The position numbers were made by a program, and so were the translations under genes. Shown here one piece after another: positions 1 to 34,876 of a stretch of DNA of 34,876 bases. Every line of letters begins with the position of its first letter. Positions within the stretch are counted from its first letter, which is position 1. Under the pieces are notes generated by a model. That model saw only the letters and a list, made by a program, of their open reading frames with translations, was not told the DNA's origin and made no database searches. The stretch is from the UHGV virus genome UHGV-0134942. The stretch is one strand, 5' to 3'. The stretch is from a virus.

Positions 1-193
1 CTCGTTGTGGAGAATAACAAAAATGGTCATCTGGAGCTTACAGGTGGCCATTCGTGGGACAGTATCCCTGACAGCCTACAAAACGCAATTGAAGAACGCG
101 AGGCATCGTCTTAACGAGGCACCGAGGAGTCGCATTCTTCAGATGGTTCAACCCTTAAGTTAGCGCTTATGGGATCTCTCCCCGCCAGGTCTC

Positions 194-349
194 TTACCTT
201 TCAGATTCGTAGGCTGTGAAGACAGTGACCTCCGTCTGGCCGGTTCGGATTCGTACCTCGCAGAGGTCTTTCCTCGTTACCAGTGCCGTCACAATGACGG
301 TTAAACAGATGACGATCAGAGCGATTAATATCGCTTTTTGCTGCTTCAT
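194..349 (-). CDS. hok: Hok/Gef-family type I toxin (51 aa), not in the supplied ORF track because it is under 60 aa
   Basis: Manual minus-strand translation gives MKQQKAILIALIVICLTVIVTALVTRKDLCEVRIRTGQTEVTVFTAYESER, which matches the Hok/Gef family (single TM helix, conserved RKDLCEV and TEVxVFTAYES motifs). AAGGAG Shine-Dalgarno lies 9 nt upstream of the ATG at 349. Confidence 0.8.
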   Translation of the reverse strand: MKQQKAILIALIVICLTVIVTALVTRKDLCEVRIRTGQTEVTVFTAYESER

Positions 350-407
350 AGCCTGCTTCTCCTTGACCTTTTGGTCGGTAAGAGGCTAATCTACGTATGC
401 TAAGCAT
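201..407 (-). CDS. Mok-like overlapping reading frame (modulator of killing) covering hok in another frame
   Basis: 68-aa ORF from the track overlaps the hok CDS out of frame and ends 7 nt downstream of the hok stop, as in hok/mok/sok loci. GAGG lies about 8 nt upstream of its ATG. The protein sequence itself is not diagnostic. Confidence 0.35.
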   Translation of the reverse strand: MLSIRRLASYRPKGQGEAGYEAAKSDINRSDRHLFNRHCDGTGNEERPLRGTNPNRPDGGHCLHSLRI

Positions 408-530
408 AGATATTGCCTCAGATTAATGTTAAGCGTCTTGCAGGACGCGTAATGTTATCTGGGGCTTTCTTCTATCTGCTTTTCGGGTAATGCCTGAAGC
501 AGATAGCCTCAAGCACCCGCAACGATTGTA

Positions 531-776
531 TCAATGTCTGGCTTTTTTTCTATAGAAATCACCTGGAAGGGTGAATATCCACATCAGAAGAAATGTTGCA
601 GCAAACATGATCCCTAATGGCCAGACCGCGCCAAAGAAAATCCATACTAAGATCTCCTCTGCTTGTTCTTTGCGGTCGATATCGACAAGCATTTTTCGGC
701 TGATCATGTATACACAGAAGCCAATACAAACATATCCTGCAAAAGCGATCGCTAACTGTAAAAAATCAGATTGCAT
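531..776 (-). CDS. Small two-helix membrane protein (81 aa), function unknown
   Basis: Track ORF 531..857; the internal ATG at 776 has a GAGG Shine-Dalgarno 7-10 nt upstream and avoids overlap with the upstream gene's 3' end. Two hydrophobic stretches (LAIAFAGYVCIGFCVYMI and ILVWIFFGAVWPLGIMFAATFLLMWIF). Confidence 0.4.
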   Translation of the reverse strand: MQSDFLQLAIAFAGYVCIGFCVYMISRKMLVDIDRKEQAEEILVWIFFGAVWPLGIMFAATFLLMWIFTLPGDFYRKKARH

Positions 777-826
777 CTCCGACCTCAAACTGAAAACGCC
801 AGGTGACTCCAGATTAGAGCAATCTA

Positions 827-1672
827 TCACCCTCTGAATCCTGCCGGTATACCCCATTGTTCGTTATCTTTATTTTTGGCTAAAACCGCATTAAGAGCTT
901 CGTTTACCGTCATGCAATGCGGCAGATTATCGAAGTTTGATATCCCGCCAATATCAGGAGAACGCTTGTCCTTCAGGTAAGCATGTTTCCGCGCTGCCGC
1001 CTCTACTTTCTGCTTGAACTCATGTTTTTGAGCGCGTTTTTTGGATAACCGCAGATTGTCAGCCTTTGCTTTTGCCTCAGCGATCCATGAAGTCAATTTT
1101 TTGAGTCTGGTCGTTCCGGCACCGCCGGAAACTGATCTTTTTGTTTTTTTAACTTGTGACTTCTTATTCTTTATTGCCACGTCATCCTGACAGGGGGAGG
1201 GGGTATCATTTTGACATGGGGGTGTGGATAAAAAATTAAATAAAGCCAATGTCTTAGCGAGAACAGCTTTAACCTTGGTTGCCGCTGAAGAGATCTTTAA
1301 TTTGCTTTCAATCAGCGCATTTTTGGCTTGTTGTGCGAAGGCCAAAAAGGATGGTGTAAACCGGTACAGGTTAGCGCGACGTTCACGGTGATCGCCGATA
1401 ACAATCTCTACAGACAGAATTCCTTTGTTTACAGCTTCACGGAATGCACGAACGACGGTTGATTGGCTATAACCAGTTTCTGCCGCGATCAGGCGGTGAG
1501 GCTTGTGAATGAAGTATTCACTGGTTGTTGCCGCGAGATTTGCACATTGCGACAGGATATGCCCGGCGCTACGGGATAGACCGGAGTGTGTTACAAAGCA
1601 GGCCAATTCATAGCCAGAAAAAGTAAAATCGCTCATCGTTATACAGCTCAGGAAAGTGACTTTAGCCAGCAT
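827..1672 (-). CDS. repL: RepL-like lytic replication initiator with helix-turn-helix (281 aa)
   Basis: Track ORF; HTH-like segment IAAETGYSQSTVVRAFREAVNKGILS. Sits directly downstream of the KilA-N gene, as in the P1 kilA-repL lytic replicon. Name is by synteny and size from memory, not a search. Confidence 0.6.
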   Translation of the reverse strand: MLAKVTFLSCITMSDFTFSGYELACFVTHSGLSRSAGHILSQCANLAATTSEYFIHKPHRLIAAETGYSQSTVVRAFREAVNKGILSVEIVIGDHRERRANLYRFTPSFLAFAQQAKNALIESKLKISSAATKVKAVLAKTLALFNFLSTPPCQNDTPSPCQDDVAIKNKKSQVKKTKRSVSGGAGTTRLKKLTSWIAEAKAKADNLRLSKKRAQKHEFKQKVEAAARKHAYLKDKRSPDIGGISNFDNLPHCMTVNEALNAVLAKNKDNEQWGIPAGFRG

Positions 1673-1701
1673 TACAATGCTGGTGGTTCTTACTACGTCT
1701 G

Positions 1702-2502
1702 TTAGCGCGTCGCCGCGACAGGCACCAGCACACCAGCATCAAGCAATCGCTTCATAAGCCACTGCTGACCTTTGCCGGTTATACGAGTCGTGAAAGAAAT
1801 CCTGCTTCCATTGCTTGTATCGATCACGGTTTCTTTAAGGGTGAAATACCTACGGGATATGTATTCTTGTTTGGGGACGTTCCTGCGTTCACCGGTTGCG
1901 ATCAGAATTCCGTTATCACGCAACCAGGTGAAGAGATAGTTTTGGCCCAGGCCGAGCACTTTGGCATAGTTGCCGATTAGAACCCCGCTGGCGGTAGCAA
2001 CGCGTTCGGCGAATTCGACTTTAGGTGCATCCATAAGCATTTTTTGCTCCAGCCGTTGCTTTTGCTCTGCCAGGTCGGCAGCCAAACGGAGAGCTTCAGG
2101 GAGACTCTGCGGAATAGCAGGTTGTAATCTTCCAGCTCGATAGTCGATAAATGTCTGGTTTACCTTCAGCCGAAACGCGGGAGAAATCCAGCCTGCGTAC
2201 TCCACAGCGAGCAATTCATGGGCAAAAGTGCCGCCGCCACGGCCTTCGAACGAAACTATGCAATTCTGCATAGTTTCTTTTTCAAGCTCTTCGATGAGCT
2301 GTTTAGCTGACAGCGTTCTTAGCCATTGAGCTGGCGCTTTATGGGCACCGAGTCCGCTCGCTCTGTGTAGAGCATTAAGGTTGTAACGGCCAGCGCGGTC
2401 GGTCGTAATTTCAACACCACAAATAACGGGCAGAGTGGTTGAAGGATCGACATTTTGATGAAGGTTTGATATATTCATATCCGCATTGAATGTTTGTTGC
2501 AT
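1702..2502 (-). CDS. kilA: KilA-like protein: N-terminal KilA-N-type domain plus C-terminal antirepressor (KilA-C/Ant) domain (266 aa)
   Basis: Track ORF; GGAG Shine-Dalgarno 7 nt before the ATG at 2502. C-terminal half is clearly paralogous to the C-terminus of the next gene (shared PEALRLAA-LAEQK, APKV-FA-RV, LIGN-AKV-GL, W-NGIL, YF..KE, TGKGQQWL motifs). Confidence 0.7.
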   Translation of the reverse strand: MQQTFNADMNISNLHQNVDPSTTLPVICGVEITTDRAGRYNLNALHRASGLGAHKAPAQWLRTLSAKQLIEELEKETMQNCIVSFEGRGGGTFAHELLAVEYAGWISPAFRLKVNQTFIDYRAGRLQPAIPQSLPEALRLAADLAEQKQRLEQKMLMDAPKVEFAERVATASGVLIGNYAKVLGLGQNYLFTWLRDNGILIATGERRNVPKQEYISRRYFTLKETVIDTSNGSRISFTTRITGKGQQWLMKRLLDAGVLVPVAATR

Positions 2503-2571
2503 TTTTTCTCCAAATTTGCATCAACCTTCAATCACCAGCTCGAAATGGTGATTCTTTGCACTTAGAAAACG

Positions 2572-2588
2572 AAATTTATTAGAGCAAA
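2572..2588 (-). promoter_or_regulatory. C1-repressor operator-like 17-mer in the ant/kilA intergenic region (P53-like position)
   Basis: Minus strand reads TTTGCTCTAATAAATTT, 16/17 identical to the P1 C1 operator consensus ATTGCTCTAATAAATTT as recalled from memory; located about 70 nt upstream of the kilA start. Confidence 0.5.
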
Positions 2589-2665
2589 TTTTTCTGACTC
2601 GATCCAGATCGGGTTGGACGATCTGCTCAGAAACCTGCCAGTTTGCTGGCAGGTTTTTTCTTTTG

Positions 2666-3331
2666 TTAACCTATTGCTACTGGTTTTAACAAACCAGCAT
2701 CAAGTAGCTTGCGAGTTAACCACTGCTGGCCTTTACCCGTTAATTGGGGCGTCAGCCGTATCTGGTAGCCATTTTCATCATCCAGCACCACTTCTTTCAC
2801 CGTGAAATACCCGGCGTTGATGTACTGTTGGCGCGGTACGTTTTTGCGCGCACCAAAAGCCATGAGAATGCCGTTCTGGCGCAACCATGAGAAAAGGGCG
2901 TTTTGCTTAAGTCCAACGACCTTTGCAAAGTTCCCGATCAGGATTCCATTAGCCGCTGATACCCGGTCGGCAAAATCGACTTTAGGGGCTGCGGCCACCA
3001 GCTGTTGTTCCAACTGCATTTTCTGTTCTGCTAACTCGGCAGCCAGGCGTAGAGCTTCTGGTAATGTTTGGGGGATCGATGGGGCAGGGGAGTTTGCCTG
3101 CTGTAATTCTTCCAGTTTGTCGATCAGCGAACGGCGGACCGCTTTTGACTCGCGCGCGGCAACTCGCAGGGCTTGTTTGTAGGTCATGGTTATAATATCT
3201 ATTTCTGCGCCGTTTTTTTGACCTACGAAAATTTCGTAGGTTTCTCCTTCAAGCTCATCCTTAACTCTGGCAATGAAATCATTGTTGCGAACTGGTTTTT
3301 CGCTACATAATTTCCGTGCCTCATTGACCAT
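2666..3331 (-). CDS. ant: Antirepressor (Ant-like, KilA-C-type C-terminal domain); frame runs open upstream to the IS1 boundary, so likely a 5'-truncated ant1 / Ant2-like remnant
   Basis: Track ORF 2666..3340; first ATG at 3331 (MVNEARKL...). Manual translation shows the same frame has no stop from 3332 to 3433, the base adjacent to IS1. C-terminal domain is paralogous to the kilA product. Confidence 0.6.
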   Translation of the reverse strand: MVNEARKLCSEKPVRNNDFIARVKDELEGETYEIFVGQKNGAEIDIITMTYKQALRVAARESKAVRRSLIDKLEELQQANSPAPSIPQTLPEALRLAAELAEQKMQLEQQLVAAAPKVDFADRVSAANGILIGNFAKVVGLKQNALFSWLRQNGILMAFGARKNVPRQQYINAGYFTVKEVVLDDENGYQIRLTPQLTGKGQQWLTRKLLDAGLLKPVAIG

Positions 3332-3488
3332 CTTCAACAATGTTTGGCTGTCGATTGTGTCTCCGGTGTTGGGGATGACATTCAGGGCTGGTGCTGGCGT
3401 AGCTGAAGCAACAGGTGCTGGTTTTTCAACATTGGTGATGCTGCCAACTTACTGATTTAGTGTATGATGGTGTTTTTGAGGTGCTCCA

Positions 3489-3764
3489 GTGGCTTCTGTT
3501 TCTATCAGCTGTCCCTCCTGTTCAGCTACTGACGGGGTGGTGCGTAACGGCAAAAGCACTGCCGGACATCAGCGCTATCTCTGCTCTCACTGCCGTAAAA
3601 CATGGCAACTGCAGTTCACTTACACCGCTTCTCAACCCGGTACGCACCAGAAAATCATTGATATGGCCATGAATGGCGTTGGATGCCGGGCAACCGCCCG
3701 CATTATGGGCGTTGGCCTCAACACGATTTTCCGCCATTTAAAAAACTCAGGCCGCAGTCGGTAA
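3489..3764 (+). CDS. insA: IS1 InsA (91 aa)
   Basis: Protein [43 protein letters not shown]... is the canonical IS1 InsA. Confidence 0.95.
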
Positions 3765-4186
3765 CCTCGCGCATACAGCCGGGCAGTGACGTCATCGTCT
3801 GCGCGGAAATGGACGAACAGTGGGGCTACGTCGGTGCTAAATCACGTCAGCGCTGGCTGTTTTACGCGTATGACAGGATACGGAGGACAGTTGTGGCGCA
3901 CGTTTTCGGTGAACGCACTCTGGCCACACTGGAGCGTCTTCTGAGCCTGCTGTCGGCCTTTGAGGTCGTGGTATGGATGACGGATGGCTGGCCGCTGTAT
4001 GAATCACGCCTGAAGGGAAAGCTGCACGTTATCAGCAAGCGTTACACTCAGCGCATTGAGCGACATAATCTGAATCTGAGACAACATCTGGCAAGGCTGG
4101 GACGGAAGTCGCTGTCGTTCTCAAAATCGGTGGAGCTGCATGACAAGGTCATCGGGCATTATCTGAACATAAAACACTATCAGTAA
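3683..4186 (+). CDS. insB: IS1 InsB reading frame (B'); the InsAB' transposase is made by a -1 frameshift from insA
   Basis: 167-aa ORF with the canonical IS1 InsB sequence (…[54 protein letters not shown]…). Confidence 0.9.
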
Positions 4187-4203
4187 GTTGGAGTCACTAC
4201 CTT

Positions 4204-5394
4204 GGATCTGAAGGTAAGGCAAATCTCGATAAGTTGGCTCCGTATTTTGCTGAACTAGAGAATAAATATGGTCTTCCAGAAGGCACTCTTTACGCGATTG
4301 CTGCAACTGAATCTGGTGGTAATCCGTATGCAAAATCCCAAACCGGTGCTCTGGGAATGTTTCAGTTCACGGGGATTGCTCGTGAAGAGACTGGCTTAGC
4401 TGAAGGTGAATCGTTTGATCCTGTGAAATCGGCAGAAGCTGCGGCTCTTCTCATGAGCAAGTATCTGAAGCAAGCCAATGGAGACTTAAACGAGGCCATC
4501 ACTGCATATAACGCTGGGTTTGGCACTATCAATAAGTGGAAAAAAGGCACAGGTGACTTATCGAAAGAAAACCGTGAGTACGCGATCAAGGTCAATACTC
4601 ATCGTGCTCGCTATTTAGGTGGTGAAATCTATACACCTGGAGCAGGAGCACAGGGTGGGGCGCAATATGGAGTGAGGGGACCACTGCCTGATAACGCTGT
4701 TATCGATCAGTCTACTGGCCTGGCGTTTACCCCTAGTGATAGCCCGTTTGAGAAAGGCGGTCTGGTAGACAAAATCGGCAATGCTGTTGGCGTTAACGAT
4801 CTGGTCAACAAATTCATGAATGGCCGGGGTATGCGTCGGGAAGTCGTTCAGGGAACGCTCGAAGAACGTGCACGAGGGAAGGGGACCGCAACAGCAGCTG
4901 GCAATGTGTATGTTGATACTCCGATGCCAGTTGAAGAGGCGCGTCCGGTGACCAGCAACTCAAGTTACTTTGACCAACTCGGCGCACAAATGGGGATTGA
5001 TGGACTATTCGATAAACTCCGCAACTCGCCGGGGATGCGGAAAAATAATGCGCCTGAACCAGCCTCCACGTCCCAGGTGACGACTGCCGCCAACGATTTG
5101 CAGCAACCAACCGGTCGTATGCAGATAGACGGACAGGTTATTAGTGACCTTGGTGGTTCCGGTGCCAAGCCGACAATGCAGTTGGCTGATAATACCGTTT
5201 CACTTGATGGTGAAACGAAGCGGCTGTTTGCGCAGATGACCTCATTACTTGCCAGGATTGAAGAGCACACCAAAGACTCGGCGAAAGGCCAGGGAACTGT
5301 CGTAAAGGTCAGCACGCCTCAGCCGGGCGTTATGCGCACGGTACCACTGTCAATTGATGATCCGTTGATGAATGACTACGCGAGAGTTGATTGA
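4204..5394 (+). pseudogene. sit: 5'-truncated sit-like structural injection transglycosylase (C-terminal about 396 codons, lytic transglycosylase domain)
   Basis: Reading frame is open from the first in-frame codon after IS1 (4204); the track only finds a TTG start at 4234. SLT-domain motifs ATESGGNPYAKSQTGALGMFQF and AYNAG are present. Followed by pmgA/bplA-like genes as in P1. Confidence 0.65.
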
Positions 5395-5750
5395 TGGCCA
5401 ACAATAACGAAATTGATCCTTTGCTGACGCTGGAGTTATCCGGCGTAAAAACGTATGAGTCCCAGGAGGAGGCCTGGGGCGCTCGTTTATATGAGTGGCT
5501 AAACACTTATCAGGGTGAGGTATACGGAGATCCGTCATGGGGCAATGTTTTACCGCAGTTTAAACACGAACCGACCAACTTGTCGCATGTTCAAATTGCG
5601 GTTGAGGCAATGCTGTTGCAAAAACTGACGGTAGATTTATCTGACATACCGATTTCTGGCTTGTCAGTAGCCGAGGGAGATGCTTTTGATAAGTTGAAAA
5701 TATCCATTCGTATCAGGGATATAACTATCACACAGGACGTGGTGCTATGA
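5394..5750 (+). CDS. pmgA: Putative tail/baseplate morphogenesis protein (118 aa)
   Basis: Track ORF; ATG at 5394 overlaps the upstream stop (translational coupling). Name by synteny only. Confidence 0.45.
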   Translation: MANNNEIDPLLTLELSGVKTYESQEEAWGARLYEWLNTYQGEVYGDPSWGNVLPQFKHEPTNLSHVQIAVEAMLLQKLTVDLSDIPISGLSVAEGDAFDKLKISIRIRDITITQDVVL

Positions 5751-7180
5751 GTAAAACAACACCGACTAAAGACAGTATTCGTGCAGAGTTTGAAGAGCTT
5801 GTCGAGAAAGATTCATTCTGGTCGAAGTTTGTCGGCTCTCAATTTGTCTCGATGCTGACATTGTTTATTACCCAGATTGTCTACAGGTGCTTTCAGTATG
5901 CCGATGCGGCGCTGGCTGAAGGCTTTATATCGACCGCGACGCGGCGTTCCTCTATCTTGGCAGCGGCAGAAACGAATAGTTACGTTGGTACCAAGCCAAC
6001 ACCGTCATCGGGGATGATTGAGATCACCGCCACAAGTGAAGATGCCCCAGCGGTAATCCCCAAAAACATGCCTTTAATATCTGACGACCAGTACCCTTAC
6101 ATGACTATGGATGTATGCAGGTTGGTTGACGGCACCGGTACGGTAGAAGTGGCACAGTTGGAAATCCAGGAGGTGACATATACCGTTACGGCAGCCAAAG
6201 AATTTCTGGAAGTCGTGTTATCAAAGGCTCTCACTGCTGTCTGCTATAAGCTGGAAGTATTCGTGACGACCGATGGTAAGACCACGCAGTGGTCTTCCAG
6301 CACTATGTTCCGGTTAGCCGGTAGTAAAAGCCAGGTCTACGTTGAGTTTTATAAACCATCCGAGCAGTTGGGGGTTCGATTCGGTGATGGGCTAATTGGG
6401 CAAATACCGCCAGAAGGCTCGACCATTACACTTAAGGTATGGTGCACCAACGGAGATATAACCTTGGTTGCTGGCCAAAATCTGACGCCTGTCGATTCTG
6501 CGGCTAATTTAGCTAATTTGATTTCAGTTAAGACAACGACACCCATAACCGCAGGTACCGATGCCGAAACAACGGAGATCACACGTAATCGTGCACAATA
6601 TTACCTTGCCTATGATGATCAGGTCGTATGGGGCGGGGACTATACGTATTTTCTGGTGCGTAACATCCCGGGACTGTCCTGGGTAAAGGCATGGGGCGAA
6701 GGCCAGCAAGAGAAATTAGATGGTGCTTATAATATCCGGAATATCAATAAGATATTTATTTCAGGATGGCATCCAAACAAAAGCCAGTCAGAGCTTGAAG
6801 AAATGATCCTGGCTGCCTTTAAGAAGGTGCCGAATGAGTTGAACAAGAAATTCTCGTATAAAGAGGTCAGAAAACTACCCTTTAAGATCACCATCACCGG
6901 GCGGATATCGGCAAGCCTGACCATTGAGAACGTGACTGATGAGCTGAAGTCGGCACTGGAAACAAAATTTGGGCGTGACTCAACTTTCTTTGATCCGAAC
7001 CGTGTCGGCAAGTACATCCTAATCAAGAAAAAAGACGTTTGGGCATTTATCGAAACGCTGGGTTATTTCCGCGACTTTTATCTGGAATTTGTCGAGTGGA
7101 ATGAGTCCAACGGCTTTTACGATTTCGTTTATCTGGATACAGAAAACTCCACCTTTAATATTTCGTATGAGGAGGAGTGA
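5747..7180 (+). CDS. bplA: Baseplate protein (477 aa)
   Basis: Track ORF coupled to neighbours by ATGA overlaps at both ends; position between sit and the tail fibre genes. Name by synteny. Confidence 0.5.
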   Translation: MSKTTPTKDSIRAEFEELVEKDSFWSKFVGSQFVSMLTLFITQIVYRCFQYADAALAEGFISTATRRSSILAAAETNSYVGTKPTPSSGMIEITATSEDAPAVIPKNMPLISDDQYPYMTMDVCRLVDGTGTVEVAQLEIQEVTYTVTAAKEFLEVVLSKALTAVCYKLEVFVTTDGKTTQWSSSTMFRLAGSKSQVYVEFYKPSEQLGVRFGDGLIGQIPPEGSTITLKVWCTNGDITLVAGQNLTPVDSAANLANLISVKTTTPITAGTDAETTEITRNRAQYYLAYDDQVVWGGDYTYFLVRNIPGLSWVKAWGEGQQEKLDGAYNIRNINKIFISGWHPNKSQSELEEMILAAFKKVPNELNKKFSYKEVRKLPFKITITGRISASLTIENVTDELKSALETKFGRDSTFFDPNRVGKYILIKKKDVWAFIETLGYFRDFYLEFVEWNESNGFYDFVYLDTENSTFNISYEEE

Positions 7181-8016
7181 TGCAGCGTTCCTGGTTTAAT
7201 AACCGGCTTACATCAGCTAAGCAAAAGTCATTGCTCTATAAATCATTGGCTGATTTGGTTCAGTCAATGATGGATACCTTTGTTGACCCATGGTTGGAGC
7301 GAATTACCAACCGGAAGTCTATTTTTTCCATGAGCAAGGAGGATCTGGAGACCAGGACAAATGAACTTGGCCAGTTCTTTACTATCAGAACGTCGAACTC
7401 ATCTTCCGTTCCGATGTTGTTACAACAGCGTCTTGATGAGATTCACTTTAAGGGGACTGAACGCCCTATAAACCAGACAATTTACCGCGAATTTAACGGT
7501 ATTTCTGTTTTATGGGATCCGATATATGCACCGGTGGACCTTGAGCGTCATCCCTATGGCACGGTTCTAATACCAGAAAGCACACTGGAGACTACCGGCG
7601 GCACATTCGGCGAGATGTTTCTGACTTCCAGAGGGATGATCAGTATTCCCATAAACGACCTGGCCCGGACAATGGGGATTACTGGCACGATAGATCAGTC
7701 CGCAATTACAGAAGAAATTCTCAGAAAGTTTAATCAGTTCGTAAAGCCTCTACTGCCACTGCATATAGTGTTTGATGGGCTTACGCTCTATTTGTCGGTT
7801 GTTGTAAATGAACAGGCCGACATGATCACTTTGAACGAGATTTCTGATACCGAAAAAGCATTCTGCTGGTTTGAAACTTCGGATACAACTTCGCTTACTG
7901 GAGTTACGTCGATTAGCGCCCCGATCACCGCAACGCCTGGTGGCACTATTGTGAAAGCGACACCTACGTTTGATCGCACACGCGCAGATGATTTGTTGCT
8001 GGATAGCGACGCCTGA
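7180..8016 (+). CDS. Baseplate/tail structural protein (P1 gp16-like, 278 aa)
   Basis: Track ORF 7177..8016; ATG at 7180 overlaps the bplA stop. Confidence 0.5.
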   Translation: MQRSWFNNRLTSAKQKSLLYKSLADLVQSMMDTFVDPWLERITNRKSIFSMSKEDLETRTNELGQFFTIRTSNSSSVPMLLQQRLDEIHFKGTERPINQTIYREFNGISVLWDPIYAPVDLERHPYGTVLIPESTLETTGGTFGEMFLTSRGMISIPINDLARTMGITGTIDQSAITEEILRKFNQFVKPLLPLHIVFDGLTLYLSVVVNEQADMITLNEISDTEKAFCWFETSDTTSLTGVTSISAPITATPGGTIVKATPTFDRTRADDLLLDSDA

Positions 8017-8019
8017 CAA

Positions 8020-8044
8020 TCACCCCGTCCGCAGGGCGGGGTGA
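8020..8044 (+). terminator. GC-rich stem-loop after gp16 (possible attenuator or weak terminator)
   Basis: CACCCCG(8021-8027) pairs with CGGGGTG(8037-8043); weak U-tract downstream. Confidence 0.3.
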
Positions 8045-8094
8045 CAAGTTACTTCTCTTACAATGAGGCTTCACAACATTGATTAGGGAAAATC

Positions 8095-8529
8095 ATGTCT
8101 GACGTCTCAACAAACCTCTATAAGAGTCAGTTGTTGGACTATTACTATCAGCGGCGCGCTGAATCGTCCATTAACAAAGGCTCTCGATTTTTAATCAGCA
8201 AGGCCGTTTTCGGTACCAGTTCACTGGTTACTAAGAAAGGAGATGGCACTTATGAGATTGGAGAACTGCCAAAGGCTTTCGATCTGGCAGAACTGACCAG
8301 TCAATTTTGCACCATCAACCTCGTCCCAACCTACTCAGGCGGGATAATAACTGTCCGAATGGACCTTGATCAAAGCCAGTTGCAGGAAGGGAAAAACTAC
8401 CCATTCAACACTCTGGTTGTTCTGGATAACGAGAACAAGCCAATCGCCATTATTTGTGTCCAGGAAGACTCGCTGTATGTGGGCAAAACATATACCGCAG
8501 TTATGGCCATAAACACGACTACAGCATAA
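8095..8529 (+). CDS. R: Tail fibre-associated structural protein (P1 R-like, 144 aa)
   Basis: Track ORF immediately upstream of the tail fibre gene; stop at 8527-8529. Confidence 0.45.
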
Positions 8530-8540
8530 GGATATGCTTG

Positions 8541-11500
8541 ATGAATGACGTTACAGTTGTCACATCGGTTACTTACCCATCACCCGAGTCGTTGGCTCTG
8601 GTGGCTGATGTGCAATACCACGAACCATATCTGTCAGCCGCGCTAAACCGAAAATTCAGGGGGATTGTTGACCCGGGATTTTATGCCGGTTTCTTACCTA
8701 AGCCTGGCGGTGGGATGAACCTGTTAATCACCTCAGTGGATGGTGATAAAACCGCAGGCGCGGCGTCGGTGGATATTGGTGAATTCTACCAGGTAACTAT
8801 TCAGCAACGTAAGGATATTTCTCTTGCACTTAGTGCAGGCAAGAAATATGCAATTGTGCTGAAGGGAAGATACCTCCTTGGAGAAGATACCTATCAGGTG
8901 AATACCGCGTCACATATTCATGCGGCTGAATTTGTTTCCAGAACCTATACCGATTCATATCAGTTAGGAGATGGGGAGCTGCTTGTTTGTACGGTGAATA
9001 TCCCTGCTGGTGTATCTGCCATTACCCAGGAGATGATTGATACATCCAAGCGTATCAACCGCACGATCGGCATTGATATTTCAGACTCTGTAACCAGTAC
9101 CAGAAGTGATGTTGCTGCGAGTTCGCTGGCAGTTAAAAAAGCCTACGATCTGGCTAAAAGCAAGTATACGGCGCAGGATGCAAGCACAACACAAAAGGGA
9201 TTAGTTCAGCTCAGTAGCGCAACTAACAGCGACAGCGAAACAATGGCGGCTACCCCTAAAGCCGTTAAGTCTGTAAAAGAGCTGGCTGATACCAAAGCGC
9301 CAATAGAAAGCCCGAGTCTGACAGGAACGCCAACCGCGCCGACGGCAGCGCAAGGTACAAACAGCACGCAGATCGCAAATACAGCCTTTGTTAAGGCAGC
9401 TATAACGGCACTTATCAACGGTGCACCTGGCACACTGGATACGCTTAAAGAAATAGCTGCTGCGATCAATAACGACCCGAATTTCAGCACAACTATCAAC
9501 AATGCTCTGGCTCTTAAAGCTCCTTTAGCAAGTCCTGCATTAACGGGAATACCTACTGCGCCTACCGCTGCACAGGGTACGAATAACACGCAGATTGCTA
9601 CGACCGCTTATGTAAGAGCTGCTATCTCTGCATTGGTCGGCTCATCACCTGAAGCTCTTGATACTCTGAATGAGCTTGCAGCAGCACTGGGCAATGACCC
9701 GAACTTTGCGACAACAATGACAAATGCGCTGGCAGGCAAACAGCCTCTGGATGCAACTTTAACCGCGCTCGCTGCCCTTGCGACTGGTGCAAACAAACTG
9801 CCTTATTTCACTGGTAAGGATACGGTAGCGCAGACTGATTTAACGTCAGTCGGTCGCGATATTCTGGCTAAAACAAGCACACTGGCCGTTATCCAATACC
9901 TTGGTTTAAGAGAACTCGGTACCAGCGGTGAAAAGATCCCCCTGTTGAGCACGGCTAACACATGGAGTGCGCGCCAGACTTTCAACGGCGGGATCACCGG
10001 GGCGCTGACAGGGAACGCCGACACCGCGACGAAATTGAAAACAGCACGCACGATTGGCGGTGTGGCATTTGATGGCTCGGCCAATATCAATCTTCCAGGT
10101 GTAAATACAACAGGTAACCAGAACACCACGGGGAATGCTGCTACCGCGACAAAACTTGCGACGGCAAGAAACATCAACGGTGTTAAGTTTGATGGCTCAG
10201 GCGATATCAACATTAATACATTGGTATCTCGTGGCCGAGTTACGGCGTTAAGCGGCTCTACTCAAGGCACTGCTGGCATTCAAATGTACGAGGCGTACAA
10301 CAATAGCTACCCGACCACGTATGGCAACGTATTGCACATGAAAGGTGCGAGTGCTGCTGGTGAGGGCGAGTTGCTTATTGGCTGGAGTGGTACGAGCGGT
10401 GCACATGCGCCAGTTTTCATTCGCTCCCGAAGAGATAACACAGATGCGGCATGGTCTGAGTGGGCACAGGTCTATACATCGAAAGACTCCATACCGGGCG
10501 TAAATACAACGGGCAACCAGAACACAACAGGAAATGCGGCGTCTGCCACGAAATTACAAACGGCAAGAACCATTGGTGGCGTTTCATTTAATGGTACCGC
10601 AAACATCGACCTGCCAGGTGTGAATAAAACAGGTAATCAGAGCACTACTGGCAATGCTGCAACTGCAACAAAACTGCAAACAGCACGCACAATAGGCGGC
10701 GTATCATTCGATGGCTCCGCCAATATCAATCTGCCGGGTGTAAACATTGCTGGTAACCAGAACACAACCGGTAATGCAGCTACGGCTACCAAATTGCTAA
10801 CAGCGCGTACCATTAATGGGGTTTCATTTGACGGTTCTGCGAATATTTCACTGTCACCAGCAAATATTGGTTGCCCGGCATCTCCTACTGGTTGGCTTGT
10901 AACAGGTGATAATGGAGCTTCAATAACAACAGAGCAATTAGTGACTCTGCTACGAGATAATGGTGCTTTTAATGCAAAGGCATGGATAGCGCGTTGTGCC
11001 TGGGCGTATGCAAATAGTGCATCCATACCAGACAGCGAAACAGGATGCGGCATTATTCCACTGGCTGGCGCAGTTATTGAGGTATTTAATAACGGCAGTA
11101 GCTCAAACAATTATACGATTCGTATAACAACGGCAACAACGACAGGTGTCTCTGGCGCACTCACTAATGCGGAGTTTGTCTATGTGTTTAACGGGACGAG
11201 CTATTCACCAGGATGGCGCAGAGCGTATAACACTAAAAACAAGCCTACTGCGGCTGATGTCGGAGCTTTACCACTATCTGGAGGAGCGTTAACTGGCGGA
11301 TTAACTGCTGCTGGCGAGATTATTTCCAAATCGGCGAATGGTCTGCGCATTGCCTACGGAAACTACGGATTCTTTATCCGAAACGATGGTTCAAACACAT
11401 ATTTCATGTTGACCGATTCGGATAACAGCCTAGGAACCTATAATAGGTTAAGGCCGCTTATCATTAACAATGCCAATGGTGCTGTTACGATCGGTAATGG

Positions 11501-12560
11501 ACTCAATGTTACTGGCGGCATCAATGGTAGTTTGAACGGTAATGCTGCAACTGCTACAAAACTTCAGACTGCAAGAAAAATATCCGGTGTTCCATTTGAT
11601 GGTTCTACTGATATCACTTTAACCGCCGCGCATGTGGCTGCTTTTGCCAGAAGGGCAACGGATACATATGCCGATGCGGATGGTGGCGTTCCCTGGAATG
11701 CCGAATCAGGCGCTTACAATGTCACCCGCTCTGGCGACAGCTATATTCTGGTTAACTTCTATACCGGAGTCGGAAGTTGCCGGACATTGCAGATGAAGGC
11801 GCATTACAGAAATGGTGGTCTGTTCTACCGTTCTTCAAGAGACGGTTATGGTTTTGAAGAAGACTGGGCAGAAGTTTATACCTCGAAAAATCTTCCACCA
11901 GAAAGCTACCCAGTCGGCGCACCAATCCCGTGGCCATCAGATACCGTTCCGTCTGGTTATGCCCTGATGCAGGGGCAGACTTTTGACAAATCTGCTTACC
12001 CGAAACTTGCAGCCGCTTATCCGTCAGGCGTGATCCCTGATATGCGTGGCTGGACGATTAAGGGCAAACCTGCCAGTGGTCGTGCCGTATTGTCTCAGGA
12101 ACAGGACGGCATTAAATCGCACACCCACAGCGCCAGCGCATCCAGTACGGATTTGGGGACGAAAACCACATCGTCGTTTGATTACGGTACTAAACCAACG
12201 AATAACACAGGTGCACATACCCACAATGTATCTGGTACTGCAAATAGTGCTGGCGCACATACTCATACCGTTCCATTAAGGAGACCAAACAGTGGAGGTA
12301 TGAATTTCGACTGGCTTGATGGTTCATCAAGTGGCACGGTCGTGGGGAATGGAACAGTGCCTTCTTCTGGTGCACACACCCACTCAGTATCAGGCACTGC
12401 TGCAAGTGCAGGGGCGCATGCACATACAGTTGGTATTGGCGCTCATACGCACTCTGTTGCGATTGGTTCACATGGACATACCATCACCGTTAATGCTGCT
12501 GGTAACGCGGAAAACACCGTTAAAAACATCGCATTTAATTATATTGTGAGGCTTGCATAA
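8541..12560 (+). CDS. S: Tail fibre protein (1339 aa) with internal tandem repeats and a His-rich C-terminal tip
   Basis: Track ORF 8454..12560; the likely start is the ATG at 8541 ([15 protein letters not shown] Shine-Dalgarno upstream, just after the R stop). Two ~74-aa repeats ([26 protein letters not shown]…), at least five copies of a ~40-aa unit ([40 protein letters not shown]), and C-terminal GAHTH/HxH repeats. Confidence 0.85.
9300..9760 (+). repeat. Two ~222-bp in-frame tandem repeats inside the tail fibre gene (phage-fibre repeat)
   Basis: Protein repeats [63 protein letters not shown] and [63 protein letters not shown]. Confidence 0.7.
10006..10860 (+). repeat. Array of ~120-bp in-frame tandem repeats inside the tail fibre gene
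   Basis: Recurrent unit [10 protein letters not shown](Q/A/L)TART/NIxGVxFDGSANIxLPGVNxxGNQ(N/S)TT; a further copy lies near 11527-11625. Confidence 0.7.
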
Positions 12561-13177
12561 TGGCATTCAGAATGAGTGAACAATCACGTACAGTAAAAAT
12601 TTATAACCTGCTGGCCGGAACTAATGAGTTTATTGGTGAAGATGACGCATATATTCCACCTCATACAGGGCTGCCAGCTAATTCTACAGATATCGCCCCA
12701 CCGGAAATTCCTACTGGCTTTGTGGCAGTTTTCAACAGTGAAAATGAATCGTGGAATATTGTTGAAGACCATCGTGGTAAAACGGTCTATGAGGTGGCAT
12801 CGGGGGACGCGTTGTTTATTTCTGAACCCGGACCGCTACCAGAGAATGTCACCTGGTTGTCGCCAGCAGGGGAGTATCAGAAGTGGGACGGCGTATCCTG
12901 GGTGAAGGATGAGGAAGCAGAAAAACTGTTTCGGATACGGGAAGCGGAAGAGAAAAAGGCAAGGTTGATCCAGGAGGCAACAGATAACATCGCAATTCTG
13001 CAGGACGCAGTTAATCTTGAAATAGCAACAAACGAGGAAAATTCACAACTGGACTCCTGGAGAAAATACAGAGTATTAGTGAGTCGAATTGATACCAGTA
13101 CAGCTCCGGATATCGTATGGCCAGAGCTGATGAATCAGGGTTATGTGCGGGAGGACGAGCAGATAACTTCAGACTGA
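12560..13177 (+). CDS. U: Tail fibre assembly chaperone (Tfa/U-like, 205 aa)
   Basis: ATG overlaps the S stop (TAATG); size and position typical of tail fibre assembly proteins; conserved W-KYR-like C-terminal segment ([14 protein letters not shown]). Confidence 0.75.
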
Positions 13178-13704
13178 AATTTAGTGATGAATGTTGAATC
13201 ATCAGGAATATCATGCAATACCAATGCATGAGCACCTATTGTGACATTGTTTCCTATACGCACTTTGCCACCAAGAATGGTGGCATTACAACCAATGGTC
13301 ACATTATCTCCTATAACAATATCCATGTCATTAAATTCCCCGCGAAGTCCAATAGTTACTCCGGGCTTAATTGAACAATTTTCACCGATTGTGACTTTGT
13401 GAGCGATAACAACGCCATTGAGATAAGATATGTCAAACCCTTTCCCTATATTTACCGTTAAGGGAACGGTTACATTGTATTTGTCAAGAATGAAGCGTTC
13501 TATTTTCCCTGCAACCTTTCGCCTGTATCCGCCTTTATCAAAAAGATATTTTGATATGCGCCACCAAAATAAATAACGAACTCTTCTATGTTTTATTGCG
13601 CGAACAATTGCTTTTCGCCAAGAGAAAGGACGCTCGCTACCAATTACTTCATAGTGAATACAGTCTTTAAGTTCATTAATAGTCATATTTCTATTGTTCA
13701 GCAT
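13141..13704 (-). CDS. Hexapeptide-repeat (left-handed beta-helix) acetyltransferase, AT-rich; possible moron (187 aa)
   Basis: Imperfect hexapeptide repeats ([16 protein letters not shown]…[34 protein letters not shown]). Markedly lower GC than the flanking phage genes. Converges on U and overlaps its 3' end by 37 bp. Confidence 0.7.
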
Positions 13705-13769
13705 AATATAATAATGTGACCAATTATTATAATAACTTTAATGGATTATTTCTACTGATTATCCAGTGT

Positions 13770-14700
13770 GTCTGGCGGTTTTCGGTATTATCTGCCGGAA
13801 CCATGCCTCATCCAGCGGGTATTTGCTGCCTGGGTTGTCCGGTTTTTCGGTCACTCCCTCAGGCCTCCGATTCTGGTCACGGCGGGTTTGTTATTTTCCA
13901 GTGCGTCGGATGACCACTGCCGCAACTTCTGCACCATTTTTTGGGAGCGGGATTTCACTCCTACGCAACCTGCGCTTTTTGTGCAGCCTGTTTTGCGTGC
14001 TATCCCGGATTTTTGAGTTTCATTCTGCCTCCATGATCCTATCAGGGACGACACCAATCCACTTAAGCACGATGCCAAGACCATCAAGGAGCTGCGTCAG
14101 AGGCCCAGCACAATGTTCTGCTTGATCGGCATAGGGGGGAGCACAAGGGCTGCGCCCCTGCCACACCACCCGGCATGCGGGTCCGTACCGGGCTTCCTCG
14201 GCTTCTGACGCAATGTCCTGTCAAGAGTCATATCTTCTGGCTTTCCTTCTCGTTCGGCCCTTCGTCGGAGTCCTGACTACTACGGCCTCTGCTGACTTCT
14301 CGCTCCGTCTTACGACGTTGCCCTTTCAGGCATGAGGCGAGAACTCCCCAGGTAAGAACGCGATCCTTCCCCGCACAACCGTCGGATCTGCGCGACTTCG
14401 ACTTGACCACGAAAGCTTCGCAGTGATGTGCCTGCTCGCCTTGCTCCATCGCGCCTCATATCCGATTCTCGTTCATCGGCTCACGGGTTCATTCCGTGCT
14501 TCCTCCCCACGCCCGGTCGCCCTCACGCAGTTGCACTTCATTTCGCTCGCTGTGGTCAGCTCGCGGGAGGGCTTTCACCTCCAAGATCGCGCCCATGCTG
14601 GGCGCACACATCCTCCACGCTCTAAAGGACGTGGAGGATGTCAAGCAACATGACCGGTTGAGAAGTTACTTTGCATACCATTACCTCCTGACAACGTAGG
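13770..14700. other. ~0.9 kb GC-rich, strand-skewed block (pyrimidine-rich on +) without a convincing ORF; candidate structured RNA, long leader or decayed gene
   Basis: All six frames give only short overlapping Pro/Ser/Arg-rich ORFs of 60-120 aa. Contains perfect hairpins at 14589-14605, 14609-14640 and 14684-14703. Lies where P1 carries cin and the invertible C-segment. Confidence 0.4.
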
Positions 14701-14703
14701 AGG
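14684..14703 (+). promoter_or_regulatory. Hairpin pairing the lydA Shine-Dalgarno (AGGAGG) with an upstream CCUCCU
   Basis: CCTCCT(14684-14689), 8-nt loop, AGGAGG(14698-14703); GTG start of the holin-like gene at 14710. Confidence 0.4.
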
Positions 14704-14709
14704 GAACTT

Positions 14710-15039
14710 GTGCTTGACACACAGGAATTAGCTCCAGTTGCTATTGCGCTCCTGCTTTCAGTAATTGGTGGGATAGGCACGTTCCTGATGGATGTCCGAG
14801 ATGGTCGCCAGTCTGGCAATTTGTTGGGATTGGTTACGGAGATCTTTGTTGCAGTGACAGCTGGCGCGGTGGCGTACCTATTGGGGCAACACGAGGGCTG
14901 GGAGTTATCAATTACGTACTTAATGGTAACGATAGCCAGCAATAACGGTCATGAGGTGATTTCAGGGATGAAACGAGTGAATATCGATAGCATTCTGAAT
15001 GTTCTTACAAGTTTGGTGAAAAAGGGAGGTGGGAAATGA
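14710..15039 (+). CDS. lydA: Holin-like membrane protein (109 aa)
   Basis: GTG start with AGGAGG Shine-Dalgarno; hydrophobic helices (LAPVAIALLLSVIGGIGTFLM and EIFVAVTAGAVAYLLG); first gene of the hdf-darA operon, as P1 lydA. Name by synteny. Confidence 0.55.
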   Translation: MLDTQELAPVAIALLLSVIGGIGTFLMDVRDGRQSGNLLGLVTEIFVAVTAGAVAYLLGQHEGWELSITYLMVTIASNNGHEVISGMKRVNIDSILNVLTSLVKKGGGK

Positions 15040-15479
15040 TTGGCTGGGGTGTATGCGTTCTTGCGTTAGCCTTAGCCGATCGCTATTTGCTAAAACGCAA
15101 GGACATCACGCATTTAGAACTTGGTGATGTGGAAGTTAAACAGGGCTTCATCCGGGTGCCGTTCAAATACCGGTCTAAATTCCCGTTTTTGCGCGGCGCA
15201 ACGGTCAGATATTGGATCCGCGATGTTCAGAAGCCAACGACAGTGATTGAAGGCGAACAACGTTGTCTGACGTCGGCTGAACAGGGCGAAAACAGTGAAT
15301 GGTTGTACATACCCACTGAATATATGGGTAAAGGAGAACGGCTGTGGCATTTCAACGTCATGGTTACGCATGGTGACTCGTTCATTAACCCGTTGTATCG
15401 GATTTTCCCTGTTACTCAGCAAATCCGCAGAAGTTACGTAATAAATCTCGCACAGGATGTGTCAGATGACGAAAAATAA
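15036..15479 (+). CDS. lydB: LydB-like lysis regulator (antiholin-like, 147 aa)
   Basis: ATGA overlap with lydA; N-terminal hydrophobic segment. Name by synteny. Confidence 0.5.
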   Translation: MIGWGVCVLALALADRYLLKRKDITHLELGDVEVKQGFIRVPFKYRSKFPFLRGATVRYWIRDVQKPTTVIEGEQRCLTSAEQGENSEWLYIPTEYMGKGERLWHFNVMVTHGDSFINPLYRIFPVTQQIRRSYVINLAQDVSDDEK

Positions 15480-16068
15480 GTATGCAACGGTCGATTTTGA
15501 CCAGGTTAATGAAAAGGGGCTGAAATCCCTTATCGCGGCGATCAATAAAACCGGGGTTACGGTAATTGAGGTTGACTCCAGCAACCGCGCAACAACGAAA
15601 GATGGCGTTAAAGTTAAAACCGCAAAGCTGGTTCTTAACGACGGACAAATTCTTGCCATACAGGTAAACGATACTGGCGATATATCGTCTGTGAAACTGA
15701 ATGGAAAAGCTATTCCTAACGCTCAGTCGCCGGATATCAAGACGCTTGGTACCGTCATGGGACAGGCGGCCCGCAAAAACTCCGCAAAATTCCAGAAATC
15801 ACTGATCGCCAAAGCGAAGCGTGTTGCCAATCCGGTAGACAAGAAACCGGCAGTTAAATCCAACTTTCAGCGCCTGCAAGAAGCAAAACAGCGGAATGCT
15901 CAGGTGGTTGCCGCTTATAAGTCCGCGCAGAATTCGGTGTCTTTCAATCAACAGCAGATCACTGATTTGCGGGCGAAGCTGGATAAGGAGACAGGCCGAC
16001 TCAATAACGAAAAGGCCCGAAATGGCGAACTCAAACGCCGTCTTAAGCAACTGAAAGCAGGAAATTAA
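15457..16068 (+). CDS. hdf: Hdf-like protein (homologue of a DarA fragment, 203 aa)
   Basis: Shares a segment with the downstream 639-aa protein (…KNSAKFQ…, and GQILAIQVNDTGD versus GQTISILFHSPTAE). Position upstream of darA as in P1. Confidence 0.55.
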   Translation: MCQMTKNKYATVDFDQVNEKGLKSLIAAINKTGVTVIEVDSSNRATTKDGVKVKTAKLVLNDGQILAIQVNDTGDISSVKLNGKAIPNAQSPDIKTLGTVMGQAARKNSAKFQKSLIAKAKRVANPVDKKPAVKSNFQRLQEAKQRNAQVVAAYKSAQNSVSFNQQQITDLRAKLDKETGRLNNEKARNGELKRRLKQLKAGN

Positions 16069-16069
16069 C

Positions 16070-17989
16070 ATGGAGCAGTTCAATATCAATAAAGGGGTGA
16101 CGATCAAGCCTGGGCTTGACGTGCTTCCCCCGCCAGTGACTGATGATGAATATCGCGCATTAATGGCCGGTGAGGACCGCTATCTGATGACGGAATCCAA
16201 CACCCTGGAGGAAATCGAGGCTACGTTCTTCTATGACACGCCGATCCACTGGTGTGCTACGGATTTACTGGAGGCGATTAGTTCTACTCGTTTGCAGTTA
16301 CACCGGACCATGCAGGCATTTGTCCGGGCATTGAACCAGAAGCTGAATGGTACCGGAATCTCTGCGGGGAGTGATAAAACGGGGGATGTGGCCCAGAACG
16401 GCGCGCGCGCGATCGGCGGTGCTGAAATTGGCCGGGCACGGAACGTTAACGGGCTGCCGGTCCTGCCAGCCATTATTCCGCTCAGTGATGGTCAGACTAT
16501 CAGCATTCTGTTTCATAGCCCGACAGCGGAAAACCGGATCACCAATAGCGATACGCTGGTTGCTTTCCAGTTCTTACTGAATAAAAAAGACGTTACTCAC
16601 ACCGTTGCTCCGATGAGTGGACGTGATATGACGCTGGCGCAGGTCACCATGAAACTTGCCAACCTTGCAGAGAAAAACTCGGCAAAATTCCAGCGTGCGC
16701 AGAAGAAGAAAAAAGCCCTGGTTGATGAAATAACCCAACTACAGGCTGACAGTGACCAGAAAGAGGATGCCATGAGCGACCTCGCGGATCAGGTGGCAGT
16801 GGTAGAAGGGCAGAAGGCAGATCTGGAGCAGAAAATTAACGCGGTCGCCTCGGAAGCGGATTCTCTTTATGAAGAGAATGAGCGTTTGCAGGCGGAGATT
16901 GATCAGCTCAATCGAACAGGTGGGCGCGATACCATTGCTCCAGTGGCAATAACTGGTGGGCACTCACGCGCGTTGACGGATCGCCTTGCCAGTATCAAAA
17001 ATCGCATGCATATGGACGGTGAAGCGACGCTCAGTAATGGTGCATCAATGAAGCAATTCATTGGGGATGGCGAAGGGTATATCCAGTTAACCGATCCGGA
17101 TGGCAGCGTATACATGATCAAGGCTAAATCCATACAGGGTGTGGACATGGCAGATGCAATCGGCAAGCTGTTTAAAGCCTATAAAGCGGGTAATGTATCG
17201 GAATACCTGGTCCAACCAGAAGAACATAAACCGGAAAACGTCGAACCTGAACCAGCGGAGGATACCGGTAGCTCTTCGCCTGAACCAGAAGTCTCTGTAG
17301 GTGCATATCGATATGCCCTGCAAATGCGTCCGGCGGCCCCTGGCGCAATACCTGAAGGTAACAAAGCAATTCTGCCGCGCCCTGATGAAGGTGACCCGTA
17401 TTATGAATATGCACGCTACGGCATTGCTACTTACGATACCCCGCTTTCTGATCAGCAAATGAGTGAGTACGACCTGAAGTTATTGCCTCGCGAGGATTCT
17501 TTCGATTTCCTGGCGAAGACACTTACTAATGGTCCGTTTGGCAAATATGCACAAAAAGCTCTGGAGCTGGCCACCAGCTCACCAGACGAGTTCCGCGTAA
17601 TGCTGAAAACTCAGTTTCAAAAAACTTTCCCCAATATTGCGTTTCCTGGGGGCGCTGGCACCGAGAAAATGGTGCAGAGCATGATCAATGCATTGCAGGC
17701 CGAAGTCGGTGAGATTACTCAGCCAGAACCGGCCCCGGCACAGCCTGATGAAACGGTTAGCGAAGCAGATGCAGAGGCTAATAAAGCCATTGAATATCTC
17801 AATAACGTGATGGATATGCAAAGCACTGACATGGCGGAGATCCGTAACGCCCGGGGCAATGTCCGGGAAGCGATTGCAGCCCTTCAGGCTGCCGGACGTT
17901 TTGAGGAAAACGAAGAGCTGGTTAACGGCGCAGCTCGCCACCTGGCTGATCTGTTGGTAGCAATCCAGAAAGCGGGGGTAGCGGCATGA
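16070..17989 (+). CDS. darA: DarA-like internal head protein, anti-restriction (639 aa)
   Basis: Size and position match P1 DarA as recalled; central coiled-coil and acidic segments; AGGAAA Shine-Dalgarno before the ATG. Confidence 0.6.
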   Translation: MEQFNINKGVTIKPGLDVLPPPVTDDEYRALMAGEDRYLMTESNTLEEIEATFFYDTPIHWCATDLLEAISSTRLQLHRTMQAFVRALNQKLNGTGISAGSDKTGDVAQNGARAIGGAEIGRARNVNGLPVLPAIIPLSDGQTISILFHSPTAENRITNSDTLVAFQFLLNKKDVTHTVAPMSGRDMTLAQVTMKLANLAEKNSAKFQRAQKKKKALVDEITQLQADSDQKEDAMSDLADQVAVVEGQKADLEQKINAVASEADSLYEENERLQAEIDQLNRTGGRDTIAPVAITGGHSRALTDRLASIKNRMHMDGEATLSNGASMKQFIGDGEGYIQLTDPDGSVYMIKAKSIQGVDMADAIGKLFKAYKAGNVSEYLVQPEEHKPENVEPEPAEDTGSSSPEPEVSVGAYRYALQMRPAAPGAIPEGNKAILPRPDEGDPYYEYARYGIATYDTPLSDQQMSEYDLKLLPREDSFDFLAKTLTNGPFGKYAQKALELATSSPDEFRVMLKTQFQKTFPNIAFPGGAGTEKMVQSMINALQAEVGEITQPEPAPAQPDETVSEADAEANKAIEYLNNVMDMQSTDMAEIRNARGNVREAIAALQAAGRFEENEELVNGAARHLADLLVAIQKAGVAA

Positions 17990-18351
17990 CACTATCAGCT
18001 ATTGAGTTAATGGATCTCAGCGATAAGTTGGATGCTCTGATGTCCAAAGCGGCTACCGCGAGTGGTATGGAGTTGCTGGATATCAGCGATGAAATTGACC
18101 AGATCATGCAACAGATGGGGTACGGCGCGTCCGGCGGTGGTAGTGGCGAGGAAAAACAACCTTCGGAACATGATGGTGTGCCAAAACTGGTTGCTGATTT
18201 CCTGGCTGATAAATTCGTCGATCAGAGCACCGATGCATTTATCGGTACCTTGCAGGATTTGAGTCAATATGTTGGCACATACATCGACCTGGACCAGGTT
18301 AAACAGCACACGGCGGCATGGATAGCCGCCAACATTAAAGAGGCAGCATAA
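17986..18351 (+). CDS. ddrA: DdrA-like protein (121 aa, acidic)
   Basis: ATGA overlap with the darA stop; small acidic protein. Name by synteny. Confidence 0.45.
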   Translation: MTLSAIELMDLSDKLDALMSKAATASGMELLDISDEIDQIMQQMGYGASGGGSGEEKQPSEHDGVPKLVADFLADKFVDQSTDAFIGTLQDLSQYVGTYIDLDQVKQHTAAWIAANIKEAA

Positions 18352-18363
18352 GGCGTAACAGGG

Positions 18364-21351
18364 ATGAGCTTAAGCGATCAGGTGGTAATGGCCACCAGCA
18401 TAGAAACGCTGATCGAGCTGCTAAAGAACCTGCCCGATTATGGGCGGGTTTCGTATGTGGTGACAGCGAAGGGAGACGAGGTAAAAACAGCGTTTGATAT
18501 CGTCGATGCCTCAGCTCTTTTGGTATCCAATACTCTGGATGGGCAAATTAATCCTGACTATCCCCAGGAACTTCAACCGCGCGACCGGACCCGCGCATCC
18601 AGCCTTCTTCAGGTTAACCAGATATCCAAAGATTTGCGGCCTGCTCAGCTTACTGATTCCGGTTTATCCAGCCATGGCGCGCCGATAATTGGTGAGGACA
18701 ATGCCGTTGAGTCAGGTAATGGACGGACCATGGGGATCATCAAAGCCTATCAGGACGGCAATGCGGATCGGTATCGTGAGTACCTGATTGATCATGCGAC
18801 CGAATTCGGCATACGACCTGAAAAGGTTGAATCAATGACGGCTCCGGTACTGGTGCGCCGCCGGTTAACTAAGGTTGACCGCGTTCAGTTTGCCAAGGAC
18901 TCAAATATTTCTGATCTTCAGGAAATGGCAGCCAGTGAAAAGGCTTTTGTTGATGCCGACAGCATAACACCGGCGATGATGGCGCTTTTTAACCCGTCAG
19001 AAAGCGGAGATCTGCTTAGCCGCAGTAATGACGCGTTTATTCGCGGATTTATGACGCAAGTTGGTGCCACACAGGCGGCTGGCCTTGTAACTGAAGATGG
19101 GCGACCAACACGGCAACTTGTAGACCGTATACAAAACGCGATCTTTGCCAAGGCATATAAGGATGCGCGCCTGGTAAGGATGGTTGCAGAAGAACCTGAT
19201 CCGGATATGCGTAATGTTCTGACGGCGCTTAATGCGGCAGCCAATGATTTTGTCCAGATGCAGGCTTTATCAGGAGAAGCGCACAAGCAGGCTGTGACAA
19301 CTATTGTTGATGGCATTGAGACAGCGGATAGCCTCGATAAAAAGGCGCTGGCGGCATTGAAAGATGCGGTAGACCTGGTAAGGCAATCGAAGGAGTCAGG
19401 CCAGCATATTACCGATGTTATTGCTCAGGGGGATATGTTCAGCGAAACGGCCCCGGAAGTGAAAGCACTCGCGTTGTTCATCGTCGCGAATAACCGTAGC
19501 GCGAAGCGTATGGCCACCGCCTTTAAGTTGATGGCTCAACGTATCAATGATGAGTTACAGCACCAGGGCCAGGCGCTGGGGGATATGTTTGGCGGCGGCG
19601 ATGTGTCGTTACAGGATATCCTTCGCCAGGTGTCTCAGGAACTGGAAAACGAAGGCATGCAAGGGATATCCGGCGGTCTTTTCGAGTCCGTTTCCGGCGG
19701 TAGTTACAACGGTGTTGCTCCGTATACCAGTTTGCTATTACATCGGGCATCCGGCATCAAAGACATTATTCATCTGATCAGGCTGCTTTCCCGCACAGAT
19801 CCCCAGGATGAACAGCTTGTACAAGTGCTTGCGCATTTTGTTCGAATGCCTGTTGCCGACGTGAAAAAATGGTGCCGATTATTCGGTATCAGCAATTCGT
19901 TACTTCGCGGCTTGTTAAATCACGCATCCTCCCTTGGGCGCGATGGCTTTGACGAGATAGCGCAGGCGATAAAAAACGGAGATATGCCACCAGCTATTGA
20001 CTGGTTTTCCATTCGCCCAACCAGGGTGAAAGCATTCCTTAGCGCGGCGCATTCGGCATCACCATTGGCAGAAATGGTTCAGAGGTTGTCGCTCATATTC
20101 ACAGACCATACCGCGTTGGGTGATCTGACTCTGGACGAGATGAAAGAAGCCTCCATTCAGTGGGCCGATCAACAAAATGAGGTTAACTCAGACTTCTTGC
20201 CAGCATTCAGGAAGGCCGTTAGTAAAGCGGATGATGCCCGTGGAATTCTGAAGGCATTTAAGGCATTGCAAAGTCGTGTTAATAAACATGTCGGTGATAT
20301 CGATGGGGTAACGGCGGAAGGCCGGGATATCCTTCAAGAGCACGGCATAACGCCAGAGTTTATTGATGAGATCAGGACTGATATGCAGCGTGAGGTCGTA
20401 TCGTCCCTGCAAATCGTAGCCAGAGCGTTGGCGGATGCTAATCCGAAGAGTGCGGCCATTGTTAACCGGGTTATTGGTGATATTGAAGCATCGGAGGGCA
20501 TGGGGGCGCTGAAACTCTTCCTTTCGCGAGCGTTTAATCCTAACGGCAATATTCTCCCTGGCATTATTGGTGAGGCTAAAAAGTATGTCAGTGAAGAAGA
20601 ACTTGAGCAGCTTGACCAACTACTTAAGCGATTCTCATATAACCCGCAGACACGCTGGCAAATGAATCAGCGAAGTATGGGTTCGGTCCACGAGAAAGTG
20701 TTATCTGCCATGAACAGTGCGATCGCCAACTCATCCGTATCTGAAGAAAAAGCTCTTGAGTGGGCCGACTCTTTTATCACGGAAGAAGTGGAAGAAGCCC
20801 GCGCTGGACAGAATGGTGGGATAAACCTGCGCAAGGAACTTGCTGATATTTATCGCCTGACTGGCGGGAAAATATCGACCTTATCAAAGGTGGTTCACCA
20901 CCAGGGAAGGGCATATGCAAATCTAAATGGTGTTGTTGCTGTCAATTTGAACGATGAAAATGCAAGTGCACTGTGGCACGAGCTGGGTCATCATCTTGAG
21001 TACAGTAACCCCGGTTTGTTAGAGAAAGCCCGGTCATTCCTGAAGGCCAATGTTGAAGGGGGTAAGCCATCTTTCGTCAATATCGGTGGGCGTGGCAAGC
21101 CTGAATGGTGCTTCAGATCTCGATTGAGTAATATTTATATGGCGAAGGTATACCCGCCAGTCTCAGTGAGTAACTCCGGGAAAATTCGGCAGAAATCACC
21201 GACTATTTCCAAAACGTCAGCAACGGAAGTATTCTCTATGGCTCTTCAGTTGTATCATGACAAAGAGGCCGCTGCCGCATCACTGATGAATGGTGACGGA
21301 TTGCTGGAACTGTTATTAGGTGTGGCAAAGGAGCTAAATAATGCAGATTAA
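18364..21351 (+). CDS. ddrB: DdrB-like large protein of the Dar module (995 aa)
   Basis: Long ORF co-oriented with darA; name by synteny and size. Confidence 0.55.
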   Translation: MSLSDQVVMATSIETLIELLKNLPDYGRVSYVVTAKGDEVKTAFDIVDASALLVSNTLDGQINPDYPQELQPRDRTRASSLLQVNQISKDLRPAQLTDSGLSSHGAPIIGEDNAVESGNGRTMGIIKAYQDGNADRYREYLIDHATEFGIRPEKVESMTAPVLVRRRLTKVDRVQFAKDSNISDLQEMAASEKAFVDADSITPAMMALFNPSESGDLLSRSNDAFIRGFMTQVGATQAAGLVTEDGRPTRQLVDRIQNAIFAKAYKDARLVRMVAEEPDPDMRNVLTALNAAANDFVQMQALSGEAHKQAVTTIVDGIETADSLDKKALAALKDAVDLVRQSKESGQHITDVIAQGDMFSETAPEVKALALFIVANNRSAKRMATAFKLMAQRINDELQHQGQALGDMFGGGDVSLQDILRQVSQELENEGMQGISGGLFESVSGGSYNGVAPYTSLLLHRASGIKDIIHLIRLLSRTDPQDEQLVQVLAHFVRMPVADVKKWCRLFGISNSLLRGLLNHASSLGRDGFDEIAQAIKNGDMPPAIDWFSIRPTRVKAFLSAAHSASPLAEMVQRLSLIFTDHTALGDLTLDEMKEASIQWADQQNEVNSDFLPAFRKAVSKADDARGILKAFKALQSRVNKHVGDIDGVTAEGRDILQEHGITPEFIDEIRTDMQREVVSSLQIVARALADANPKSAAIVNRVIGDIEASEGMGALKLFLSRAFNPNGNILPGIIGEAKKYVSEEELEQLDQLLKRFSYNPQTRWQMNQRSMGSVHEKVLSAMNSAIANSSVSEEKALEWADSFITEEVEEARAGQNGGINLRKELADIYRLTGGKISTLSKVVHHQGRAYANLNGVVAVNLNDENASALWHELGHHLEYSNPGLLEKARSFLKANVEGGKPSFVNIGGRGKPEWCFRSRLSNIYMAKVYPPVSVSNSGKIRQKSPTISKTSATEVFSMALQLYHDKEAAAASLMNGDGLLELLLGVAKELNNAD

Positions 21352-21649
21352 AATCGCAGCGCCATTAGGCGGAGATGCCATTATCGAATTTGATGATAAT
21401 GAAGAAGTTTCCGGGCGTTTAAGCATTATCTCCGGTGACATTACCGAGGACATGATCGCTGAAGCCATAGCTGGAGCAAATCCCAATAGCTATATGGGAT
21501 TCGTTAACACCCTTGATGCTCCCGCAAGTGATGTTCTCCGAACGCTGCATCTTTACGCTGGCTGGTTTGTTGATTGGCCAGCAGTAGATGGTGGCGATGA
21601 GGACGACGACGATGATTTTGGTGATCATGTAGACCAGATCGTATATTGA
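21341..21649 (+). CDS. Small acidic hypothetical protein (102 aa)
   Basis: Overlaps the ddrB 3' end by 11 nt; C-terminal DGGDEDDDDDFGD; followed by a terminator. Confidence 0.45.
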   Translation: MQIKIAAPLGGDAIIEFDDNEEVSGRLSIISGDITEDMIAEAIAGANPNSYMGFVNTLDAPASDVLRTLHLYAGWFVDWPAVDGGDEDDDDDFGDHVDQIVY

Positions 21650-21651
21650 AG

Positions 21652-21680
21652 AAATCCCGCCAATCGGCGGGATTTTTTTT
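21652..21680. terminator. Bidirectional rho-independent terminator between convergent genes
   Basis: AAATCCCGCC / loop AATC / GGCGGGATTT followed by TTTTTTTT on the + strand. Confidence 0.7.
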
Positions 21681-22641
21681 AATCGCTTTCCACTTCTTCC
21701 GTAGTGTTTTCTTGCAGTTCTGTTAATGCAGCACGACACAGGCTCCGGGCATTGGCTATAGCCACACTTTTGACTTCATCCGTCATCGTGCAGGTAATGT
21801 ACTGATCGAGTTCTTCAGCGCGGATGATGCTTTTGCCAATCAGAAACTGTATTTGCCAGAGCAGATCAGCATCCATAATCAGAATTTCTGCCGGGCCTTC
21901 AGGACCAGCCGGGAAGGAAACATAAGACTGTTTGCCCAGGCCGATAACTCGACAACTTGCTTCAAGAATTGCGCGATTGAGGTCTGACTTTGTAACTGAT
22001 ACAGGTTGATTTTCACCTGCGATTACGCCGTTGACATGGATGTGGAATGGCATGTAGCTTGAAATTCGCTCTACTTTCCATACGCCAGCAAGCGATCCTT
22101 CATGCAGCACAATGGGGGTAACCGCGAGTTTCATCTCACCATATAACTGCTGGCAGATAGCTGGATTGCTGAATACATCCAAAGGTTCACACTCAAACAG
22201 CGGCGCAATCTGTATGAGGTCCATCATGGTCATACCAGGGGTACGAGCAGTAATGAATCTGCGCATGCCAGTATCCATTGTGCGCCAGATAGCTACACCA
22301 TGCTTTTTGCTCACTTCTTCAGTAAAGCCAAGGTGGCACATGATGGTTTTTTCGATAGCCAGATCAGAGATAGAAACCTTTTCGCCAGGTACACCATCAT
22401 TATTGATGGTCACTTCGACACTCTGGCCATTACGCAGGCGGTATTGAATTGTTTTAGTATTTTGTGCTGTCATAGTCTTTTCTCTGCTTAAAAACTGATG
22501 TATTGCGCCTTCAGGTGGGTCAGGAATGTTTTCCCACCAGCGAAAGCAATATCTCGGGGTGTTCTTTTCGTGAAAAGCGCGTGCCATTGCCAACTTTGGC
22601 GTTTTTTTGCGAGTTCGTGCTTTTGTCGGCGTCTTGACCAC
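21679..22641 (-). CDS. Hypothetical protein (320 aa, start uncertain); occupies the position of P1 isaA/isaB
   Basis: Long minus-strand ORF between ssb and the Dar operon. Very basic N-terminus suggests the real start may be an internal Met (for example MTAQNTK). Confidence 0.5.
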   Translation of the reverse strand: MVKTPTKARTRKKTPKLAMARAFHEKNTPRYCFRWWENIPDPPEGAIHQFLSREKTMTAQNTKTIQYRLRNGQSVEVTINNDGVPGEKVSISDLAIEKTIMCHLGFTEEVSKKHGVAIWRTMDTGMRRFITARTPGMTMMDLIQIAPLFECEPLDVFSNPAICQQLYGEMKLAVTPIVLHEGSLAGVWKVERISSYMPFHIHVNGVIAGENQPVSVTKSDLNRAILEASCRVIGLGKQSYVSFPAGPEGPAEILIMDADLLWQIQFLIGKSIIRAEELDQYITCTMTDEVKSVAIANARSLCRAALTELQENTTEEVESD

Positions 22642-22675
22642 CGCTTTTCTTTCAGTCGTTTTTTACTCATAAACT

Positions 22676-23164
22676 CTAAAACGGAATATCGTCGTCAAAG
22701 TCCATTGGAGGTTCGTTATTGGCGTTGCTCTGAGGTTTACCGCCACCACTGTATTGCTGGTGGTTTTGAGGTTGGTTTGATTGCCCCCAGCCATTTGAGG
22801 ACTGTGAATCGTCACGGCGAGCGCCGATCATTTGCATGGTGCCGCCCTGGCTGACGATAATTTCCGTCGTGTAACGTTCTACACCGACGTCATCTGTCCA
22901 CTTACGGGTTTTAAGTTTCCCTTCGATGTAGACCTGAGAACCTTTTCGTAAATACTCACTCGCAATTTCAGCAAGTTTTCCGAACAAAACGACTTTATGC
23001 CATTCTGTCTGCTCTTTCTGTTGGCCCGTTTGCTTGTCGCGCCATGATTCATTCGTTGCGATGCTGAGTCTTCCGACAGCGCCGCCATTTGGTATATACC
23101 TGATCTCCGGGTCTTGCCCCAGGGTACCAATCAGGATGACTTTGTTTACACCGCGTTGTGCCAC
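22676..23164 (-). CDS. ssb: Single-stranded DNA-binding protein (162 aa)
   Basis: Canonical SSB OB-fold N-terminus ([20 protein letters not shown]…[12 protein letters not shown]), Gly/Gln-rich linker and acidic tail DFDDDIPF; GTG start. Confidence 0.95.
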
Positions 23165-23183
23165 TTATCTTACCTAATAAAAT

Positions 23184-23200
23184 AAAATGATTAGAGCAAT
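23184..23200 (-). promoter_or_regulatory. C1-operator-like 17-mer in the ssb/lyz divergent intergenic region
   Basis: Minus strand reads ATTGCTCTAATCATTTT, 15/17 to ATTGCTCTAATAAATTT. Confidence 0.45.
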
Positions 23201-23333
23201 AATGTATATCTTTGAAACGTAGCTAACAAGTGATTTGCATTATCCTGTGCCTTCTAAAGGGATCGAGTCAGTCGGTATTGACTGTGAATGGGTATTTGTC
23301 CTGGAGCGTAAAAAATTCGCTTATGAGGTCTTT

Positions 23334-23891
23334 ATGAAGGGAAAAACAGCCGCAGGAGGCGGTGCAATTTGCGCTATCGCGGTGATGATTACCATCGTGA
23401 TGGGTAATGGCAATGTGCGAACCAACCAGGCGGGGCTTGAGCTTATCGGAAACGCTGAAGGTTGCCGACGTGACCCATACATGTGCCCGGCGGGTGTATG
23501 GACTGACGGGATTGGTAATACACACGGGGTAACGCCAGGCGTGCGAAAAACCGACCAGCAAATCGCCGCTGATTGGGAAAAGAATATCCTGATCGCTGAA
23601 CGCTGTATTAATCAGCACTTCCGGGGCAAAGACATGCCCGATAATGCCTTCAGCGCAATGACAAGCGCGGCATTCAATATGGGATGCAATAGTTTACGGA
23701 CCTACTACAGCAAAGCGCGAGGCATGCGAGTCGAAACGTCCATCCACAAGTGGGCGCAGAAAGGGGAATGGGTGAATATGTGTAACCATCTCCCTGATTT
23801 TGTGAACAGTAACGGCGTCCCCCTGCCCGGGTTAAAGATTCGCCGTGAAAAAGAACGCCAGCTTTGCCTGACGGGGCCGGTCAATGAATAA
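23334..23891 (+). CDS. lyz: SAR (signal-arrest-release) endolysin (185 aa)
   Basis: N-terminal MKGKTAAGGGAICAIAVMITIVMG signal-anchor, Cys at positions 13, 44 and 51, lysozyme motif ELIGNAEG. Track ORF 23235..23891 begins at an upstream alternative start. Confidence 0.9.
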   Translation: MKGKTAAGGGAICAIAVMITIVMGNGNVRTNQAGLELIGNAEGCRRDPYMCPAGVWTDGIGNTHGVTPGVRKTDQQIAADWEKNILIAERCINQHFRGKDMPDNAFSAMTSAAFNMGCNSLRTYYSKARGMRVETSIHKWAQKGEWVNMCNHLPDFVNSNGVPLPGLKIRREKERQLCLTGPVNE

Positions 23892-24138
23892 ACTCCGGCA
23901 GCTCCGCCGACTTTCGACAATGAAGTTATCGCTGGCGGCGATAGTTTTCGACTCGATTTTCATGGCGGTATATGTGCTCAATGAGACGTGGCCACTGGAA
24001 CCGCTATTGTATGCTGGGCTTCGGCTGTGCCTGACATTTTTGAGCATGGCTGCAAGATTGATGCAGCAGAAAGAAACCGCTTCAGATTGTCCACGCCGCG
24101 CGGTGCGCAAATATATGGCACGCAGGCGAAGGCGATAA
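23884..24138 (+). CDS. Possible small membrane protein overlapping the lyz stop (84 aa)
   Basis: ATG inside the lyz stop region; two hydrophobic segments followed by a basic tail (RRRRR). Could be a lysis accessory protein or spurious. Confidence 0.3.
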   Translation: MNKLRQLRRLSTMKLSLAAIVFDSIFMAVYVLNETWPLEPLLYAGLRLCLTFLSMAARLMQQKETASDCPRRAVRKYMARRRRR

Positions 24139-24150
24139 TAGTTAACGAGA

Positions 24151-24177
24151 ACCCCGGCAGCCGCCGGGGTTATTTTT
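24151..24177. terminator. Rho-independent terminator between lyz and the 3' end of pro
   Basis: ACCCCGGC / loop AGCC / GCCGGGGT followed by TATTTTT. Confidence 0.7.
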
Positions 24178-24182
24178 GGTGG

Positions 24183-26913
<2,731 letters not shown>

Positions 26914-26980
26914 TTAATTAGAATAATTCGCATCGTGTTTGAACGGAAATTTAACACTAGTCACTTGTTAAGGATTACCA

Positions 26981-29900
26981 ATGAACAAGCTATCTATGGG
27001 GGTGTTTCGCTGTTCAAGTGTCAGCGAAATATTGAAATACATTAGGGCAATAACATCTCACCGAGCGCCGATTAAATACGGCGTGGAAAAGGTGGAAGGC
27101 AAAAGCTATGACCGACTGCGCCGTGAGGCGAATCAGAAGGCGATAGATTTGCTTAATTCGCTGGTGGACGGCGCGACACTGACAGATGAACAGCGCCAGA
27201 TCCTGGCCGGGTACACTGGTGAAGGCGGCATTGGCGGGTCCGTCTCCGAATATTACACACCAAAGCCTATCGCTGAAGGTGTCTGGGAGATCATGAAGCT
27301 CTACGGCGCGGACGTAGGTAACACTCTGGAACCATCGGCGGGAACCGGCGTTTTTAATGAGACAAAACCGGTTGGTACGGTGATGACCGCGACTGAGATC
27401 AGCAGTGTTTCCGGTCGTATAAACCAGTTGTTACACCCGGAAGACAGCGTACAGATTTCCCCGTTCGAACAGCTGGCTATAAACACGCCTAACGATTCAT
27501 TCGACCATGTTGTGGGTAACGTTCCGTTCGGCGGTCGTGATAACACACGCAACATCGATAAGCCTTACGCAGAAGAAACGGACATGGGTTCTTACTTCAT
27601 GCTCCGCATGCTGGACAAGATAAAGCCAGGCGGATTCATGTGCGTGATTGTGCCGCCGTCCATTGTTTCAGGTTCAAACATGAAGCGGTTACGCCTGCGC
27701 CTATCACGGAAAGCTGAATTTCTTGGTGCCCACCGCTTGCCTACCGGTACTTTTGACGCAAACGGGACCAGTACGGTCGTTGACGTGGTGCTGATGCGCA
27801 AACATCCGGCGGAGATGGCTGAGAAAATCCCCCTGGTGGATGAAGGCACTCTTGAATCGGCAAATGTGCTTTGGCCAACGTTTATTTCTGGCAAGTGGTT
27901 TGAAAAGGACGGCCGCCGGTTTGTTCATGGCACTCAGGAGAAGGGATTTCAGGGGCGTATTGAGGTTCGTGCCGACGGGCAGATTGATAACCAGGCTCTT
28001 AAAGCGAAGCTGATTCATCGTTTCGAAAGTCGTATCGACTGGTCTTTGCTCGATATGGCTGAACCGTCACCGACCGCAGATGTTGTTGATGAAGGGGAAA
28101 TGCGCCTGATTAATGGCGTATGGCAAAAATATGCTGGTGGTCGCTGGATTGAAGCTGATGCCGGGAAGGAGCTGAAGATTGAGGTTGCCAGTTATGGCGC
28201 GGATAGCTGGGAGGCTCTTCAGCGTAACCTGACTACAACAGAAGGCCGTCTCGGTATGACATTTACCCAGATGGCAAATGTCCGCGATAAGTACACCACA
28301 TCAATCAGCGACGATATGGTGCAGCTGGTGGACTGGATTAACAGCCAGCCTGAAAAATACCGTGAACGCTTGTATCGTGGGGCGATGATTGGCCGGATGT
28401 TAATTGAATATCAGGATATGAAGGCCGCCGGGCATAGTGCTGAACAAATCGAACAGCAGCGCCTTTCTCTGGTATCCCGTTTGCAGGCAGAGATTGACCG
28501 TTTTGGTAACCCCGGTCGCGGTCCGATAGCGAAATTATCGGGGAGCGGTGCGCGCGCCTGGTTTGCTTTCCGTGGTGCAATTAAGCTGGATGGCACTATT
28601 TCTGACGAGCTGACAGGAAAACTGGTTACGCATGATTCCATCGCCAGTTATGACTCCACCAGCTATCAGGACACCCTGCGTTATCTCTACAGTGATCTCA
28701 CTCGCGATCCAATCCAGCTCGATGATTTCCGCCTTGCGTTTACCGGCGAACTGCCAGCCAGTGATGATGAGTTGCTTAATTTATTGGCCAGCACCCCTGG
28801 CATTGCGGTTTCACCGTATGGCGGGATTGTTCCGTTCGCCCGCGCCACCAGCGGCGACATTAACGAGATAGTGGCTCCAAAACAGGAATTCCTCGCCACG
28901 CTCCCCGACGGTCCAGTAAAGAACAACGTCCTTAATCAGCTGGCAGCGATCGAAGAGAAGCGCATCAAGACGCCAGCAGAGAATATCCGCTTTAAGCTCA
29001 ATAGCCGTTGGTTCGACCGTTCCGTCATTCTGGAGTTTTTGCAGGAAAACGGCTATCCGGATCTGCGCTATGTGCAGTCAGTGCAGCTGGAAGGCGACGA
29101 AATGGTTTCTGACACCTATCACGGTGGTGATGGTCTGTTCGTCGGGCACCGATACGGTGTCGTCCAGCGCAAGGATAAAGAAACAGGCGAGATCCGCTAC
29201 GAGTGGGACCGTAAATCAGGTGAAAACGCGACCGGGTTCCCGGCACAGCTGGAAAAGTATCTCAATGGTGCGCGTATCGGTGGCAAAGATAGCGCGACGG
29301 CGAACGGCTACCGCGAGCAGATGGCACTGCTTGAGGACCAGTTCAATAAGTGGATCAAGACGCACGATCGCTACGATGAGCTGGTTGCCAAATACAACGA
29401 TGTGTTCAATAGCAATATCCCGTATGAACACTCTGGCGATCCGCTTGGGTTGAAGGGATTAAGCGGTAAGCGCCAGCCATTTGATTACCAGAATAGCGAG
29501 GTGCGCCGACTGTCCGAAGATGGGCGCGGCATCCTGGGCTTCGGCACCGGGCTGGGTAAAACCACGACCGCGCTGGCGCTTGAGGCGTTCAACTATGAGA
29601 ACGGTCGCTCCACCCGTACTGCGTATGTAGTGCCTAAATCAGTGCTGGAAAACTGGTATTACGAAGCAAAAGAATTCCTGAGTGAAGAGGCATTCAGTAA
29701 CTACCTGTTCGTCGGTCTTGATGTGCTGATGGATGGCGATCAGATTCGCCAGGTGCCGGTGCTCGATGAGAACGGTAAACCTGTTCTTGGTACTGATGGC
29801 ACTCCAGTTATGCGCGATGCTCTTAAGCTGGCAGATGAAGCCACTATCACGGCGCGGATGAACGCGATCCCGCACTCAAATTACCGTGCAGTCGTGTTTA

Positions 29901-32900
29901 CCAAAGAACAATACGCCCGCATTCCGCTACGTGATGACACCGTAGATGAGCATGCACAGGATATGCTTTATGACTTCGTTGCCGCCGGGCGCGTAGCCAG
30001 CGCAATGGACTCCGACTCCCACCGCAAAGAGGCTGCGCGTCGCCGGGTATTGTCGGAGTATTCAGATACCGGCACCGAAAAAGCAGAGAAGTATCCGTAC
30101 TTTGAGGATATGGGCTTCGATAGTGTGATCGCTGACGAAGGTCACAACTACCGCAATAGCTATAAAAATGGTCGCGAAGCGTCACAACTGGCCTATCTGC
30201 CCACCAGCGCGGTGGCGCAATCGGCGCGAGATATGGCAATTAAAAACGCGTACCTGATGAAAAAGAATGGCGGGCGCGGGCCGGTTCTCCTGACTGCAAC
30301 GCCAGTCGTTAACACCCCGATCGATGCATACAACATGCTTTCTCATGTTCTGCCGAAGGAATACTGGCAGAAGATGGGGATCTACGGTCCTGATGACTTC
30401 GTTAAATTCTTCGGCAAGACCAGGCTGGAAACGGTACAGAAAATCAGCGGTGAAGTTGAAGAAAAAATGGCGCTGGTGGGCTTTGAAAACCTTGATGCGC
30501 TGCGCGGTATATTCCATCGCTGGGTAACGCTTAAAACGGCGGAAGACGTTAAGGATACCGTGGAGATCCCGGAGCTGGACGAACACCAGCAGGATGCACC
30601 ACTTACTGAAGAACAACTGGCGGCGTATGAAGAATTGCGTCAGCAGGCGGAAGCGGCGGCCAAAGCCAACAATGGCGTAACGACCTCGGTCAATGAAGAC
30701 GGCGTGATTGAGCACGAGAAAGCCCGTCCGATCTTCTCAATAATCAGGGATATGGACCGCGTATGTACTGACATGGACCTGTACTATCGCCGGATCACCT
30801 ATCGTTTCCTGCCGGAGTACGCCGATGCGGTGCAGCAGCTGGCGGACAGTTTGCCTAAACAAGCCACCAGCGAAGACGACGACAGTGATGATTCAATCAC
30901 GCAGCAATCGCAATACTCCCTGATAGATAAGGGCGAGTTTATTCAGTTGCAGGTTCCGGAAGCGTTCGAGCAGGAAGTGAATAAGCGCCTGGCCAGGTTT
31001 GGCATTGACGAACAGACCGTAACTCACCCCGTTACGCCCAAATACGCGAAGCTGATTGCCACGCTGAAGGAGTTTTTCCCGGAAGGTAAGCAAATCATCT
31101 TCACCGATGAAAAAACGCAGCACCAGAAGCTCAAGCGCATTATCTGCAATGCTCTTAACCTTGAACCTTCAAAGGTGGGGATACTGAATGCTCAGACGGT
31201 TGCCGAGGCAGGTAAAACCGGTAAGAAACTGAAAGCGGTTAAACCGCCGAAAGAGTTACCGGATGAACCAACAGATGCACAGATAGCGAAATACAACGAG
31301 CAAATGGCTCTGTATGACGCCTATATCGCGCAGCAAAATGAAATGTCGTTGGGCGGTCTGGAAAAGATTGCAGCCGACTTCCAGGAGGGCCGGACTCCGA
31401 TCATCATCTGCAACAAAAAGGCAGAGGTGGGTATCAACCTGCATCGAGGAACGACGGATATCCACCACCTGACGTTGCCGTGGACACCAGCCAGTATCGC
31501 ACAGCGTAACGGTCGCGGTGCCCGAGTTGGTTCCAACCGTGCAAGCGTTCGCGTTCACTACTACTGCGGCAAGGGGTCTTTCGATGAATACCGACTGAAG
31601 ACGCTGAAGCGTAAAGCAGGCTGGATCTCCGATATCCTCCGTTCAGATAAGTCAGAAATGGATAACGCCGACGCCAATGACATGATCGAAATGCAGATGT
31701 ATACCGCGAAGGATGACGGCGAACGTCTGGCAATGATGCAGGTTCAAATGGATAAGGCGAAAGCTGCGAAACGCGCTCGCCAGAAAGAACAGGCTACTAT
31801 CGACCTTCAGAACTACATCAAGGCGCAGCACGCAGCTGGCGAGGATGTGGAGGTACTTACCGCTGAATTAGAGCGAAGCAAAGCGGAACTTGAAAAGACC
31901 ACCGCCGAGGTAGCTAAATTCAAACAGGCGGCAATGGCCAAGGCAGCGGATAACGCAGACTGGAAGGCCCGCTGGGGGAGTGTCCATCACACAGACCGTA
32001 TGTTGTTAGCACAGTATCGCGCGTCGTTGAAAAGCGCCATTCAGCGCAAGGCTAATATCTCTCAGGCCATCTCCCGCTATGAGAAATTATTGAACCGTAC
32101 CCAGAAGGCCGCGACGGATATCAAACGCCTGCGCCCGCTGGTGGAGGATGCAATAAATAAAGGCATTCTGGATGTTGATCCTGATCTGGTTAACCATGCG
32201 AATGAGTTCCTTGTTATCGGCGATCGCTCATGGCGTGTAGGCCAATACTACGATTGTGCCGGTGATATCGTTCGCATTAAGTCGCTGGACTTCGACAGCC
32301 AGCGCGCAGACGTGGAGATCATCTTTACCTTCAAAGGCACCAAATCGGGTAACTGGGATGTGAAGACGCTGGATAAACAGGTTGATGTAACTCCCGATGA
32401 AGATGCTGTTATGCAGAAAATCAGTGGTGGCGTCTCCATCGCCGGGATTAACGACATCATTTCCTGTGACGATTTCTACCGTTTCCAGCAGCGCGGCATG
32501 ATCAAAATCACTGACTCATACGGCGTTCAGACTACAGAGTCAGGCTATAGCATTGATTTTGTTGGTACCTATACGGCCCCACTGAAGCATGCGGTTTACC
32601 CGGATCGCCGTGACGGCGCGCTGAAGTCGTCAATTGCAAAATGGGTGCTTGGTATGATGTCGGAAGGGAATAACCGCCAGATCCGTTCGGCAGAAACATT
32701 CCTGGTTGAATTGTTTGGCTCCAATTATGGCGATGTAATCGCGTCATACGGAGATACGCTATCCCCTGAAGCAATTCAGGAGAAAATAGCGGATGCGATC
32801 GCCAGAATGCCGGAAAAAACAAGCCAGGGGGCTACTCGTAACGGGGATTCTGAACTTGAAGTCACCAATGCCATTTTCGGTACCAATGAGTTCCGGGGGT

Positions 32901-33748
32901 CAGATTATGAGATCACCACAGCACAGTTTGGCACCATTGGCATTTACAGCAATAAAGCCGAGATCAAGCAGGCAATGGACGCAGCAAGCGCGCGCATCGC
33001 AGCAGAACGGGAAGCCAATCTGAATCATGCAGTCGCCGCACTGACTCAATCGTGGGTAACAGCAATCAGGGAGGCCGCCACCACAGGGAAAATCACACCT
33101 GCAATTGCGGATGTCGTAAACGACGGCTCTAAATTTATGGATGCCTATCAAATGGATGCGGTGCAGTTGCCATCAGCCTATGGCCAACTCAGCTATCGCA
33201 TGACCTACAACCTGGTATCAATGTTTTCCGACCTTGCCATCCTTGGGCTGGTGGATCTTAACGAGGTTACGCCGGAATTGCTCAGCATGCGCAAGAATCA
33301 TGTGGAGATATTGCAGAGAATTAACACGGTTCTTGCCGGGCGCACCGATGAAGAGAAACAGGCCGACGCTGATCGGATAAACCTGGCCCTTGGCAACATC
33401 ACGGAGGAAGAGATTGCCGCCAGAAACGAGAAACAAGAAGAGTTATCATCAATACAGGGTGATGCCACCAGCATAGCTCAGTCTCTTGGTCTGAATTATC
33501 GCGTATCCACCGCCGACCTGAAGATGATGTACGCACCAAAATTCGCCGCTGGCGAGGTATTTGGGCTTCAGGAAGCCTCAGGCATGAAAGGCGTTCTTTT
33601 CCGTGCGAAAGACGCAATCAAGGCGAAATTCGGCGCTCGCTGGCTGCCAGCGAAGGCGAAGAACAGCGATTTCCCGGGTAACTGGTGGATTATCGAGACA
33701 AAACACAACGTGGCGGACGTTCTGGCCGTCATCCAACAATACGCATAA
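26981..33748 (+). CDS. darB: DarB-like anti-restriction protein: N6-adenine methyltransferase fused to a helicase (2255 aa)
   Basis: Methyltransferase motif I (LEPSAGTGVF) and motif IV (VVGNVPFGG); helicase Walker A (GFGTGLGKTTTALAL), DEGH box (IADEGHNYRN), TATP (LLTATPVVNTP) and motif VI (QRNGRGARVG). Length matches P1 DarB as recalled. Confidence 0.85.
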   Translation: MNKLSMGVFRCSSVSEILKYIRAITSHRAPIKYGVEKVEGKSYDRLRREANQKAIDLLNSLVDGATLTDEQRQILAGYTGEGGIGGSVSEYYTPKPIAEGVWEIMKLYGADVGNTLEPSAGTGVFNETKPVGTVMTATEISSVSGRINQLLHPEDSVQISPFEQLAINTPNDSFDHVVGNVPFGGRDNTRNIDKPYAEETDMGSYFMLRMLDKIKPGGFMCVIVPPSIVSGSNMKRLRLRLSRKAEFLGAHRLPTGTFDANGTSTVVDVVLMRKHPAEMAEKIPLVDEGTLESANVLWPTFISGKWFEKDGRRFVHGTQEKGFQGRIEVRADGQIDNQALKAKLIHRFESRIDWSLLDMAEPSPTADVVDEGEMRLINGVWQKYAGGRWIEADAGKELKIEVASYGADSWEALQRNLTTTEGRLGMTFTQMANVRDKYTTSISDDMVQLVDWINSQPEKYRERLYRGAMIGRMLIEYQDMKAAGHSAEQIEQQRLSLVSRLQAEIDRFGNPGRGPIAKLSGSGARAWFAFRGAIKLDGTISDELTGKLVTHDSIASYDSTSYQDTLRYLYSDLTRDPIQLDDFRLAFTGELPASDDELLNLLASTPGIAVSPYGGIVPFARATSGDINEIVAPKQEFLATLPDGPVKNNVLNQLAAIEEKRIKTPAENIRFKLNSRWFDRSVILEFLQENGYPDLRYVQSVQLEGDEMVSDTYHGGDGLFVGHRYGVVQRKDKETGEIRYEWDRKSGENATGFPAQLEKYLNGARIGGKDSATANGYREQMALLEDQFNKWIKTHDRYDELVAKYNDVFNSNIPYEHSGDPLGLKGLSGKRQPFDYQNSEVRRLSEDGRGILGFGTGLGKTTTALALEAFNYENGRSTRTAYVVPKSVLENWYYEAKEFLSEEAFSNYLFVGLDVLMDGDQIRQVPVLDENGKPVLGTDGTPVMRDALKLADEATITARMNAIPHSNYRAVVFTKEQYARIPLRDDTVDEHAQDMLYDFVAAGRVASAMDSDSHRKEAARRRVLSEYSDTGTEKAEKYPYFEDMGFDSVIADEGHNYRNSYKNGREASQLAYLPTSAVAQSARDMAIKNAYLMKKNGGRGPVLLTATPVVNTPIDAYNMLSHVLPKEYWQKMGIYGPDDFVKFFGKTRLETVQKISGEVEEKMALVGFENLDALRGIFHRWVTLKTAEDVKDTVEIPELDEHQQDAPLTEEQLAAYEELRQQAEAAAKANNGVTTSVNEDGVIEHEKARPIFSIIRDMDRVCTDMDLYYRRITYRFLPEYADAVQQLADSLPKQATSEDDDSDDSITQQSQYSLIDKGEFIQLQVPEAFEQEVNKRLARFGIDEQTVTHPVTPKYAKLIATLKEFFPEGKQIIFTDEKTQHQKLKRIICNALNLEPSKVGILNAQTVAEAGKTGKKLKAVKPPKELPDEPTDAQIAKYNEQMALYDAYIAQQNEMSLGGLEKIAADFQEGRTPIIICNKKAEVGINLHRGTTDIHHLTLPWTPASIAQRNGRGARVGSNRASVRVHYYCGKGSFDEYRLKTLKRKAGWISDILRSDKSEMDNADANDMIEMQMYTAKDDGERLAMMQVQMDKAKAAKRARQKEQATIDLQNYIKAQHAAGEDVEVLTAELERSKAELEKTTAEVAKFKQAAMAKAADNADWKARWGSVHHTDRMLLAQYRASLKSAIQRKANISQAISRYEKLLNRTQKAATDIKRLRPLVEDAINKGILDVDPDLVNHANEFLVIGDRSWRVGQYYDCAGDIVRIKSLDFDSQRADVEIIFTFKGTKSGNWDVKTLDKQVDVTPDEDAVMQKISGGVSIAGINDIISCDDFYRFQQRGMIKITDSYGVQTTESGYSIDFVGTYTAPLKHAVYPDRRDGALKSSIAKWVLGMMSEGNNRQIRSAETFLVELFGSNYGDVIASYGDTLSPEAIQEKIADAIARMPEKTSQGATRNGDSELEVTNAIFGTNEFRGSDYEITTAQFGTIGIYSNKAEIKQAMDAASARIAAEREANLNHAVAALTQSWVTAIREAATTGKITPAIADVVNDGSKFMDAYQMDAVQLPSAYGQLSYRMTYNLVSMFSDLAILGLVDLNEVTPELLSMRKNHVEILQRINTVLAGRTDEEKQADADRINLALGNITEEEIAARNEKQEELSSIQGDATSIAQSLGLNYRVSTADLKMMYAPKFAAGEVFGLQEASGMKGVLFRAKDAIKAKFGARWLPAKAKNSDFPGNWWIIETKHNVADVLAVIQQYA

Positions 33749-33781
33749 CAGGAGCGCCCGGTTCGCCGGGCGTCGCATAAT

Positions 33782-34222
33782 ATGGCCACACTATCTGATA
33801 CAATAAAACCGAATAAAACATATCTTGAGGCGGTACTCCGTACAGCGTTGTTAGGAAAGACAGAAGACGAATACGTTGATTTCTTCCTGTCAGGGCTACG
33901 CGGGCGATTACTGAAAAATCCCCGCCTGTACCGCAGCTATGGTCCATACTGGCCGGAAATTAAAAAATTATTACTGGAGCGCGGTTATGGTAATTTCGGT
34001 CGTCTCGTTGACCGTGACGTTCGCAAAATTTACCGTTATGACCGCCCGGCGCTAACACTCATAGCCGCGACGCTCTACAGCCAGGAGCGTTTTGATAATG
34101 GTCAGATATACTCAGCCTGGCATTTACTGCCAGTGCCTGAAGAAGTTGACGACCAGGACTATGAGTTTGAGTCTTACGATTTGGAAGTTGAAGCCTTGGC
34201 ACAGGCTGGAGAGAAAACTTGA
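33782..34222 (+). CDS. ulx: Hypothetical protein downstream of darB (146 aa)
   Basis: Track ORF; name by synteny only. Confidence 0.4.
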   Translation: MATLSDTIKPNKTYLEAVLRTALLGKTEDEYVDFFLSGLRGRLLKNPRLYRSYGPYWPEIKKLLLERGYGNFGRLVDRDVRKIYRYDRPALTLIAATLYSQERFDNGQIYSAWHLLPVPEEVDDQDYEFESYDLEVEALAQAGEKT

Positions 34223-34467
34223 AAAAGCGATACTACACAGTAAAGCATGGGACGCTACGAGCATTACAAGAGTTTGCTGATAAGCATAACGTTGAGGTGC
34301 GCAGGGAAGGGGGAAGTAAAGCTCTGCGCATGTACCGTCCGGACGGGAAATGGCGTACGGTCGTCGATTTCAAAACTAACAGCGTTCCCCAGGGCGTCCG
34401 CGACCGGGCATTCGAAGAATGGGAGCAGATCATCATAGATAACGCATTGCTCCTGAATGCTGATTAA
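34219..34467 (+). CDS. lxc: Small protein (82 aa), Lxc-like by position
   Basis: ATGA overlap with the upstream gene; name by synteny only. Confidence 0.4.
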   Translation: MKKRYYTVKHGTLRALQEFADKHNVEVRREGGSKALRMYRPDGKWRTVVDFKTNSVPQGVRDRAFEEWEQIIIDNALLLNAD

Positions 34468-34475
34468 ATCTTTGG

Positions 34476-34500
34476 CTATGCCTGGCTAAGCCAGGCATAG
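34476..34500. terminator. Perfect 11-bp palindrome between convergent genes (terminator-like)
   Basis: CTATGCCTGGC / TAA / GCCAGGCATAG; no strong U-tract on either strand. Confidence 0.45.
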
Positions 34501-34504
34501 GAAT

Positions 34505-34876
34505 TTACACAGTATCAATGTGTCTGCTAAGGAATCTCCCGAACTGATTTGTTGACCCAAAATAGTTAGGATAAGCCTTTTTAAGAGATTTAATGTTGTT
34601 AGTGGCAAGCAGCACCGCAATTAATACTTCAGGATCCGCATCATCCTTATTAAGTTCCTGGAGGGCTTGTTCCGATTCTTTTTTCCTAAAAGGTTTCACA
34701 GAAACAAGAAACTTTCCAGTATCCTTGCCATTTTTTGTTATGGCGTTTCTCATCCTCACCAAAAAGAATCCATTATGGTTTTTGGGCAGGCTTTTCTTTA
34801 GGTTTGCATCTGATGTCAGCTTCATTGCAAATGTATATGTACTTAATTTTGAGCGAACAGATAAAGCCTCCTCCAA
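34505..34876 (-). CDS. C-terminal part of an AT-rich gene of unknown function; 5' end lies beyond the window
   Basis: Open minus-strand frame to the window edge; low GC; converges on lxc, where P1 would carry co-oriented mod/res. Confidence 0.45.
   Translation of the reverse strand: MEEALSVRSKLSTYTFAMKLTSDANLKKSLPKNHNGFFLVRMRNAITKNGKDTGKFLVSVKPFRKKESEQALQELNKDDADPEVLIAVLLATNNIKSLKKAYPNYFGSTNQFGRFLSRHIDTV

What the first reader, a model, noticed from the sequence alone, without database searches (positions are those of the whole stretch)
150..520. hok/mok/sok-type toxin locus next to the repL-like gene, invisible to the 60-aa ORF cutoff
A 51-aa Hok/Gef-family toxin (194..349, minus) with a strong Shine-Dalgarno is overlapped out of frame by a 68-aa mok-like ORF, the arrangement of hok/sok type I toxin-antitoxin loci. 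The Sok antisense RNA should be encoded on the plus strand around the mok start (roughly 360-470), but I could not pin down its promoter confidently. P1 itself is not known to me to carry hok (it uses phd/doc), so this may be extra addiction cargo.
Basis: partly seen in the sequence, partly recalled or inferred. Interest (0 to 1): 0.5.

Follow-up and report, generated by a model that had tools for sequence, protein, structure and literature searches.

The report
IS186-interrupted hok/mok/sok toxin–antitoxin locus
This is a real but ordinary hok/sok toxin–antitoxin module on a P1-like plasmid prophage, already annotated in public records, and an IS186 insertion just after the toxin gene has cut off the RNA elements it needs to work as a plasmid-addiction system.

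Summary
ORF 194..349(-) is a Hok/Gef toxin (Pfam 76 bits, E 1e-21). It is overlapped out of frame by a 68-aa mok ORF, 201..407(-). The Rfam hok/sok leader model matches 344..518(-) end to end (114 bits, cut-off 59). Promoter, tac element, mok and hok Shine-Dalgarno sites and a Sok gene (about 399..474, +) are all in place.

The locus belongs to the hokW/hokD subfamily of lambdoid prophages. Public P1-like plasmid records annotate it as hokD or MokW. Canonical P1 has rlfA-rlfB-pmgF at this position instead.

It sits 22 nt after the hok stop codon, inside the loop of the GC-rich terminal hairpin, exactly as IS186A sits behind hokC in E. coli K-12. The insertion splits that hairpin and moves the fold-back (fbi) element about 1.3 kb away, off the window. 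Predicted 5'-3' end pairing falls from 0.99 to 0.06 or less.

Among 421 plasmid records with this hok allele, 225 are intact, 162 carry the IS as here, and 34 carry it in the opposite orientation at the same site.

Inference: the toxin is still encoded and still Sok-controlled, but the module is probably disarmed for post-segregational killing. A known kind; low interest.

The parts
1..171 (+). Right end of an IS186/IS421 (IS4-family) insertion sequence. The window starts inside the element. The transposase gene ends just before window position 1.
   Evidence: Window 1..4203 is 99.98% identical to CP057381.1. There the complete 1339-bp element (L001 4734..6072) is 99.85% identical to K-12 IS186A and is annotated as an IS421-family transposase.
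149..171 (+). 23-bp terminal inverted repeat of the IS (caacccttaagttagcgcttatg).
   Evidence: The two ends of the element in L001 match over 23 of 23 bases. The sequence is read.
172..181 (.). hok-proximal copy of the 10-bp target-site duplication GGATCTCTCC.
   Evidence: The same 10 bp flank the other IS end in L001 (4724..4733). The IS-free allele in MH422554 has a single copy inside gtggcggggatctctccccaccagg.
172..193 (-). The 22-nt remnant of the hok 3' UTR. It holds one arm (GGCGGGG on the mRNA) of the terminal GC-rich stem-loop. The other arm, the fbi element and the terminator lie beyond the IS and outside the window.
   Evidence: Alignment with IS-free relatives. The local fold weakens from -22.7 to -12.3 kcal/mol.
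194..349 (-). hok toxin gene, 51 aa (hokW/hokD subfamily).
   Evidence: Pfam HOK_GEF E 1.3e-21. PHROG 251 E 1.9e-31. The product differs by a few residues from HokW of phage 933W.
201..407 (-). mok leader reading frame, 68 aa, out of frame with hok.
   Evidence: ORF list. It is co-linear with the annotated mokW of 933W and mok of Rac. It has no protein-family hit, which is expected.
359..364 (-). hok Shine-Dalgarno sequence AAGGAG, 9 nt before the AUG. It overlaps the Sok -35 box on the other strand.
   Evidence: Sequence. Invariant among relatives.
363..392 (+). Predicted Sok promoter: -35 TTGACC (363..368), 18-nt spacer, -10 TAATCT (387..392).
   Evidence: Placed by position homology with the promoter upstream of the annotated sokC of K-12 and conserved among relatives. 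The simple consensus scan did not call it because only 3 of 6 bases of the -10 box match.
399..474 (+). Predicted Sok antisense RNA: a single-stranded 5' tail complementary to the mok start region, a long hairpin and a U-rich tail. The ends are inferred, give or take a few nt.
   Evidence: Fold -30.1 kcal/mol, z -5.3, 0 of 200 shuffles as good. It corresponds to the annotated sokW of 933W and sokC of K-12. It is the complement of part of the Rfam hit.
416..419 (-). mok Shine-Dalgarno sequence GAGG, 8 nt before the mok AUG (405..407).
   Evidence: Sequence. Invariant among relatives.
344..518 (-). hok mRNA 5' leader, from +1 to the hok start codon, with the tac element at 507..518.
   Evidence: Rfam RF01794 full-length match, 114.3 bits. 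GGGTGCTTGAGGC is invariant in seven relatives.
525..552 (-). Predicted hok/mok promoter: -35 TAGAAA (547..552), 16-nt spacer, TG-extended -10 TACAAT (525..530). The inferred +1 is at 518.
   Evidence: Promoter scan. The -10 box is at a conserved position in relatives.

Best explanation
Window 172..552 is a hok/mok/sok type I toxin-antitoxin module of the hokW/hokD subfamily. It is carried as variable cargo between repL and bplB of a P1-like phage-plasmid.

Shown by sequence: every 5' part of the module is intact. These are the hok/mok promoter, the tac element at the mRNA 5' end, mok with its Shine-Dalgarno site, the hok open reading frame, and a convergent Sok gene whose 5' tail is complementary to the mok start region.

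Also shown by sequence: an IS186/IS421 element is inserted 22 nt after the hok stop codon, in the loop of the GC-rich stem-loop GGCGGGG-N6-CCCCGCC, with a 10-bp target duplication. In the intact allele that stem-loop is followed by the fbi element (CCUCAAUGCACCC), which pairs with tac, and then by a terminator shared with bplB. In the window both are displaced by 1.3 kb and the stem-loop is split.

Inferred from the plasmid R1 model: the transcript now runs into IS186, antisense to the transposase gene. It cannot form the inert, long-lived tac/fbi-closed full-length form. It also cannot be trimmed to a truncated mRNA protected by the terminal stem-loop. There is therefore no stable reservoir of toxin mRNA to outlast Sok. 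The module is probably silent and defective for post-segregational killing, while Hok stays intact and under Sok control. This is the same state as hokC(gef)/sokC behind IS186A in E. coli K-12.

The hairpin is a recurrent IS186 target, so this is a common allele rather than a singular event.
For: Identity of the module:
- Rfam sok model, 114.3 bits, E 1.6e-25, full length.
- Pfam HOK_GEF 76 bits and PHROG 251.
- 88-92% nucleotide identity to the annotated hokW/mokW/sokW of 933W and hok/mok of Rac.
- Sok fold z -5.3.

The insertion:
- The junction sequences and the 10-bp duplication are seen in the relative with the complete IS. The empty site is seen in MH422554.
- The IS is 99.85% identical to IS186A and has 23-bp inverted repeats.

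Consequence for the RNA:
- In the intact allele, nt 1-12 pair with nt 373-385 in the minimum-energy fold, with ensemble probability 0.99.
- In the IS allele the probability of tac pairing beyond nt 300 is 0.00-0.06 for 3' ends 50 to 400 nt into the IS. No substitute partner appears for ten tested 3' ends.
- The terminal hairpin weakens from -22.7 to -12.3 kcal/mol.
- The hairpin and fbi are conserved in 933W, Rac, HannyBb, 640R1 and pPE4.

Parallel in K-12:
- IS186A lies in the same hairpin loop of hokC, with duplication GGATCACTCC, also exactly 22 nt from the stop codon and in the same relative orientation.
- IS186B lies behind hokE in the other orientation.

Recurrence:
- PLSDB holds 225 intact junctions, 162 junctions as in the window and 34 in the opposite orientation at the same nucleotide. 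Together these are the 421 records that hold the allele.
- Opposite-orientation junctions match at 100% identity over 120 nt.

Literature:
- The tac/fbi closed form, 3' processing and Sok/RNase III model are described in PMC9841398.
- In that study 19 of 22 loss-of-function substitutions in the R1 hok 3' UTR break the terminal stem, and the truncated mRNA disappears.
- IS186 behind gef/hokC is thought to disrupt fbi and normal processing, while transcription and antisense control persist (PMC3562002).
- hokA, hokC and hokE of K-12 are regarded as inactivated by nearby IS elements (PMC6733600, citing Pedersen and Gerdes 1999).
Against: - No expression or killing data exist for this allele. The loss of function is extrapolated from plasmid R1 and from K-12 hokC.
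- Thermodynamic folding did not show a clear change in predicted accessibility of the mok Shine-Dalgarno site or the Sok target between alleles. Only the loss of end pairing and of the terminal hairpin is predicted directly.
- The hok reading frame is intact in IS-bearing plasmids, which annotation pipelines still call hokD. There is thus no sign of decay after the insertion.
- A strong terminator-like hairpin on the hok strand lies about 570 nt inside the IS. It could give a defined and possibly stable 3' end.
- The window itself shows only the right IS end. The complete element and the displaced fbi are seen in a 99.98%-identical relative, not in the window.
Confidence: 0.8

Rival explanations
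1. The module is still a working addiction system despite the IS. The transcript ends at a terminator inside IS186, is stable enough, and Hok is made once Sok decays after plasmid loss.
For: - All 5' elements and the toxin reading frame are intact.
- There is a terminator-like hairpin with a T-run on the hok strand inside the IS.
- K-12 gef behind IS186 is still transcribed and still regulated by its antisense RNA (PMC3562002).
- 196 of 421 plasmids keep the interrupted allele with an intact ORF.
Against: - Without fbi the mRNA should bind Sok and be cleaved at once, so no reservoir of toxin mRNA accumulates (model).
- Single base changes that weaken the terminal stem already abolish toxicity in R1, and here the stem is split.
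- No replacement partner for tac is predicted within the IS.
- The IS-linked chromosomal loci are regarded as inactive.
Confidence: 0.15
2. The interrupted locus is kept for a role other than addiction. One option is as a Sok producer that neutralises closely related hok loci of resident prophages (anti-addiction). Another is as a stress or phage-triggered toxin.
For: - The Sok gene and its promoter are untouched.
- The 25 nt around the mok start, which the Sok 5' tail recognises, are the only hypervariable part of an otherwise about 90% conserved locus. The window's version differs from that of a Rac-type prophage at only about 3 positions.
- The interrupted alleles are frequent.
Against: - This is purely circumstantial. 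The frequency is equally explained by an IS186 hot spot plus neutral hitch-hiking.
- No data show cross-reaction between Sok variants. The R1 study reports no cross-talk with chromosomal Sok RNAs.
Confidence: 0.05

Closest known systems
hokW/mokW/sokW of Shiga-toxin phage 933W, and the hok/mok loci of Rac-type and other lambdoid prophages (hokD/relF subfamily)
   Same: - 88-92% nucleotide identity from the mRNA 5' end to 18-22 nt past the stop codon.
- Same ORF arrangement, the same 16-nt insertion in the Sok hairpin relative to the Rfam consensus, and the same tac sequence.
- The Hok proteins differ at only a few residues.
   Different: - Those loci keep the terminal stem-loop, fbi (CCUCAACGCACCC) and a terminator directly after hok. 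The window has IS186 there.
- The 25 nt at the mok start and Sok tail differ.
- The host replicon is a P1-like plasmid prophage, not an integrated lambdoid prophage.
hokC(gef)/mokC/sokC with IS186A in E. coli K-12 MG1655
   Same: - IS186 sits in the loop of the same GGCGGGG-N6-CCCCGCC hairpin, 22 nt after the stop codon.
- The 10-bp duplication is at the same position (GGATCACTCC against GGATCTCTCC).
- The relative orientation is the same, and fbi is left on the far side of the IS.
- The IS copies are 99.85% identical.
   Different: - It is a different hok paralogue. The HokC protein and the leader differ from the window's.
- The location is chromosomal.
- The different duplication sequence and flanks show it was an independent insertion event.
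hok/mok/sok (parB) of plasmid R1, the experimental paradigm
   Same: The same parts list and the same leader RNA architecture, as scored by the Rfam covariance model. The mechanism is described in PMC9841398.
   Different: R1 hok/sok is intact and proven to mediate post-segregational killing. The window's locus lacks a contiguous terminal stem-loop and fbi. The sequences are too diverged for megablast. I did not align R1 directly.
IS-free allele of the same locus in P1-like phage-plasmids (e.g. MH422554 'Punavirus P1', phage phi456)
   Same: 99.2-99.7% identical over window 171/172..560, with the same neighbours repL and bplB.
   Different: There is no IS. hok is followed directly by the hairpin, fbi and the bidirectional terminator shared with bplB. 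The predicted tac/fbi pairing probability is 0.99.

Membership tests
[quoted passage not shown] | Small hydrophobic Hok/Gef toxin | tested here: met
   Pfam PF01848, 76.3 bits against a cut-off of 22, E 1.3e-21. PHROG 251, E 1.9e-31. NCBIfam Hok models match below their cut-offs.
[quoted passage not shown] | An overlapping mok leader frame that starts upstream of hok and has its own Shine-Dalgarno site | tested here: met
   ORF 201..407(-) with GAGG 8 nt upstream. It is co-linear with the annotated mokW and mok.
[quoted passage not shown] | Conserved structured 5' leader of the hok mRNA (tac stem, Sok-target region, ucb) | tested here: met
   Rfam RF01794, model positions 1-157 of 157, 114.3 bits against a gathering score of 59.
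[quoted passage not shown] | A cis-encoded Sok antisense gene opposite the mok translation start | tested here: met
   Positional homology with the annotated sokW and sokC. Tail-plus-hairpin-plus-U-tail fold, z -5.3. The promoter was placed by homology only; the consensus scan did not call it.
[quoted passage not shown] | Sok is transcribed and short-lived; the hok mRNA is long-lived | not testable with these tools
   Needs Northern blots or RNA-seq with rifampicin chase.
[quoted passage not shown] | An fbi element at the mRNA 3' end that pairs with tac | tested here: not met
   It is absent from the window. In the nearest relative it lies beyond the 1339-bp IS. The probability of tac pairing beyond nt 300 is 0.06 or less, against 0.99 in the IS-free allele.
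[quoted passage not shown] | A GC-rich terminal stem-loop directly after hok, which forms the 3' end of the processed, active mRNA | tested here: not met
   It is split by the IS in its loop. Only one arm remains (172..193). The local fold is -12.3 against -22.7 kcal/mol.
[quoted passage not shown] | Post-segregational killing or toxicity on expression | not testable with these tools
   Needs stabilisation and killing assays.
IS186/IS421 (IS4 family) | Sequence identity to IS186 and 23-bp terminal inverted repeats | tested here: met
   The element in the 99.98%-identical relative is 99.85% identical to K-12 IS186A over 1339 bp, with inverted repeats matching 23 of 23. The window holds only its last 171 bp.
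IS186/IS421 (IS4 family) | A target-site duplication, and insertion into a G-run/spacer/C-run target | tested here: met
   10-bp duplication GGATCTCTCC within GGGG-ATCTCT-CCCC. The same kind of site is used at hokC. The published consensus target is known to me from SaiSree et al. 2001; I saw only the title, in the reference list of PMC3045373, and the paper was not readable here.
P1-like phage-plasmid (Punavirus, IncY) backbone | P1 lytic replicon repL/kilA and P1 morphogenesis genes flanking the locus | tested here: met
   repL is 98.4% identical to P1 NC_005856. The neighbours in relatives are kilA, repL and bplB, with IncY typing. P1 itself has rlfA-rlfB-pmgF in place of the hok segment.

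The most novel reading that the evidence does not exclude
Interruption of this hok/sok module by IS186 is not just neutral hot-spot damage. On this reading it is a recurrently selected way of disarming a costly addiction module on P1-like phage-plasmids, or of turning it into a Sok-only 'antidote' locus against related prophage hok genes. That would explain why 47% of plasmid alleles (196 of 421) carry the IS at the identical nucleotide, in two orientations, while the Hok reading frame and the Sok gene stay intact.
Probability: 0.1. Interest if true: 0.45.

Novelty: already known. Interest (0 to 1): 0.15.

Why it matters
It matters mainly for annotation. Automatic pipelines label this gene as a HokD type I toxin. 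The RNA elements that make hok/sok work lie outside the ORF, and here they are severed.

About half of the P1-like plasmids in PLSDB with this locus have the same lesion. Counts of 'functional TA systems' on these clinically relevant phage-plasmids, some of which carry mcr-1 or other resistance genes, are therefore probably inflated.

Biologically it extends the observation made for the E. coli K-12 chromosome, where IS186 sits behind hok genes, to a mobile phage-plasmid lineage. It also shows at least two independent hits at one nucleotide position.

Tried and rejected
1. I first took the window to be CP057381.1 10451-45326 because window 100-560 matched it at 100%. A direct comparison showed that only window 1..4203 is co-linear. 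The window lacks about 7 kb next to an IS1, lacks an IS100, and differs beyond 21647. No co-linear record was found in PLSDB. That plasmid is therefore used only as the nearest relative for the IS and its far flank.

2. I looked for a substitute fbi inside the IS. By eye, CCUCGGUGCC at about 117..128 looked possible. Folding with ten different 3' ends never paired it with tac, so I rejected it.

3. I tried to show the effect of the IS on the accessibility of the mok Shine-Dalgarno site, the Sok target and the hok Shine-Dalgarno site from partition functions. The differences were small and inconsistent, so this is not used as evidence.

4. The consensus promoter scan did not find the Sok promoter. 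It was placed by homology instead.

5. Protein-family searches for Mok gave nothing. This is expected, because it is the translation of mok that matters, not its product.

6. The paper defining the IS186 target consensus could not be opened.

7. I did not use the large protein-homology, structure-prediction or metagenome tools, because identity was settled without them.

Full report
**1. What is in the sequence**

The minus strand of window 194..349 encodes a 51-aa protein, MKQQKAILIALIVICLTVIVTALVTRKDLCEVRIRTGQTEVTVFTAYESER. A 68-aa ORF at 201..407 overlaps it out of frame.

- The 51-aa protein matches Pfam HOK_GEF at 76.3 bits against a cut-off of 22, E 1.3e-21.
- It also matches PHROG 251 'MokW-like host killing' at E 1.9e-31.
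- A scan of the whole window against Rfam puts family RF01794 ('sok') at 344..518 on the minus strand. The hit covers model positions 1-157 of 157 and scores 114.3 bits against a gathering score of 59, E 1.6e-25.

The Rfam model is written in the sense of the hok mRNA. Its first bases are the mRNA 5' end (GGGUGCUUGAGG, the tac element) and its last bases are the hok AUG. The hit therefore marks the complete hok leader, and Sok is the complement of its middle part. None of this is a chance ORF pattern.

**2. Anatomy of the 5' half**

The 5' half looks intact.

- The hok/mok promoter is a TG-extended -10 box TACAAT (525..530) with -35 TAGAAA (547..552). It is the best promoter-like site in the region and puts +1 at 518.
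- mok starts at 407, with GAGG 8 nt upstream (416..419).
- hok has AAGGAG 9 nt upstream (359..364).
- On the plus strand, TTGACC (363..368) and TAATCT (387..392) lie exactly where the promoter of the annotated sokC lies in E. coli K-12. The simple scan misses this promoter because the -10 box is weak.
- The RNA predicted from about 399 to 474 folds into a free 5' tail, one long hairpin and a U-rich tail. The energy is -30.1 kcal/mol, z -5.3, and 0 of 200 shuffles fold as well. It corresponds to the annotated sokW of phage 933W.

In an alignment with six relatives almost every column is conserved. The exception is about 25 nt around the mok start, which is the part recognised by the Sok 5' tail. 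A small hairpin in front of the hok Shine-Dalgarno site also changes through paired substitutions, GACC/GGUC against UGCC/GGCA.

**3. What kind of hok locus it is, and where it sits**

- The nearest named relatives are lambdoid-prophage loci. Rac hok/mok is 91.7% identical and 933W hokW/mokW/sokW is 88% identical.
- The same locus, at 99.2-99.7% identity, is present in P1-like phages and phage-plasmids such as phi456 and 'Punavirus P1' MH422554. It lies there between repL and bplB and is annotated MokW.
- In PLSDB, 421 plasmid records hold at least 80% of window 100..560. Most are annotated 'type I toxin-antitoxin system toxin HokD'.
- Canonical P1 shares repL (98.4% identity, homology ending at window 813) but has rlfA, rlfB and pmgF in this position.

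The hok segment (172..812, including an 81-aa ORF of unknown function) is lineage-specific cargo. Hok genes in phages and large plasmids have been catalogued at scale (bioRxiv 10.1101/2025.08.07.668861).

**4.

Homology to IS-free relatives stops at window 171/172. Window 1..171 is the right end of an IS186/IS421 element.

- In CP057381.1, which is 99.98% identical to window 1..4203, the whole element is 1339 bp.
- That element is 99.85% identical to IS186A of K-12 and has 23-bp terminal inverted repeats. The right repeat is window 149..171.
- It is flanked by a 10-bp duplication, GGATCTCTCC. The hok-proximal copy is window 172..181.
- The empty site in MH422554 reads gtggcGGGGATCTCTCCCCaccagg.

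The IS therefore sits in the loop of the GC-rich stem-loop that follows hok, 22 nt after the stop codon.

On the mRNA of the intact allele, this stem-loop is followed by CCUCAAUGCACCC and then by a hairpin terminator shared with bplB. The stem-loop and the CCUCAAYGCACCC motif are conserved in 933W, Rac, HannyBb, 640R1 and pPE4.

**5. Consequence for the RNA**

| Property | IS-free allele | IS-bearing allele |
|---|---|---|
| Partner of mRNA nt 1-12 in the minimum-energy fold | nt 373-385 (tac/fbi end pairing) | a local 5' hairpin; no distant partner for ten tested 3' ends |
| Probability of tac pairing beyond nt 300 | 0.99 | 0.00-0.06 (3' ends 50, 200 and 400 nt into the IS) |
| Hairpin directly after hok | -22.7 kcal/mol | -12.3 kcal/mol |

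These results are computed. What follows is inference from the R1 system as summarised in PMC9841398.

- The closed full-length form is the inert, stable reservoir of toxin mRNA.
- Slow 3' trimming back to the terminal stem-loop produces the open form. That form either binds Sok and is cut by RNase III, or is translated once Sok has decayed.
- Substitutions that weaken the terminal stem make the truncated mRNA disappear and abolish toxicity. They account for 19 of the 22 loss-of-function hits in the 3' UTR.

With the stem split and fbi 1.3 kb away, the window's locus should lack both the reservoir and the protected active form. I therefore expect it to be defective for post-segregational killing, while still encoding Hok and still being repressed by Sok.

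The accessibility of the ribosome-binding sites did not differ clearly in my ensemble calculations. That step remains inference.

**6. The same lesion is known elsewhere**

- In K-12 MG1655, IS186A lies behind hokC in the loop of GGCGGGGATCACTCCCCGCC. The duplication is GGATCACTCC, the IS is again exactly 22 nt from the stop codon and in the same relative orientation, and the fbi-like GGGTGCGTTGAAG is left on the far side.
- IS186B lies behind hokE in the other orientation.
- The literature states that the IS186 behind gef/hokC is thought to disrupt fbi and normal processing, although the gene is still transcribed and controlled by its antisense RNA (PMC3562002).
- It also states that hokA, hokC and hokE of K-12 are inactivated by nearby IS elements (PMC6733600, citing Pedersen and Gerdes 1999).
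- From memory, IS186 prefers G-run/spacer/C-run targets (SaiSree et al. 2001). I saw only the title and the paper was not readable. The hok terminal hairpin fits that description.

**7. How common it is**

I used 120-nt queries centred on the insertion site. PLSDB contains:

| Allele at the insertion site | Records |
|---|---|
| Intact junction | 225 |
| IS in the window's orientation | 162 |
| IS in the opposite orientation, same nucleotide (synthetic junction query, 100% matches over 120 nt) | 34 |

These add up to the 421 records.

Among 5426 complete E. coli genomes, 1216 have a match of at least 80% coverage to the window's junction, and 1007 to the opposite one. These counts include chromosomal hok paralogues at 80-90% identity.

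At least two independent IS186 insertions have therefore hit this exact position in the P1-like hok locus. Whether the 162 copies are one inherited event or several was not resolved.

**8. Verdict**

The identification as hok/mok/sok is correct. The idea of functional extra addiction cargo is doubtful.

The locus is a member of a thoroughly studied family and is annotated in public records. Its peculiarity, IS186 in the terminal hairpin, repeats a lesion described for the K-12 chromosome in 1999. The modest additions here are the exact positional identity with hokC/IS186A, the two orientations, and an interrupted-allele frequency of about 47% in P1-like plasmids.

Interest is low. The practical lesson is that an intact hok ORF does not imply an intact hok/sok system.

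Noticed in passing
window 3434..4201, with the junction at about 4201-4205: A complete IS1 runs from GGTGATGCTGCCAACTTACTGAT to GTAAGTTGGAGTCACTACC. It abuts the 5' end of the ant/KilAC gene. Directly after it the window continues in the middle of the sit (transglycosylase) gene of relatives. About 7 kb present in CP057381.1 (icd, several tail and morphogenesis genes, the 5' part of sit) is therefore missing. This looks like an IS1-adjacent deletion that would make the P1-like prophage defective. No PLSDB record shares this structure.
   Followed up: partly
window 14257..14526 (-), within a GC-rich stretch at about 13850..14750: Rfam hits to group II intron domains: D1D4-3 at 96.9 bits and D1D4-1 at 46.8 bits. 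They lie in a 0.57-0.60 GC island of an otherwise roughly 0.45-0.50 GC region, between a serine acetyltransferase gene and the holin gene of relatives. There is no domain 5/6 hit and no large intron-encoded ORF nearby, so it is probably a 5' fragment of an intron. A search with 12300..15300 also hit 63 Sinorhizobium plasmid records.
   Followed up: partly
window 531..776 (-), with a possible longer form 531..857: An 81-aa (or 108-aa) ORF between repL and the hok promoter. Its stop codon lies just upstream of the hok promoter (547..552). It matches only PHROG 3772 (unknown function, E 3e-54), with no Pfam or NCBIfam hit. It looks hydrophobic and belongs to the same non-P1 segment (172..812) as hok.
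   Followed up: partly
window 394..418 (alignment A1, columns 168-192): Among hokW/hokD-type loci that are otherwise about 90% identical, the roughly 25 nt around the mok start codon are hypervariable. This is the region complementary to the Sok 5' tail. It is consistent with diversification of antisense specificity between co-resident hok/sok loci. The window's version is closest to that of a Rac-type prophage.
   Followed up: partly
L008 (PP818812.1, Actinobacillus phage vB_Apl-pPE4) 601..962: A phage recorded as infecting Actinobacillus pleuropneumoniae carries a hok/mok/sok locus 89% identical to this E. coli locus, with intact hairpin, fbi and terminator. That is unexpected for a Pasteurellaceae host and may point to an E. 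coli-type lambdoid phage or a host mis-assignment.
   Followed up: no
window 12903..13101 (+): A full-length but sub-threshold match to Rfam RF02111 (IS009 RNA): 75.9 bits against a gathering score of 117, E 2.6e-16.
   Followed up: no
L007 (ON470614.1, phage vB_EcoS-666R9) 601..949: A relative of the locus that appears decayed. It has indels near the 3' end of the hok frame, no recognisable fbi, and no hok annotation in the record. It is an example of true decay, in contrast to the IS-split but otherwise intact locus in the window.
   Followed up: no

Follow-up and report, generated by a model that had tools for sequence, protein, structure and literature searches.

An intact kilA gene beside an IS1-truncated ant in a P1/P7-like phage-plasmid

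The P1 lytic replicon region and its relatives

The immI and lytic-replicon region of phage P1 (NC_005856) is arranged as c4-icd-ant1/ant2 and kilA-repL. According to the annotation of the P1 record (NC_005856), the Ant1/Ant2 complex is the only one with known binding and inactivation of the C1 repressor, and icd is apparently required for ant expression. The C-terminal domain shared by KilA and Ant is already known, having stood in textbooks and in Pfam for years; it was first named KilAC after the C-terminus of P1 KilA (PMC5944126). Shuffling of this domain (PF03374) among phage regulators, in which one conserved C-terminal KilAC is joined to alternative N-terminal modules of DNA-binding type, is credited to Iyer, Koonin and Aravind (2002) where they are cited in PMC5944126, and phi11 Gp07, composed of Bro-N and KilAC, is another such case (PMC5944126).

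Disruption of ant by mobile elements has been recorded in related plasmids. In pMCR_SCKP-LL83, the ant1 gene of a P7-like plasmid was hit by an ISApl1-mcr-1 structure, so that here likewise the antirepressor gene is inactivated by a mobile element, and the carrier gave no plaques upon induction (PMC5786510). The ant::IS1 IncY phage-plasmids, among them p6CP1-IncY-mcr-3.5 (NZ_CP064027.1) and NZ_KX518745.1, carry an IS1 in ant; the ant::IS1 junction is common to nine PLSDB plasmids, and these keep the 9-bp target duplication as well as icd on the far side.

Here, we describe the corresponding locus in a viral genome of 34,876 nucleotides, the whole of which is termed the window. The locus is recognizable as the ant-kilA-repL region of a P1/P7-like IncY phage-plasmid, comprising the ImmI-distal end and the head of the lytic replicon, and positions 813-3433 are 96.5% identical at the nucleotide level to the ant-kilA-repL segment of P1 (NC_005856). 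The P1 annotation could be mapped across for repL, kilA, ant1/ant2, Op53, PkilA and PaskilA, with the same gene order and orientation and with Op53, P53 and P53as conserved. An earlier note on this DNA had named the genes kilA-like and ant-like, and these names are correct: the first product differs from P1 KilA by two substitutions (264 of 266 residues identical), while the second is 90% identical to P1 Ant1/Ant2 over the 255 residues retained and 99% identical to the Ant of its own plasmid lineage. In contrast to P1, an IS1 interrupts ant 18 nt past the ant2 ATG, neither the c4 region nor icd nor the 5′ part of ant1 is present, and a hok/sok module and a small ORF stand in place of rlfA and rlfB, found 3′ of repL in P1.

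The kilA gene (1702-2502, minus strand) is an intact ORF of 266 aa with Pfam matches to KilA-N and ANT, and is identified as the P1 kilA orthologue by its near-identity, its place directly upstream of repL, and the presence of Op53 and P53 upstream. The second gene of the kilA-repL operon (827..1672, minus strand) is a 281-aa ORF encoding the lytic replication initiator, as its alignment to the annotated repL of P1 shows; a Pfam Phage_P1_RepL match is recorded on an identical contig. The ant-kilA intergenic region contains only two differences from P1. The mapped PkilA (P53) promoter occupies 2572..2606 on the minus strand and overlaps the C1 operator Op53 (TTTGCTCTAATAAATTT at 2572-2588), and a putative antisense promoter within the 5′ end of kilA (2447..2475, plus strand; TCGACA-17-TATATT with an extended TG, 10 of 12 matches) agrees in position with the PaskilA (P53as) promoter annotated in P1. 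A terminator scan found a palindromic hairpin with a 13-bp stem followed by a T-run on the plus strand (2629..2658) and no T-run on the ant strand; given its position downstream of PaskilA, this hairpin could terminate the antisense transcript. The kilA-repL operon still lies behind its own C1-repressed promoter, P53/Op53, together with P53as, and so its regulation is expected to follow that of P1, kept silent in a lysogen and switched on by the loss of C1.

The KilAC domain of KilA and Ant and its N-terminal partners

The earlier note had described a homologous C-terminal domain of about 130 residues in the two products, and pairwise alignment confirms that the similarity is significant. KilA and the translated ant remnant are 52% identical over 200 aa (BLASTP, E=5e-66), and in the C-terminal block (KilA residues 128-266 against remnant residues 118-255) 88 of 139 residues are identical (63%), a length that departs only trivially from the earlier estimate. 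At the DNA level the block is roughly 60% identical, counted as identical alignment columns. The PF03374 profile (ANT, 'KilAC domain'; gathering score 25.3 bits) matches KilA with 109.2 bits over residues 152-254 and the remnant with 108.2 bits over residues 142-244; the homology blocks lie at 1705..2121 in kilA (E=1.7e-31) and 2669..3082 in ant (E=3.5e-31), both on the minus strand. Judged from these alignments, kilA and ant are old paralogues in the C-terminal KilAC domain only.

The N-termini, which had been held to be unrelated, indeed behave as such. Their global alignment gives 19% identity, and their local score of 25 is at the level of shuffled sequences (mean 25.3; 243 of 500 shuffles reach 25). 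KilA matches the KilA-N domain (PF04383; gathering score 23.8 bits) above the gathering score over residues 27-123 (2134..2424, minus strand), whereas the ant remnant does not; at E<=1 no match was found in P1 Ant1 or the remnant, nor was the domain matched by any of 30 diverse Ant-domain sequences. From its predicted structure and from family searches, the middle domain of Ant (remnant residues ~24-114; 3092..3364, minus strand) is a separate module that is weakly Rha-like. Its model has a pLDDT of 83-89 and the element order beta-alpha-alpha-beta-beta-alpha-alpha. The family of the Ant N-domain comprises 654 representatives at 50% clustering. Phage_pRha (PF09669; gathering score 29.9 bits) weakly matches 12 of the 30 trimmed Ant-domain members (best E 0.005, all below cut-off), and the full-length family member P0398 scores 28.6 bits within its Ant-type domain, again below the 29.9 cut-off; the Ant sequence of the window gave no PF09669 match. 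Among solved structures, no relative was detected by sequence for Ant, KilA or the Ant N-domain profile.

The combinations in which these domains occur point in the same direction as the claim of domain shuffling, which holds: KilAC is present in both proteins, KilA-N in KilA only, and the Ant N-domain forms a separate family. KilAC was found in 16 of 45 sampled proteins with an Ant N-domain; one longer member carries ORF6N, the Ant domain and KilAC, another joins the Ant domain to an N-terminal partial pRha match and KilAC, and KilA-N occurs with other partner domains too. Many proteins carry the Ant N-domain and lack KilAC, so this domain acts as a module in its own right. We read the two proteins as KilAC with two kinds of N-terminal partner, KilA-N for KilA and a Rha-like domain for Ant, a form of shuffling already described for phage antirepressors. 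There is no difference in principle from the known cases; the two architectures merely adjoin, as they do in every P1/P7 genome.

If ant2 and kilA were instead paralogues over their whole length, both N-domains would descend from one APSES/KilA-N-like domain, with the Ant copy diverged past recognition. The near-equal lengths of the proteins (Ant2 261 aa, KilA 266 aa) would agree with this, as would the matching succession of secondary-structure elements in the modelled N-domains and a weak but collinear hhalign alignment (ELEGE/ELEKE, RSLIDKL/QTFIDYR). However, the comparison of the Ant N-domain with KilA-N by hhalign reaches only P=0.16 and a probability below 1%, with three different alignments, and 13 KilA-type rows covering the N-region in the alignment behind the Ant model could have biased that model. 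Added to the shuffle-level score, the contrast between no KilA-N matches and 12 weak Phage_pRha matches among 30 Ant-domain sequences, and the occurrence of the Ant N-domain apart from KilAC, this makes whole-gene paralogy unlikely, and domain shuffling is preferred. The PHROG 63 profile matches both KilA and Ant over their whole length; it is suspected of mixing several architectures, possibly including proteins like KilA and Ant, and was set aside as evidence of N-domain homology.

The ant remnant at the IS1 boundary

Adjoining the remnant is a 768-bp IS1 on the plus strand (3434..4201), with an exact match to the 23-bp IRL beginning at 3434, a variant IRR ending at 4201, and Pfam matches to InsA and DDE_Tnp_IS1; insA (3489-3764) and insB (3683-4186) lie within it. 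The element is 100% identical to the IS1 of p6CP1-IncY-mcr-3.5, and its position and orientation are identical to those in the ant::IS1 IncY phage-plasmids. It sits 18 nt downstream of the position of the ant2 start codon and abuts the remnant at 3434. The lineage's Ant2 begins MTGNNL|NVEK..., where the bar marks the cut after codon 6, and what is left (2666..3433, minus strand) is Ant2 minus its first six codons, namely 255 codons and a stop, lacking a start codon. Between the IS1 boundary (3433) and the stop (2666) the frame is uninterrupted, while both native starts, that of the ant1 frame at the end of icd and the internal ant2 start, are absent from the window.

In the direction of IS1, the frame meets an in-frame stop inside IRL, after which the first in-frame starts are TTG 3340, TTG 3337 and ATG 3331. 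The last of these (3329..3331, minus strand; upstream sequence acagccaaacattgttgaag) had been proposed earlier as an internal start and does exist in frame, where it forms codon 35 of the remnant, equivalent to Met41 of the lineage's Ant2, and would give a product of 221 aa. No Shine-Dalgarno sequence was found before any of the three codons. A simple consensus scan, which covers canonical promoters, found no promoter-like site on the minus strand between 3340 and 3560. A hybrid promoter at the IS1/ant junction was considered and rejected: the ant flank offers no usable -10 at a spacing of 16-18 nt from a TTGGCA close to the end of IS1. In a sister plasmid, PGAP labels the remnant 'incomplete, missing N-terminus', and it annotates both ant halves as pseudogenes in NZ_CP062905.1 (RefSeq). 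Lacking a start codon, a ribosome-binding site and a facing promoter, the remnant is therefore regarded as a pseudogene, and silence is its more likely state.

Two proposals would grant the remnant a function. In the broader, antisense transcription from the left end of IS1 would let the truncated ant act as a 221-aa fragment, consisting of a partial Rha-like domain and KilAC, that modulates C1 or host growth, and separately Ant2 and KilA would be full-length paralogues with a cryptic APSES-like N-domain; this is rather improbable, and an active fragment or a cryptic shared N-domain, if true, would add a little to P1 biology without amounting to a new kind of system. An active fragment would agree with a reading frame that has been kept open in all copies of the lineage, which has spread in pigs and humans.

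The narrower proposal is that a truncated Ant is expressed from ATG 3331 by read-through or antisense transcription out of the left end of IS1, and keeps some activity such as C1 binding or growth inhibition. The ORF is intact from this ATG to the native stop, and gene callers call the 221-aa ORF on an identical contig. A weak promoter-like site (9 of 12 matches) on the minus strand inside IS1, at 4094-4065, could drive antisense transcripts through IRL into the remnant, and the KilAC domain of phi11 Gp07, when over-expressed alone, inhibits growth of Escherichia coli (PMC5944126). No copy seen has stops or frameshifts in the remnant, but this carries little weight because the copies are nearly identical. 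Against expression stand the lack of a Shine-Dalgarno sequence upstream of the ATG or the TTGs, an IS1/ant junction devoid of promoter-like sites, the loss of the native translation signals of both Ant1 (after icd) and Ant2, and the PGAP call of a pseudogene; moreover, the tail genes past IS1 are on the opposite strand, so that nothing reads into the remnant from there. We consider an expressed and active fragment highly doubtful, and retain the silent pseudogene.

The IS1-adjacent deletion and the state of the element

The 9-bp target duplication is absent around the IS1 of the window, which has TTCAACATT as its left flank and TTGGATCTG as its right flank. In p6CP1-IncY-mcr-3.5, TTCAACATT stands at either end of the same IS1, and the ant2 ATG, the 5′ part of ant1 and icd come next. 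Unequal flanks in the window, with the duplication kept in p6CP1, are the signature of an IS-adjacent deletion. Positions 1-4203 are 100% identical and positions 4201-20687 99.5% identical to p6CP1, and between these blocks 7,047 bp of the plasmid are absent from the window. The deletion removed the 5′ end of ant, icd, the c4 region, simB, simC, pmgC, tub, pmgB and the 5′ 2.5 kb (two-thirds) of sit. Its far end point lies in sit, the tail transglycosylase or tape measure gene, of which the 3′ 1.2 kb remain (4202..5394, plus strand), recognized by an SLT domain and by alignment to the P1 and p6CP1 sit genes in their 3′ part. The ant::IS1 plasmids differ from the window in retaining the target duplication, the 5′ piece of ant, icd, the sim genes, pmgC, tub, pmgB and a full-length sit, whereas pMCR_SCKP-LL83 differs in its element, its insertion site and the lack of an accompanying tail-gene deletion (PMC5786510).

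The history is accepted, on comparison of these sequences, as one of two steps: IS1 inserted after codon 6 of ant2, duplicating TTCAACATT and creating an allele that circulates in at least nine sequenced plasmids, and in this lineage the same IS1 then deleted the neighbouring 7,047 bp, reaching from its IRR into sit. This amends the earlier view that the IS1 event itself had removed the c4/icd control region. The removal stands, as Rfam finds no C4 RNA in the window and icd and its upstream region (the site of c4 in P1) fall within the missing 7,047 bp, but it was not a single event, and the ant2 start codon has gone as well. The sequence fits either of two routes to the deletion, intramolecular transposition of IS1 or recombination of one IS1 copy with another. 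As a recombination partner, only one second IS1 in sit was found, the IS1B of pEcQE11-421-2, ~390 bp from the break point of the window, and it was rejected.

That the ant′-IS1-′sit junction is an artefact, with two IS1 copies merged during short-read assembly of a metagenome and the 7-kb segment really present, is most improbable. The contig from which the window derives (NODE_174) is indeed a metagenome contig of short-read style, and assemblies classically collapse at IS1. The IS1-sit junction, found only via exact-protein look-up, did not occur in PLSDB, in complete E. coli genomes or in exact-pattern scans of three contig collections (viral, genome and metagenome). But the same junction is present in three independent assemblies, namely ENA ERZ1744277 (identical to the window), a second metagenome sample (ENA ERZ1744269) and a 124-kb contig of the NCBI genome assembly GCA_045574165.1, and no public plasmid has an IS1 at that sit position, the pEcQE11-421-2 copy being the only IS1 seen in sit. 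Its recurrence in three assemblies shows that the defective form is circulating.

The anatomy of the locus, the homology of its products and the two-step history are firm. Very probably, the locus holds an intact kilA beside an ant pseudogene produced by IS1 insertion and then adjacent deletion, with the antirepressor circuit lost. The loss of the tail-tube gene makes the element a probable defective prophage, kept as a plasmid; it is likely to be a plasmid-only derivative that can no longer be induced, and its lineage counts mcr-3.5 and mcr-1 plasmids among the sequenced relatives. All the biology at the kilA/ant locus is already known, and the finding is an ordinary one. The C-terminal homology of KilA and Ant defines a Pfam family named after P1 KilA, an architecture so long established that this is not a discovery, and IS-mediated decay of the ImmI region in P1-like plasmids is well documented. 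The practical value, extending little beyond annotation, lies in giving the right labels to an intact kilA, an ant pseudogene, and an element from which the antirepressor circuit and the tail-tube gene are gone.

Two reading frames with a common C-terminal domain

The interval 1702–3433 holds two reading frames, both on the minus strand: kilA (1702–2502; 266 aa) and the ant remnant, which corresponds to Ant2 without its first six codons and is open from 3433 to a stop at 2666 (255 codons). At the nucleotide level, window 813–3433 shares 96.5% identity with phage P1 and 97.8% with P7; the annotated P1 record shows repL, kilA and the 3′ portion of ant1/ant2 in the corresponding stretch. KilA differs from its P1 counterpart at two residues, and the ant remnant product is 90% identical to P1 Ant. 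The P1 record, which describes these genes together with their operator and the Ant1/Ant2/C1 complex, places the start of ant1 (347 aa) at the end of icd and that of ant2 (264 aa) at an internal in-frame ATG.

Pairwise alignment confirms that the kilA and ant products have a homologous C-terminal domain, as the earlier note had claimed (BLASTP E=5e-66); from KilA residue 128 and remnant residue 118 to the C-termini, 88 of 139 positions are identical (63%). Both proteins match Pfam ANT ('KilAC domain', PF03374) at about 108–109 bits. Because DNA identity of the block is roughly 60%, as estimated from identical alignment columns, and no long identical run was seen in the DNA alignment, the block reflects old divergence and not recent conversion. 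The KilAC domain takes its name from the C-terminal part of P1 KilA; a 2002 study, as cited in PMC5944126, described how it pairs with alternative N-terminal modules.

Upstream of this block, no similarity is detectable between KilA and Ant: a global alignment gives 19% identity, and locally the N-terminal parts reach at best the mean score of 500 shuffles. Pfam KilA-N (PF04383) is matched by KilA only, and profile–profile comparison of the Ant N-domain and KilA-N families gave P=0.16 in three set-ups. The claim that the N-termini are unrelated is thus borne out. A profile search with the Ant N-domain (3092–3364) retrieved 654 representatives at 50% clustering. KilAC is present in 16 of 45 sampled proteins; some longer proteins join the N-domain to ORF6N and KilAC, others carry a partial pRha match at the N-terminus and may or may not have KilAC as well, and the C-termini of the remaining sampled proteins match nothing in Pfam. 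Since it is found with such varied partners, the Ant N-domain is an independent module. When 30 diverse members were trimmed to the domain, 12 matched Phage_pRha (PF09669) weakly, always below the Pfam threshold, and none matched KilA-N, which suggests a divergent Rha-type domain. No Pfam model is dedicated to this family, which is marked by the motifs RNNDF, DELEGE and RESKAVRR; most of the listed proteins are 220–260 aa long and begin with the domain or have it close to the N-terminus.

A distant common fold of the KilA and Ant N-domains is possible on the evidence of structure models (pLDDT 84.9 for KilA; 71.5 overall and 83–89 in the N-domain for the ant remnant), in which the order of secondary-structure elements is identical, and of Foldseek, which returned antirepressors and KilA-, Rha- and Bro-type regulators among viral models. 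The signal is, however, marginal, and KilA rows were part of the alignment behind the Ant model. The supported reading is still domain shuffling in antirepressors, as first proposed, with KilAC in both proteins and N-domains of different families.

IS1 insertion and the adjacent deletion

IS1 abuts the ant remnant, with a canonical 23-bp left inverted repeat at 3434–3456 and its right end at 4201, and contains InsA and InsB domains. P1 homology ends 18 nt downstream of the ant2 ATG; Ant2 of this lineage begins MTGNNLNVEK and the remnant starts at NVEK. In the sister plasmid p6CP1-IncY-mcr-3.5 (NZ_CP064027.1), IS1 occupies the identical position with TTCAACATT on both flanks, followed by the ant2 start, the 5′ part of ant1 and icd. 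A 9-bp target duplication is typical of IS1, and the p6CP1 allele is a simple IS1 insertion with such a duplication. This ant::IS1 junction occurs in nine PLSDB plasmids of pig and human origin, from several countries.

The window itself has no target duplication at the IS1 flanks. The right flank, TTGGATCTG, lies inside sit (transglycosylase/tape measure gene), so that past IS1 the sequence resumes mid-gene (SLT domain) on the plus strand. Window 1–4203, including the entire IS1, is 100.000% identical to p6CP1, and 4201–20687 is 99.5% identical; between these matches, 7,047 bp of p6CP1 are absent from the window. By p6CP1 and P1 annotation, the missing DNA comprises the 5′ piece of ant, icd, the stretch that holds c4 and simA in P1, simB, simC, pmgC, tub (encoding the tail tube), pmgB and about 2.5 kb from the 5′ end of sit. 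No C4 RNA was found in the window with Rfam. To judge from these alignments, the ant lesion arose by two events, insertion and then deletion. The earlier note was therefore right that the c4/icd control region is gone, but not that a single IS1 event removed it, and the loss extends beyond that region to the ant2 start codon.

A one-ended deletion beginning exactly at an IS end is a classical result of intramolecular IS1 transposition. Alternatively, the deletion may have come from recombination with another, identical IS1 once present in sit, which would give the same product; the sole IS1 found in sit elsewhere lies ~390 bp away. An assembly artefact is unlikely because the IS1–sit junction, not found in PLSDB, complete E. 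coli genomes or three contig collections, was recovered in three assemblies by exact-protein look-up with the truncated Sit ORF: ENA ERZ1744277 (NODE_174, identical to the window with the same coordinates and evidently the contig it came from), ENA ERZ1744269 and a 124-kb contig of NCBI GCA_045574165.1. The truncated sit (4234–5394) is a 386-aa ORF from a TTG 33 nt past the IS1 right end, called as a gene in all four assemblies. Its SLT transglycosylase domain spans residues 4–113, nearly at the ORF start, and the product, if made, would be an orphan lytic transglycosylase.

Expression signals of ant and kilA–repL

The native translation starts of ant1 and ant2 are both lost. The first in-frame candidates are TTG 3340, TTG 3337 and ATG 3331, none preceded by a Shine–Dalgarno sequence (upstream sequence acagccaaacattgttgaag), and the frame read upstream past 3433 into IS1 meets a stop after eight codons. 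A promoter scan found no minus-strand promoter between the remnant and the IS1 interior, and a single weak 9/12 match on that strand deep inside IS1 (4094–4065); by inspection, the TTGGCA close to the end of IS1 is not followed by an acceptable −10 in the ant flank 16–18 nt away. Read-in from beyond IS1 is not expected, since the genes there run in the opposite direction. According to the P1 record, icd is apparently required for ant expression, and icd is deleted here; RefSeq marks both ant halves as pseudogenes in the sister plasmid NZ_CP062905.1. The proposal that expression would need read-through or ATG 3331 is logically sound, but the missing signals point to no expression, and a silent pseudogene is the most likely state of the remnant.

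The ant–kilA intergenic region, containing the C1 operator Op53 (2572–2588) and promoter P53, has only two changes relative to P1, and the promoter scan recovered the antisense promoter P53as (2447–2475). Because the Op53/P53 region and P53as are conserved, kilA–repL retains expression signals of its own that are under C1 control and do not depend on ant. A perfect 13-bp palindromic hairpin (2629–2658) stands between ant and the promoter of kilA and is kept in P1 except for one A of the neighbouring A-run. As its T-run is on the plus strand only, it looks like a candidate terminator of the P53as antisense transcript, not of ant. In the 124-kb contig (3471–4270), gene calling splits kilA into two overlapping ORFs, one with KilA-N and the other with ANT; this contig is 99.94% identical to the window with 6 gap openings, which may be homopolymer sequencing errors and not a real kilA frameshift.

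Neighbouring elements and known variation

Downstream of repL lies a hok/sok-type type I toxin–antitoxin module (194–518, minus strand), whereas P1 has rlfA and rlfB at this site. It consists of a 51-aa Hok/MokW-like ORF (194–349, minus; phrog_251) and a full-length sok antitoxin RNA (344–518, minus; Rfam RF01794, 114 bits), and is adjoined by a 108-aa ORF (531–857; phrog_3772). Two Rfam matches to group II intron domains D1–D4 span 14257–14526 on the minus strand (RF01998, 14257–14338; RF02001, 14356–14526, 96.9 bits), in the interval that separates the tail-fibre module from the lysis genes. No intron-encoded protein was seen, the two scanned neighbour ORFs having no Pfam match, and the element looks like an intron fragment or small intron remnant. 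A tail-fibre assembly gene (12560–13177; Caudo_TAP) is adjoined on the opposite strand by a 187-aa hexapeptide-repeat acyltransferase ORF (13141–13704); in P1, this area has cin and the invertible C segment.

According to PMC6906374, IS elements are a recognised source of variation in ImmI and the adjacent tail genes of P1-like plasmids, and PMC5786510 reports that ant1 of pMCR_SCKP-LL83 is likewise interrupted, there by mcr-1 insertion. The shared domain with different N-termini is confirmed and its earlier interpretation is supported with refinements; the kilA/ant finding is already known, and agrees with established knowledge in every respect.

Follow-up and report, generated by a model that had tools for sequence, protein, structure and literature searches.

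Operators bound by the repressor C1 of P1 are dispersed and asymmetric, with a published 17-bp consensus, ATTGCTCTAATAAATTT, as cited in PMC8546580. The complexes formed between C1 and its operators are strengthened by the co-repressor Lxc (P1 annotation; PMC8546580). At one such site, Op53, bound C1 overlaps the promoter P53, thereby blocking expression of kilA and repL and lytic replication from oriL, which lies within repL (PMC9948254). A literature search found no paper on the positional requirements of the C1 operator. P1-like phage-plasmids are common carriers of resistance genes.

The DNA considered here, a stretch of 34,876 nucleotides from the virus genome UHGV-0134942 (hereafter, the window), was assigned by megablast to the P1 group (Punavirus): it represents part of an IncY-type phage-plasmid and is 96-98% identical to P1, its plus strand running in the opposite direction to the P1 map (Table 1). 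Two IncY P1-like Escherichia coli plasmids, p6CP1-IncY-mcr-3.5 (NZ_CP064027.1) and NZ_CP122848.1, are 100% identical to window positions 1-4201/4203 and share with the window Op53, the Op55-type site and an IS1 insertion in ant1. With a probability of about 0.93, the window is read as part of a plasmid prophage resembling P1, in which the 17-mers flagged by the original prediction appear, from sequence and position, to be copies of the dispersed asymmetric C1 operators.

Both ends of the window were also inspected. In NZ_CP064027.1, a plasmid with 100% identity, an IS4-like element, IS421, has its edge where position 1 of the window falls (4888-6000 of the plasmid sequence compared), which suggests a contig broken off at a repeat. 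At the other end, a truncated ORF, of which the C-terminal 123 residues fall inside the window, lies 3' of lxc and gave no Pfam match. The place following lxc is occupied by mod/res in P1, by a SIR2-family gene in NZ_CP122848.1 and by this different ORF in the window, and seems to accommodate variable cargo or defence genes. Pfam searches with Hxr and IsaA likewise gave no match.

Table 1. Features of the window and their P1 counterparts (PWM, position-weight matrix).
Feature	Positions	Strand	P1 counterpart	Basis or remarks
Hok/Gef-family toxin (hokD in relatives' annotation)	194-349	-		PF01848, E = 1.3e-21
81-aa two-helix membrane ORF	531-776	-		replaces rlfA/rlfB
Half-preserved Orlf (former Op55) orthologue, ATTGCTCTAATCTGGAG	807-823	-	ATTGCTCTAATTATAAC	11/17; core intact, right half replaced
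Segment with repL, kilA and 3' part of ant	813-3433		51585-48955	96.5% identity
repL (281 aa), lytic replication initiator and second gene of the predicted C1-repressed operon, holds oriL	827-1672	-	repL/oriL	matches annotated P1 repL/oriL
kilA (266 aa), first gene of the predicted C1-repressed operon	1702-2502	-	kilA	Pfam KilA-N and ANT/KilAC
Antisense promoter PaskilA (former P53as)	2447-2475	+	PaskilA	inside kilA 5' end; promoter scan
Putative C1 operator, OrepL (former Op53) orthologue	2572-2588	-	TTTGCTCTAATAAATTT	identical to annotated P1 operator, 17/17; PWM
Rest of promoter PkilA/P53	2589-2606	-	PkilA/P53	alignment to P1 promoter annotation
IS1	3434-4201
Segment following IS1	4201-10045		42211-36337	96.8% identity
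Segment with isaA, ssb, lyz, pro, prt and darB	22001-28000		22209-16217	98.0% identity
ssb (162 aa), gene predicted to be controlled by the Op21 orthologue	22676-23164	-	ssb	Pfam SSB, E = 7.8e-40; P1 annotation
Putative C1 operator, Ossb (former Op21) orthologue, ATTGCTCTAATCATTTT	23184-23200	-	ATTGCTCTAATTAATTT	15/17; P1 alignment; PWM
Late promoter LPlyz of divergent lyz	23228-23246		LPlyz	intact
Candidate operator-like 17-mer, ATTGCCCTAATGTATTT	27035-27051	-	17166-17182	inside darB 5' end, opposite strand to darB
ulx, upstream of lxc	33782-34222	+	ulx	98.6% identity
lxc (bof), co-repressor	34219-34467	+	lxc	tblastn, 82/82 identical to P1 Lxc
Truncated ORF 3' of lxc	34505-34876	-

Candidate C1 operators upstream of kilA and ssb

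The original prediction had quoted three 17-mers as resembling the C1 operator, two at regulatory positions upstream of kilA and in the ssb/lyz divergent region and one, called degenerate, just past the repL stop. All three strings were found where predicted (2572-2588, 23184-23200 and 807-823), in each case on the minus strand, the plus strand showing their reverse complements. When the window was scanned with the C1 consensus, allowing up to three mismatches, three matches were returned, namely 2572-2588 (one mismatch), 23184-23200 (two mismatches) and a further site at 27035-27051, which had been overlooked; the string at 807-823, with six mismatches, does not conform to the consensus.

The same sites were next scored with a position-weight matrix derived from the 20 annotated P1 operators that are monovalent. 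When P1 itself was scanned at a threshold of 12 bits or more, 19 annotated operators were recovered together with only three other sites, so that the matrix can be considered specific. In the window, scores of 25.3 bits (2572), 20.8 bits (23184), 15.8 bits (27035) and 0.3 bits (807) were obtained. With the three orthologues left out of the matrix, then built from 17 operators, the first two sites still scored 22.1 and 20.6 bits. Given that the annotated monovalent operators of P1 span 14.9-29.2 bits (Op99c lying at 14.9), this matrix scan, which had been suggested as a check, places 2572 and 23184 within the range of P1 operators and 807 outside it.

The annotation of P1 (AF234172) places a 'phage repressor C1' protein_bind feature exactly at each of the three aligned positions. 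All three sites are thus positional orthologues of annotated operators, in line with the original claim of C1 operator copies at regulatory positions. The only other P1-annotated operator in the interval covered, Oc4/Op51, falls in a segment missing from the window.

The promoters in question were considered next. P53 and the ssb promoters went undetected in a generic sigma-70 scan because the hexamer criteria used are too strict for weak promoters, and were instead mapped by alignment to the P1 annotation. Op53, situated 69 nt upstream of the kilA ATG (2502), overlaps the -10 hexamer (TCTAAT; 2578-2583) of the sigma-70 promoter PkilA/P53 that drives kilA-repL, with the -35 hexamer (TGGATC; 2601-2606) lying 17 nt further upstream. 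Across the 166-nt region upstream of kilA, two differences from P1 were seen, with none being in the operator or in the promoter hexamers; the kilA-repL DNA is 96.5% identical to that of P1. The antisense promoter PaskilA (TCGACA-17-TATATT; 10/12, with TG) was detected by the generic scan exactly at the position annotated in P1, and belongs with P53 to one control region of the lytic replicon.

As the operator and promoter hexamers are identical to those of P1, for which published C1 evidence at this very Op53 sequence exists (PMC9948254), the same mechanism as in P1 is the only reasonable reading. C1 on Op53 would exclude RNA polymerase from the -10 region of P53, and kilA and repL, and hence lytic replication from oriL, would be shut off in plasmid lysogeny.

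The ssb GTG (23164) is preceded by Op21 at a distance of 19 nt; the operator starts directly after the -10 hexamer of P2ssb (TACATT; 23201-23206) and covers the predicted -35 hexamer of P1ssb, with the hexamers being the same as in P1. In the surrounding 111 nt, three differences from P1 were noted, two of which fall at operator positions 12 and 14, precisely where P1's own operators are most degenerate. The T at position 14 is also present in P1 Op82, Op86a and Op99e. No annotated P1 operator presents a C at position 12, and so the affinity of C1 for the window version of Op21 may differ. Since the geometry of Op21 is unchanged and the substitutions lie at degenerate positions, C1 bound between the -10 hexamer of P2ssb and the ssb start would be expected to repress the phage ssb gene, possibly with altered affinity. 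By sequence, position and promoter overlap, both Op53 and Op21 are assigned to the C1 operator family, and we infer from published work on P1 that C1 would bind and repress at these sites.

Natural variation at the two operators was then surveyed. Op53 was invariant among 21 IMG/VR relatives comprising 11 haplotypes (0/17 variable columns vs 14/169 in the flanks). For Op21, five alleles were encountered among 62 IMG/VR relatives (P1 type, 50; window type, 6; others, 3, 2 and 1), with changes at operator positions 1, 10, 12, 13 and 14; NZ_CP122848.1 carries the P1-type Op21, unlike the window. In PLSDB, 86 of 500 records reached 99% identity or more with the window across the 111 nt around Op21. 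Op21 is slightly more variable than its flanks (5/17 vs 17/157; Fisher p = 0.045), which suggests that the right half of the operator is tolerant of change or tuned rather than strictly constrained, and may reflect tuning of ssb repression.

The use of conservation as proof of selection was considered and rejected, this being an under-powered comparison (Op53 showing 0/17 vs 14/169, and Op21 varying more than its flanks). Moreover, because the surrounding DNA is 96-98% identical to P1, operator conservation does not by itself demonstrate selection.

The operator core downstream of repL

Only 3 nt separate the string at 807-823 from the repL stop codon (827-829), in agreement with the original prediction. 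The degenerate copy is better described as a half-operator cut by a mosaic breakpoint, and a score of 0.3 bits lends no support to its functioning as an operator. The left 11 bases, ATTGCTCTAAT, correspond exactly to the operator core, an 11-mer found twice in the window as compared to an expected 0.017 times. The remainder differs: all six mismatches to the consensus lie in the right half, leaving the site unseen by the scan allowing up to three mismatches, and of the matrix score (0.3-1.0 bits), the left 11 positions contribute +19.8 and the right six -18.9 in the case of the 0.3-bit value. DNA homology with P1 and P7 begins at window position 813, the edge of the core. The sigma-70 scan revealed no promoter overlapping 807-823.

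In a tblastn search with P1 proteins, RlfA and RlfB were absent from the window, their place being taken by a membrane ORF, for which no Pfam match was found, and a Hok-family toxin. When the Op55 position was compared across 63 IMG/VR loci, only two types of right half were seen, each strictly tied to the downstream module. The CTGGAG type (57/63, including one CTGGGG) is followed by the 81-aa ORF and the Hok toxin, while the TATAAC type (6/63) precedes rlfA/rlfB, as in P1 and P7. In PLSDB, a 161-nt junction query was matched over 80% or more of its length by 343 of 480 records, which were read as carrying the window-type junction; many of the remaining records match only from window position 813, at the core edge. 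The membrane ORF together with hok is the majority arrangement in P1-like plasmids. Because the right half strictly follows the downstream module, 807-823 is a mosaic junction that has preserved the operator core.

Could this site nonetheless serve as a working operator, with the 11-base core recruiting C1 with the help of Lxc? C1 recruited in this way would keep transcripts coming from repL or a nearby promoter from extending into the membrane ORF and hok, or would loop the DNA to Op53. The exact core was present in 63/63 IMG/VR loci, albeit with a search pattern that required it. The right half of P1 Op55, TATAAC, is itself already poor (1/6 consensus matches) and yet the site is annotated as C1-controlled, and a known operator can score as low as 14.9 bits, as Op99c does. 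These points are outweighed by a right half that contributes -18.9 bits and offers 0/6 consensus matches, by a full-length score far below that of every annotated P1 operator except Oc1b, which is active only within a bivalent site, by the lack of an overlapping sigma-70 promoter in the scan and by the strict co-variation of the right half with the downstream module, as would be the case for a passive junction. C1 binding here is doubtful given the full-length score of 0.3 bits, and a working operator at 807-823 is considered unlikely. With its core kept and its right half foreign, the junction would most likely bind C1 weakly or not at all.

More speculatively, the core ATTGCTCTAAT could represent a conserved boundary for cargo exchange after repL (involving rlfA/rlfB, the membrane ORF with hok, or a third type) or a minimal C1/Lxc half-operator that couples the hok module to prophage derepression, although either proposal is improbable.

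The IS1 junction and the sources of C1 and Lxc

Examination of the region flanking IS1 (3380-4260) revealed that the element, found in ant1, is not bordered by a target-site duplication and that its right flank corresponds to the middle of sit. Relative to P1, some 6.7 kb (P1 42211-48955) are missing, including c4, icd, the 5' portion of ant1, simABC, pmgC, tub, pmgB, approximately two thirds of sit (the 5' part) and Oc4/Op51. In p6CP1-IncY-mcr-3.5 (NZ_CP064027.1), the left IS1 junction is the same as in the window, but the insertion into ant1 is a simple one, flanked by a 9-bp duplication, TTCAACATT. In NZ_CP122848.1, the left junction is again that of the window, whereas the right flank is different, lying upstream of pmgC, with the deletion being larger in the window than in this plasmid. 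These junctions fit IS1-adjacent deletions of different lengths. The IS1-sit junction was found in none of the complete E. coli genomes or PLSDB plasmids searched. It looks like a deletion that rendered the prophage defective, the alternative being that two sequences were joined at IS1 during assembly. Provided that the deletion is genuine, the element has no means of making tails and has lost the immI antirepressor circuit but has kept the C1-repressed kilA-repL operon. Loss of the immI antirepressor region and of tail genes probably locks the element as a non-inducible, defective plasmid.

The sources of C1 and its partner were sought by tblastn. With the P1 proteins as queries, C1, Coi and Lpa were not detected in the 34.9-kb window, confirming the absence of c1 that had been stated. 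Control in trans was predicted on this basis; the absence of c1 supports that view, but control cannot come wholly from outside the window, since the co-repressor gene lxc is found at 34219-34467. In the complete relative NZ_CP122848.1, a 'phage repressor protein C1' identical to P1 C1 at 280 of 283 residues is encoded, and 23 matrix matches of at least 12 bits were counted, of which 16 have the very sequence of an annotated P1 operator. By analogy, C1 would be made from immC elsewhere on the replicon, and Lxc supplied from the window would stabilize the C1-operator complexes.

The missing segment raises the prospect that the operators are mere relics on a defective element devoid of a functional C1 circuit, with IS1 (3434-4201) running straight into the middle of sit and c4, icd, the 5' part of ant1, simABC, pmgC, tub, pmgB, the 5' part of sit and Oc4/Op51 all having been lost relative to P1. 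This is improbable, considering that kilA and repL are intact, that relatives with the same IS1 insertion retain an intact c1 and that lxc is 100% conserved. Furthermore, since the P1 annotation presents KilA as host-killing, a plasmid that keeps kilA and repL needs repression at Op53.

Chance matches, unannotated sites and the relation to P1

The likelihood of such matches arising at random was assessed in two ways. The three consensus matches compare with 0.11 expected, and this number was reached in 0/100 dinucleotide-preserving shuffles. Among 500 Markov-1 random windows, a best match of at least 22.1 bits was seen in 0.8% (P = 0.008) and a second match of at least 20.6 bits in none, while a best match of at least 16.4 bits arose in 9.6%. 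A random origin of the matches, as AT-rich, promoter-like sequences instead of repressor sites, is therefore extremely improbable, for while the operator consensus does contain a -10-like TCTAAT and an AT-rich tail, and a single match of 16.4 bits or more is common enough to perhaps explain the darB-internal site, neither the excess of consensus matches nor two matches of at least 20.6 bits is so explained, and P1 has experimentally defined operators at the orthologous positions. Together, the consensus and matrix statistics and orthology to P1 rule out chance for 2572 and 23184, so that only 27035-27051 may still be a chance match.

This last 17-mer lies 54 nt after the darB ATG, presents three mismatches to the consensus and, at 15.8-16.4 bits, is borderline. 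An identical 17-mer is found in P1 and in NZ_CP122848.1, with the P1 record carrying no operator annotation at that position. That it is an overlooked C1 site is conceivable but also improbable.

Other sequences of this type were observed beyond the window. In P1 (AF234172), positions 1485-1501, just upstream of c8, read ATTGCTATAATTATTTG and score 19.2 bits, a strong site that bears no operator annotation. In NZ_CP122848.1, positions 31133-31149 read ATTGCTCTAATTATTTG, scoring 23.2 bits, and may be the counterpart of the P1 site.

Thanks to these operators, the fragment can be assigned to a P1-type immunity regulon, and the main value of recognizing them lies in correct annotation. The lethal kilA gene and the repL lytic replicon would be kept silent by the classical C1/Lxc system, judging from P1, while the alleles of Op21 and the half-operator at the Op55 mosaic junction may tune or remove C1 control of single genes. 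The finding is correct but ordinary, because well-known C1 operators sit where P1 has them; it was already known, both strong sites being as in P1.

The window agrees with OrepL/Op53 of P1 in the 17-mer, its distance to kilA, the promoter hexamers, the antisense promoter and all three GATC sites; the operator shows no differences, and the two substitutions are confined to the rest of the 166-nt upstream region. With Ossb/Op21, the window shares the position between the -10 hexamer of P2ssb and the ssb start and the 11-nt core, but reads CATTTT in the right half where P1 reads TAATTT (positions 12 and 14). With Orlf/Op55, the location 3 nt past the repL stop and the 11-nt core are likewise shared, but CTGGAG replaces the TATAAC of P1, the score falling from 18.6 to 0.3 bits, and whereas Orlf in P1 sits ahead of rlfA-rlfB, its counterpart in the window sits ahead of the 81-aa membrane ORF and the Hok-family toxin.

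Follow-up and report, generated by a model that had tools for sequence, protein, structure and literature searches.

The stretch of DNA analyzed here (the window; 34,876 nucleotides of the virus genome UHGV-0134942) carries an IS1 element wedged between the remnants of two genes, ant1 and sit, and almost certainly derives from an ant::IS1 ancestor by a deletion anchored on that IS1. Compared with its nearest relative, plasmid p6CP1-IncY-mcr-3.5 (NZ_CP064027.1), the window shows a clean loss of 7,050 bp that starts at the right end of IS1, as an initial annotation made from the sequence had proposed for the sit-to-ant interval. Moreover, this one IS1 copy is found in three states: with an intact target duplication, with a 2.2-kb deletion, and with the 7.05-kb deletion described here. 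Such a series, in which deletions of differing length all end at one IS terminus, is the classic hallmark of IS-promoted adjacent deletion.

Results

An intact IS1 lies between two truncated genes

The features on which the argument depends are listed below by window position.

827-1672, minus strand: repL (lytic replicon initiator plus oriL), intact; tblastn with P1 RepL, 281/281 aa, 98% identity
1702-2502, minus strand: kilA, intact; tblastn with P1 KilA, 266/266 aa, 99% identity; Pfam KilA-N and ANT
2666-3433, minus strand: ant1/ant2 remnant, codons 90-344 of the 344-codon ant1; frame open to IS1; Pfam ANT
3425-3433: TTCAACATT, left copy of the original 9-bp ant1 target duplication, which has survived; relatives have TTCAACATT on both sides of IS1
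3434-4201, plus strand: IS1, 768 bp, apparently functional; terminal repeats at 3434-3456 and 4179-4201
4201/4202: deletion junction; the missing 7,050 bp are NZ_CP064027.1 46486-53535 (blastn, flank mapping)
4202-4210: TTGGATCTG, nucleotides 2498-2506 of sit, contiguous with ...GGAAGTC in intact sit
4202-5394, plus strand: sit remnant, starting at base 2 of codon 833 and ending at the stop codon; tblastn with P1 Sit aa 734-1140; Pfam SLT
5394-5750, plus strand: pmgA, intact; tblastn with P1 PmgA, 118/118 aa, 99% identity

The genes repL, kilA, ant, sit, and pmgA stand in P1 order with 82-99% amino acid identity to P1, and the nucleotide identity of the window to P1, P7, and phi456 is 93-99%. 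Its sequence marks the window as a segment of a P7/P1-like (IncY-type) phage-plasmid with a Punavirus-type backbone. The plasmid maintenance genes repA/oriR and parAB, together with c1, adjoin the homologous region in relatives and lie outside the window here. In P1, pmgA-sit-pmgB-tub-pmgC-simC-simB-simA run along one strand and c4-icd-ant1/ant2-kilA-repL along the other (NC_005856), an annotation that agrees with the gene content (pmgB, tub, pmgC, simCBA, c4, and icd) initially listed for the sit-ant interval.

The element between the two remnants was initially placed at 3332-4236. IS1 does lie there, but those bounds were slightly too wide, having run to the nearest ORF start codons; the true span is 3434-4201. 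Its terminal inverted repeats (about 23 bp, imperfect) are both intact and have the common core CCAACTTACTGAT. The 23-bp left repeat occurs a single time in the window and not once in 100 shuffles. Both insA (3489-3764) and the insB' frame (3683-4186) are undamaged, the programmed -1 frameshift site of IS1, TTAAAAAAC (A6C), is found at 3738, and the Pfam matches PF03811, PF12759, and PF03400 correspond to the InsA zinc-ribbon and HTH and to DDE_Tnp_IS1. In length, terminal repeats, insA/insB' arrangement, frameshift site, and domains, the element agrees with the IS1 family. It is 100% identical to the IS1 of NZ_CP064027.1 and 95.3% identical to an IS1B copy.

The flanking genes are truncated in the way that had been proposed: ant1 (minus strand) on the left and sit (plus strand) on the right both lack their 5' ends, and the two remnants diverge from IS1, oriented relative to each other as they are in P1. 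On the minus strand, the ant frame (ANT/KilAC domain, Pfam) is open from 2666 to the left end of IS1 and beyond it. The remnant is without both start codons, icd, and the promoters, and has no coupling to icd; the start of ant2 in P1 corresponds to ant1 nucleotide 250, upstream of the ant1 break in the window. In the RefSeq records of relatives, the matching piece of ant is annotated as a pseudogene 'missing N-terminus'.

On the plus strand, the sit frame is open from within IS1 (4144) through 5394. The remnant comprises 396 complete codons of 1229, and the N-terminal 832 of the 1229 residues are gone. What survives begins 14 residues ahead of the SLT transglycosylase domain and retains that domain (Pfam; residues 14-123 of the remnant, 847-956 of full Sit), while the N-terminal part annotated as the tail ruler is missing. 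The sit remnant is not fused to InsB, since insB' terminates at 4186 in a frame other than that of sit, and a stop codon at 4141-4143 interrupts the sit frame. Downstream of pmgA come the baseplate and tail-fibre genes.

The absence of a direct repeat around IS1, which the initial annotation had pointed out, was confirmed. No target-site duplication of 8-9 bp is present at the IS1 of the window: TTCAACATT on the left and TTGGATCTG on the right agree at 4/9 positions, and the 15-bp flanks have no k-mer of four or more bases in common. Because the same IS1 copy has a 9-bp target-site duplication in six relatives, this absence is secondary and is no argument against assignment to IS1.

The ancestral state is preserved in close relatives

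How did IS1 come to lie between these genes? The relatives supply the ancestral state. Plasmid NZ_CP064027.1 has an identical IS1 at the identical position in ant1, as a simple insertion flanked on each side by TTCAACATT. The same ant1::IS1 insertion with TTCAACATT duplicated is also found in NZ_CP062905.1, in AP027471.1, and in three draft assemblies, and by match extent seven PLSDB plasmids in all, including KX518745, have the simple insertion. These P7-like plasmids (p6CP1, pHYEC7-mcr1 KX518745, NZ_CP062905.1, and AP027471.1) are 99.8-100% identical to the window across ant and IS1. Unlike the window, however, they keep the 9-bp duplication and the full icd-c4-sim-pmgC-tub-pmgB-sit interval.

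Alignment to p6CP1, the closest intact relative, located both breakpoints, one in ant1 at the IS1 end and the other at sit nucleotide 2497/2498. Window positions 1-4203 (4,203 bp, left of the junction) are 100.000% identical to locus positions 9602-13804 of NZ_CP064027.1, and window positions 4201-9153 (4,953 bp, right of the junction) are 100.000% identical to locus positions 20852-25804, which lie 7,050 bp further on (blastn). On either side of the deletion the window is thus colinear with the relative, without inversion. Past window position 9153 the identity to p6CP1 drops to 99.1-99.5%, and three indel regions distinguish the two.

The missing stretch corresponds to locus positions 13803-20852; locus base 13802 is the last base of IS1. 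It therefore opens with the base directly adjoining the IS1 right end and closes with sit nucleotide 2497; the right end of the element reads IS1|TTCAACATTTAAATT in the ancestral form and IS1|TTGGATCTG in the deleted form. An ancestral insertion is documented, one end of the deletion falls exactly at an IS terminus, and the other flank of the element is unchanged, which is the pattern of an adjacent deletion. A single clean 7-kb deletion is the sole lesion seen in the window.

A history of the opposite polarity is formally symmetrical to the one we favor: IS1 would have entered sit first, and a deletion would have run leftwards from its left end into ant. This is exceedingly improbable. At least nine PLSDB plasmids have the exact ant-IS1 left junction, as do several draft assemblies, most of these sequences retain the target-site duplication, and no sequence was found that has the sit junction but lacks the ant junction.

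The lost interval carries immunity and tail genes

Searches of the relative with P1 proteins (tblastn) identified Ant1 residues 1-92, Icd, SimA/B/C, PmgC, Tub, PmgB, and Sit residues 1-832 in the lost interval. These proteins are 92-100% identical to P1, apart from the divergent extreme N-terminus of Sit; the Ant1 portion takes in the ant2 start, and Tub is the major tail tube protein by P1 annotation. The C4 antisense RNA (RF01695) and its a1b1 target (RF03163) gave Rfam matches in the relative only, within the lost interval. A promoter search placed the late promoter LPsit in the same interval. Loss of LPsit is a refinement of the initial gene list, and the baseplate and tail-fibre genes that follow pmgA are now without this promoter upstream.

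None of this material was detected in the window. Ant1 residues 1-92, Icd, SimA/B/C, PmgC, Tub, PmgB, and the Sit N-terminus had no tblastn match in the 34.9 kb, C4 and its a1b1 target had no Rfam match there, the LPsit core was absent, and the deleted 7,050 bp had no blastn match anywhere within it. The predicted loss of the tail tube gene and its neighbors is thus borne out. A complete P1-like tail module (Tub, PmgB, PmgC, full-length Sit, and LPsit) is not present in the window, and the same five components were likewise not found in the 21-kb locus of an isolate assembly (GCA_045574165.1). Absence of the lost genes was checked over the 34.9 kb plus 5.8 kb further left in the locus of that assembly, and their relocation to another part of the replicon, which would have undone the initial proposal, is unlikely.

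The junction recurs in independent assemblies

The window makes up the opening 34,876 bp of a 39,314-bp short-read metagenome contig (ERZ1744277 NODE_174), and the start of this contig coincides exactly with the IS421 of relatives, so repeats did affect the assembly. It could accordingly be asked whether the assembler joined ant-IS1 to IS1-sit through the repeat, or collapsed a segment between two IS1 copies. We regard such an artefact as very improbable. Both junctions, 768 bp apart, recur in identical form on a 123,975-bp contig of an independent isolate assembly (JBIGQO010000002.1 in GCA_045574165.1). That contig is 99.94% identical to the window, and its scattered single-base indels suggest that it comes from long reads. 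The IS1-sit right junction is also present in a second metagenome contig (ERZ1744269), which begins inside IS1. Moreover, a physical IS1-sit junction at the sit breakpoint must exist in any case. Because the IS1-sit junction is present both in the independent isolate assembly and in the second metagenome contig, it is not an assembly artefact.

The other assemblies with the junction were reached solely by exact-protein look-up of the truncated Sit ORF. One match from this look-up was set aside: its sit is intact, and a run of N makes the gene caller yield the same 386-aa product. A 34-mer spanning the exact junction had no match in GTDB representative genomes, IMG/VR, or JGI metagenomes, and the junction was not found in the phage, PLSDB, or complete E. 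coli collections. We found no mention of the accessions JBIGQO, GCA_045574165, ERZ1744277, or ERZ1744269 in the literature.

A nested deletion starts at the same IS1 end

A second, shorter deletion is anchored at the same place. Plasmid NZ_CP122864.1 has the same IS1 and left flank as the window and a 2,224-bp deletion that starts from the identical nucleotide after the IS1 right end, joining IS1 to sequence just downstream of simC. Its sibling NZ_CP122848.1 has the same 2,224-bp deletion by match extent. These plasmids, from E. coli ETEC1720 and ETEC1722, lose only the ant N-terminus, icd, c4, and simABC, whereas the window loses more; they keep LPsit, pmgC, tub, pmgB, and sit, so their tail genes, unlike those of the window, are unaffected.

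We propose that the deletion in the window probably arose in one transposase-mediated step. The history would begin in a P7-like ancestor with insertion of IS1 into ant1 at codons 90-92, duplicating the 9-bp TTCAACATT; this step is seen directly in the relatives, and the mechanism of the later deletion is the part we infer. The right end of the ant1 IS1 would then have attacked TTGGATCTG in sit, 7 kb away on the same molecule, by transposase-driven intramolecular replicative transposition in the deletion-forming orientation. The 7,050 bp in between would have been released as a non-replicating circle without an origin and lost. IS1 itself would have stayed put, its left flank unchanged and its right flank replaced, and hence without a target duplication; TTGGATCTG would be the 9-bp target of this deletion-forming event. 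The inversion product of intramolecular transposition does not fit the window, in which sit has its ancestral orientation, IS1 is single, and the sequence is colinear with the relative.

Could homologous recombination have produced the same structure in two steps? A second IS1 would have inserted in the same orientation at sit nucleotide 2498, duplicating TTGGATCTG, and RecA-dependent recombination between the direct copies would have excised the 7 kb plus one IS1. This route would yield precisely the structure seen in the window, target-site duplications are known to go missing when IS copies recombine (PMC11708052), and sit can take IS1, as an IS1B at a different sit position in NZ_CP048823.1 attests. 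That plasmid is not itself the intermediate, since its IS1B, 95.3% identical and placed 391 nt upstream, still lies between the two halves of sit. No IS1 was found at the sit breakpoint in phages, PLSDB, or complete E. coli genomes, however, and no sit::IS1 intermediate was found among the 24 contigs with the ant::IS1 remnant. The nested 2,224-bp deletion would, in addition, demand another independent secondary insertion. We therefore consider the two-step route unlikely, although it deserves to be taken seriously: the end product has the same sequence by either route, and sequence alone cannot prove the mechanism.

Discussion

Our analysis describes a textbook IS1-anchored deletion, one more and well-resolved instance in a lineage already known for IS-driven decay. 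IS1 is a classic producer of adjacent deletions, as reportedly shown by Reif and Saedler in 1975 and by Turlan and Chandler in 1995. As in the window, the classic examples in gal and in plasmid systems have an intact IS, one original flank, a deletion endpoint at the other terminus, and no duplication, and they include independent nested deletions with a common anchor at the IS end. Those deletions were selected in the laboratory, whereas the ones described here are found in natural phage-plasmids and are known from sequence; there is no visible mechanistic difference between them. A missing target-site duplication is typically put down either to adjacent deletion or to recombination between IS copies (PMC11708052).

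Precedents also exist among the P1-like plasmids themselves. Their IS-driven deletion and rearrangement, including truncation of sit and tub, has been documented (PMC6906374), and insertions into ant1 are known from mcr-1 P7-like plasmids (PMC5786510). The plasmids pTZ20_1P and pSvP1 (Venturini et al.) resemble the window in that IS activity has removed tail and immunity genes from a P1-like backbone; their tub and sit are truncated, and they are presumed unable to complete the phage cycle. They differ from the window in that the elements involved are IS26, ISEc84, IS2, and IS186B, and in that their rearrangements are larger and multi-step, often with plasmid cargo.

What does the deletion mean for the phage-plasmid? 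The consequences considered here are drawn from gene content and from P1 biology as annotated in NC_005856. The element probably cannot build tails or infectious or transducing particles and persists only as a plasmid, because Tub, PmgB, PmgC, the two thirds of sit that include the ruler part, and LPsit are missing. The lytic replicon kilA-repL remains. Loss of C4 control over ant had been put forward as a further consequence; c4 is indeed gone, but the ancestral IS1 insertion had already inactivated ant1 and ant2, and therefore loss of c4 has no further effect on ant. With neither immunity region I nor sim left, C1 would be the sole support of lysogeny, and superimmunity would be lost together with sim.

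Why does a single IS1 copy occur in three states? One idea, which we put forward as speculation and think rather improbable, is that the states mark a selected, repeatable route and not neutral decay in resistance-associated P7-like phage-plasmids. If so, the antirepressor would be silenced first, immunity region I and sim would then be shed, and the tail genes would follow. The outcome would be a stable, non-inducible plasmid state, circulating in one isolate and at least two metagenome assemblies.

Whatever drives them, the three states at one IS1 offer a clean natural example of IS-anchored nested deletions. The deletion in the window also has a modest practical bearing: prophage predictors would probably still score this element as P1-like despite the loss of tub, the tail ruler, and immunity region I, and assessments of how resistance genes spread in this lineage should count it among plasmids and not among transducing phages. 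Conversion of P1-like phage-plasmids to ordinary plasmids through gene loss has been reported on a large scale (PMC10879196). Within the phage-plasmid-to-plasmid conversion that Pfeifer and Rocha described, the three states at this IS1 document a concrete early stage.

Identity and gene content relative to p6CP1

Apart from the deletion beside IS1, positions 1-9153 of the window are 100% identical to the closest relative, the plasmid p6CP1-IncY-mcr-3.5 (p6CP1; NZ_CP064027.1), whereas identity drops to 99.1-99.5% over positions 9154-34465. Because identity changes at 9153, with all mismatches in the alignment of 4201-21647 (89 of 89) falling beyond this position, the sequence comparison suggests a recombination mosaic of closely related P7-like plasmids.

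The two elements also differ in content. Where p6CP1 carries a 2.1-kb ompC/nmpC porin region, the window instead has a segment of approximately 1 kb (21648-22673) with one ORF:

21679-22641, minus strand: 320-aa ORF without a Pfam match

This arrangement is found at 99.9% identity in several pig-derived plasmids, for example NZ_CP062827.1. Moreover, p6CP1 has a 1.3-kb IS200/IS605-type TnpB (insQ) element between the head-processing and lysis genes, whereas the window lacks it (24186/24187).

Ends of the window

The first base of the window is also that of its source contig, and its position can be placed in two related loci:

1: start of the window and of ERZ1744277 NODE_174; position 9602 in the p6CP1 locus (L002) and 47737 in a second p6CP1 locus (L004); site of IS421 in relatives

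At this exact base, p6CP1, the ETEC1720 plasmid (NZ_CP122864.1) and the 124-kb contig of isolate assembly GCA_045574165.1 each carry a copy of IS421 (IS4 family). Since the start coincides to the base with this element, the left end of the contig is probably a repeat-induced assembly break rather than a biological end.

The last 411 bp (34466-34876) have no match in any of the 11 related loci, and an ORF runs off the window here:

34505-34876, minus strand: ORF running off the window end, without a Pfam match

This region, downstream of the gene for a 2255-aa methylase/helicase, is a variable hotspot; at the corresponding spot, other P1-like elements instead carry SIR2, PIN, YaaC or acetyltransferase genes.

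The sit gene in related loci

An exact-protein look-up with the truncated sit product of the window returned a locus (L010) whose sit is intact but contains a scaffold gap of N (2055-2154). Owing to this gap, the gene caller outputs exactly the same 386-aa product there as for the window. Loci without the rearrangement can thus turn up in exact-protein look-ups.

Within the N-terminal part of sit, a 165-bp repeat occurs in copies that are approximately 93% identical and spaced 297 bp apart:

L002 18458-18622 and 18755-18919: repeat copies, in the portion of sit that the deletion removes

RefSeq places the start of sit differently from one plasmid to another (996 versus 1229 aa), and the repeats are a possible cause.

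Small RNA and intron features

Two further features were placed with Rfam, the first also by correspondence with relatives:

194-518, minus strand: hok/sok type I toxin-antitoxin locus
14257-14526, minus strand: two adjoining group II intron D1-D4 matches

The former, comprising sok RNA (344-518; RF01794, 114 bits) and a hokD homologue placed by correspondence at approximately 194-349, is an ordinary component of the P7/P1-like backbone. The intron matches (RF02001, 96.9 bits; RF01998, 46.8 bits) sit in a gap of approximately 1 kb between an acetyltransferase-like gene and a holin gene; no ORF for a reverse transcriptase lies close by. They look like an intron fragment, and the region is colinear with p6CP1.

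Additional antirepressor genes

Several P1-like elements encode a second antirepressor module adjoining c1 (ORF6N plus ANT, approximately 370 aa), sometimes accompanied by a 73-aa Icd-like ORF:

L014 12977-14307; L018 17158-18273; L019 17573-18909: second antirepressor modules in loci of other P1-like elements

p6CP1 itself has an additional KilAC antirepressor gene (L004 1289-2374), which at the DNA level shares 85.6% identity with positions 2682-3007 of the window. Given these extra genes, loss of ant1 may not remove all antirepressor activity in the elements that carry one.

Follow-up and report, generated by a model that had tools for sequence, protein, structure and literature searches.

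A tail-fibre gene whose 3' end, on the plus strand, carries HxH repeats lies in UHGV-0134942, the 34,876-nucleotide stretch of DNA analysed here and called the window. This leads to the question of what the histidines do in the end of the fibre, which part of that end recognises the host, and whether the end can be switched for another. Our reading, to which we assign a probability of about 0.9, is that the fibre ends, over its last ~215 residues, in a receptor-binding tip of the T4 gp37/lambda Stf type, that the HxH motifs form its scaffold, that a short head is the likely determinant of specificity, and that a switch has been lost from the locus. The observations underneath it are homology, the register of the motifs, the pattern of conservation, and the lack of cin, of cixL and of any alternative cassette.

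Seven HxH motifs were found in the needle region at 12120-12479 on the plus strand, at aa 1194, 1226, 1240, 1279, 1293, 1302 and 1311, and are predicted to be axial metal sites. They hold 14 of the 21 histidines of the whole fibre protein. Shuffling of the whole protein (20,000 shuffles) gave a mean of 0.3 HxH motifs and at most three in any 126-residue stretch, and when only the last 150 residues were shuffled with their 14 histidines kept, seven motifs were reached in one of 20,000 shuffles. The clustering is far above chance. The Pfam family PF03335 (Phage_fiber), a curated 14-residue repeat, matched six stretches with 39.5 bits against a cut-off of 20. These repeats are preceded by a Collar domain (PF07484; 48.2 bits, cut-off 24; E 1e-12) at 11916-12059 on the plus strand, corresponding to aa 1126-1173, which aligns to the start of the ordered part of the gp37 tip.

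A phmmer search of the sequences in the Protein Data Bank identified the T4 gp37 tip, chain 2XGF_A, with an E value of 3.8e-87 (query 81-299 against chain 27-242). The fibre tip and the crystallised tip (PDB ID: 2XGF, residues 785-1026) are identical at 147 of 216 positions (68%), and they share the Collar, the seven HxH motifs and a downstream chaperone gene. Each HxH pair of the fibre corresponds one-to-one to a pair in T4 gp37, namely His 883/885, 915/917, 929/931, 966/968, 980/982, 989/991 and 998/1000. The spacing of the motifs is 32/14/39/14/9/9 in the window fibre compared with 32/14/37/14/9/9 in gp37, and three motifs precede the head and four follow it, as in the gp37 register. The sole difference in length is two additional residues between motifs 3 and 4, that is, in the head. 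The C-terminal 40 residues are almost identical in the two proteins, and divergence is confined to the head, which in the window fibre is not only two residues longer but also unrelated in sequence to that of T4. The original prediction had placed HxH repeats at 12110-12490, likened them to metal-coordinating repeats of other long tail fibres and named T4 gp37-type tips for comparison. The seven motifs fall within that interval, all peptides that it quoted are present, and the comparison bears it out as far as alignment can: the seven motifs align with the iron-binding motifs of gp37 in the same register, apart from the two extra head residues.

In T4 gp37, seven iron ions are coordinated by HxH pairs (PMC11705849). 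Such iron sites are octahedral and built from three symmetry-related copies of the motif, and they recur in pyocin fibres and P2-type spikes (PMC6116203). Predicted metal binding by the HxH array of the window fibre is strongly supported by this homology. Three chains would form the collar, extend as a thin six-stranded beta needle, make the distal head and run back. HxH motifs 1-3 would lie on the outgoing strands and motifs 4-7 on the strands after the head, so that at each of seven levels three HxH pairs, or six histidines, would hold one axial metal ion. In T4 the metal is iron in octahedral coordination, and in the window fibre the ions would hold the needle together, with the histidines as structural scaffold and not as the part that recognises the host. 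A single-chain AlphaFold2 prediction of the last 219 residues, made with a 56-sequence alignment, gave a model too poor for use (pLDDT 52.6, pTM 0.18), as expected for an intertwined obligate trimer, which we infer the tip to be.

The tip bears every sequence-level hallmark of the T4 gp37/lambda Stf family, and with regard to its HxH and metal feature, which is already well known, it is an ordinary member. Lambda (Ur-lambda) Stf is 49% identical over the last 136 residues (tblastn) and shares the stf-tfa gene pair. The lambdoid phages Turner, mEp332 and ev099 show ~91% nucleotide identity to the window over the flanks of the tip and most of tfa. Unlike lambda, a lambdoid siphovirus, the host element in the window is a P1-like myovirus plasmid. 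The last 150 residues of the fibre are matched in 539 phage records, and part of the tip-tfa module in 3833 of 5426 complete E. coli genomes.

An alignment of tips from T4 and from the 120 top-scoring database homologues comprised 110 distinct sequences, in which the 14 HxH histidines are 95-100% conserved; as all 120 homologues are at least 60% identical, this sample is biased toward close relatives. Among the 110 tips, the entropy per alignment column stays at 0.1-0.6 bit in the collar and along the two strands of the needle, rises to 2.3-2.7 bits at aa 1241-1270 and is 1.25 bits at aa 1271-1280. The hypervariable head segment at 12267-12368 on the plus strand (aa 1243-1276) lies between the third and the fourth HxH motif. 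T4 uses OmpC and LPS as receptors, and substitutions that alter this use are G938V, T939I, V941E, G943S, A955E and changes at Y953, with Y949 as a further candidate; the residues concerned sit on the top or the lateral surface of the gp37 head domain (PMC5221442). In the alignment to gp37, the T4 host-range sites 938-955 all map into the variable block of the window fibre. The 'T4- and lambda-based RBP family', with more than 200 members, has likewise been described as diverging around the specificity domain and as having a chaperone gene next to the fibre gene (PMC9659904). Because the HxH motifs are near-invariant, and because both the variation and the T4 host-range sites fall into the head, the HxH array is regarded as a conserved scaffold and the head loop as the likely specificity determinant. 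Judged from these alignments, the ~34-residue head at aa 1243-1276 is most likely what recognises the host. The original prediction had assigned host range to the histidine-rich tip. For the tip as a module this stands, whereas the HxH repeats are its most conserved part and the variable part is the head.

A role of the histidines in recognition would be retained if the iron-loaded HxH array were itself the ligand, a 'Trojan horse' that mimics a siderophore complex and targets an iron-uptake receptor. This has been discussed for HxH-bearing fibres (PMC11705849), yet for the window fibre it is highly improbable. The iron of HxH sites lies on the fibre axis (PMC6116203), so the metal should be enclosed and not exposed, and the T4 receptors named above are OmpC and LPS. 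Moreover, the HxH strands are near-invariant across differing heads, and an invariant element cannot explain differences in specificity. The head remains the preferred candidate for receptor binding. Its allele in the window is matched in only one phage record, the uncharacterised vB_EcoM-613R2, and no lambdoid phage in the collection shares it.

The tip is the end of the 1339-residue product of a chimeric tail-fibre gene at 8541-12560 on the plus strand. The gene is intact, and its RefSeq copies are annotated 'phage tail protein'. The open reading frame extends over 8454-12560, and the real start is the ATG at 8541, in agreement with the RefSeq CDS of an identical plasmid copy. Pfam domains of the protein are Phage_fiber_2, Gp34_trimer and Collar, and its matches in the Protein Data Bank are Mu S, T4 gp34 and T4 gp37. 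Its mosaic consists of the constant part of the P1 fibre (Sc), a shaft similar to P1 Sv with extra repeats of ~38 residues, Mu S-like and T4 gp34-like modules and the gp37/lambda Stf-type tip; unlike in T4, the tip is thus fused to a P1 fibre and not to a gp37 shaft. In BLASTP the fibre is 85% identical to P1 S over 725 aligned columns, and the first ~490 residues are near-identical. These N-terminal ~490 residues, which equal P1 gpS, would dock the fibre on the P1 baseplate. Minus-strand open reading frames inside the gene were rejected as by-products of repetitive coding sequence rich in Ala, Thr and Gly.

Upstream of the fibre gene the arrangement is that of P1. The late promoter LPs at 8046-8064 on the plus strand, with the -22 box AAGTTACTT and the -10 box TACAAT, aligns to the annotated P1 LPs with one mismatch, located between the two boxes. 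It drives the R-S-tfa fibre operon, and the chimeric fibre would be expressed from it. Gene R at 8095-8529 on the plus strand, which encodes P1 gpR, a tail-fibre structural or assembly protein, has the position and size of R in P1, and its region is 100% identical to that of the plasmid NZ_CP062905.1.

Downstream, the fibre stop codon and the ATG of tfa overlap by one nucleotide (TAATG). The gene at 12560-13177 on the plus strand encodes a tail fibre assembly chaperone of 205 residues that matches Pfam Caudo_TAP (PF02413) with an E value of 2.8e-39; in contrast to the T4 chaperone, it is of the lambda Tfa type. Tfa is probably translationally coupled to the fibre and would act as a chaperone for folding of the trimer. 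The next gene, at 13141-13704 on the minus strand, encodes a left-handed beta-helix (hexapeptide) acetyltransferase that matches Pfam Hexapep and is similar to serine acetyltransferase in the Protein Data Bank, with scores under every NCBIfam cut-off. It converges on tfa with an overlap of 37 nucleotides, and the trio of stf, tfa and acetyltransferase is also present in vB_EcoM-613R2 and in the P1-like phage JL22.

The presence of tfa leads to the question whether Tfa, and not the fibre head, is the adhesin, staying at the distal end like T2-type gp38 or Mu U and contacting the receptor there. In its C-terminal part, Tfa matches Mu U, a protein co-crystallised with the Mu fibre S (PDB 5YVQ, chain 5YVQ_B), and the stretch 12432-13124, covering the last 42 codons of the fibre and most of tfa, has 78% nucleotide identity to JL22, so Tfa diverges too. 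On the other hand, the family varies most sharply in the fibre head, and the only Pfam match of the downstream protein is Caudo_TAP, with matches to the gp38-adhesin family and to NCBIfam absent. In T4, structurally the nearest relative, gp38 is an assembly chaperone, and the host-range mutations lie in the gp37 head (PMC5221442, PMC9659904). A T2/T6/S16-type gp38 adhesin system was rejected on the grounds that the downstream protein is Caudo_TAP, and an adhesive Tfa in general is unlikely. The preferred reading keeps the head as the likely receptor-binding part and Tfa as the predicted chaperone.

The origin of the fibre in a P1-type locus bears on whether the tip is fixed. According to the P1 annotation, the distal part of the fibre lies in the C segment, which is inverted by Cin between cixR, a site within S, and cixL, a site adjacent to cin. 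The window contains an orphan cixR at 9888-9915, inside the fibre gene at codons ~450-458 (..IQYLGLRE..), and this 28-mer is identical to the sequence spanning the annotated P1 cixR. A search of the window with up to five mismatches to the 26-mer found no second cix site and no inverted copy. With up to eight mismatches one more match appeared, which was weak and taken as chance, and matches to the 12-nt core at 15548 and 21006 were discarded because their flanks are unrelated to cix. The same site search identified cixR and an inverted cixL in JL22 and in MH422554, both of which keep cin. A tblastn search of the window with P1 Cin returned only a 14-residue noise match (E 2). Significant inverted repeats were absent from the window, as were an inverted alternative fibre 3' end and an inverted alternative chaperone. 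In a complete plasmid with an identical fibre, Cre is annotated but no serine invertase, and two further near-identical plasmid copies are arranged alike in the ~6 kb inspected on each side, where annotation of an invertase is likewise absent. Thus none of the three elements of a Cin-type invertible system (an invertase, two inverted sites and an inverted alternative cassette) was found, and a residual inversion system was rejected for want of cin, cixL and the alternative cassette.

The place of P1 U'-Sv'-cixL-cin-lydC is occupied in the window by non-coding filler at 13705-14642, which includes, on the minus strand, the 5' portion of a group II intron. The intron fragment has GTGCG at 14607-14603 and matches Rfam RF02001 and RF01998 (D1-D4) at 14526-14257, and it is preceded by a perfect hairpin of 11 bp. 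Homology to the P1 backbone resumes at 14643, at the end of lydC. A diversity-generating retroelement was also considered and rejected: this intron fragment is the sole trace of a retroelement, the stretch 13705-14642 holds no reverse-transcriptase open reading frame, and repeat searches gave no pair of template and variable repeats. Compared with P1, the first ~490 residues of the fibre (Sc), gene R, LPs and cixR are of P1 type and the flanking backbone is ~97% identical, whereas the distal two thirds of the fibre are replaced, U, U', Sv', cixL, cin and lydC are absent, and switching is lacking.

JL22 (ON018986.2) is a further close comparison, a P1-like phage-plasmid with a P1 backbone in which a gp37-type tip, tfa and a hexapeptide 'serine acetyltransferase' replace Sv-U, a substitution already noted by its authors (PMC9603915). 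Unlike the window, however, JL22 keeps U'-Sv', cixL, cin and lydC, and its invertible segment holds the gp37-type tip, tfa and the acetyltransferase, so that this tip is one of two alternatives. The JL22 tip also differs in having six HxH motifs and another head, and its fibre has 1006 residues compared with 1339.

A tip that is still switched by a Din-family invertase acting in trans, such as Pin of e14 or the Cin of a P1 in the same cell, would need a cryptic second site as partner for the orphan cixR. The intact cixR, identical to the P1 site, and the gp37-type tip inside a working-looking invertible segment in JL22 are compatible with this, but a second site is absent at the five-mismatch threshold. 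Furthermore, what lies downstream is an acetyltransferase gene and an intron fragment, not an inverted fibre end and chaperone, and any inversion would merely truncate the fibre. Such switching is therefore scarcely credible. The locus descends from the Cin-invertible C segment of P1, of which only cixR was kept. With the alternative cassette lost along with cixL, cin and lydC, the tip is locked in one orientation. The tip is fixed in this element, as a locked derivative of a once-switchable P1-type locus. The claim in the original prediction that the tip is fixed, for lack of an inversion system, accordingly holds for the element in the window; what it missed is the once-switchable origin, recorded in the orphan cixR and in relatives that keep cin.

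A more specific history can be proposed tentatively. A Cin-switchable P1 fibre locus may have been locked permanently with a gp37-type tip whose head allele is uncharacterised, through a deletion that removed U'-Sv'-cixL-cin-lydC and was linked to a group II intron of the terminator-targeting (class C-like) kind. The result would be a lineage of single-receptor specialists whose receptor is unlike those of P1 S/S' and of T4. The locked lineage is represented in at least 31 complete E. coli genomes.

The window as a whole is a P1-like phage-plasmid that shows ~97% identity to P1 along most of the sequence. E. coli plasmids of ~95-105 kb match its tip-tfa stretch 11661-13177 at 100% identity, and one of these plasmids is 99.9% identical to the stretch 4201-21647. 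To the left of the latter, an IS1 at 3434-4201 connects the inside of ant1 with codon ~600 of sit. Compared with NZ_CP062905.1, ~7.0 kb are absent, comprising part of ant, icd, pmgC, the tail tube gene tub, pmgB and the 5' 599 codons of sit. The IS1/sit junction is shared by no record in the collections of E. coli genomes and plasmids, which suggests that the deletion next to IS1 is recent and private. This copy may be tail-defective, and its intact fibre would then be unused, unless the missing segment is located elsewhere on the replicon.

The fibre could accordingly be a relic in a tail-defective plasmid, an intact gene that has no current role in infection and would persist only because its descent is recent or because a co-resident P1-like phage complements the defect. 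The IS1 abutting sit, the loss of tub and most of sit along with the rest of the missing segment, and the private junction all point in this direction. However, only 34.9 kb of the replicon are visible, and inversion or transposition mediated by IS1 could have moved the segment. The fibre, tfa and the promoter show no damage, and apparently complete P1-like plasmids carry copies with 100% identity to them. We consider a relic possible but somewhat doubtful. It concerns the current use of the fibre and leaves the identity and the working of the tip, as a gp37-type tip with HxH scaffold and variable head, unchanged.

P1-like elements with gp37-type tips are already described. Specific to the window are the uncharacterised head allele, the orphan cixR and the loss of the switch marked by the intron. 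P1-like phage-plasmids carry antibiotic-resistance genes and transduce, and the receptor of the fibre sets how far they spread. The head at aa 1243-1276 offers a precise target for efforts to engineer host range or to map the receptor. If the proposed history is true, the locked lineage would show, in a case from nature, how a phage-plasmid that was a generalist with two host ranges became a single-receptor specialist.

The tail-fibre gene contains a crossover site for the Cin recombinase, cixR (9888-9915), with the same sequence as cixR of P1. Neither a partner cix site nor the invertase gene cin was found in the window. The orphan cixR is a relic of a locus that was once invertible.

Where P1 has U'-Sv' (the alternative fibre cassette), cixL, cin and lydC, the window instead has a remnant of a group II intron. 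Its 5' part lies on the minus strand (14257-14640), with the sequence GTGCG at 14607-14603 and Rfam matches to domains D1-D4 at 14526-14257, and no reverse-transcriptase ORF was found in the remnant. It is immediately preceded by a perfect 11-bp hairpin (14640-14610), similar to those targeted by terminator-seeking class C introns. Among complete E. coli genomes, just 31 carry the whole ~1 kb spacer with the intron remnant.

In the P1-like relative JL22 (ON018986.2), a gp37-type tip, the chaperone gene tfa and an acetyltransferase gene are located between cixR and an inverted cixL (13573-20940, JL22 coordinates), and both U'-Sv' and cin are still present. The JL22 tip has six HxH histidine motifs, and a [10 protein letters not shown] stretch is duplicated in it; this tip is apparently one of two alternatives between which JL22 can switch. 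An acetyltransferase gene was also found alongside a gp37-type tip in vB_EcoM-613R2. In the window, a hexapeptide (LbH) acetyltransferase is encoded on the minus strand (13141-13704), convergent with tfa, with a 37-nt overlap between the two genes. Its annotation reads serine acetyltransferase, although it scores below all NCBIfam cut-offs, its best matches being EpsC, CysE and WcaB; it could be a moron that modifies surface polysaccharide.

The fibre exceeds its P1 counterpart by 352 aa, in part because of added shaft repeats: a repeat of ~38 aa (..[28 protein letters not shown]..) occurs in six copies (~10000-11650, aa ~490-1035), compared with two in P1 gpS. The many minus-strand ORFs at ~10000-11650 are by-products of the repetitive shaft coding sequence and were rejected as genes.

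Elsewhere in the window, a sok antitoxin RNA (344-518, minus strand; Rfam, 114 bits) adjoins repL and marks a predicted hok/sok-type post-segregational killing locus. A 2255-aa ORF (26981-33748, plus strand) is the size of P1 DarB, and for its counterpart in the related plasmid the annotation gives an Eco57I-type restriction-modification methylase domain protein.

An IS1 element (3434-4201) is flanked by the interior of ant1 on one side and by codon ~600 of sit on the other, a junction shared by 0 records in the E. coli and plasmid collections. Comparison with the closest plasmid, NZ_CP062905.1, showed that ~7.0 kb is absent, including part of ant, icd, pmgC, tub, pmgB and 599 codons at the 5' end of sit. 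With this segment missing, the element may be tail-defective.

Follow-up and report, generated by a model that had tools for sequence, protein, structure and literature searches.

The window analysed here, the whole 34,876-nt stretch of the virus genome UHGV-0134942, shows P1 backbone homology from 7001 to 10045 and then again from 14643 onward, the restart falling at the position of the lydC stop codon. Between these points, P1 holds the remainder of Sv, U, U′, Sv′, cixL, cin and lydC, and lydC-cin-Sv′-U′-U-S is a recognised variable region of P1-like plasmids (PMC9603915). The window carries in this interval a 4.6-kb replacement, made up of a foreign fibre tip, a lambda-type tfa, a beta-helix gene with its promoter region, and a group II intron fragment. 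The features of the locus are as follows.

9892..9911 (no strand): orphan cixR recombination site, identical to that of P1, intact, with no partner in the window
10046..12559 (+): non-P1 distal part of the S tail-fibre gene, P1 homology ending at 10045
12560..13177 (+): tail-fibre assembly chaperone (Caudo_TAP) of lambda-Tfa type, convergent with the beta-helix gene
13141..13686 (−): coding sequence of a left-handed beta-helix protein with a predicted serine acetyltransferase (SAT) fold, 181 aa from the ATG at 13686
13687..13774 (−): AT-rich upstream region carried along with the beta-helix gene, 25% GC
13754-13749 and 13731-13726 (−): sigma-70-like promoter, −35 TAGAAA and −10 TATAAT, spacing 17
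13775..14642 (−): 5′ fragment of a group II intron, pieces of domains I-IV only (Rfam)
14663..14681 (+): P1 late promoter LPdar, AAGTTACTTTGCATACCAT, the first backbone feature past the replaced segment

A fibre cassette in place of the P1 C-segment

The beta-helix gene had been placed by the initial annotation where P1 has cin and the invertible C-segment, with neither an invertase nor an inverted Sv′/U′ copy nearby, and the alignment bears this out. A tblastn search of the window for cin and lydC found neither, no second cix site was present in the window, and the search for an inverted Sv′/U′ copy returned none, the sole inverted repeat being one of 23 nt at 83%. That first reading had recognised a cargo gene at the C-segment, but the leftover intron piece, the unpaired cixR, the absence of lydC and the arrival of the gene within the fibre cassette had escaped it. 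The comparison with P1 shows that a cassette replaced the invertible C-segment, cin and lydC in one P1-like phage-plasmid sublineage, and that it fixed one fibre type and brought the beta-helix gene along. The address is that of the P1 C-segment and Cin switch, between Sc and lydA, with cixR retained; unlike P1, the window lacks the invertase, cixL, the Sv′/U′ set and lydC, and its host range is fixed, with one lambda/T4-type tip.

The chaperone preceding the beta-helix gene, which matches PF02413 (Caudo_TAP) at E=2.8e-39, had been named U. This name does not hold: P1 U aligns with it (tblastn) over 51 residues only, at 45% identity, whereas its first ~400 nt, together with the 3′ end of the fibre gene, share 85-88% DNA identity with the lambda stf-tfa junction, and by sequence the gene is of the lambda-Tfa type and not P1 U. 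The fibre tip itself is lambda-Stf/T4-like. Tips of this kind have OmpC and the LPS core as their known receptors, neither of them an obvious substrate for a cytoplasmic acetyl-CoA enzyme, and this observation counts against a surface-modification reading of the neighbouring gene.

The last ~470-630 bp of S (from 11928 or 12087, depending on the relative) are 94-96% identical to Mu/P2-like prophages, in which the 3′ part of S, tfa and the beta-helix gene form a single continuous block. The beta-helix gene came with the fibre cassette and not as a separate insertion. The remainder of the replaced segment is filled by the 868-bp intron fragment, which was recognised by Rfam models RF02001 (96.9 bits) and RF01998 (46.8 bits) and has a GTGCG at 14607. 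Neither a domain V/VI nor a reverse transcriptase ORF is present in this fragment, and it was ruled out as a source of reverse transcriptase or ribozyme.

In its longer reading, from the ATG at 13704, the beta-helix ORF spans 13141..13704 (−), encodes 187 aa and overlaps the chaperone ORF at 12560..13177 (+) by 37 bp (13141-13177), just as first described; the final 15 codons of the chaperone gene are antisense to the 3′ end of the beta-helix gene. Because the ATG at 13704 is not kept in homologues and the RefSeq protein begins at 13686, we took the latter, giving 181 aa, as the start, and it is probably the true one. The match to PF00132 (Hexapep; E=5e-14, 51.7 bits against a gathering score of 27), the full-length match to PHROG 2154 (E=7.5e-78, residues 5-186 against profile positions 2-184 of 185), a phage protein family without assigned function, and the 1028 homologues found at E<=1e-5 argue that the ORF is a real gene and not a chance reading frame.

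The composition of this gene is foreign, as the initial annotation had noticed. Its GC content is 38.5% compared with 49.6% for the window, dropping to 25% in the 88 bp upstream (13687-13774), and its GC3 is 0.31 against 0.43-0.53 in the adjoining genes. No tandem repeat other than a 2-copy 10-mer was detected in a search of the gene for phase-variation repeats, and neither a signal peptide nor a hydrophobic segment was seen in the protein sequence, which ends in SSSRT.

A SAT-type fold with an altered active site

A family profile matched solved SATs with E=8e-32 over nearly its full length, aligning with SAT residues ~100-269. The AlphaFold2 model, built as a monomer from a 107-sequence alignment, has a pLDDT of 91.3 and comprises four helices followed by a left-handed beta-helix; its top-50 Foldseek matches in the PDB are all SATs, with probability 1.00 and TM scores of 0.63-0.77 normalised to the query. 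An earlier model from a 42-sequence alignment had a poor beta-helix, a pLDDT of 73 and no significant Foldseek matches, and was discarded. Modelling shows a protein predicted to be soluble and folded like the C-terminal two-thirds of a SAT, and since both the profile and the Foldseek matches are SATs, the database name reflects true homology.

Homology of fold does not extend to membership of the CysE family. The protein scores 72.1 bits with TIGR01172 (cysE) against a cut-off of 210.65 and 46.1 bits with NF008349 (CysE) against one of 397. It shares with CysE the best profile and fold match, the order of helices followed by beta-helix, and the consensus of the active-site loop; unlike CysE (~273 aa), it lacks the first ~100 residues, which form the N-terminal hexamerisation helices. 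The C-terminal tail of CysE binds CysK and ends in Ile, and the query has no such CysK-binding tail. CysE membership thus fails on sequence features and scores, while the SAT-type fold itself is present in the model. Other named families fared no better: EpsC gave 81.1 bits (cut-off 150), WcaB 62.4 (194.65), NeuD 51.8 (160.8), and Vat, LacA and Maa 22-33 bits against cut-offs of 300-475, the last three matching through generic coils only. The nearest named NCBIfam families are the polysaccharide O-acetyltransferases EpsC and WcaB, and CysE, and the cut-off was reached for none of the curated polysaccharide acetyltransferase families.

The HMMER alignment with SATs places Tyr94 (187-aa numbering) opposite the catalytic His, with the SAT motif DHATG aligned to SYLNG in the query; the Asp of VDIHP is aligned to Thr and the Arg-His of DRHPK to Met-Asp. 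In E. coli SAT numbering, the replacements are Tyr94 for His158, Thr79 for Asp143, Ser93 for Asp157, Met127 for Arg192 and Asp128 for His193, His158-Asp143 being the catalytic pair of SAT and Asp157, Arg192 and His193 residues of its serine/cysteine pocket.

This change is not a peculiarity of a single copy. We surveyed 110 family members, 13 of them at >=52% identity to the query and 97 at <=50%: the position of the catalytic His is occupied by Tyr in 13/13 of the close members and by His in 97/97 of the more distant ones. The partner acidic position is Thr, Lys or Val in all 13 members of the Tyr clade, which has no invariant His anywhere; among the His types, the Asp/Glu is kept in 60/97, the closer ones, and the most distant group has mostly Ser. 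In a neighbour-joining tree, the Tyr sequences form one clade nested among the His types, which points to a single ancient change that has been kept since.

The hexapeptide coils and the Gly/Ile/Asn core that builds the CoA tunnel are fully conserved. Comparisons between copies gave dN/dS of 0.02-0.12 with dS up to 0.68, and by this measure the Tyr clade is under strong purifying selection, so the loss of the His is to be read as a maintained change and not as decay. Every Tyr-clade copy translated reads without frame damage and has a constant 181 aa, and the gene was also intact in the relatives inspected in other phages. Two observations stand apart: the H91 copy is broken by IS1, and a recombination breakpoint lies within the gene, near 13287.

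The earlier description of the product as a hexapeptide acetyltransferase therefore stands as to fold and family (PF00132 and the SAT fold), whereas the acetyltransferase label has become uncertain because the catalytic His/Asp pair is replaced by Tyr/Thr. Since both the His and its acidic partner are lost in the whole clade, standard general-base O-acetyl transfer is not expected, and any chemistry must be non-canonical or very slow. Some beta-helix N-acetyltransferases, such as QdtC and WlbB, act without a catalytic base, and for this reason the loss of the His does not by itself prove loss of activity. The loss of the pair leaves two live alternatives, namely non-canonical catalysis (for example, on an amine) or non-catalytic binding. 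It is the main evidence against simple O-acetylation.

Distribution, mobility and expression signals

An identical 2.7-kb stretch comprising tfa, the beta-helix gene, the intron fragment and lydA occurs in 37 plasmid records, including pHYEC7-mcr1. P1 and P7 lack the gene, which these 37 related plasmids carry. The locus is thus shared by at least 37 P1-like plasmids, in none of which it has a known structural role, and the gene differs in composition from the backbone, so that the refuting conditions named in the initial annotation do not apply. At >=80% DNA identity, the gene is found in 245/5426 complete E. coli genomes, with 219 chromosomal placements and 58 on plasmids. In a sampled table of these matches, most rows also cover the tail-fibre assembly gene; a class at ~88% identity ends before the adjoining gene, with no fibre assembly gene listed.

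In the inspected E. coli loci, which belong to P1-, P2- and lambda-like prophages, the beta-helix gene is always convergent to the tail-fibre assembly gene. The same holds in the Mu/P2-like phage 613R2; in an inspected P2-like prophage it is flanked by tfa and the tail operon, and in the lambdoid prophage of ETEC H10407 the order is J, lom, stf, tfa, beta-helix gene, prophage end. More distant relatives (36-54% identity) are convergent to tfa in Hafnia phage yong2, Citrobacter phage phiNP and the P1-like JL22, and distant relatives in Salmonella and Buttiauxella prophages are arranged likewise, so that the whole set of phages with the convergent pair spans 36-95% protein identity. Among temperate phages, the Tyr clade is carried by P1-, P2- and lambda-like ones from E. 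coli and Hafnia, whereas the copies of JL22 (SacF), phiNP (Sat), Salmonella and Buttiauxella keep the canonical Asp/Glu-His pair.

Association with fibre genes loosens farther afield. In ESSI2 P2-like phages, the beta-helix gene adjoins the integrase and not fibre genes. Among chromosomal relatives in other Enterobacterales, a TAP gene is adjacent in only 4/34 by a custom HMM, which may overlook divergent TAP genes, and their contexts are mixed and uninformative, including a phoA-phoH island, transporters and a Ugd-like gene. Our Tyr-clade profile search of species-representative genomes yielded no member of this clade, only His-type relatives at <=45% identity.

The block of fibre tip, tfa and beta-helix gene shares 86-96% DNA identity with Mu/P2-like and lambdoid prophages and includes 70-90 bp upstream of the beta-helix gene, which sits at its outer end. 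Its limit is at 13774 in two prophage types that are unrelated to each other, whereas the third, lambdoid copy reaches only to 13755. The extension to 13774 implies that gene and promoter are the outermost part of a mobile cassette for receptor recognition. Foreign composition and the sharing of this block with other prophage types agree with the horizontal acquisition proposed at the outset, and the behaviour of the gene as mobile cargo is supported.

[quoted passage not shown] They are of the same family as the window gene (36-43% identity), lie convergently beside tfa and, in JL22, occupy the same P1 variable region. The window gene differs in having no Asp/Glu-His pair; moreover, JL22 retains cin and its copy lies inside a C-segment that is still invertible, and the window has neither. 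Between the window and JL22, Tfa is 76% identical and the beta-helix protein 37%. The co-variation of beta-helix type with Tfa type expected of a cognate receptor-masking factor was not found, the types being reshuffled. This reshuffling, together with the 4/34 fibre-adjacent chromosomal relatives, counts against the surface-modification reading.

The AT-rich region upstream of the gene, already suspected of promoter function, contains TAGAAA-17-TATAAT at 13754..13726 (−), the best promoter-like site of the region, although the promoter scan by itself is not significant (5 sites against 2.4+/-1.7 expected). Both hexamers are conserved upstream of the gene in three further phage backgrounds. 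We sought a late promoter of the P1 Lpa type upstream of the gene on its strand and found none. Nearby, the P1 late promoters are limited to LPdar and LPs (8046, +); both are on the plus strand and neither faces the beta-helix gene. The gene and the late fibre operon run in opposite directions, so that late transcripts would work against its expression. We found no terminator-like site on the minus strand downstream of the gene, and none between it and the convergent tfa. Foreign composition, a sigma-70-like promoter, an orientation independent of the operon and patchy presence are features of a moron.

Possible functions of the beta-helix protein

The reading that we put forward, tentatively and at somewhat less than an even chance, is that of a lysogeny-expressed moron that would alter the cell surface by modifying an envelope glycan or another target. 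The gene would be a self-contained prophage moron forming the outermost part of a receptor-recognition cassette of lambda-Stf/Tfa type and transcribed in the lysogen from its own sigma-70 promoter. Its product, presumably trimeric and cytoplasmic, would act on a sugar-containing precursor of the envelope or a comparable acceptor, with acetyl transfer as the likeliest reaction, and the altered surface would be the one met by incoming phages or by the animal host, resulting in lysogenic conversion or superinfection exclusion, as with NeuO and CUS-3. The gene context indicates neither a partner gene nor an acceptor.

Within this reading, modification of an envelope-glycan precursor seems the most likely activity in view of NeuO, the surface-conversion genes of P22-like phages and the exopolysaccharide O-acetyltransferase relatives. 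NeuO, a beta-helix O-acetyltransferase of the polysialic-acid capsule of E. coli K1, is located on the prophage CUS-3, outside the cps cluster (PMC3046976). The window gene is, like it, single-gene cargo of the beta-helix acyltransferase family on a temperate phage, outside host polysaccharide clusters. However, NeuO has the catalytic His and Trp, a phase-variable 5′ heptanucleotide repeat and a place in a NeuD/Maa-like branch, whereas the window gene has no heptanucleotide VNTR, a predicted SAT-type fold and Tyr at the catalytic position. The gtr genes of P22-like phages are strongly expressed in lysogens and block superinfection (PMC7067206). With WcaB and EpsC, short SAT-like exopolysaccharide O-acetyltransferases, the protein shares similar length and architecture, and because these are its top-scoring named NCBIfam families, a glycan acceptor is plausible; it differs from them in scoring below their cut-offs, in having tail-fibre and lysis genes as neighbours, and in not conserving the catalytic His.

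A serious contender, albeit an unlikely one in our estimation, is a non-catalytic pseudoenzyme, a SAT-fold trimer that binds an intermediate of envelope biosynthesis, an enzyme of the host, or a component of a phage or of a defence system and thereby serves exclusion, defence or counter-defence. The active site speaks for it: Tyr replaces His in all 13 members of the clade, where the partner Asp/Glu has gone too and no His is invariant, while all 97 distant relatives have the His; the change is a single ancient one kept under strong purifying selection; and the residues of the SAT serine/cysteine pocket are replaced as well (Ser93, Met127, Asp128). Yet the hexapeptide coils and the core of the CoA tunnel are fully conserved, base-less enzymes of this fold such as QdtC and WlbB do work, and the gene context offers no binding partner. 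A search of PADLOC-DB 2.0 matched 0 defence families at E<=0.01, and we therefore make no defence-family claim for the gene, which the initial annotation had offered as a possible component of a defence or counter-defence system. Rather doubtful, and slightly more so than the pseudoenzyme by itself, is a broader formulation in which the monophyletic SAT-fold clade, having lost His-Asp and being under selection, would be either a pseudoenzyme or a transferase of new mechanism, acting as an exclusion or surface-remodelling factor co-inherited with the receptor-binding cassette.

The remaining explanations carry much less weight. That tfa and fibre genes are its neighbours in widely differing phages might suggest a role in the tail-fibre module, through modification or assembly of the fibre or as a virion component, but we consider this improbable given that the gene is oriented opposite to the late operon, has a sigma-70-like and no Lpa-type promoter and a foreign composition, that Tfa and beta-helix types are reshuffled, and that P1 and many P1-like phages build fibres without it. 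The IS1-interrupted H91 copy and the breakpoint inside the gene would fit a functionless, decaying hitch-hiker inside a recombining fibre cassette, an idea made very improbable by dN/dS of 0.02-0.12 at dS of up to 0.68, by intact frames and by conserved promoter hexamers. Least credible of all are two enzymatic roles. A genuine CysE, boosting cysteine synthesis as an auxiliary metabolic gene, has in its favour the name serine acetyltransferase in RefSeq and GenBank and the best structure and fold matches, against which stand the two scores far below the CysE cut-offs (72.1 vs 210.65 and 46.1 vs 397 bits), the missing first ~100 SAT residues, the replacement of His158/Asp143 and of the pocket, and the SSSRT end. 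Acetylation of small molecules (xenobiotics or antibiotics) by an enzyme like Vat, CatB, LacA or Maa has equally little to commend it, as the weak hexapeptide-region matches to the Vat, LacA and Maa models come from generic coils at 22-33 bits against 300-475, the fold match is to SAT, and the His is absent.

The protein is not an enzyme of cysteine biosynthesis, and the "serine acetyltransferase" label is almost certainly wrong. We found no published functional study of the protein family, only listings as 'serine acetyltransferase'. The gene as such is already known, being annotated in hundreds of records, and a prophage moron encoding a beta-helix transferase beside a tail gene is of a known kind. 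We believe three observations to be new: the beta-helix gene persistently converges on tfa in P1-, P2- and lambda-like phages alike, its assignment to CysE fails, and the sequences with Tyr in place of His make up a monophyletic clade under selection.

About 1 in 20 complete E. coli genomes and some 37 P1-like phage-plasmids hold this gene under a misleading name, and several of the carrier phage-plasmids bear resistance genes, such as mcr-1. At a minimum, the annotation should read "SAT-like left-handed beta-helix protein, function unknown". The clade with the His-to-Tyr change is well suited to distinguish a beta-helix transferase that works without its general base from one that has turned into a binding protein. 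If surface remodelling or phage exclusion proves to be its role, serotyping, the host range of phages used in therapy and the spread of phage-plasmids would be affected, and the fixed place of the gene beside the fibre chaperone would be another case of phages keeping their receptor-binding module and a countermeasure related to the receptor in physical linkage.

The chimeric tail-fibre gene and its chaperone

8541-12560 (+): S tail-fibre gene, chimeric and enlarged
9892-9911 (strand not given): orphan cixR, identical to P1 cixR
13133-13177 (+): C-terminal extension of tfa, 15 residues

The S protein comprises 1339 aa in the window versus 988 in P1. Its N-terminus corresponds to P1 Sc, and its tip, in which His-x-His motifs are abundant, resembles those of lambda Stf and T4 gp37; the other parts are fibre repeats, a tail-collar domain and a trimerisation domain like that of T4 gp34 (PF21446). 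The cixR site is located within the S gene, and P1 homology continues for another 134 bp past it, reaching into the former C-segment. Neither cin nor a second cix site was found in the window.

Downstream, the codons of the extension of tfa, the gene for the tail-fibre assembly chaperone, run antisense across the 3′ end of the convergent beta-helix gene. In the lambdoid prophage of ETEC H10407, tfa ends 10 bp short of the beta-helix gene with zero overlap, whereas the two genes overlap by 37 bp in the window. Because the H10407 tfa lacks the overlap and the window copy carries the 15-residue extension, the overlap looks like a by-product of the junction rather than a regulatory design.

Recombination and an intron remnant

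Compared with the copies in a P2-like (L005) and a Mu-like (L001) prophage, the window is 98-100% identical throughout tfa and in the 3′-terminal third of the beta-helix gene, while identity falls to 84-91% over the 5′ two-thirds of the gene and its promoter region (13287-13774), nearly all differences being synonymous. This drop within the gene indicates a recombination breakpoint inside it.

13775-14642 (-): group II intron 5′ fragment, recognised by Rfam matches and GTGCG

The GC-rich intron segment (57.6% GC) matches RF02001 at 14526..14356 (96.9 bits) and RF01998 at 14338..14257 (46.8 bits), with GTGCG at 14607 and a 26-nt hairpin (14612-14637) directly 5′ of GTGCG. Neither domain V/VI nor a reverse-transcriptase ORF was found in this fragment. 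Related fragments are present on other E. coli plasmids, and rhizobial replicons give short matches.

A sok antitoxin RNA and a plasmid-borne porin gene

344-518 (-): sok antitoxin RNA, matched over its full length by Rfam RF01794 (114 bits)
L084 22394-23506 (strand not given): ompC, annotated porin gene
21679-22641 (-): 320-aa ORF within the 1-kb segment at the position of ompC

The sok RNA implies a putative hok/sok-type post-segregational killing module near the window start. The sibling plasmid pHYEC7-mcr1 (L084), 99.9% identical to window 4201-21647, carries ompC at a position taken up in the window by 1 kb of unrelated sequence (21648-22673), whose 320-aa ORF gave zero Pfam matches. Since OmpC is among the known receptors of lambda-Stf-type fibres, the presence of ompC on a plasmid alongside such a fibre is intriguing.

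What the first reader, a model, noticed from the sequence alone, without database searches (positions are those of the whole stretch)
13770..14700. About 0.9 kb GC-rich, strand-skewed block with no convincing ORF between the acetyltransferase and lydA
The plus strand is markedly pyrimidine-rich, and every frame is broken into short overlapping Pro/Ser/Arg-rich ORFs, the signature of GC-rich non-coding DNA or a decayed gene. It contains perfect stem-loops: an 11-bp stem CATCCTCCACG / CGTGGAGGATG (14609-14640), a 7-bp stem GCGCCCA / TGGGCGC (14589-14605), and the SD-containing hairpin at 14684-14703. It could be a structured ncRNA, an unusually long structured leader of the Dar operon, or the 5' region of the acetyltransferase transcript. 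I could not match it to cin or tail fibre remnants by translation.
Basis: seen in the sequence. Interest (0 to 1): 0.6.

Follow-up and report, generated by a model that had tools for sequence, protein, structure and literature searches.

The report
Dead mini-intron plus phage gene scrap
The unannotated 0.9-kb block is debris from two mobile elements on the opposite strand, a 483-base group II intron that has lost its protein gene and a frameshifted piece of a phage tail tape-measure gene, so it is ordinary genomic junk and not a new RNA or a leader of the Dar operon.

Summary
In detail: GC-rich, strand-skewed, no real ORF, and all three stem-loops sit at the stated coordinates. The block is a mosaic that reads on the minus strand.

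- **14607-14125:** a 483-nt ORF-less class C (IIC) group II intron. Rfam D1-D4 models hit at 96.9 and 46.8 bits. It is 97.7% identical to a full-length E. coli intron, minus a 1350-nt deletion between two GCCCGG repeats. That deletion removed the reverse transcriptase/maturase gene and the first 3 nt of catalytic domain V.
- **Proof of insertion:** two related P1-like plasmids carry the exact empty site.
- **The 11-bp stem-loop:** it is the intron's homing hairpin, part of a 17-bp-arm palindrome that resembles the IS609 right end. EBS1 ACAUC pairs with IBS1 GAUGU.
- **The 7-bp stem:** intron nt 3-19.
- **13775-14124:** a frameshifted fragment of a P2-like tail tape-measure gene (74.5% nucleotide identity).
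- **The SD hairpin and the LPdar promoter:** unchanged P1 backbone.

Domain V is identical in intact relatives from four genera but damaged here. Every copy of the deletion junction sits at this one locus. The intron diverges at the same rate as the neighbouring pseudogene. It is most likely an inert fossil. Interest is low.

The parts
14125..14607 (-). ORF-less (delta-ORF) class C group II intron, 483 nt, from 5'-GUGCG to GCCGAU-3'. The boundary is ambiguous by 1 nt because T14608 equals T14125.
   Evidence: Two plasmids carry the empty site. Rfam hits. It is 97.7% identical (471/482) to the retained parts of full-length intron L007 2480-4311.
14589..14607 (-). Intron 5' end: GUGCG plus the first domain I hairpin, GCGCCCA-GCA-UGGGCGC.
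   Evidence: Sequence. These 19 nt are identical in L007, L001 and L023, and L024 differs at 1 nt in the hairpin loop.
14356..14526 (-). Core of domain I, matching Rfam RF02001 group-II-D1D4-3.
   Evidence: 96.9 bits, E 7.5e-20, full model 1-170. The full-length parent scores 103.6 bits.
14425..14429 (-). EBS1 (5'-ACAUC) in a terminal loop of domain I.
   Evidence: Complementary to the last 5 nt of the 5' exon. Four different EBS1/IBS1 pairs co-vary across five introns.
14257..14338 (-). Segment matching Rfam RF01998 group-II-D1D4-1, downstream of the domain I core.
   Evidence: 46.8 bits, E 1.1e-6, the same score as the parent.
14190..14231 (-). Domain IV remnant: the first 14 codons of the intron-encoded protein (MTLDRTLRQKPRKP).
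   Evidence: Matches the start of L007 ltrA, MTPDRTLRQKPGKPG.
14188..14193 (-). GCCCGG microhomology at the junction of the 1350-nt deletion.
   Evidence: The parent carries GCCCGG at 2894 (IEP codons 13-15) and at 4244 (5' strand of domain V). The alignment jumps from 2893 to 4244.
14165..14196 (-). Damaged hybrid domain V: GAAGCCCGGUACGGACCCGCAUGCCGGGUGGU.
   Evidence: The intact form, ACCGCCCGGUGCGGACCCGCAUGCCGGGUGGU, is identical in four introns from four genera. The window copy differs at 4 nt. MFE is -13.9 against -22.1 kcal/mol and the 2-nt bulge is lost.
14125..14164 (-). Domain VI with the candidate branch-point A at 14132, 8 nt from the 3' end.
   Evidence: Alignment with intact relatives. 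The MFE fold puts the A in an internal loop but the centroid structure keeps only the outer helix, so the fold is not well determined. The branch-point assignment is inferred.
14608..14646 (-). 5' part of the homing-site palindrome: left arm 14646-14630, loop 14629-14620, right arm 14619-14608. IBS1 (GAUGU) is 14612-14608.
   Evidence: The empty sites show 17-bp perfect arms. Folded as RNA: -33.7 kcal/mol, z = -9.2.
14120..14124 (-). Last 5 nt (CAAGC) of the palindrome's right arm, split off by the intron. The first three (CAA) complete the TCAA end motif seen at the IS609 right end.
   Evidence: Empty-site alignment. The intact IS609 right end reads ...GGAGGATGTCAA.
13775..14124 (-). Frameshifted fragment of a P2-like phage tail tape-measure gene, about aa 713-840 of a 1335-aa protein.
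   Evidence: blastn 74.5% identity over 99% of its length to annotated tape-measure genes in 10 E. coli chromosomes. tblastn recovers it only across several frames, with stops. Frameshifting indels separate it from L003 and L008.
14663..14681 (+). P1 late promoter LPdar (-22 box AAGTTACTT, -10 TACCAT). Backbone, not part of the block.
   Evidence: Coordinates transferred from the P1 annotation. The sequence is identical.
14684..14703 (+). SD-containing hairpin upstream of lydA. P1 backbone.
   Evidence: Identical in P1 (L006 2544-2563).
13726..13754 (-). Sigma-70-like promoter candidate for the acetyltransferase gene (TAGAAA-17-TATAAT).
   Evidence: Consensus scan, 10 of 12 matches. The number of sites found does not exceed shuffles, so this is weak evidence.

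Best explanation
The block is a mosaic of decayed mobile DNA that reads on the minus strand, wedged between the tail-fibre/acetyltransferase cassette and the P1 late promoter LPdar.

Its history, as inferred:
1. This P1-like lineage lost cin and lydC. In their place it carries a 350-bp frameshifted scrap of a P2-like tail tape-measure gene, capped by a 17-bp-arm palindrome that resembles the right end of IS609.
2. A class C (IIC) group II intron retrohomed into that hairpin. It recognised the stem-loop and paired EBS1 (ACAUC) with the last 5 nt of the 5' exon (GAUGU). It inserted at GGAUGU|CAA, the same position its full-length relative occupies in a real IS609 right end.
3. A 1350-nt deletion between two GCCCGG repeats then removed the reverse transcriptase/maturase gene from codon 15 onward, together with the first 3 nt of catalytic domain V. 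That left a 483-nt ORF-less intron with intact ends, near-intact domains I-III and a crippled domain V.
4. This form has since been inherited vertically with the plasmid and is drifting neutrally.

Shown here: the identity of each piece, the insertion, the deletion and the restriction to a single locus. Inferred: the order of events, and that the intron no longer splices or moves.
For: **Intron identity**
- Rfam RF02001 at 96.9 bits and RF01998 at 46.8 bits, both on the minus strand and above gathering scores.
- 97.7% identity to the retained parts of full-length intron L007, whose ltrA has RVT_1 and GIIM domains and no HNH domain.

**Class C**
- The parent protein's best solved relatives are the group IIC RTs: 6ar1 at 433 bits, then 7uim and 5hhj/5hhl. 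The IIB protein scores 149 bits and LtrA 134.
- Relatives L001 and L023 sit directly after a GC-rich stem followed by a T-rich tract, the form of an intrinsic terminator.
- The ribozyme is only about 460 nt.

**Insertion**
- Two P1-like plasmids, CP054337.1 and NZ_CP033848.1, carry the uninterrupted palindrome and lack exactly these 483 nt.

**Target recognition**
- EBS1/IBS1 are complementary in all five introns, through four different sequence pairs.
- The intact IS609 right end reads ...CGTGGAGGATGTCAA|. L007 is inserted at GGATGT|CAA.

**Deletion**
- The parent has GCCCGG at 2894 and at 4244, and the alignment jumps between them.

**Loss of function**
- The 32-nt domain V is identical in E. 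coli, Leclercia, Ralstonia and Sinorhizobium introns whose domain I differs by about 20% from the window copy. The window copy differs at 4 nt.
- It loses the two basal pairs next to the catalytic triad. The triad changes from CGC to AGC, with the A opposite a G, and one upper-helix pair is lost. The predicted 2-nt bulge disappears and stability falls from -22.1 to -13.9 kcal/mol.

**No spread**
- All 35 plasmid copies and all 4 IMG/VR copies of the junction 26-mer sit at this same locus. No GTDB representative genome has it.
- Only 3 of 5426 E. coli genomes carry a near-full-length parent that could supply the protein.

**Neutral drift**
- The intron diverges 1.1-2.3% between copies, and L009-L011 carry a 6-nt deletion in domain I. 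The adjacent pseudogene diverges 1.7-2.3%. The adjacent P1 backbone shows 0 changes in 74 nt.

**Tape-measure fragment**
-.
Against: - No expression or splicing data exist, so inertness is inferred from sequence alone.
- Domains I-III, both splice sites, EBS1/IBS1 and domain VI are well preserved. The new triad, AGC, is the consensus in IIA and IIB introns, so weak activity with a protein supplied in trans cannot be excluded.
- The divergence comparison rests on few substitutions (4-8 per segment).
- Rfam's domain V/VI model (RF00029) does not detect domain V even in the intact relatives. My domain V and VI assignments therefore rest on alignment, folding and general knowledge of group II introns, not on a curated model.
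- EBS3/IBS3 could not be located.
- Whether the palindrome is a true IS609-family remnant or an independent REP-like unit is unresolved.
Confidence: 0.85

Rival explanations
1. The 483-nt element is a working non-autonomous mini-intron. It still splices, and perhaps retrohomes, when a related IIC reverse transcriptase/maturase is supplied in trans.
For: Both splice sites, EBS1/IBS1 pairing, domains I-III (Rfam scores close to the parent's) and domain VI are preserved. The deletion removed almost exactly the ORF.
Against: Domain V is invariant in intact relatives but is damaged at 4 nt here, with loss of the predicted bulge. Every copy of the junction sits at one locus. Some copies carry a 6-nt deletion in domain I. 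A full-length parent is found in only 3 of 5426 E. coli genomes.
Confidence: 0.07
2. The block is a structured leader or regulatory ncRNA of the Dar (lydA) operon, or the 5' UTR of the acetyltransferase gene.
For: The block lies between the two genes and contains strong hairpins.
Against: LPdar lies downstream of the block on the plus strand, so Dar transcripts start after it. The ribozyme reads on the minus strand. Two related plasmids lack the intron altogether. P1 and other prophages that carry the same acetyltransferase cassette lack the whole block. A promoter-like site for the acetyltransferase lies downstream of the block.
Confidence: 0.03
3. The palindrome, with or without the intron, has been co-opted as a bidirectional terminator or insulator between the divergent acetyltransferase and late Dar units.
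For: The uninterrupted palindrome is very stable (-33.7 kcal/mol). It sits 17 nt upstream of the LPdar -22 box and is retained in both the filled and the empty alleles.
Against: No T-run follows it on either strand, and the terminator scan does not report it. The intron splits its 3' arm in most copies with no sign of counter-selection. Near-identical 40-nt units occur as dispersed repeats in an unrelated genome, which points to a mobile origin.
Confidence: 0.05

Closest known systems
Bacterial class C (IIC) group II introns, such as B.h.I1, O.i.I1, GsI-IIC and the Eubacterium rectale intron
   Same: Small ribozyme. Insertion next to a DNA stem-loop. A short EBS1/IBS1 pairing. The triad in intact domain V is CGC. 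The parent's protein has RT and maturase domains, lacks an endonuclease domain, and is closest to GsI-IIC RT. The class behaviour is described in PMC1702495 and PMC3522654.
   Different: This copy has lost the protein gene and part of domain V. Its target is an IS609-right-end-like palindrome with no T-run, not a Rho-independent terminator. The insertion point lies inside the 3' arm of the long palindrome, not after it. I could not map the family to a name in the Zimmerly nomenclature.
Full-length E. coli intron in strain MFDS1022581 (NZ_CP169399.1, locus L007 2480-4311; ltrA WP_000186915.1)
   Same: 97.7% identity over the retained 482 nt. Same EBS1, same GGATGT|CAA insertion point, same 5' and 3' ends.
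   Different: That copy is 1832 nt with an intact 456-aa protein gene and an intact domain V, and it sits in the right end of a real IS609 copy.
Fragmentary group II introns on Enterobacterial plasmids and islands (survey by Leclercq and Cordaux 2012, PMC3522654)
   Same: That survey counted 111 intron fragments (55 distinct copies) in 90 genomes. For the fragments it could evaluate, it suggested they were inactivated before they could proliferate or were acquired already inactivated on large mobile elements, which fits this case. A sister derivative with a different, larger deletion sits just after ccdB on IncFIB plasmids (L004).
   Different: This copy keeps both intron ends precisely, so it looks like an ORF-less intron and not a truncated fragment. 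It resides in a P1-like phage-plasmid.
IS609 (IS200/IS605 family) right-end hairpin, and REP-like palindromic units
   Same: 28 nt of the palindrome match the IS609 right end at 93%, including the terminal TCAA. The 40-nt unit TTGACATCCTCCACG-N10-CGTGGAGGATGTCAA occurs four times with unrelated flanks in an Oxalobacter MAG.
   Different: No IS body (tnpA or tnpB) adjoins it in the window. The stem here is perfect, whereas the IS609 hairpin is imperfect.

Membership tests
Group II intron (ribozyme) | Conserved domain I-IV sequence and secondary structure | tested here: met
   RF02001 at 96.9 bits (gathering score 32) and RF01998 at 46.8 bits (gathering score 35), both full-length model matches on the minus strand.
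Group II intron (ribozyme) | 5' GUGYG and 3' AY boundaries, confirmed by an intron-less allele | tested here: met
   GUGCG...GCCGAU. Two empty-site plasmids lack exactly these 483 nt.
Group II intron (ribozyme) | Intact catalytic domain V (two helices, 2-nt bulge, paired triad) | tested here: not met
   The copy differs at 4 nt from a 32-nt domain V that is invariant in four intact relatives. Two basal pairs and one upper pair are lost, and the bulge is absent from the MFE structure. The element is therefore filed as a degenerate derivative and not as a functional ribozyme.
Group II intron (ribozyme) | Domain VI with a bulged branch-point A 7-8 nt from the 3' end | tested here: inconclusive
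   A14132 lies 8 nt from the 3' end, in an internal loop of the predicted helix. The fold's centroid is weak and no covariance model supports it.
Group II intron (ribozyme) | Self-splicing or protein-assisted splicing | not testable with these tools
   Needs RT-PCR, RNA-seq or in vitro splicing.
Mobile group II intron (retroelement) | Reverse transcriptase/maturase ORF in domain IV | tested here: not met
   Only the first 14 codons remain (14231-14190). 1350 nt are deleted relative to the parent. No such ORF occurs elsewhere in the window.
Bacterial class C (IIC) introns | Protein of the class C lineage, without an endonuclease domain | tested here: met
   Tested on the parent (L007): RVT_1 and GIIM only. 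Best solved relatives are the IIC RTs at 433, 313 and 267 bits, against 149 for IIB and 134 for IIA.
Bacterial class C (IIC) introns | Insertion downstream of a terminator or other DNA stem-loop | tested here: met
   In the window the intron begins 1 nt after the 11-bp stem, though inside the longer 17-bp palindrome. Relatives L001 and L023 follow a GC-rich stem plus a T-rich tract.
Bacterial class C (IIC) introns | Short EBS1/IBS1 pairing | tested here: met
   ACAUC with GAUGU. Four distinct complementary pairs across five introns.
Bacterial class C (IIC) introns | EBS3/IBS3 pairing and absence of EBS2 | tested here: inconclusive
   No alignment column co-varies with the first 3'-exon base. 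EBS2 was not examined.
IS200/IS605-family right end (IS609) | Subterminal hairpin followed by the TCAA end, adjoining a tnpA/tnpB body | tested here: inconclusive
   The hairpin and TCAA match at 93% over 28 nt. No IS body is present, and the rest of the block shows no similarity to IS609.
Phage tail tape-measure protein gene | Continuous reading frame homologous to tape-measure proteins | tested here: not met
   Homology is clear (74.5% nucleotide identity over 99% of the segment). It is split over several frames with stops in both the window and L003, so this is a pseudogene fragment.

The most novel reading that the evidence does not exclude
The 483-nt element might be a naturally occurring non-autonomous mini group IIC intron. 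On this reading it still splices, or is mobilised, with a protein supplied in trans despite its altered domain V (AGC triad), and it rides in an infectious P1-like phage-plasmid.

A related point from the comparison loci is that this intron family homes into the right-end hairpin of IS609-type elements, 3 nt before the transposon end. In IS200/IS605 elements that position lies between the guide-RNA scaffold and its guide. This would create a conflict or dependency between an intron and a TnpB transposon. I found no paper in the searched library that mentions both group II introns and IS609.
Probability: 0.06. Interest if true: 0.55.

Novelty: new member of a known kind. Interest (0 to 1): 0.25.

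Why it matters
**Annotation.** About 35 sequenced P1-like plasmids, several integrated copies and four IMG/VR contigs carry this 1-kb gap with nothing annotated in it. It can now be labelled as a delta-ORF class C group II intron plus a tape-measure pseudogene. That stops it being mistaken for a regulatory RNA of the Dar anti-restriction operon.

**Lineage marker.** The filled and empty alleles distinguish sub-lineages of P1-like phage-plasmids.

**Mechanism of decay.** The element is a clean natural example of how a mobile intron dies. A 6-nt microhomology deletion removed the protein gene and clipped the catalytic domain.

**Side observation.** The intron's target is an IS609-type right-end hairpin. 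This could interest people who work on TnpB guide RNAs, but it rests on loci outside the window.

Tried and rejected
- **Rfam domain V/VI model (RF00029).** No hit at E <= 10 in the window or in intact relatives. I assigned domain V and VI from alignment and folding instead.
- **Whole-intron MFE fold.** Not informative: z = -1.5.
- **Coding potential of the spacer.** I considered a plus-strand ORF running into lydA (…NVLLDILHALKDVEDVKQ…). I rejected it because the window and L003 differ by frameshifts and the segment is a minus-strand tape-measure fragment.
- **Spacer as an IS609-derived non-autonomous element.** No similarity to the IS609 body or left end.
- **Spacer searches in plasmids and phages.** The plasmid search found only the same locus and the phage search found nothing. 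Only the distant-mode search of E. coli genomes revealed the tape-measure homology.
- **Other insertion sites of the deletion junction.** None found.
- **EBS3.** Not found.
- **Literature.** No paper in the library mentions both 'group II intron' and 'IS609'. No paper describes an intron at this P1 locus. The supplements of PMC3522654 do not mention IS609, ccdB or sopA. I could not assign a Zimmerly-database name.
- **IS009 Rfam hit at 13000-13101.** 28.8 bits against a gathering score of 117. It lies inside the U gene, and I dismissed it as chance.

Full report
**1. The observation**

- Between 13850 and 14600 the GC fraction is 0.54-0.60, against 0.37-0.48 on either side. GC skew and AT skew are both negative, so the plus strand is pyrimidine-rich.
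- All six frames hold only short overlapping ORFs, the longest 119 aa.
- The three stem-loops are at the stated coordinates. The 11-bp one folds far better than shuffled sequence: z = -6.9, and 0 of 200 shuffles fold as well.
- The block is also a discrete unit. Homology to P1 begins at 14643. Homology to the acetyltransferase cassette in many unrelated prophage contigs stops at 13774.
- In RefSeq the 1,023 bp between the acetyltransferase and holin genes of an identical plasmid carry no feature.

**2. What the right-hand 483 nt are**

Rfam finds two group II intron models on the minus strand, both above their gathering scores. They are group-II-D1D4-3 at 14526-14356 (96.9 bits, E 7.5e-20) and group-II-D1D4-1 at 14338-14257 (46.8 bits).

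Similarity searches split the block into pieces.
- The piece starting at GTGCG (14607) matches introns in Leclercia, Vibrio, Pandoraea and Burkholderia at about 80% identity.
- A short piece ending at 14125 matches Sinorhizobium and Ralstonia at 85-91%.
- The remainder matches only P1-like plasmids.

Two P1-like plasmids, CP054337.1 and NZ_CP033848.1, carry the same locus without the insert. There the sequence runs ...CGTGGAGGATGT|CAAGCAGAAC... In the window, 483 nt (GTGCGCCCAGC...CCTATGCCGAT, 14607 down to 14125) sit at the bar, with a 1-nt ambiguity. This is the standard proof of an intron or mobile-element insertion.

**3. Parent, class and target**

A full-length relative lies in the chromosome of E. 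coli MFDS1022581 (L007 2480-4311, 1832 nt). It has an annotated ltrA of 456 aa.
- The window copy is 97.7% identical to it over the 482 nt that both share.
- The ltrA product has RVT_1 and GIIM domains and no endonuclease domain.
- Its closest solved relatives are the group IIC enzymes: GsI-IIC RT 6ar1 at 433 bits, then 7uim and 5hhj/5hhl. A IIB protein scores 149 bits and LtrA 134.
- The relatives in Leclercia (L001) and Ralstonia (L023) sit immediately after a GC-rich stem followed by a T-rich tract, the form of an intrinsic terminator. That is the hallmark of class C introns (PMC1702495, PMC3522654).

A terminal loop in domain I carries ACAUC (14429-14425), complementary to the last five bases of the 5' exon, GAUGU (14612-14608). 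In the four relatives the same loop reads ACAUC, AUAAAA, CCAAG and CAUGA. In each case it is complementary to that intron's own 5' exon. That gives four co-varying EBS1/IBS1 pairs across the five introns. I could not locate EBS3.

**4. The 11-bp stem-loop**

In L007 the intron sits 3 nt before the end of an IS609 copy, at GGAGGATGT|CAA, just downstream of its tnpB/insQ gene. An uninterrupted IS609 right end in BL21 reads ...gggatccacgtccttcagggcgtggaggatgtcaa|.

The window's hairpin matches this over 28 nt at 93%, including the TCAA end. Its stem is perfect, however. In the empty alleles the arms are 17 bp long: GCTTGACATCCTCCACG / CGTGGAGGATGTCAAGC. Folded as RNA this gives -33.7 kcal/mol and z = -9.2.

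The 40-nt core (TTGACATCCTCCACG-N10-CGTGGAGGATGTCAA) occurs four times with unrelated flanks in an Oxalobacter MAG. It therefore behaves like a small dispersed palindromic repeat. The last 5 nt of its right arm (CAAGC) are now at 14124-14120.

**5. How the intron lost its gene**

The parent has GCCCGG at 2894 (codons 13-15 of the protein) and again at 4244 (the 5' strand of domain V). The window sequence follows the parent to 2893 and resumes at 4244. A 1350-nt deletion between the two 6-nt repeats therefore removed the protein gene from codon 15, the rest of domain IV and the first 3 nt of domain V.
- The first 14 codons survive at 14231-14190.
- A spurious 44-aa ORF (14231-14097) runs from them through domains V and VI into the flank.

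**6. Is it still a ribozyme?**

Domains I-III score almost as well as in the parent: 96.9 against 103.6 bits, and 46.8 against 46.8. Domain VI and both splice sites are present.

Domain V is the weak point. The 32-nt sequence ACCGCCCGGUGCGGACCCGCAUGCCGGGUGGU is identical in the intact introns of E. coli, Leclercia, Ralstonia and Sinorhizobium. It folds into the expected shape: a 10-bp lower helix with a G-U wobble in a CGC triad, a 2-nt bulge on the 3' strand, and a short capped upper helix, at -22.1 kcal/mol.

The window copy reads GAAGCCCGGUACGG... and is damaged in three ways.
- The two basal pairs next to the triad are lost.
- The first triad base is now an A opposite a G.
- A G-to-A change breaks an upper-helix pair.

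The predicted fold loses the bulge and drops to -13.9 kcal/mol. From established knowledge of group II introns, the domain V triad and bulge form the catalytic metal-binding site. I infer from this that activity is lost or severely reduced. This has not been shown.

**7. No sign of spread or selection**
- All 35 plasmid records that hold most of the block hold it at this locus.
- A 26-mer specific to the deletion junction finds four IMG/VR contigs, all with identical flanks, and no GTDB representative genome.
- Only 3 of 5426 complete E. coli genomes hold a near-full-length parent that could supply the protein.
- Between filled copies the intron differs by 1.1-2.3%, and three copies also carry a 6-nt deletion in domain I. 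The adjacent pseudogene differs by 1.7-2.3%. The adjacent P1 backbone shows 0 changes in 74 nt. The numbers are small but consistent with neutral drift.

**8. The left-hand 350 nt**

Segment 13775-14124 has no match in the phage collection, and in the plasmid collection it matches only the same locus. In E. coli chromosomes it matches annotated phage tail tape-measure genes at about 74.5% identity over 99% of its length.

In the P2-like tail gene cluster of strain AR_0085 the match falls inside a 1335-aa tape-measure gene, at about residues 713-840, in the orientation of the window's minus strand. tblastn recovers the similarity only by switching among frames and reading through stops, in both the window and the empty-site plasmid. 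The two alleles also differ by indels of 1 and 3 nt. It is a decayed gene fragment.

**9. The remainder**

From 14643 rightwards the sequence is P1 backbone.
- The late promoter LPdar (AAGTTACTT ... TACCAT) is at 14663-14681.
- The SD hairpin is at 14684-14703.
- lydA starts at 14710.

All three are identical to P1. Compared with P1, this lineage lacks cin and lydC.

**10. Verdict**

The block is a mosaic of dead mobile DNA. It consists of an IS609-right-end-like palindrome, a class C group II intron that homed into it and then lost its gene and part of its catalytic core, and a tape-measure pseudogene.

The element is an unannotated new member of a well-known kind. Interest is low. The remaining open questions are whether any residual splicing persists and whether this intron family's preference for IS609-type right ends has consequences for those transposons.

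Noticed in passing
L007 2440-4320 (E. coli MFDS1022581 chromosome, NZ_CP169399.1): The full-length parent intron is inserted 3 nt before the TCAA end of an IS609 copy, 40 nt downstream of the tnpB/insQ stop codon. From general knowledge of IS200/IS605 elements, that position lies between the TnpB guide-RNA scaffold and its guide. The intron would therefore separate the two unless it is spliced out. I found no paper in the library mentioning both group II introns and IS609.
   Followed up: partly
L019 6000-6039, L020 4675-4714, L021 4735-4774, L022 7688-7727 (Oxalobacter MAG CAZRQR01): A 40-nt perfect palindrome, nearly identical to the window's homing hairpin, occurs at four loci with unrelated flanks. 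It looks like a REP-like or solo IS200/IS605-end repeat shared between distant hosts.
   Followed up: partly
L004 3503-3822 (E. coli IncFIB plasmid p503829_52): A sister remnant of the same intron family carries a different, larger internal deletion, from mid domain I to the end of the protein gene. It sits 7 nt after what I read, from memory of the CcdB C-terminus, as the ccdB stop codon. It is preceded by the same CATCCTCCACG hairpin arm, and about nine similar plasmid hits were listed.
   Followed up: partly
L001 3002-5260 (Leclercia plasmid pIMP-Z96-1): Two class C introns lie in tandem. The second begins 2 nt after the 3' end of the first, as if the first intron's 3' end had served as the homing site.
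   Followed up: no
L002 3001-4400 (E. coli pAA-type plasmid CP056614.1): A 5'-truncated copy of the same intron (96% identity) retains the start of the protein gene. It lies next to the aggregative adherence fimbria genes aafA/aafD and appears to be cut off by an IS66 element.
   Followed up: no
window 344-518 (-): The Rfam sok antitoxin RNA of a hok/sok-type system scores 114 bits, well above its gathering score.
   Followed up: no
window 12560-14710: This P1-like lineage has no invertible C segment, no cin and no lydC. The tail-fibre assembly gene U is followed directly by a convergent hexapeptide-repeat acetyltransferase (13141-13704, minus strand). The same U-plus-acetyltransferase cassette, at 85-95% identity, occurs in many smaller non-P1 prophage contigs.
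   Followed up: partly
window 14097-14231 (-): A 44-aa ORF (MTLDRTLRQKPRKPGTDPHAG...) is a chimera. It runs from the first 14 codons of the intron protein through domains V and VI into the tape-measure fragment. One GenBank record annotates hypothetical proteins in this region (AP027478.1).
   Followed up: yes

What the first reader, a model, noticed from the sequence alone, without database searches (positions are those of the whole stretch)
14684..14712. Shine-Dalgarno of the holin-like gene is sequestered in a hairpin
The AGGAGG used by the GTG start of the lydA-like gene is exactly complementary to CCTCCT 8 nt upstream, so translation initiation of the holin would depend on opening this stem. 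That is a plausible lysis-timing control.
Basis: seen in the sequence. Interest (0 to 1): 0.4.

Follow-up and report, generated by a model that had tools for sequence, protein, structure and literature searches.

The report
Promoter-straddling hairpin at P1 holin start

Summary
CCTCCT (14684-14689), an 8-nt spacer, AGGAGG (14698-14703), 6 nt, then the GTG start of lydA (14710). As RNA this is a 7-bp hairpin of -9.1 kcal/mol.

The window is an E. coli P1/P7-like phage-plasmid. In the P1 and P7 GenBank records the Lpa-dependent late promoter LPdar has its -22 box at window 14663-14671 and its -10 at 14676-14681. That places the transcription start at about 14689-14690, the last base of the CCTCCT arm or just after it, so the late lydA mRNA lacks the anti-SD arm. 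The start is inferred from annotation, not from a mapped 5' end.

The computed cost of opening the SD is 9-10 kcal/mol in upstream-initiated RNAs and 3.3-3.7 in RNA starting at 14689-14691.

- **Best reading (about 0.45):** a T4 gene e-like gate that silences lydA on read-through RNAs, for example from the early lydC gene that abuts LPdar in P1 and P7.
- **Main rival (about 0.33):** coincidence.

The hairpin is invariant in about 100 P1-clade loci. It is absent from the three divergent LydA lineages, which keep the promoter. No covariation test is possible. Interest is modest.

The parts
14663..14671 (+). -22 box (AAGTTACTT, 9-bp inverted repeat, Lpa site) of the late promoter LPdar
   Evidence: Annotated as the -22 signal/region in AJ000741, AF234172 and P7 AF503408. 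The sequence is identical in the window. The same box, spacing and -10 type occur at window 8046-8064 ahead of the tail-fibre operon.
14676..14681 (+). -10 hexamer TACCAT of LPdar
   Evidence: Annotated minus_10_signal in the P1 and P7 records, mapped to the window through alignment A1. It is conserved in position (TAACAT/TACCAT/TAAAAT) in divergent LydA loci.
14684..14689 (+). CCTCCT, the 5' (anti-SD) arm of the inverted repeat. It lies between the -10 and the inferred +1, so it is largely or wholly untranscribed from LPdar.
   Evidence: Sequence. Position relative to the annotated promoter.
14689..14690 (+). Inferred transcription start of LPdar (+1)
   Evidence: Inference: the box centre 14667 is defined as -22, and the -10 then sits at -13..-8. 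T14689/G14690 is the only Y-R step 7-9 nt after the -10. Based; not a mapped 5' end.
14690..14697 (+). Spacer/loop GACAACGT; G14690 and U14697 can add a wobble pair, leaving a 6-nt loop
14698..14703 (+). AGGAGG, the Shine-Dalgarno of lydA and 3' arm of the hairpin
   Evidence: It lies 6 nt from the GTG start.
14673..14713 (+). Extended structure predicted only for read-through RNA: outer helix GCAUA (14673-77) with UGUGC (14709-13) encloses the SD hairpin and pairs the GUG start
   Evidence: -14.1 kcal/mol, z = -3.0.
14710..15039 (+). lydA (holin, 109 aa, GTG start)
15036..15479 (+). lydB (antiholin). Its start overlaps the lydA stop, and it has its own strong SD.
14734..14742 (+). Downstream partners predicted in the late mRNA: CUCC (14734-37) pairs with GGAG of the SD, and GUUG (14739-42) pairs with CAAC of the leader
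   Evidence: Suggestive only.

Best explanation
The inverted repeat straddles the start point of the late promoter LPdar. RNA made from LPdar, the promoter that serves lydA-lydB-hdf-darA late in infection, begins at about 14689-14690. It carries a 20-21-nt leader (U)GACAACGUAGGAGGGAACUU with no anti-SD arm, so the strong AGGAGG is free of this hairpin.

Any RNA that enters from upstream contains CCUCCU, and also GCAUA, which pairs with the GUG start. Such RNA folds the SD and start codon into a -9 to -14 kcal/mol structure, which should strongly depress LydA translation. In P1 and P7 the upstream source is the transcript of the predicted early holin-like gene lydC, whose stop codon lies 13-29 nt before the -22 box with no terminator in between. 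In this element it would be whatever reads through from the tail-fibre side.

The hairpin thus works as a promoter-specific translational gate: the lethal holin is made only from Lpa-activated late transcripts. This is the logic established for T4 gene e (lysozyme), soc, 49 and I-TevI.

Shown here: the sequence, the fold and its energetics, the promoter elements and their position, and the absence of a terminator in P1.

Inferred: the exact +1, the existence of read-through RNA, and the effect on translation.
For: - **Promoter position.** The annotated LPdar -22 box and -10 map to 14663-71 and 14676-81, immediately 5' of the CCTCCT arm.
- **Opening energy.** The SD costs 9.1-10.3 kcal/mol to open in RNAs starting at 14684 or further upstream, including P1 RNA from the lydC start. 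It costs 3.3-3.7 in RNA starting at 14689-14691 and 5.5-5.8 in RNA starting at 14687-88.
- **Specific to lydA.** Of six late-promoter-like sites with a nearby gene in the whole phage-plasmid, only LPdar/lydA shows a large gap between late and read-through RNA (3.75 against 10.56; the others differ by 3.3 or less).
- **Outlier RBS.** lydA's ribosome-binding site ranks 1st of 24 and 4th of 96 for occlusion in read-through context.
- **Upstream gene.** In most P1-clade loci a lydC allele on the same strand ends 13-29 nt before the -22 box. No terminator-like site lies between lydC and lydA in P1.
- **Literature.** lydC is described as having a putative early promoter, and lydA is lethal when cloned (PMC9025707). 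P7 annotates a C1 operator for lydC.
- **Precedent.** T4 gene e works this way, with about a 100-fold effect, and the structure is missing from some T4 relatives (PMC3014915).
- **Not promoter consensus.** The tail-fibre late promoter at 8046-8064 has an unrelated sequence after its -10.
- **No natural variant breaks the stem.** The only arm-adjacent variant (A14683 to C) would lengthen it.
Against: - The hairpin is confined to the P1 clade. LydA loci of 64-77% protein identity (Salmonella salamae, Cronobacter/Klebsiella, Pantoea, one metagenome contig) keep the -22 box, the -10, the 21-24-nt leader and the GTG start. They have no anti-SD between the -10 and the SD, and show no difference in opening energy between late and read-through RNA.
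- Within the clade the whole region is about 99% identical, so invariance carries no information and no covariation test is possible.
- A 6-bp complement is not rare by chance.
- In this window lydC is absent. The DNA upstream is the antisense of a group II intron remnant and an acetyltransferase gene, so the gate would have little to do here.
- The +1 is inferred from annotation; I could not read the mapping data.
- There are no transcript or translation data.
Confidence: 0.45

Rival explanations
1. Coincidence. A strong AGGAGG SD happens to have its complement in the pyrimidine-rich stretch between the -10 and +1 of LPdar. The hairpin is never formed in a biologically relevant RNA and has no function.
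For: Hairpins of this size and stability are frequent in the window: 262 perfect 6-bp hairpins, 111 24-nt stretches at -9 kcal/mol or lower on the + strand, and about a 10% chance of one AGGAGG/CCTCCT pair per window. The feature is absent in every divergent LydA lineage although the promoter and leader length are conserved. Invariance within the clade is explained by about 99% identity. In this element no co-oriented early gene lies upstream.
Against: It is the most extreme, or nearly the most extreme, RBS occlusion in the genome. It sits on one of the few genes whose premature translation is lethal (PMC9025707). Its 5' arm ends within a base or two of the inferred +1. It is the only late promoter with this property. 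The flanking GCAUA/UGUGC pairing adds occlusion of the start codon from sequence that is also upstream of +1.
Confidence: 0.33
2. The hairpin is present on the functional late lydA mRNA and throttles holin translation, so stem opening sets lysis timing.
For: The hairpin is thermodynamically stable and covers the whole SD. Holin genes are known to use RNA structure at the start site (lambda S sdi; my own knowledge). Late read-through from the tail-fibre operon could in principle contribute some hairpin-containing lydA mRNA.
Against: With the -10 at 14676-81, a start at or before 14684 would lie only 3 nt or less after the hexamer, which sigma-70 holoenzyme does not do (established promoter geometry). 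The names '-22' and '-10' in the GenBank records both imply +1 at about 14689. RNA starting there has only ordinary SD occlusion, 3.3-3.7 kcal/mol against a genome median of 3.4. There is no dual-start motif, and timing in P1 is attributed to the LydB antiholin.
Confidence: 0.07
3. The real translational moderator of the late mRNA is a different structure. The short leader pairs with codons 8-13: in P1, GGAG with CUCC 14734-37 and CAAC with GUUG 14739-42. The GUG start sits in a nested CUUGUG/CACAGG hairpin. The upstream CCTCCT is irrelevant. This is compatible with either of the first two readings.
For: Similar three-helix folds are predicted for the late-start RNAs of all four lineages. RNAalifold gives 24 pairs. 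In the pair count, 93% of cells are paired, 2 pairs show compensatory changes, and only 1 of 500 shuffles reaches the observed covariation score. P1's GGAG/CUCC (GCT CCA) is replaced by GGG/CCC (GCC CAA) in relatives.
Against: There are only 7 distinct sequences from 4 lineages, and the structure was derived from those same sequences. The RNAalifold covariation term is +0.39, so there is no net support. The 3' partners are coding and mostly invariant. The resulting occlusion (about 3.5-4.3 kcal/mol) is ordinary. The Pantoea RNA folds differently.
Confidence: 0.1
4. A DNA-level or opposite-strand role. The palindrome CCTCCT-N8-AGGAGG at -5..+15 of LPdar is a protein-binding site, or the complement AGGAGG serves a minus-strand mini-ORF (ATG at 14676, 11 codons).
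For: The repeat is a perfect palindrome overlapping +1. On the minus strand AGGAGG is followed after 7 nt by ATG (sequence).
Against: No such operator or gene is annotated in the heavily annotated P1 and P7 records. The other late promoter lacks the repeat. The mini-ORF's length and C-terminus change with each mosaic upstream context. No minus-strand promoter was found nearby.
Confidence: 0.03

Closest known systems
Bacteriophage T4 gene e (lysozyme) leader: inhibitory hairpin with late promoters inside its 5' strand (also T4 soc, 49 and I-TevI; Aeh1 mobE)
   Same: It concerns a lysis gene. The SD and start codon are sequestered in a local helix only in transcripts that start upstream. The phage-specific late promoter sits so that its transcripts lack the 5' strand and are translatable. 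Stability is of the same order. In T4 too, the structure is present in close relatives and missing in more distant ones (PMC3014915).
   Different: P1 is temperate and uses an Lpa-activated sigma-70 promoter, not T4's gp55-type TATAAATA promoter. The gated gene is a holin, not the endolysin. The upstream transcript would come from a single small early gene (lydC), or from nothing obvious in this element. None of this has been tested experimentally for P1, and I found no mention of it in the accessible literature (0 hits for 'hairpin' or 'secondary structure' in PMC9025707).
Lambda S gene sdi stem-loop with dual-start motif (my own knowledge, not checked here)
   Same: RNA structure at the translation start of a holin gene that influences lysis timing.
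   Different: Lambda's structure is on the functional late mRNA and partitions initiation between two start codons (holin and antiholin). LydA has a single GTG start (MLDTQE...; next Met at residue 27) and a separate antiholin gene, lydB. The P1 hairpin is not on the late mRNA.
P1 Lpa-dependent late promoter LPdar of the dar operon (Guidolin et al. 1989; GenBank AJ000741, AF234172)
   Same: The window carries exactly this promoter: AAGTTACTT, 4 nt, TACCAT, identical in sequence and in position relative to lydA.
   Different: The annotation describes only the promoter boxes. It does not note the overlap of its start region with an anti-SD arm.

Membership tests
T4 gene e-type promoter-dependent RBS occlusion | The SD and/or start codon are paired in a stable local helix in upstream-initiated RNA | tested here: met
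   The core hairpin is -9.1 kcal/mol and the structure including the GUG start is -14.1. The SD costs 9-10 kcal/mol to open in every upstream-start context tested, in both window and P1 sequence.
T4 gene e-type promoter-dependent RBS occlusion | The late promoter is placed so that its transcripts lack the 5' strand of the helix | tested here: met
   The annotated -22 box and -10 map to 14663-71 and 14676-81, and the 5' arm is 14684-89. The +1 at about 14689-90 is computed from that geometry, not from a 5'-end map I could read. RNA from 14689-91 has an SD opening cost of 3.3-3.7 kcal/mol.
T4 gene e-type promoter-dependent RBS occlusion | Transcripts from upstream (earlier) promoters actually run into the gene | tested here: inconclusive
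   In P1 and P7, lydC (putative early promoter; C1 operator annotated in P7) ends 13-20 nt before the -22 box and no terminator-like site intervenes. In this window lydC is replaced by an antisense intron remnant, and only weak terminator-like sites occur at 13830 and 13970. No transcript data are available.
T4 gene e-type promoter-dependent RBS occlusion | Long transcripts are translated far less than late transcripts | not testable with these tools
   This needs reporter fusions, toeprinting or ribosome profiling.
Intrinsic (Rho-independent) terminator | A GC-rich stem-loop followed directly by a U-tract | tested here: not met
   The stem is followed by GAACUUGUGCUUG. The scan did not call it.
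Lambda S-type dual-start/sdi holin control | Two closely spaced in-frame start codons (Met-Lys-Met type) that give holin and antiholin from one gene | tested here: not met
   LydA begins MLDTQELAPV and its next Met is at residue 27. The antiholin is the separate gene lydB.
Curated cis-regulatory RNA families (riboswitches, ROSE/fourU thermometers, leaders) | A match to an Rfam covariance model | tested here: not met
   cmscan at E of 1 or less over 12500-16000 found only group II intron domains and a sub-threshold IS009 hit; nothing at 14660-14760. The stem is perfect and GC-rich, unlike thermometer helices.
P1 Lpa-dependent late promoter | A 9-bp inverted repeat centred near -22, plus a TANNNT -10 four nt downstream, with no -35 | tested here: met
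   AAGTTACTT-TGCA-TACCAT is identical to annotated LPdar. The same architecture occurs at 8046-8064 and in divergent LydA loci.

The most novel reading that the evidence does not exclude
P1-clade phages embed the anti-SD of the lydA holin in the start region of the Lpa-dependent promoter LPdar. Early or lysogenic read-through RNA from lydC would then translate the antiholin LydB, which has its own open SD, but not LydA, and only late-promoter RNA would make holin. This would be a temperate-phage, holin-level counterpart of the T4 lysozyme gate. It may be layered on a second, lineage-wide fold of the late mRNA in which the leader and SD pair with codons 8-13.
Probability: 0.3. Interest if true: 0.45.

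Novelty: new member of a known kind. Interest (0 to 1): 0.3.

Why it matters
If the gate is real, it would explain how P1 tolerates an early-transcribed gene (lydC) placed directly against a lethal holin gene with no terminator between them. It would add a translational layer to P1 lysis control, which is currently ascribed to late transcription plus the LydB antiholin. It would also extend the T4 'late promoter inside an inhibitory hairpin' device to a temperate phage with a different late-transcription system.

It has a practical side as well. P1 and P7-like phage-plasmids are common carriers of mcr-1 and other resistance genes, and constructs that drive lydA from upstream promoters may under-express it.

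If the hairpin is coincidental, the finding still corrects an appealing but wrong reading: the hairpin is not on the mRNA that matters.

Tried and rejected
- **Primary literature for the LPdar 5' end.** Guidolin 1989, Lobocka 2004 and Schmidt 1996 are not held. Full-text searches found no statement of the start site and no mention of this hairpin.
- **Covariation within the P1 clade.** All 93 IMG/VR loci retrieved with the 20 hairpin bases left free carry the identical 20-mer. So do 79 of 80 loci retrieved through the protein; the one other locus carries A14683-to-C just 5' of the stem. The remaining nearby variants are an A-to-T change at -5 and an ATG start in SJ46. This is uninformative.
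- **Wider lineages.** The genome-contig scan, the viral scan and the single metagenome scan added only one more non-P1 locus, L266. There are no intermediates between 77% and 97% LydA identity.
- **An equivalent trap in the divergent lineages.** A pyrimidine-rich TTACC(Y)T(Y)TCC motif upstream of their -22 box can pair with their G-rich SDs in some MFE folds, but it does not change SD opening energies. Rejected.
- **Terminator reading.** Rejected: no U-tract.
- **Rfam family.** None.
- **CCTCCT as part of the late-promoter consensus.** Rejected by comparison with the tail-fibre late promoter.
- **Downstream CUCCUG at 14751-56 as SD partner.** It appears in one MFE but is displaced by CUCC 14734-37 in a longer RNA. 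Not pursued.

Full report
**What is there**

The window is part of an E. coli P1/P7-like phage-plasmid. Region 12400-14720 is 100% identical to pHYEC7-mcr1 (NZ_KX518745, IncY) and many similar plasmids. From 14643 rightwards it is about 99% identical to phage P1 and P7.

The ORF at 14710..15039 (GTG start, 109 aa) is lydA, the P1 holin. It is followed by lydB (15036..15479), hdf (15457..16068) and darA (16070..17989), which together form the dar operon.

**The fold**

As RNA the element forms a 7-bp stem (six Watson-Crick pairs plus G14690-U14697) with a 6-nt loop. Its free energy is -9.1 kcal/mol, and none of 200 shuffles folds as well.

An outer helix, GCAUA (14673-77) with UGUGC (14709-13), additionally pairs the GUG start. 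The 41-nt element is -14.1 kcal/mol, z = -3.0.

**Is it more than chance?**

As a bare pattern, only modestly:
- CCTCCT within 28 positions upstream of a given AGGAGG has P of about 0.6%. With 16 AGGAGG sites, that is about a 10% chance of one such case in the window.
- The window holds 262 perfect 6-bp hairpins.
- About one 24-nt stretch in 300 nt folds at -9 kcal/mol or lower.

As an occluded ribosome-binding site it is an outlier:
- It is the most occluded of 24 crude gene starts in the window (11.1 against 7.8 kcal/mol for the next).
- It ranks 4th of 96 annotated CDS in the whole phage-plasmid (11.8 kcal/mol; median 3.4; 90th percentile 7.6).

**Where transcription starts**

This is the decisive point. 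The GenBank records of P1 (AJ000741, AF234172) and P7 (AF503408) annotate the Lpa-dependent late promoter LPdar just upstream of lydA. There is a '-22' 9-bp inverted repeat and a -10 hexamer.

By alignment these are window 14663-14671 (AAGTTACTT) and 14676-14681 (TACCAT), identical in sequence. The same architecture (AAGTTACTT, 4 nt, TACAAT) precedes the tail-fibre operon at 8046-8064, with an unrelated sequence after the -10. CCTCCT is therefore not promoter consensus.

- If the box centre (14667) is -22, then +1 is 14689, and the -10 falls at -13..-8.
- Ordinary sigma-70 geometry allows 14687-14691.
- The only pyrimidine-purine step there is T14689/G14690.

The late lydA mRNA therefore begins at the last base of the CCTCCT arm or in the loop. 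It has a 20-21-nt leader and cannot form the hairpin.

I could not obtain the papers with the 5'-end mapping, so +1 is an inference from annotation and geometry.

**Energetic consequence**

| RNA start | Cost of opening the SD (kcal/mol) |
|---|---|
| 14684 or further upstream, including P1 RNA from the lydC start | 9.1-10.3 |
| 14687-14688 | 5.5-5.8 |
| 14689-14691 | 3.3-3.7 |

The last figure matches the genome-wide median of 3.4.

Seven late-promoter-like motifs were found in the whole phage-plasmid, six of them with a nearby downstream gene. Only LPdar/lydA shows a large difference between late-start and read-through RNA (3.75 against 10.56 kcal/mol). The others differ by 3.3 or less.

**What could read through?**

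In P1 and P7 the holin-like gene lydC lies on the same strand and stops 13-20 nt before the -22 box. P7 annotates a C1 operator for it. The literature calls lydC a gene with a putative early promoter immediately preceding the dar operon, and reports lydA and lydC as lethal when cloned (PMC9025707).

No terminator-like site lies between lydC and lydA in P1. Across IMG/VR P1-clade loci, three different lydC alleles end 13-29 nt before the box. Other contexts, including this window's, lack lydC.

In this window the upstream DNA is a 5' fragment of a group II intron on the minus strand and a serine acetyltransferase gene. The only plausible read-through here would come from the tail-fibre operon.

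**Comparative evidence**

Within the P1 clade the hairpin is invariant. All 93 loci retrieved with the 20 hairpin bases left free carry the identical 20-mer. So do 79 of 80 loci retrieved through the protein.

Only three variants lie nearby:
- A14683 to C, which would lengthen the stem.
- An A-to-T change at -5.
- An ATG start in SJ46.

The region is about 99% identical throughout the clade, so this says nothing about selection.

Beyond the clade, I examined LydA loci of 64-77% protein identity: Salmonella salamae, Cronobacter/Klebsiella, Pantoea and one metagenome contig. They keep the -22 box, the -10, a 21-24-nt leader and the GTG start. They have no anti-SD between the -10 and the SD, and show no difference in opening energy between late and read-through RNA.

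The hairpin is therefore a P1-clade novelty or an accident. Covariation cannot be tested.

**Interpretation**

The best-supported mechanism is the one established for T4 gene e (lysozyme), soc, 49 and I-TevI. In those cases an inhibitory helix sequesters the start region in upstream-initiated transcripts, and late promoters placed within its 5' strand yield translatable RNA. T4 e shows about a 100-fold effect, and the structure is likewise missing from some relatives (PMC3014915).

Applied here, LydA would be made only from Lpa-activated RNA. LydB, which has its own SD, could still be translated from read-through RNA; that last point is speculation.

| Reading | Probability |
|---|---|
| T4 gene e-like gate on read-through RNA | about 0.45 |
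| Pure coincidence | about 0.33 |
| Downstream fold of the late mRNA as the real moderator | about 0.10 |
| DNA-level or minus-strand role | about 0.03 |

The coincidence figure rests on non-conservation, the frequency of such hairpins, and the lack of an upstream early gene in this element.

**A lead seen on the way**

RNAs starting at the inferred +1 fold similarly in the four lineages:
- The 5' leader pairs with codons 10-13.
- The SD core pairs with codons 8-9. In P1 this is GGAG with CUCC (GCT CCA); in relatives it is GGG with CCC (GCC CAA).
- The GUG start sits in a nested CUUGUG/CACAGG hairpin.

RNAalifold gives 24 pairs. In the pair count 93% of cells are paired, two pairs carry compensatory changes, and 1 of 500 shuffles reaches the observed covariation score. 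However, the RNAalifold covariation term is +0.39, there are only 7 distinct sequences, and the occlusion is ordinary. This is suggestive only.

**Verdict**

- If functional, this is a new member of a known kind of control.
- Interest is modest (0.3).

Noticed in passing
window 13770-14640 (minus strand): A 5' fragment of a group II intron. Rfam matches are RF02001 at 14356-14526 (96.9 bits) and RF01998 at 14257-14338 (46.8 bits). It starts GTGCGCCC at about 14608, immediately after an 11-bp stem-loop (CATCCTCCACG...CGTGGAGGATG, 14609-14640). There was no domain V/VI hit and no intact reverse-transcriptase ORF. It occupies the place of cin and lydC in P1. BLAST of the region also hits 63 Sinorhizobium plasmids.
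   Followed up: partly
window 13141-13704 (minus strand): A hexapeptide-repeat serine acetyltransferase gene sits between the tail-fibre assembly gene (12560-13177) and lydA. It is cargo absent from P1 itself, but present in at least 35 E. coli P1-like plasmids, including pHYEC7-mcr1.
   Followed up: partly
window 14689-14775 and loci L004-L012: The predicted late lydA mRNA folds into a similar three-helix structure in four LydA lineages: the leader pairs with codons 10-13, the SD core with codons 8-9, and the GUG start lies in a nested CUUGUG/CACAGG hairpin. Two pairs carry compensatory changes, but statistical support is weak.
   Followed up: partly
window about 14643-14662; IMG/VR loci L017-L109: A mosaic junction lies about 20 nt upstream of the LPdar -22 box. 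At least six unrelated upstream contexts, including three different lydC alleles, are joined to an invariant promoter-hairpin-lydA module.
   Followed up: partly
L113 (Salmonella phage SJ46-type) and one other locus among L114-L192: Two natural variants. SJ46 has ATG instead of GTG as the lydA start. One locus has A-to-C at the base equivalent to 14683, which would add a C-G pair (with G14704) to the stem.
   Followed up: no
L275 15591, 13476-13697, 7976; L276 9235 (icd) and 16993-17445 (lpa): Other genes of the same phage-plasmid have strongly occluded start regions: 14.9 kcal/mol at 15591, 8.0-9.8 at the two icd copies, and 8.6 at lpa. Some of these may reflect known antisense or structure-based control (c4/icd) or mis-annotated starts.
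   Followed up: no
window 14641-14689 (minus strand): The complement of CCTCCT is AGGAGG on the minus strand, followed after 7 nt by ATG (14676) and an 11-codon ORF (MQSNFSTGHVA). Its C-terminus changes with each upstream context, and it is probably spurious.
   Followed up: no
window 12903-13101 (+): A sub-threshold Rfam hit to IS009 (75.9 bits against a gathering score of 117) lies inside the tail-fibre assembly gene. It probably reflects homology to cryptic-prophage tfa regions rather than an sRNA.
   Followed up: no
L004-L011, L266, about 45-55 nt upstream of lydA: Non-P1 lineages share a pyrimidine-rich motif, TTACC(Y)T(Y)TCC, just upstream of the -22 box. It can pair with their G-rich SDs in some MFE folds but does not change the computed SD accessibility.
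   Followed up: partly

Follow-up and report, generated by a model that had tools for sequence, protein, structure and literature searches.

A Very Probable, Sequence-Intact Dar Anti-Restriction System of the P1 Type in a Phage-Plasmid with an IS1-Associated Deletion of Tail Genes

The window, which is the whole stretch of DNA analysed here (34,876 nucleotides, virus genome UHGV-0134942), can be assigned firmly to a P1-like phage-plasmid. Its positions 14643-34468 align collinearly with the P1 phage at 98% nucleotide identity, in two BLAST blocks against the P1 genome (AF234172): 14643-21647 at 98.2% and 21679-34468 at 98.0%. The following features are located in this region:

14663..14681, plus strand: LPdar, the Lpa-dependent late promoter that drives the darA operon in P1; identical over 19 nt to the LPdar annotated in P1; upstream of lydA
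14710..15039, plus strand: lydA (holin), which opens the darA operon; 109 aa, 100% identity to P1 LydA
15036..15479, plus strand: lydB (LydA antagonist); 147 aa, 97.3% identity to P1 LydB
15457..16068, plus strand: hdf, a Dar component and the partner of DarA on the inner capsid surface; 203 aa, 201/203 identical (99.0%) to P1 Hdf
16070..17989, plus strand: darA, internal head protein required for packaging all other Dar proteins; 639 aa, 628/639 identical (98.3%) to P1 DarA
17986..18351, plus strand: ddrA, a Dar component; 121 aa, 119/121 identical (98.3%) to P1 DdrA; PHROG "DdrA-like anti-restriction protein", 9.8e-58
18364..21351, plus strand: ddrB, a Dar component; 995 aa, 980/995 identical (98.5%) to P1 DdrB
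18918-19316, minus strand: iddB, nested in ddrB on the opposite strand; 100% identity to that of P1
21341..21649, plus strand: hxr (Xre-like), which closes the operon and is not a Dar gene; 102 aa, 98.0% identity to P1 Hxr; 11-nt overlap with ddrB
21648..21680, no single strand: bidirectional hairpin terminator separating hxr from convergent isaA; 14-bp stem followed by a T-run
24183..25202, minus strand: pro (prohead protease), accessory to Dar and not one of its components; 339 aa, 99.4% identity to P1 Pro
25195..26904, minus strand: prt (portal protein), divergent from darB; 569 aa, 99.1% identity to P1 Prt
26948-26966, minus strand: LPpro, an exact P1 match
26981..33748, plus strand: darB, the methyltransferase-helicase Dar effector; 2255 aa, 2230/2255 identical (98.9%) to P1 DarB
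33782..34222, plus strand: ulx, the sixth Dar component, which aids DarB localisation; 146 aa, 144/146 identical (98.6%) to P1 Ulx; PHROG "Ulx-like anti-restriction", 4.5e-66

The original prediction placed a complete Dar set between 15457 and 33748, and both ends are exact, the first being the start of the hdf ATG and the second the final nucleotide of the darB stop. Eight non-Dar genes (hxr, isaA, ssb, lyz, lydD/E, pro and prt) occupy about 5.3 kb of this span. The published Dar system comprises six proteins (PMC9024508, PMC12810830), one of them Ulx, with a role in DarB localisation (PMC9024508, Table 1). The set is complete because ulx is also present and intact; this gene had not been listed among the grounds for completeness, and it begins 34 nt past the proposed end.

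Global alignments showed that each of the six Dar genes keeps its P1 length, with zero internal stops or frameshifts and protein identities of 98.3-99.0%; a screen of the six for frameshifts, stops or length changes relative to P1 saw none. The expected similarity to P1 Hdf, DarA, DdrA, DdrB and DarB was recovered at 98-99% over each full-length protein. On their sequences, the six genes are true orthologues of the P1 genes, beyond the "DdrB-like" and "DarB-like" labels first given to two of them, and no sequence feature speaks against orthology. They share with the P1 Dar system (AF234172 / NC_005856; hdf, darA, ddrA, ddrB, darB, ulx) the order, orientation, lengths, late promoters, and catalytic and targeting motifs, with 2-25 amino-acid substitutions per Dar protein and none in the mapped motifs. 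As in P1, they are arranged in two loci, the late darA operon and the darB-ulx pair beside the divergent prt-pro head genes. Overall, the region very probably encodes a Dar (defence against restriction) system that is intact in sequence, orthologous to that of P1 and carried by a P1-like (Punavirus) phage-plasmid.

The darA operon runs in the order LPdar, lydA, lydB, hdf, darA, ddrA, ddrB, hxr, as in P1. From lydA to hxr, neighbouring genes either overlap or are separated by no more than 12 nt; lydB shares 4 nt with lydA and 23 nt with hdf. Exact matches to P1 late promoters were found in the window for LPdar, LPlyz and LPpro, and the late-promoter pattern gave four matches against 0.04 expected by chance, none of them an internal late promoter splitting the darA operon. 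A terminator scan of positions 14400-34390 returned 31 matches, modestly above the 20.1 +/- 4.4 of shuffled sequences; inside the operon it found no convincing terminator, only weak matches with 5-8-bp stems. The hairpin between hxr and isaA folds at -21 kcal/mol (z = -4.9), and at -17.1 kcal/mol (z = -4.0) on the minus strand. In P1, hxr and isaA are separated by 1.7 kb carrying isaB and an IS1, whereas in the window isaB-IS1 is absent and the hairpin terminator is found instead. A single-operon reading of lydA-hxr is supported because there is one late promoter (LPdar), the genes are tightly packed and the first strong terminator comes only after hxr. This agrees with the proposal that hdf, darA, ddrA and ddrB form one late operon with lydA and lydB. 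The two lyd genes do belong to it (14710-15479, upstream), although lydA and most of lydB precede position 15457, where the proposed set began.

Hdf and DarA share the DarA_N domain (PF18788; 77 bits in Hdf and 143 bits in DarA), and both match chains of the P1 cryo-EM entry 9ukm over their full lengths (chain H for Hdf, chain I for DarA). Hdf also matches the PHROG "Hdf-like antirestriction" (4.7e-80), and DarA carries DarA_C in addition to DarA_N and scores 1102 bits with the NCBIfam model anti_RE_DarA, against a cut-off of 350. In the N-terminal 69 residues of DarA, M10V is the sole change from P1. Compared with the closest plasmid, darA contains a recombination patch at nucleotides 731-1890, where its allele also differs from that of P1. 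DdrB combines an N-terminal DdrB-type ParB domain (Pfam ddrB-ParB, PF18763, 134.8 bits, residues 36-167) with a C-terminal HExxH metallopeptidase motif (HELGH, residues 872-876). DdrB-ParB together with a zincin metallopeptidase is a polyvalent-protein architecture (Iyer et al. 2017, PMC5512222). A sequence search of DdrB against the PDB gave no significant match.

The 2255-aa DarB had been placed beyond prt and pro, and indeed these two genes sit between the darA operon and darB. Mapping of DarB confirmed that its methyltransferase and helicase motifs are the same as in P1. The AdoMet-binding motif I is LEPSAGTGVF (residues 116-125) and the catalytic motif IV is NVPF (180-183), in which V replaces the first P, as it does in P1; the domain is a predicted methyltransferase. 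The SF2/SNF2 motifs lie in two RecA-like lobes and comprise a Walker A GTGLGKT (855-861), the DExH box DEGH (1052-1055), motif III TAT (1105-1107) and the motif VI arginine finger QRNGRGAR (1508-1515). Pfam matches exceed their cut-offs both for the methyltransferase (N6_Mtase, 33 bits vs 20.4; Eco57I, 32 vs 25.3) and for the helicase (SNF2-rel_dom, 42.5 bits vs 24.9; ResIII, 25.2 vs 22.5; Helicase_C, 27.7 vs 23.5). Residues 1-60 are those of P1 and include the 30-aa N-terminal capsid-targeting sequence; in P1, the first 30 residues of DarB suffice for capsid targeting (PMC9024508). No late promoter was found on the plus strand immediately upstream of darB, where a sigma-70-like site corresponds to the predicted PdarB of P1.

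The mechanism that may be proposed for this system is taken from P1 work and carried to the window by orthology. The stepwise incorporation and roles of the Dar proteins, as well as the DarB targeting sequence, have been described in P1 (PMC9024508), together with the DarA-Hdf structure (PMC12810830) and the action of Dar in cis (PMC12707154). During late development, the six Dar proteins would enter the procapsid in a set order. Hdf and DarA would be loaded first, in 55 pairs that line the inside of the capsid, and Pro would cleave the N-terminus of DarA. In P1, both DarA and the major capsid protein are substrates of Pro (PMC12810830, PMC9024508), and the gene for this processing is present in the window. 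DdrA, DdrB, DarB and Ulx would follow, with the addition of DarB, the last to enter, aided by Ulx and DdrB. On infection, the Dar proteins would be ejected with the DNA and, by analogy with P1, would shield from type I restriction only the DNA of the same capsid (in cis). The DarA branch may counter EcoA and StySA, and the branch of DarB, DdrB and Ulx may counter EcoB and EcoK. In the present element the Dar genes are intact, but an IS1 adjacent deletion has taken the tail tube gene, neighbouring morphogenetic genes and the greater part of the tape-measure gene out of their usual locus.

The original prediction contrasted the completeness of the Dar set with the loss of morphogenetic genes at an IS1 breakpoint, and this contrast is borne out. 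An IS1 lies at 3434-4201, and an adjacent deletion of 7,047 bp removes pmgC, tub (the tail tube gene), pmgB and the 5' two-thirds of sit (the tape-measure gene; about 830 codons). In the closest plasmid, the IS1 is flanked by a 9-bp duplication, TTCAACATT, while in the window only the left copy remains and the IS1 is joined straight to the middle of sit. This IS1-sit junction is absent from all RefSeq complete E. coli genomes, which indicates that the deletion is private to the source of the window. Outside the darA patch, the regions flanking the deletion match the undeleted plasmid at 100% identity. The major capsid gene (23) and the remaining prophage lie outside the window, and another element of the same cell, for example a second P1-like one, could carry the missing tail genes.

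A set complete in sequence need not be functional, since Dar proteins act only when an infectious virion delivers them. With the tail genes deleted, the prophage is probably tail-defective and the intact Dar set stranded in it, so that delivery would probably depend on a helper phage. With modest confidence, we lean towards regarding the Dar genes as recent relics of a tail-defective plasmid-prophage that yields no infectious particles, intact and functionless but undecayed. The extent of the deletion, which takes three whole genes and most of a fourth, favours this reading, as does the restriction of Dar protection to DNA packaged in the same virion (PMC12707154). Furthermore, the identity of the flanks implies a very recent deletion, after which decay would not yet show. 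Helper functions may, however, exist elsewhere in the cell, and an assembly artefact at the repeated IS1 is possible. The view of the genes as relics qualifies, rather than replaces, their identification as an orthologous Dar system.

A more doubtful alternative concerns hdf and darA, which would be chiefly head-morphogenesis genes (capsid size, scaffolding), with anti-restriction a secondary effect of recruiting the other Dar proteins. [quoted passage not shown] Nevertheless, the morphogenetic and anti-restriction roles of DarA and Hdf are compatible, and sequence cannot separate them.

It is very improbable that the intact, selectively maintained Dar set is still put to use in this element. 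Such use would require either that Dar-loaded heads are completed by the tails of a co-resident P1-like helper, in which case plasmid or transduced DNA would still be shielded, or that DarB and Ulx, whose promoter region is their own and non-late, act from the resident plasmid. The integrity of the genes is the one observation in favour of either route. A very recent deletion explains the integrity of the genes more simply than continued use. The combination of an intact counter-defence system with an IS1-broken tail module is relevant to judging phage spread, or transduction, past type I restriction.

Finally, residues ~86-290 of DarB align with EcoKI HsdM of type I restriction-modification (PDB 2y7c/2ar0), including motif I (xEPxxGTGxF in DarB, DPAAGTAGF in HsdM) and motif IV (NVPF and NPPF, respectively), and DarB shares the Walker A, DEGH, TAT and QxxGRxxR motifs with SNF2-family helicases; the likeness to HsdM and SNF2 proteins is at the domain level only (E ~1e-6). 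Unlike HsdM, DarB fuses both modules, adds ~1,200 further residues, is packaged in the virion and is without HsdS or HsdR partners. The notion that this protein is a host- or plasmid-protective methyltransferase-helicase fusion similar to type ISP, BREX or DISARM enzymes, and not a counter-defence protein, draws on HsdM subunits being the nearest relatives of the methyltransferase domain and on sub-threshold NCBIfam matches of the helicase C-lobe to DISARM DrmD, DpdE and Dnd restriction models, but it is effectively refuted by orthology to P1 DarB: those scores are far under the cut-offs (e.g., 46 bits vs 610), full-length identity to P1 DarB is 98.9%, the targeting sequence is identical to that of P1 and no nuclease domain was found in a Pfam search. 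Residues ~330-800, ~1110-1450 and ~1560-2255 of DarB are uncharacterised, and the non-catalytic parts gave no significant match when searched against the PDB.

As the original prediction recognised, the system is a described one, P1 Dar, and the finding is correct but ordinary. Dar has reportedly been studied since 1987; its six components are said to have been defined in 2017, followed by the virion proteome (2022) and the DarA-Hdf structure (2026). In PLSDB, these genes turn up in about 440 plasmids, and their presence in hundreds of sequenced P1-like plasmids of E. coli and Salmonella leaves little that is new; the practical gain is in annotation, in the P1-like identity of the window and in joining ulx to the set. 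Relative to P1, dN/dS is 0.05-0.18 for the six whole Dar genes, a range that speaks for purifying selection across the lineage. The darA recombination patch gives 0.10-0.29, again purifying, and no signature of diversifying selection or of an arms race was seen in these dN/dS values. The P1-like phage-plasmids compared were SJ46, P7 and E. coli IncY plasmids such as p6CP1-IncY-mcr-3.5, CP122701 and NZ_CP074035, and no single record gave the best match over the whole window. Salmonella phage SJ46 is the best phage match (100% coverage at 98.3%), and the dar operon of plasmid CP122701 (99.9%) and the darB-ulx pair of plasmid NZ_CP074035 (99.6%) are nearly identical to those of the window.

Each open reading frame (ORF) of the window was aligned globally with its counterpart in phage P1. 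All 17 aligned proteins have the P1 length, with internal stops in none. The similarity to the P1 Dar proteins on which the original prediction depended is clear, with 98.3–99.0% identity for Hdf, DarA, DdrA, DdrB and DarB.

Window proteins aligned with P1 (length; identity to P1)
LydA: 109 aa; 100%
LydB: 147 aa; 97.3%
Hdf: 203 aa; 99.0%
DarA: 639 aa; 98.3%
DdrA: 121 aa; 98.3%
DdrB: 995 aa; 98.5%
Hxr: 102 aa; 98.0%
IsaA: 320 aa; 95.9%
Ssb: 162 aa; 99.4%
Lyz: 185 aa; 98.9%
LydD: 84 aa; 100%
LydE: 71 aa; 95.8%
Pro: 339 aa; 99.4%
Prt: 569 aa; 99.1%
DarB: 2255 aa; 98.9%
Ulx: 146 aa; 98.6%
Lxc: 82 aa; 100%

Pfam assigns DarA_N to Hdf and DarA, DarA_C to DarA and a DdrB-type ParB domain to DdrB, all above curated cut-offs, as are the five of five DarB domains (N6_Mtase, Eco57I, SNF2-rel_dom, ResIII and Helicase_C). 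The PHROGs families named are Hdf-like, DdrA-like and Ulx-like antirestriction, and the NCBIfam equivalog anti_RE_DarA scores 1102 bits (cut-off 350). DarA and Hdf match chains of the P1 cryo-EM entry 9ukm (2026) over their full length. Across all six Dar genes, dN/dS against P1 is 0.05–0.18, indicating purifying selection.

The claim of a complete Dar gene set holds in that all six components are present and intact, but only five had been listed: ulx (33782–34222) was omitted and lies outside the span 15457–33748, starting 34 nt past the darB stop codon where that span ends. Because ulx is present and intact, the set is complete once it is counted. The Dar region should thus end at 34222 and, if the operon is meant, begin at 14663. 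A second amendment concerns the ~5.3 kb of non-Dar genes within the span (hxr, isaA, ssb, lyz, lydD/E, pro and prt), among which pro is functionally linked to Dar, since Pro cleaves DarA. With these amendments, the observation is confirmed and its interpretation supported. The dar genes are a common and well-known set: 442 PLSDB plasmids contain 80% or more of the dar operon, and 80% or more of darB–ulx is found in 441. Most of these plasmids are non-mobilizable and come from E. coli and Salmonella.

The ORF table shows a plus-strand run (14710–21649), followed by mixed minus- and plus-strand genes and a 2255-codon ORF (26981–33748). A late-promoter pattern was built from five annotated P1 late promoters, and scanning the window gave only four matches, with 0.04 expected by chance.

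Late-promoter pattern matches in the window
8046: LPs
14663: LPdar
23228: LPlyz
26948, minus strand: LPpro

LPdar (19 nt, 14663–14681) is an exact P1 match. From lydA to hxr, neighbouring genes overlap or lie at most 12 nt apart, no convincing internal terminator was found in this run, and a strong hairpin terminator is located 3´ of hxr. This organization supports a single late operon joining hdf, darA, ddrA and ddrB to lydA/lydB, as originally proposed, and agrees with the P1 literature (Guidolin 1989; Iida 1998). For darB, the scan of the window gave no plus-strand late-promoter match; upstream there is only a sigma-70-like site, corresponding to the predicted PdarB of P1.

When the span 15457–33748 was compared with phage records by megablast, 15 records reached 80% coverage or more. 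They are without exception P1-like (including P1, P7 and SJ46), at 98% identity; the P1 match is 19,968 bases long versus 18,292 for the query. BLAST of the whole window against annotated P1 gave two collinear blocks, 14643–21647 (98.2%) and 21679–34468 (98.0%), and the extra 1.7 kb between them in P1 comprises isaB and its resident IS1. In the window, by contrast, convergent hxr and isaA are separated by a 30-nt spacer, which folds into a strong hairpin terminator for both directions (21648–21680; plus strand, -21 kcal/mol, z = -4.9; minus strand, -17.1 kcal/mol, z = -4.0). This arrangement probably predates the IS1 insertion of P1.

The predicted methyltransferase and helicase motifs of the DarB-like protein could be mapped.

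DarB motifs
residues 116–125: methyltransferase motif I, LEPSAGTGVF
residues 180–183: methyltransferase motif IV, NVPF
residues 855–861: helicase Walker A, GTGLGKT
residues 1052–1055: helicase motif II, DEGH
residues 1105–1107: helicase motif III, TAT
residues 1508–1515: helicase motif VI, QRNGRGAR

Alignment with the HsdM subunit of EcoKI pairs motif I with DPAAGTAGF and motif IV with NPPF. None of the 25 DarB substitutions relative to P1 falls within the mapped motifs. Residues 1–60 are identical to P1 DarB and take in the 30 N-terminal residues that suffice for capsid targeting in P1 (PMC9024508). DdrB retains the metallopeptidase motif HELGH (residues 872–876), in agreement with the combination of ParB and zincin domains that Iyer et al. 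describe (PMC5512222).

These genes are intact orthologues, and their mechanism can be inferred from P1. By analogy, procapsid loading would be stepwise, with Hdf and DarA first (55 pairs at penton–hexon junctions) and DdrA, DdrB, DarB and Ulx afterwards; in P1, DarB is added last, helped by Ulx and DdrB (PMC9024508). The Dar proteins would then leave the capsid together with the DNA, limiting protection to DNA of the same capsid. The DarA branch would act against EcoA and StySA, and the DarB, DdrB and Ulx branch against EcoB and EcoK.

The contrast drawn between this completeness and the morphogenetic genes lost at the IS1 breakpoint is real. In the closest plasmid, p6CP1-IncY-mcr-3.5, the same IS1 (4434–5201) lies between copies of the 9-bp target duplication TTCAACATT; after it come icd, other genes, pmgC, tub, pmgB and full-length sit. 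The window retains only the left TTCAACATT copy, and the right end (4201) of its IS1 (3434–4201) is joined straight to mid-sit (plasmid counterpart, 12251). An arrangement of this kind is the hallmark of adjacent deletion mediated by IS1. The missing 7,047 bp comprise icd, genes of the neighbouring immI/sim region, pmgC, tub, pmgB and ~830 codons of sit. The IS1–sit junction was found in none of 5,426 complete RefSeq E. coli genomes. As Dar works only by way of an infectious particle, this element can probably not deliver its intact set without tail functions provided in trans.

Over 13.8 kb (4201–18000), the window is identical to this plasmid save 35 mismatches, all within darA nt 731–1890 (window 16800–17954, 1.16 kb). 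The flanks of the deletion are nearly identical to the undeleted plasmid, which implies that too little time has passed since the deletion for decay to be visible. In the darA segment, the window, P1 and the plasmid carry three different alleles, ~3% apart (dN/dS, 0.10–0.29), the pattern of a recombination patch under purifying selection.

Directly left of IS1, two KilA-N/ANT antirepressor-type ORFs (1702–3340, minus strand) occupy the ant1/ant2 region of immI, separated by the deletion from icd and the remaining immunity operon. The tail-fibre module (8541–13704) differs from that of P1 in having only one U and one S, the latter long (~1339–1368 aa) and carrying gp34-trimerisation and Collar domains; no invertible C segment or second S´/U´ set is present in it. 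A hexapeptide-repeat acetyltransferase gene (13141–13704, minus strand) follows S/U at the cin position of P1. Between it and LPdar, at the place of cin and lydC in P1, an unannotated gap holds group II intron D1–D4 segments (Rfam; 14257–14338 and 14356–14526, both minus strand; RF01998, 46.8 bits; RF02001, 96.9 bits). They are probably an intron remnant, since no reverse-transcriptase ORF adjoins them; the 1.6 kb containing them is 100% conserved, and unannotated, in 31 E. coli genomes.

At the left end, a sok antitoxin RNA (RF01794, 114 bits; 344–518, minus strand) and a hok-like ORF (near 194–349, minus strand) form a hok/sok post-segregational killing module; p6CP1-IncY-mcr-3.5 annotates hokD at the equivalent place. 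At the right end (34468–34876), P1 homology stops just past lxc. Whereas P1 continues with EcoP1 mod and res, identical plasmids annotate a minus-strand RelA/SpoT-domain ((p)ppGpp synthetase-like) protein, and only the 3´ part of its gene lies in the window (34505–34876, minus strand).
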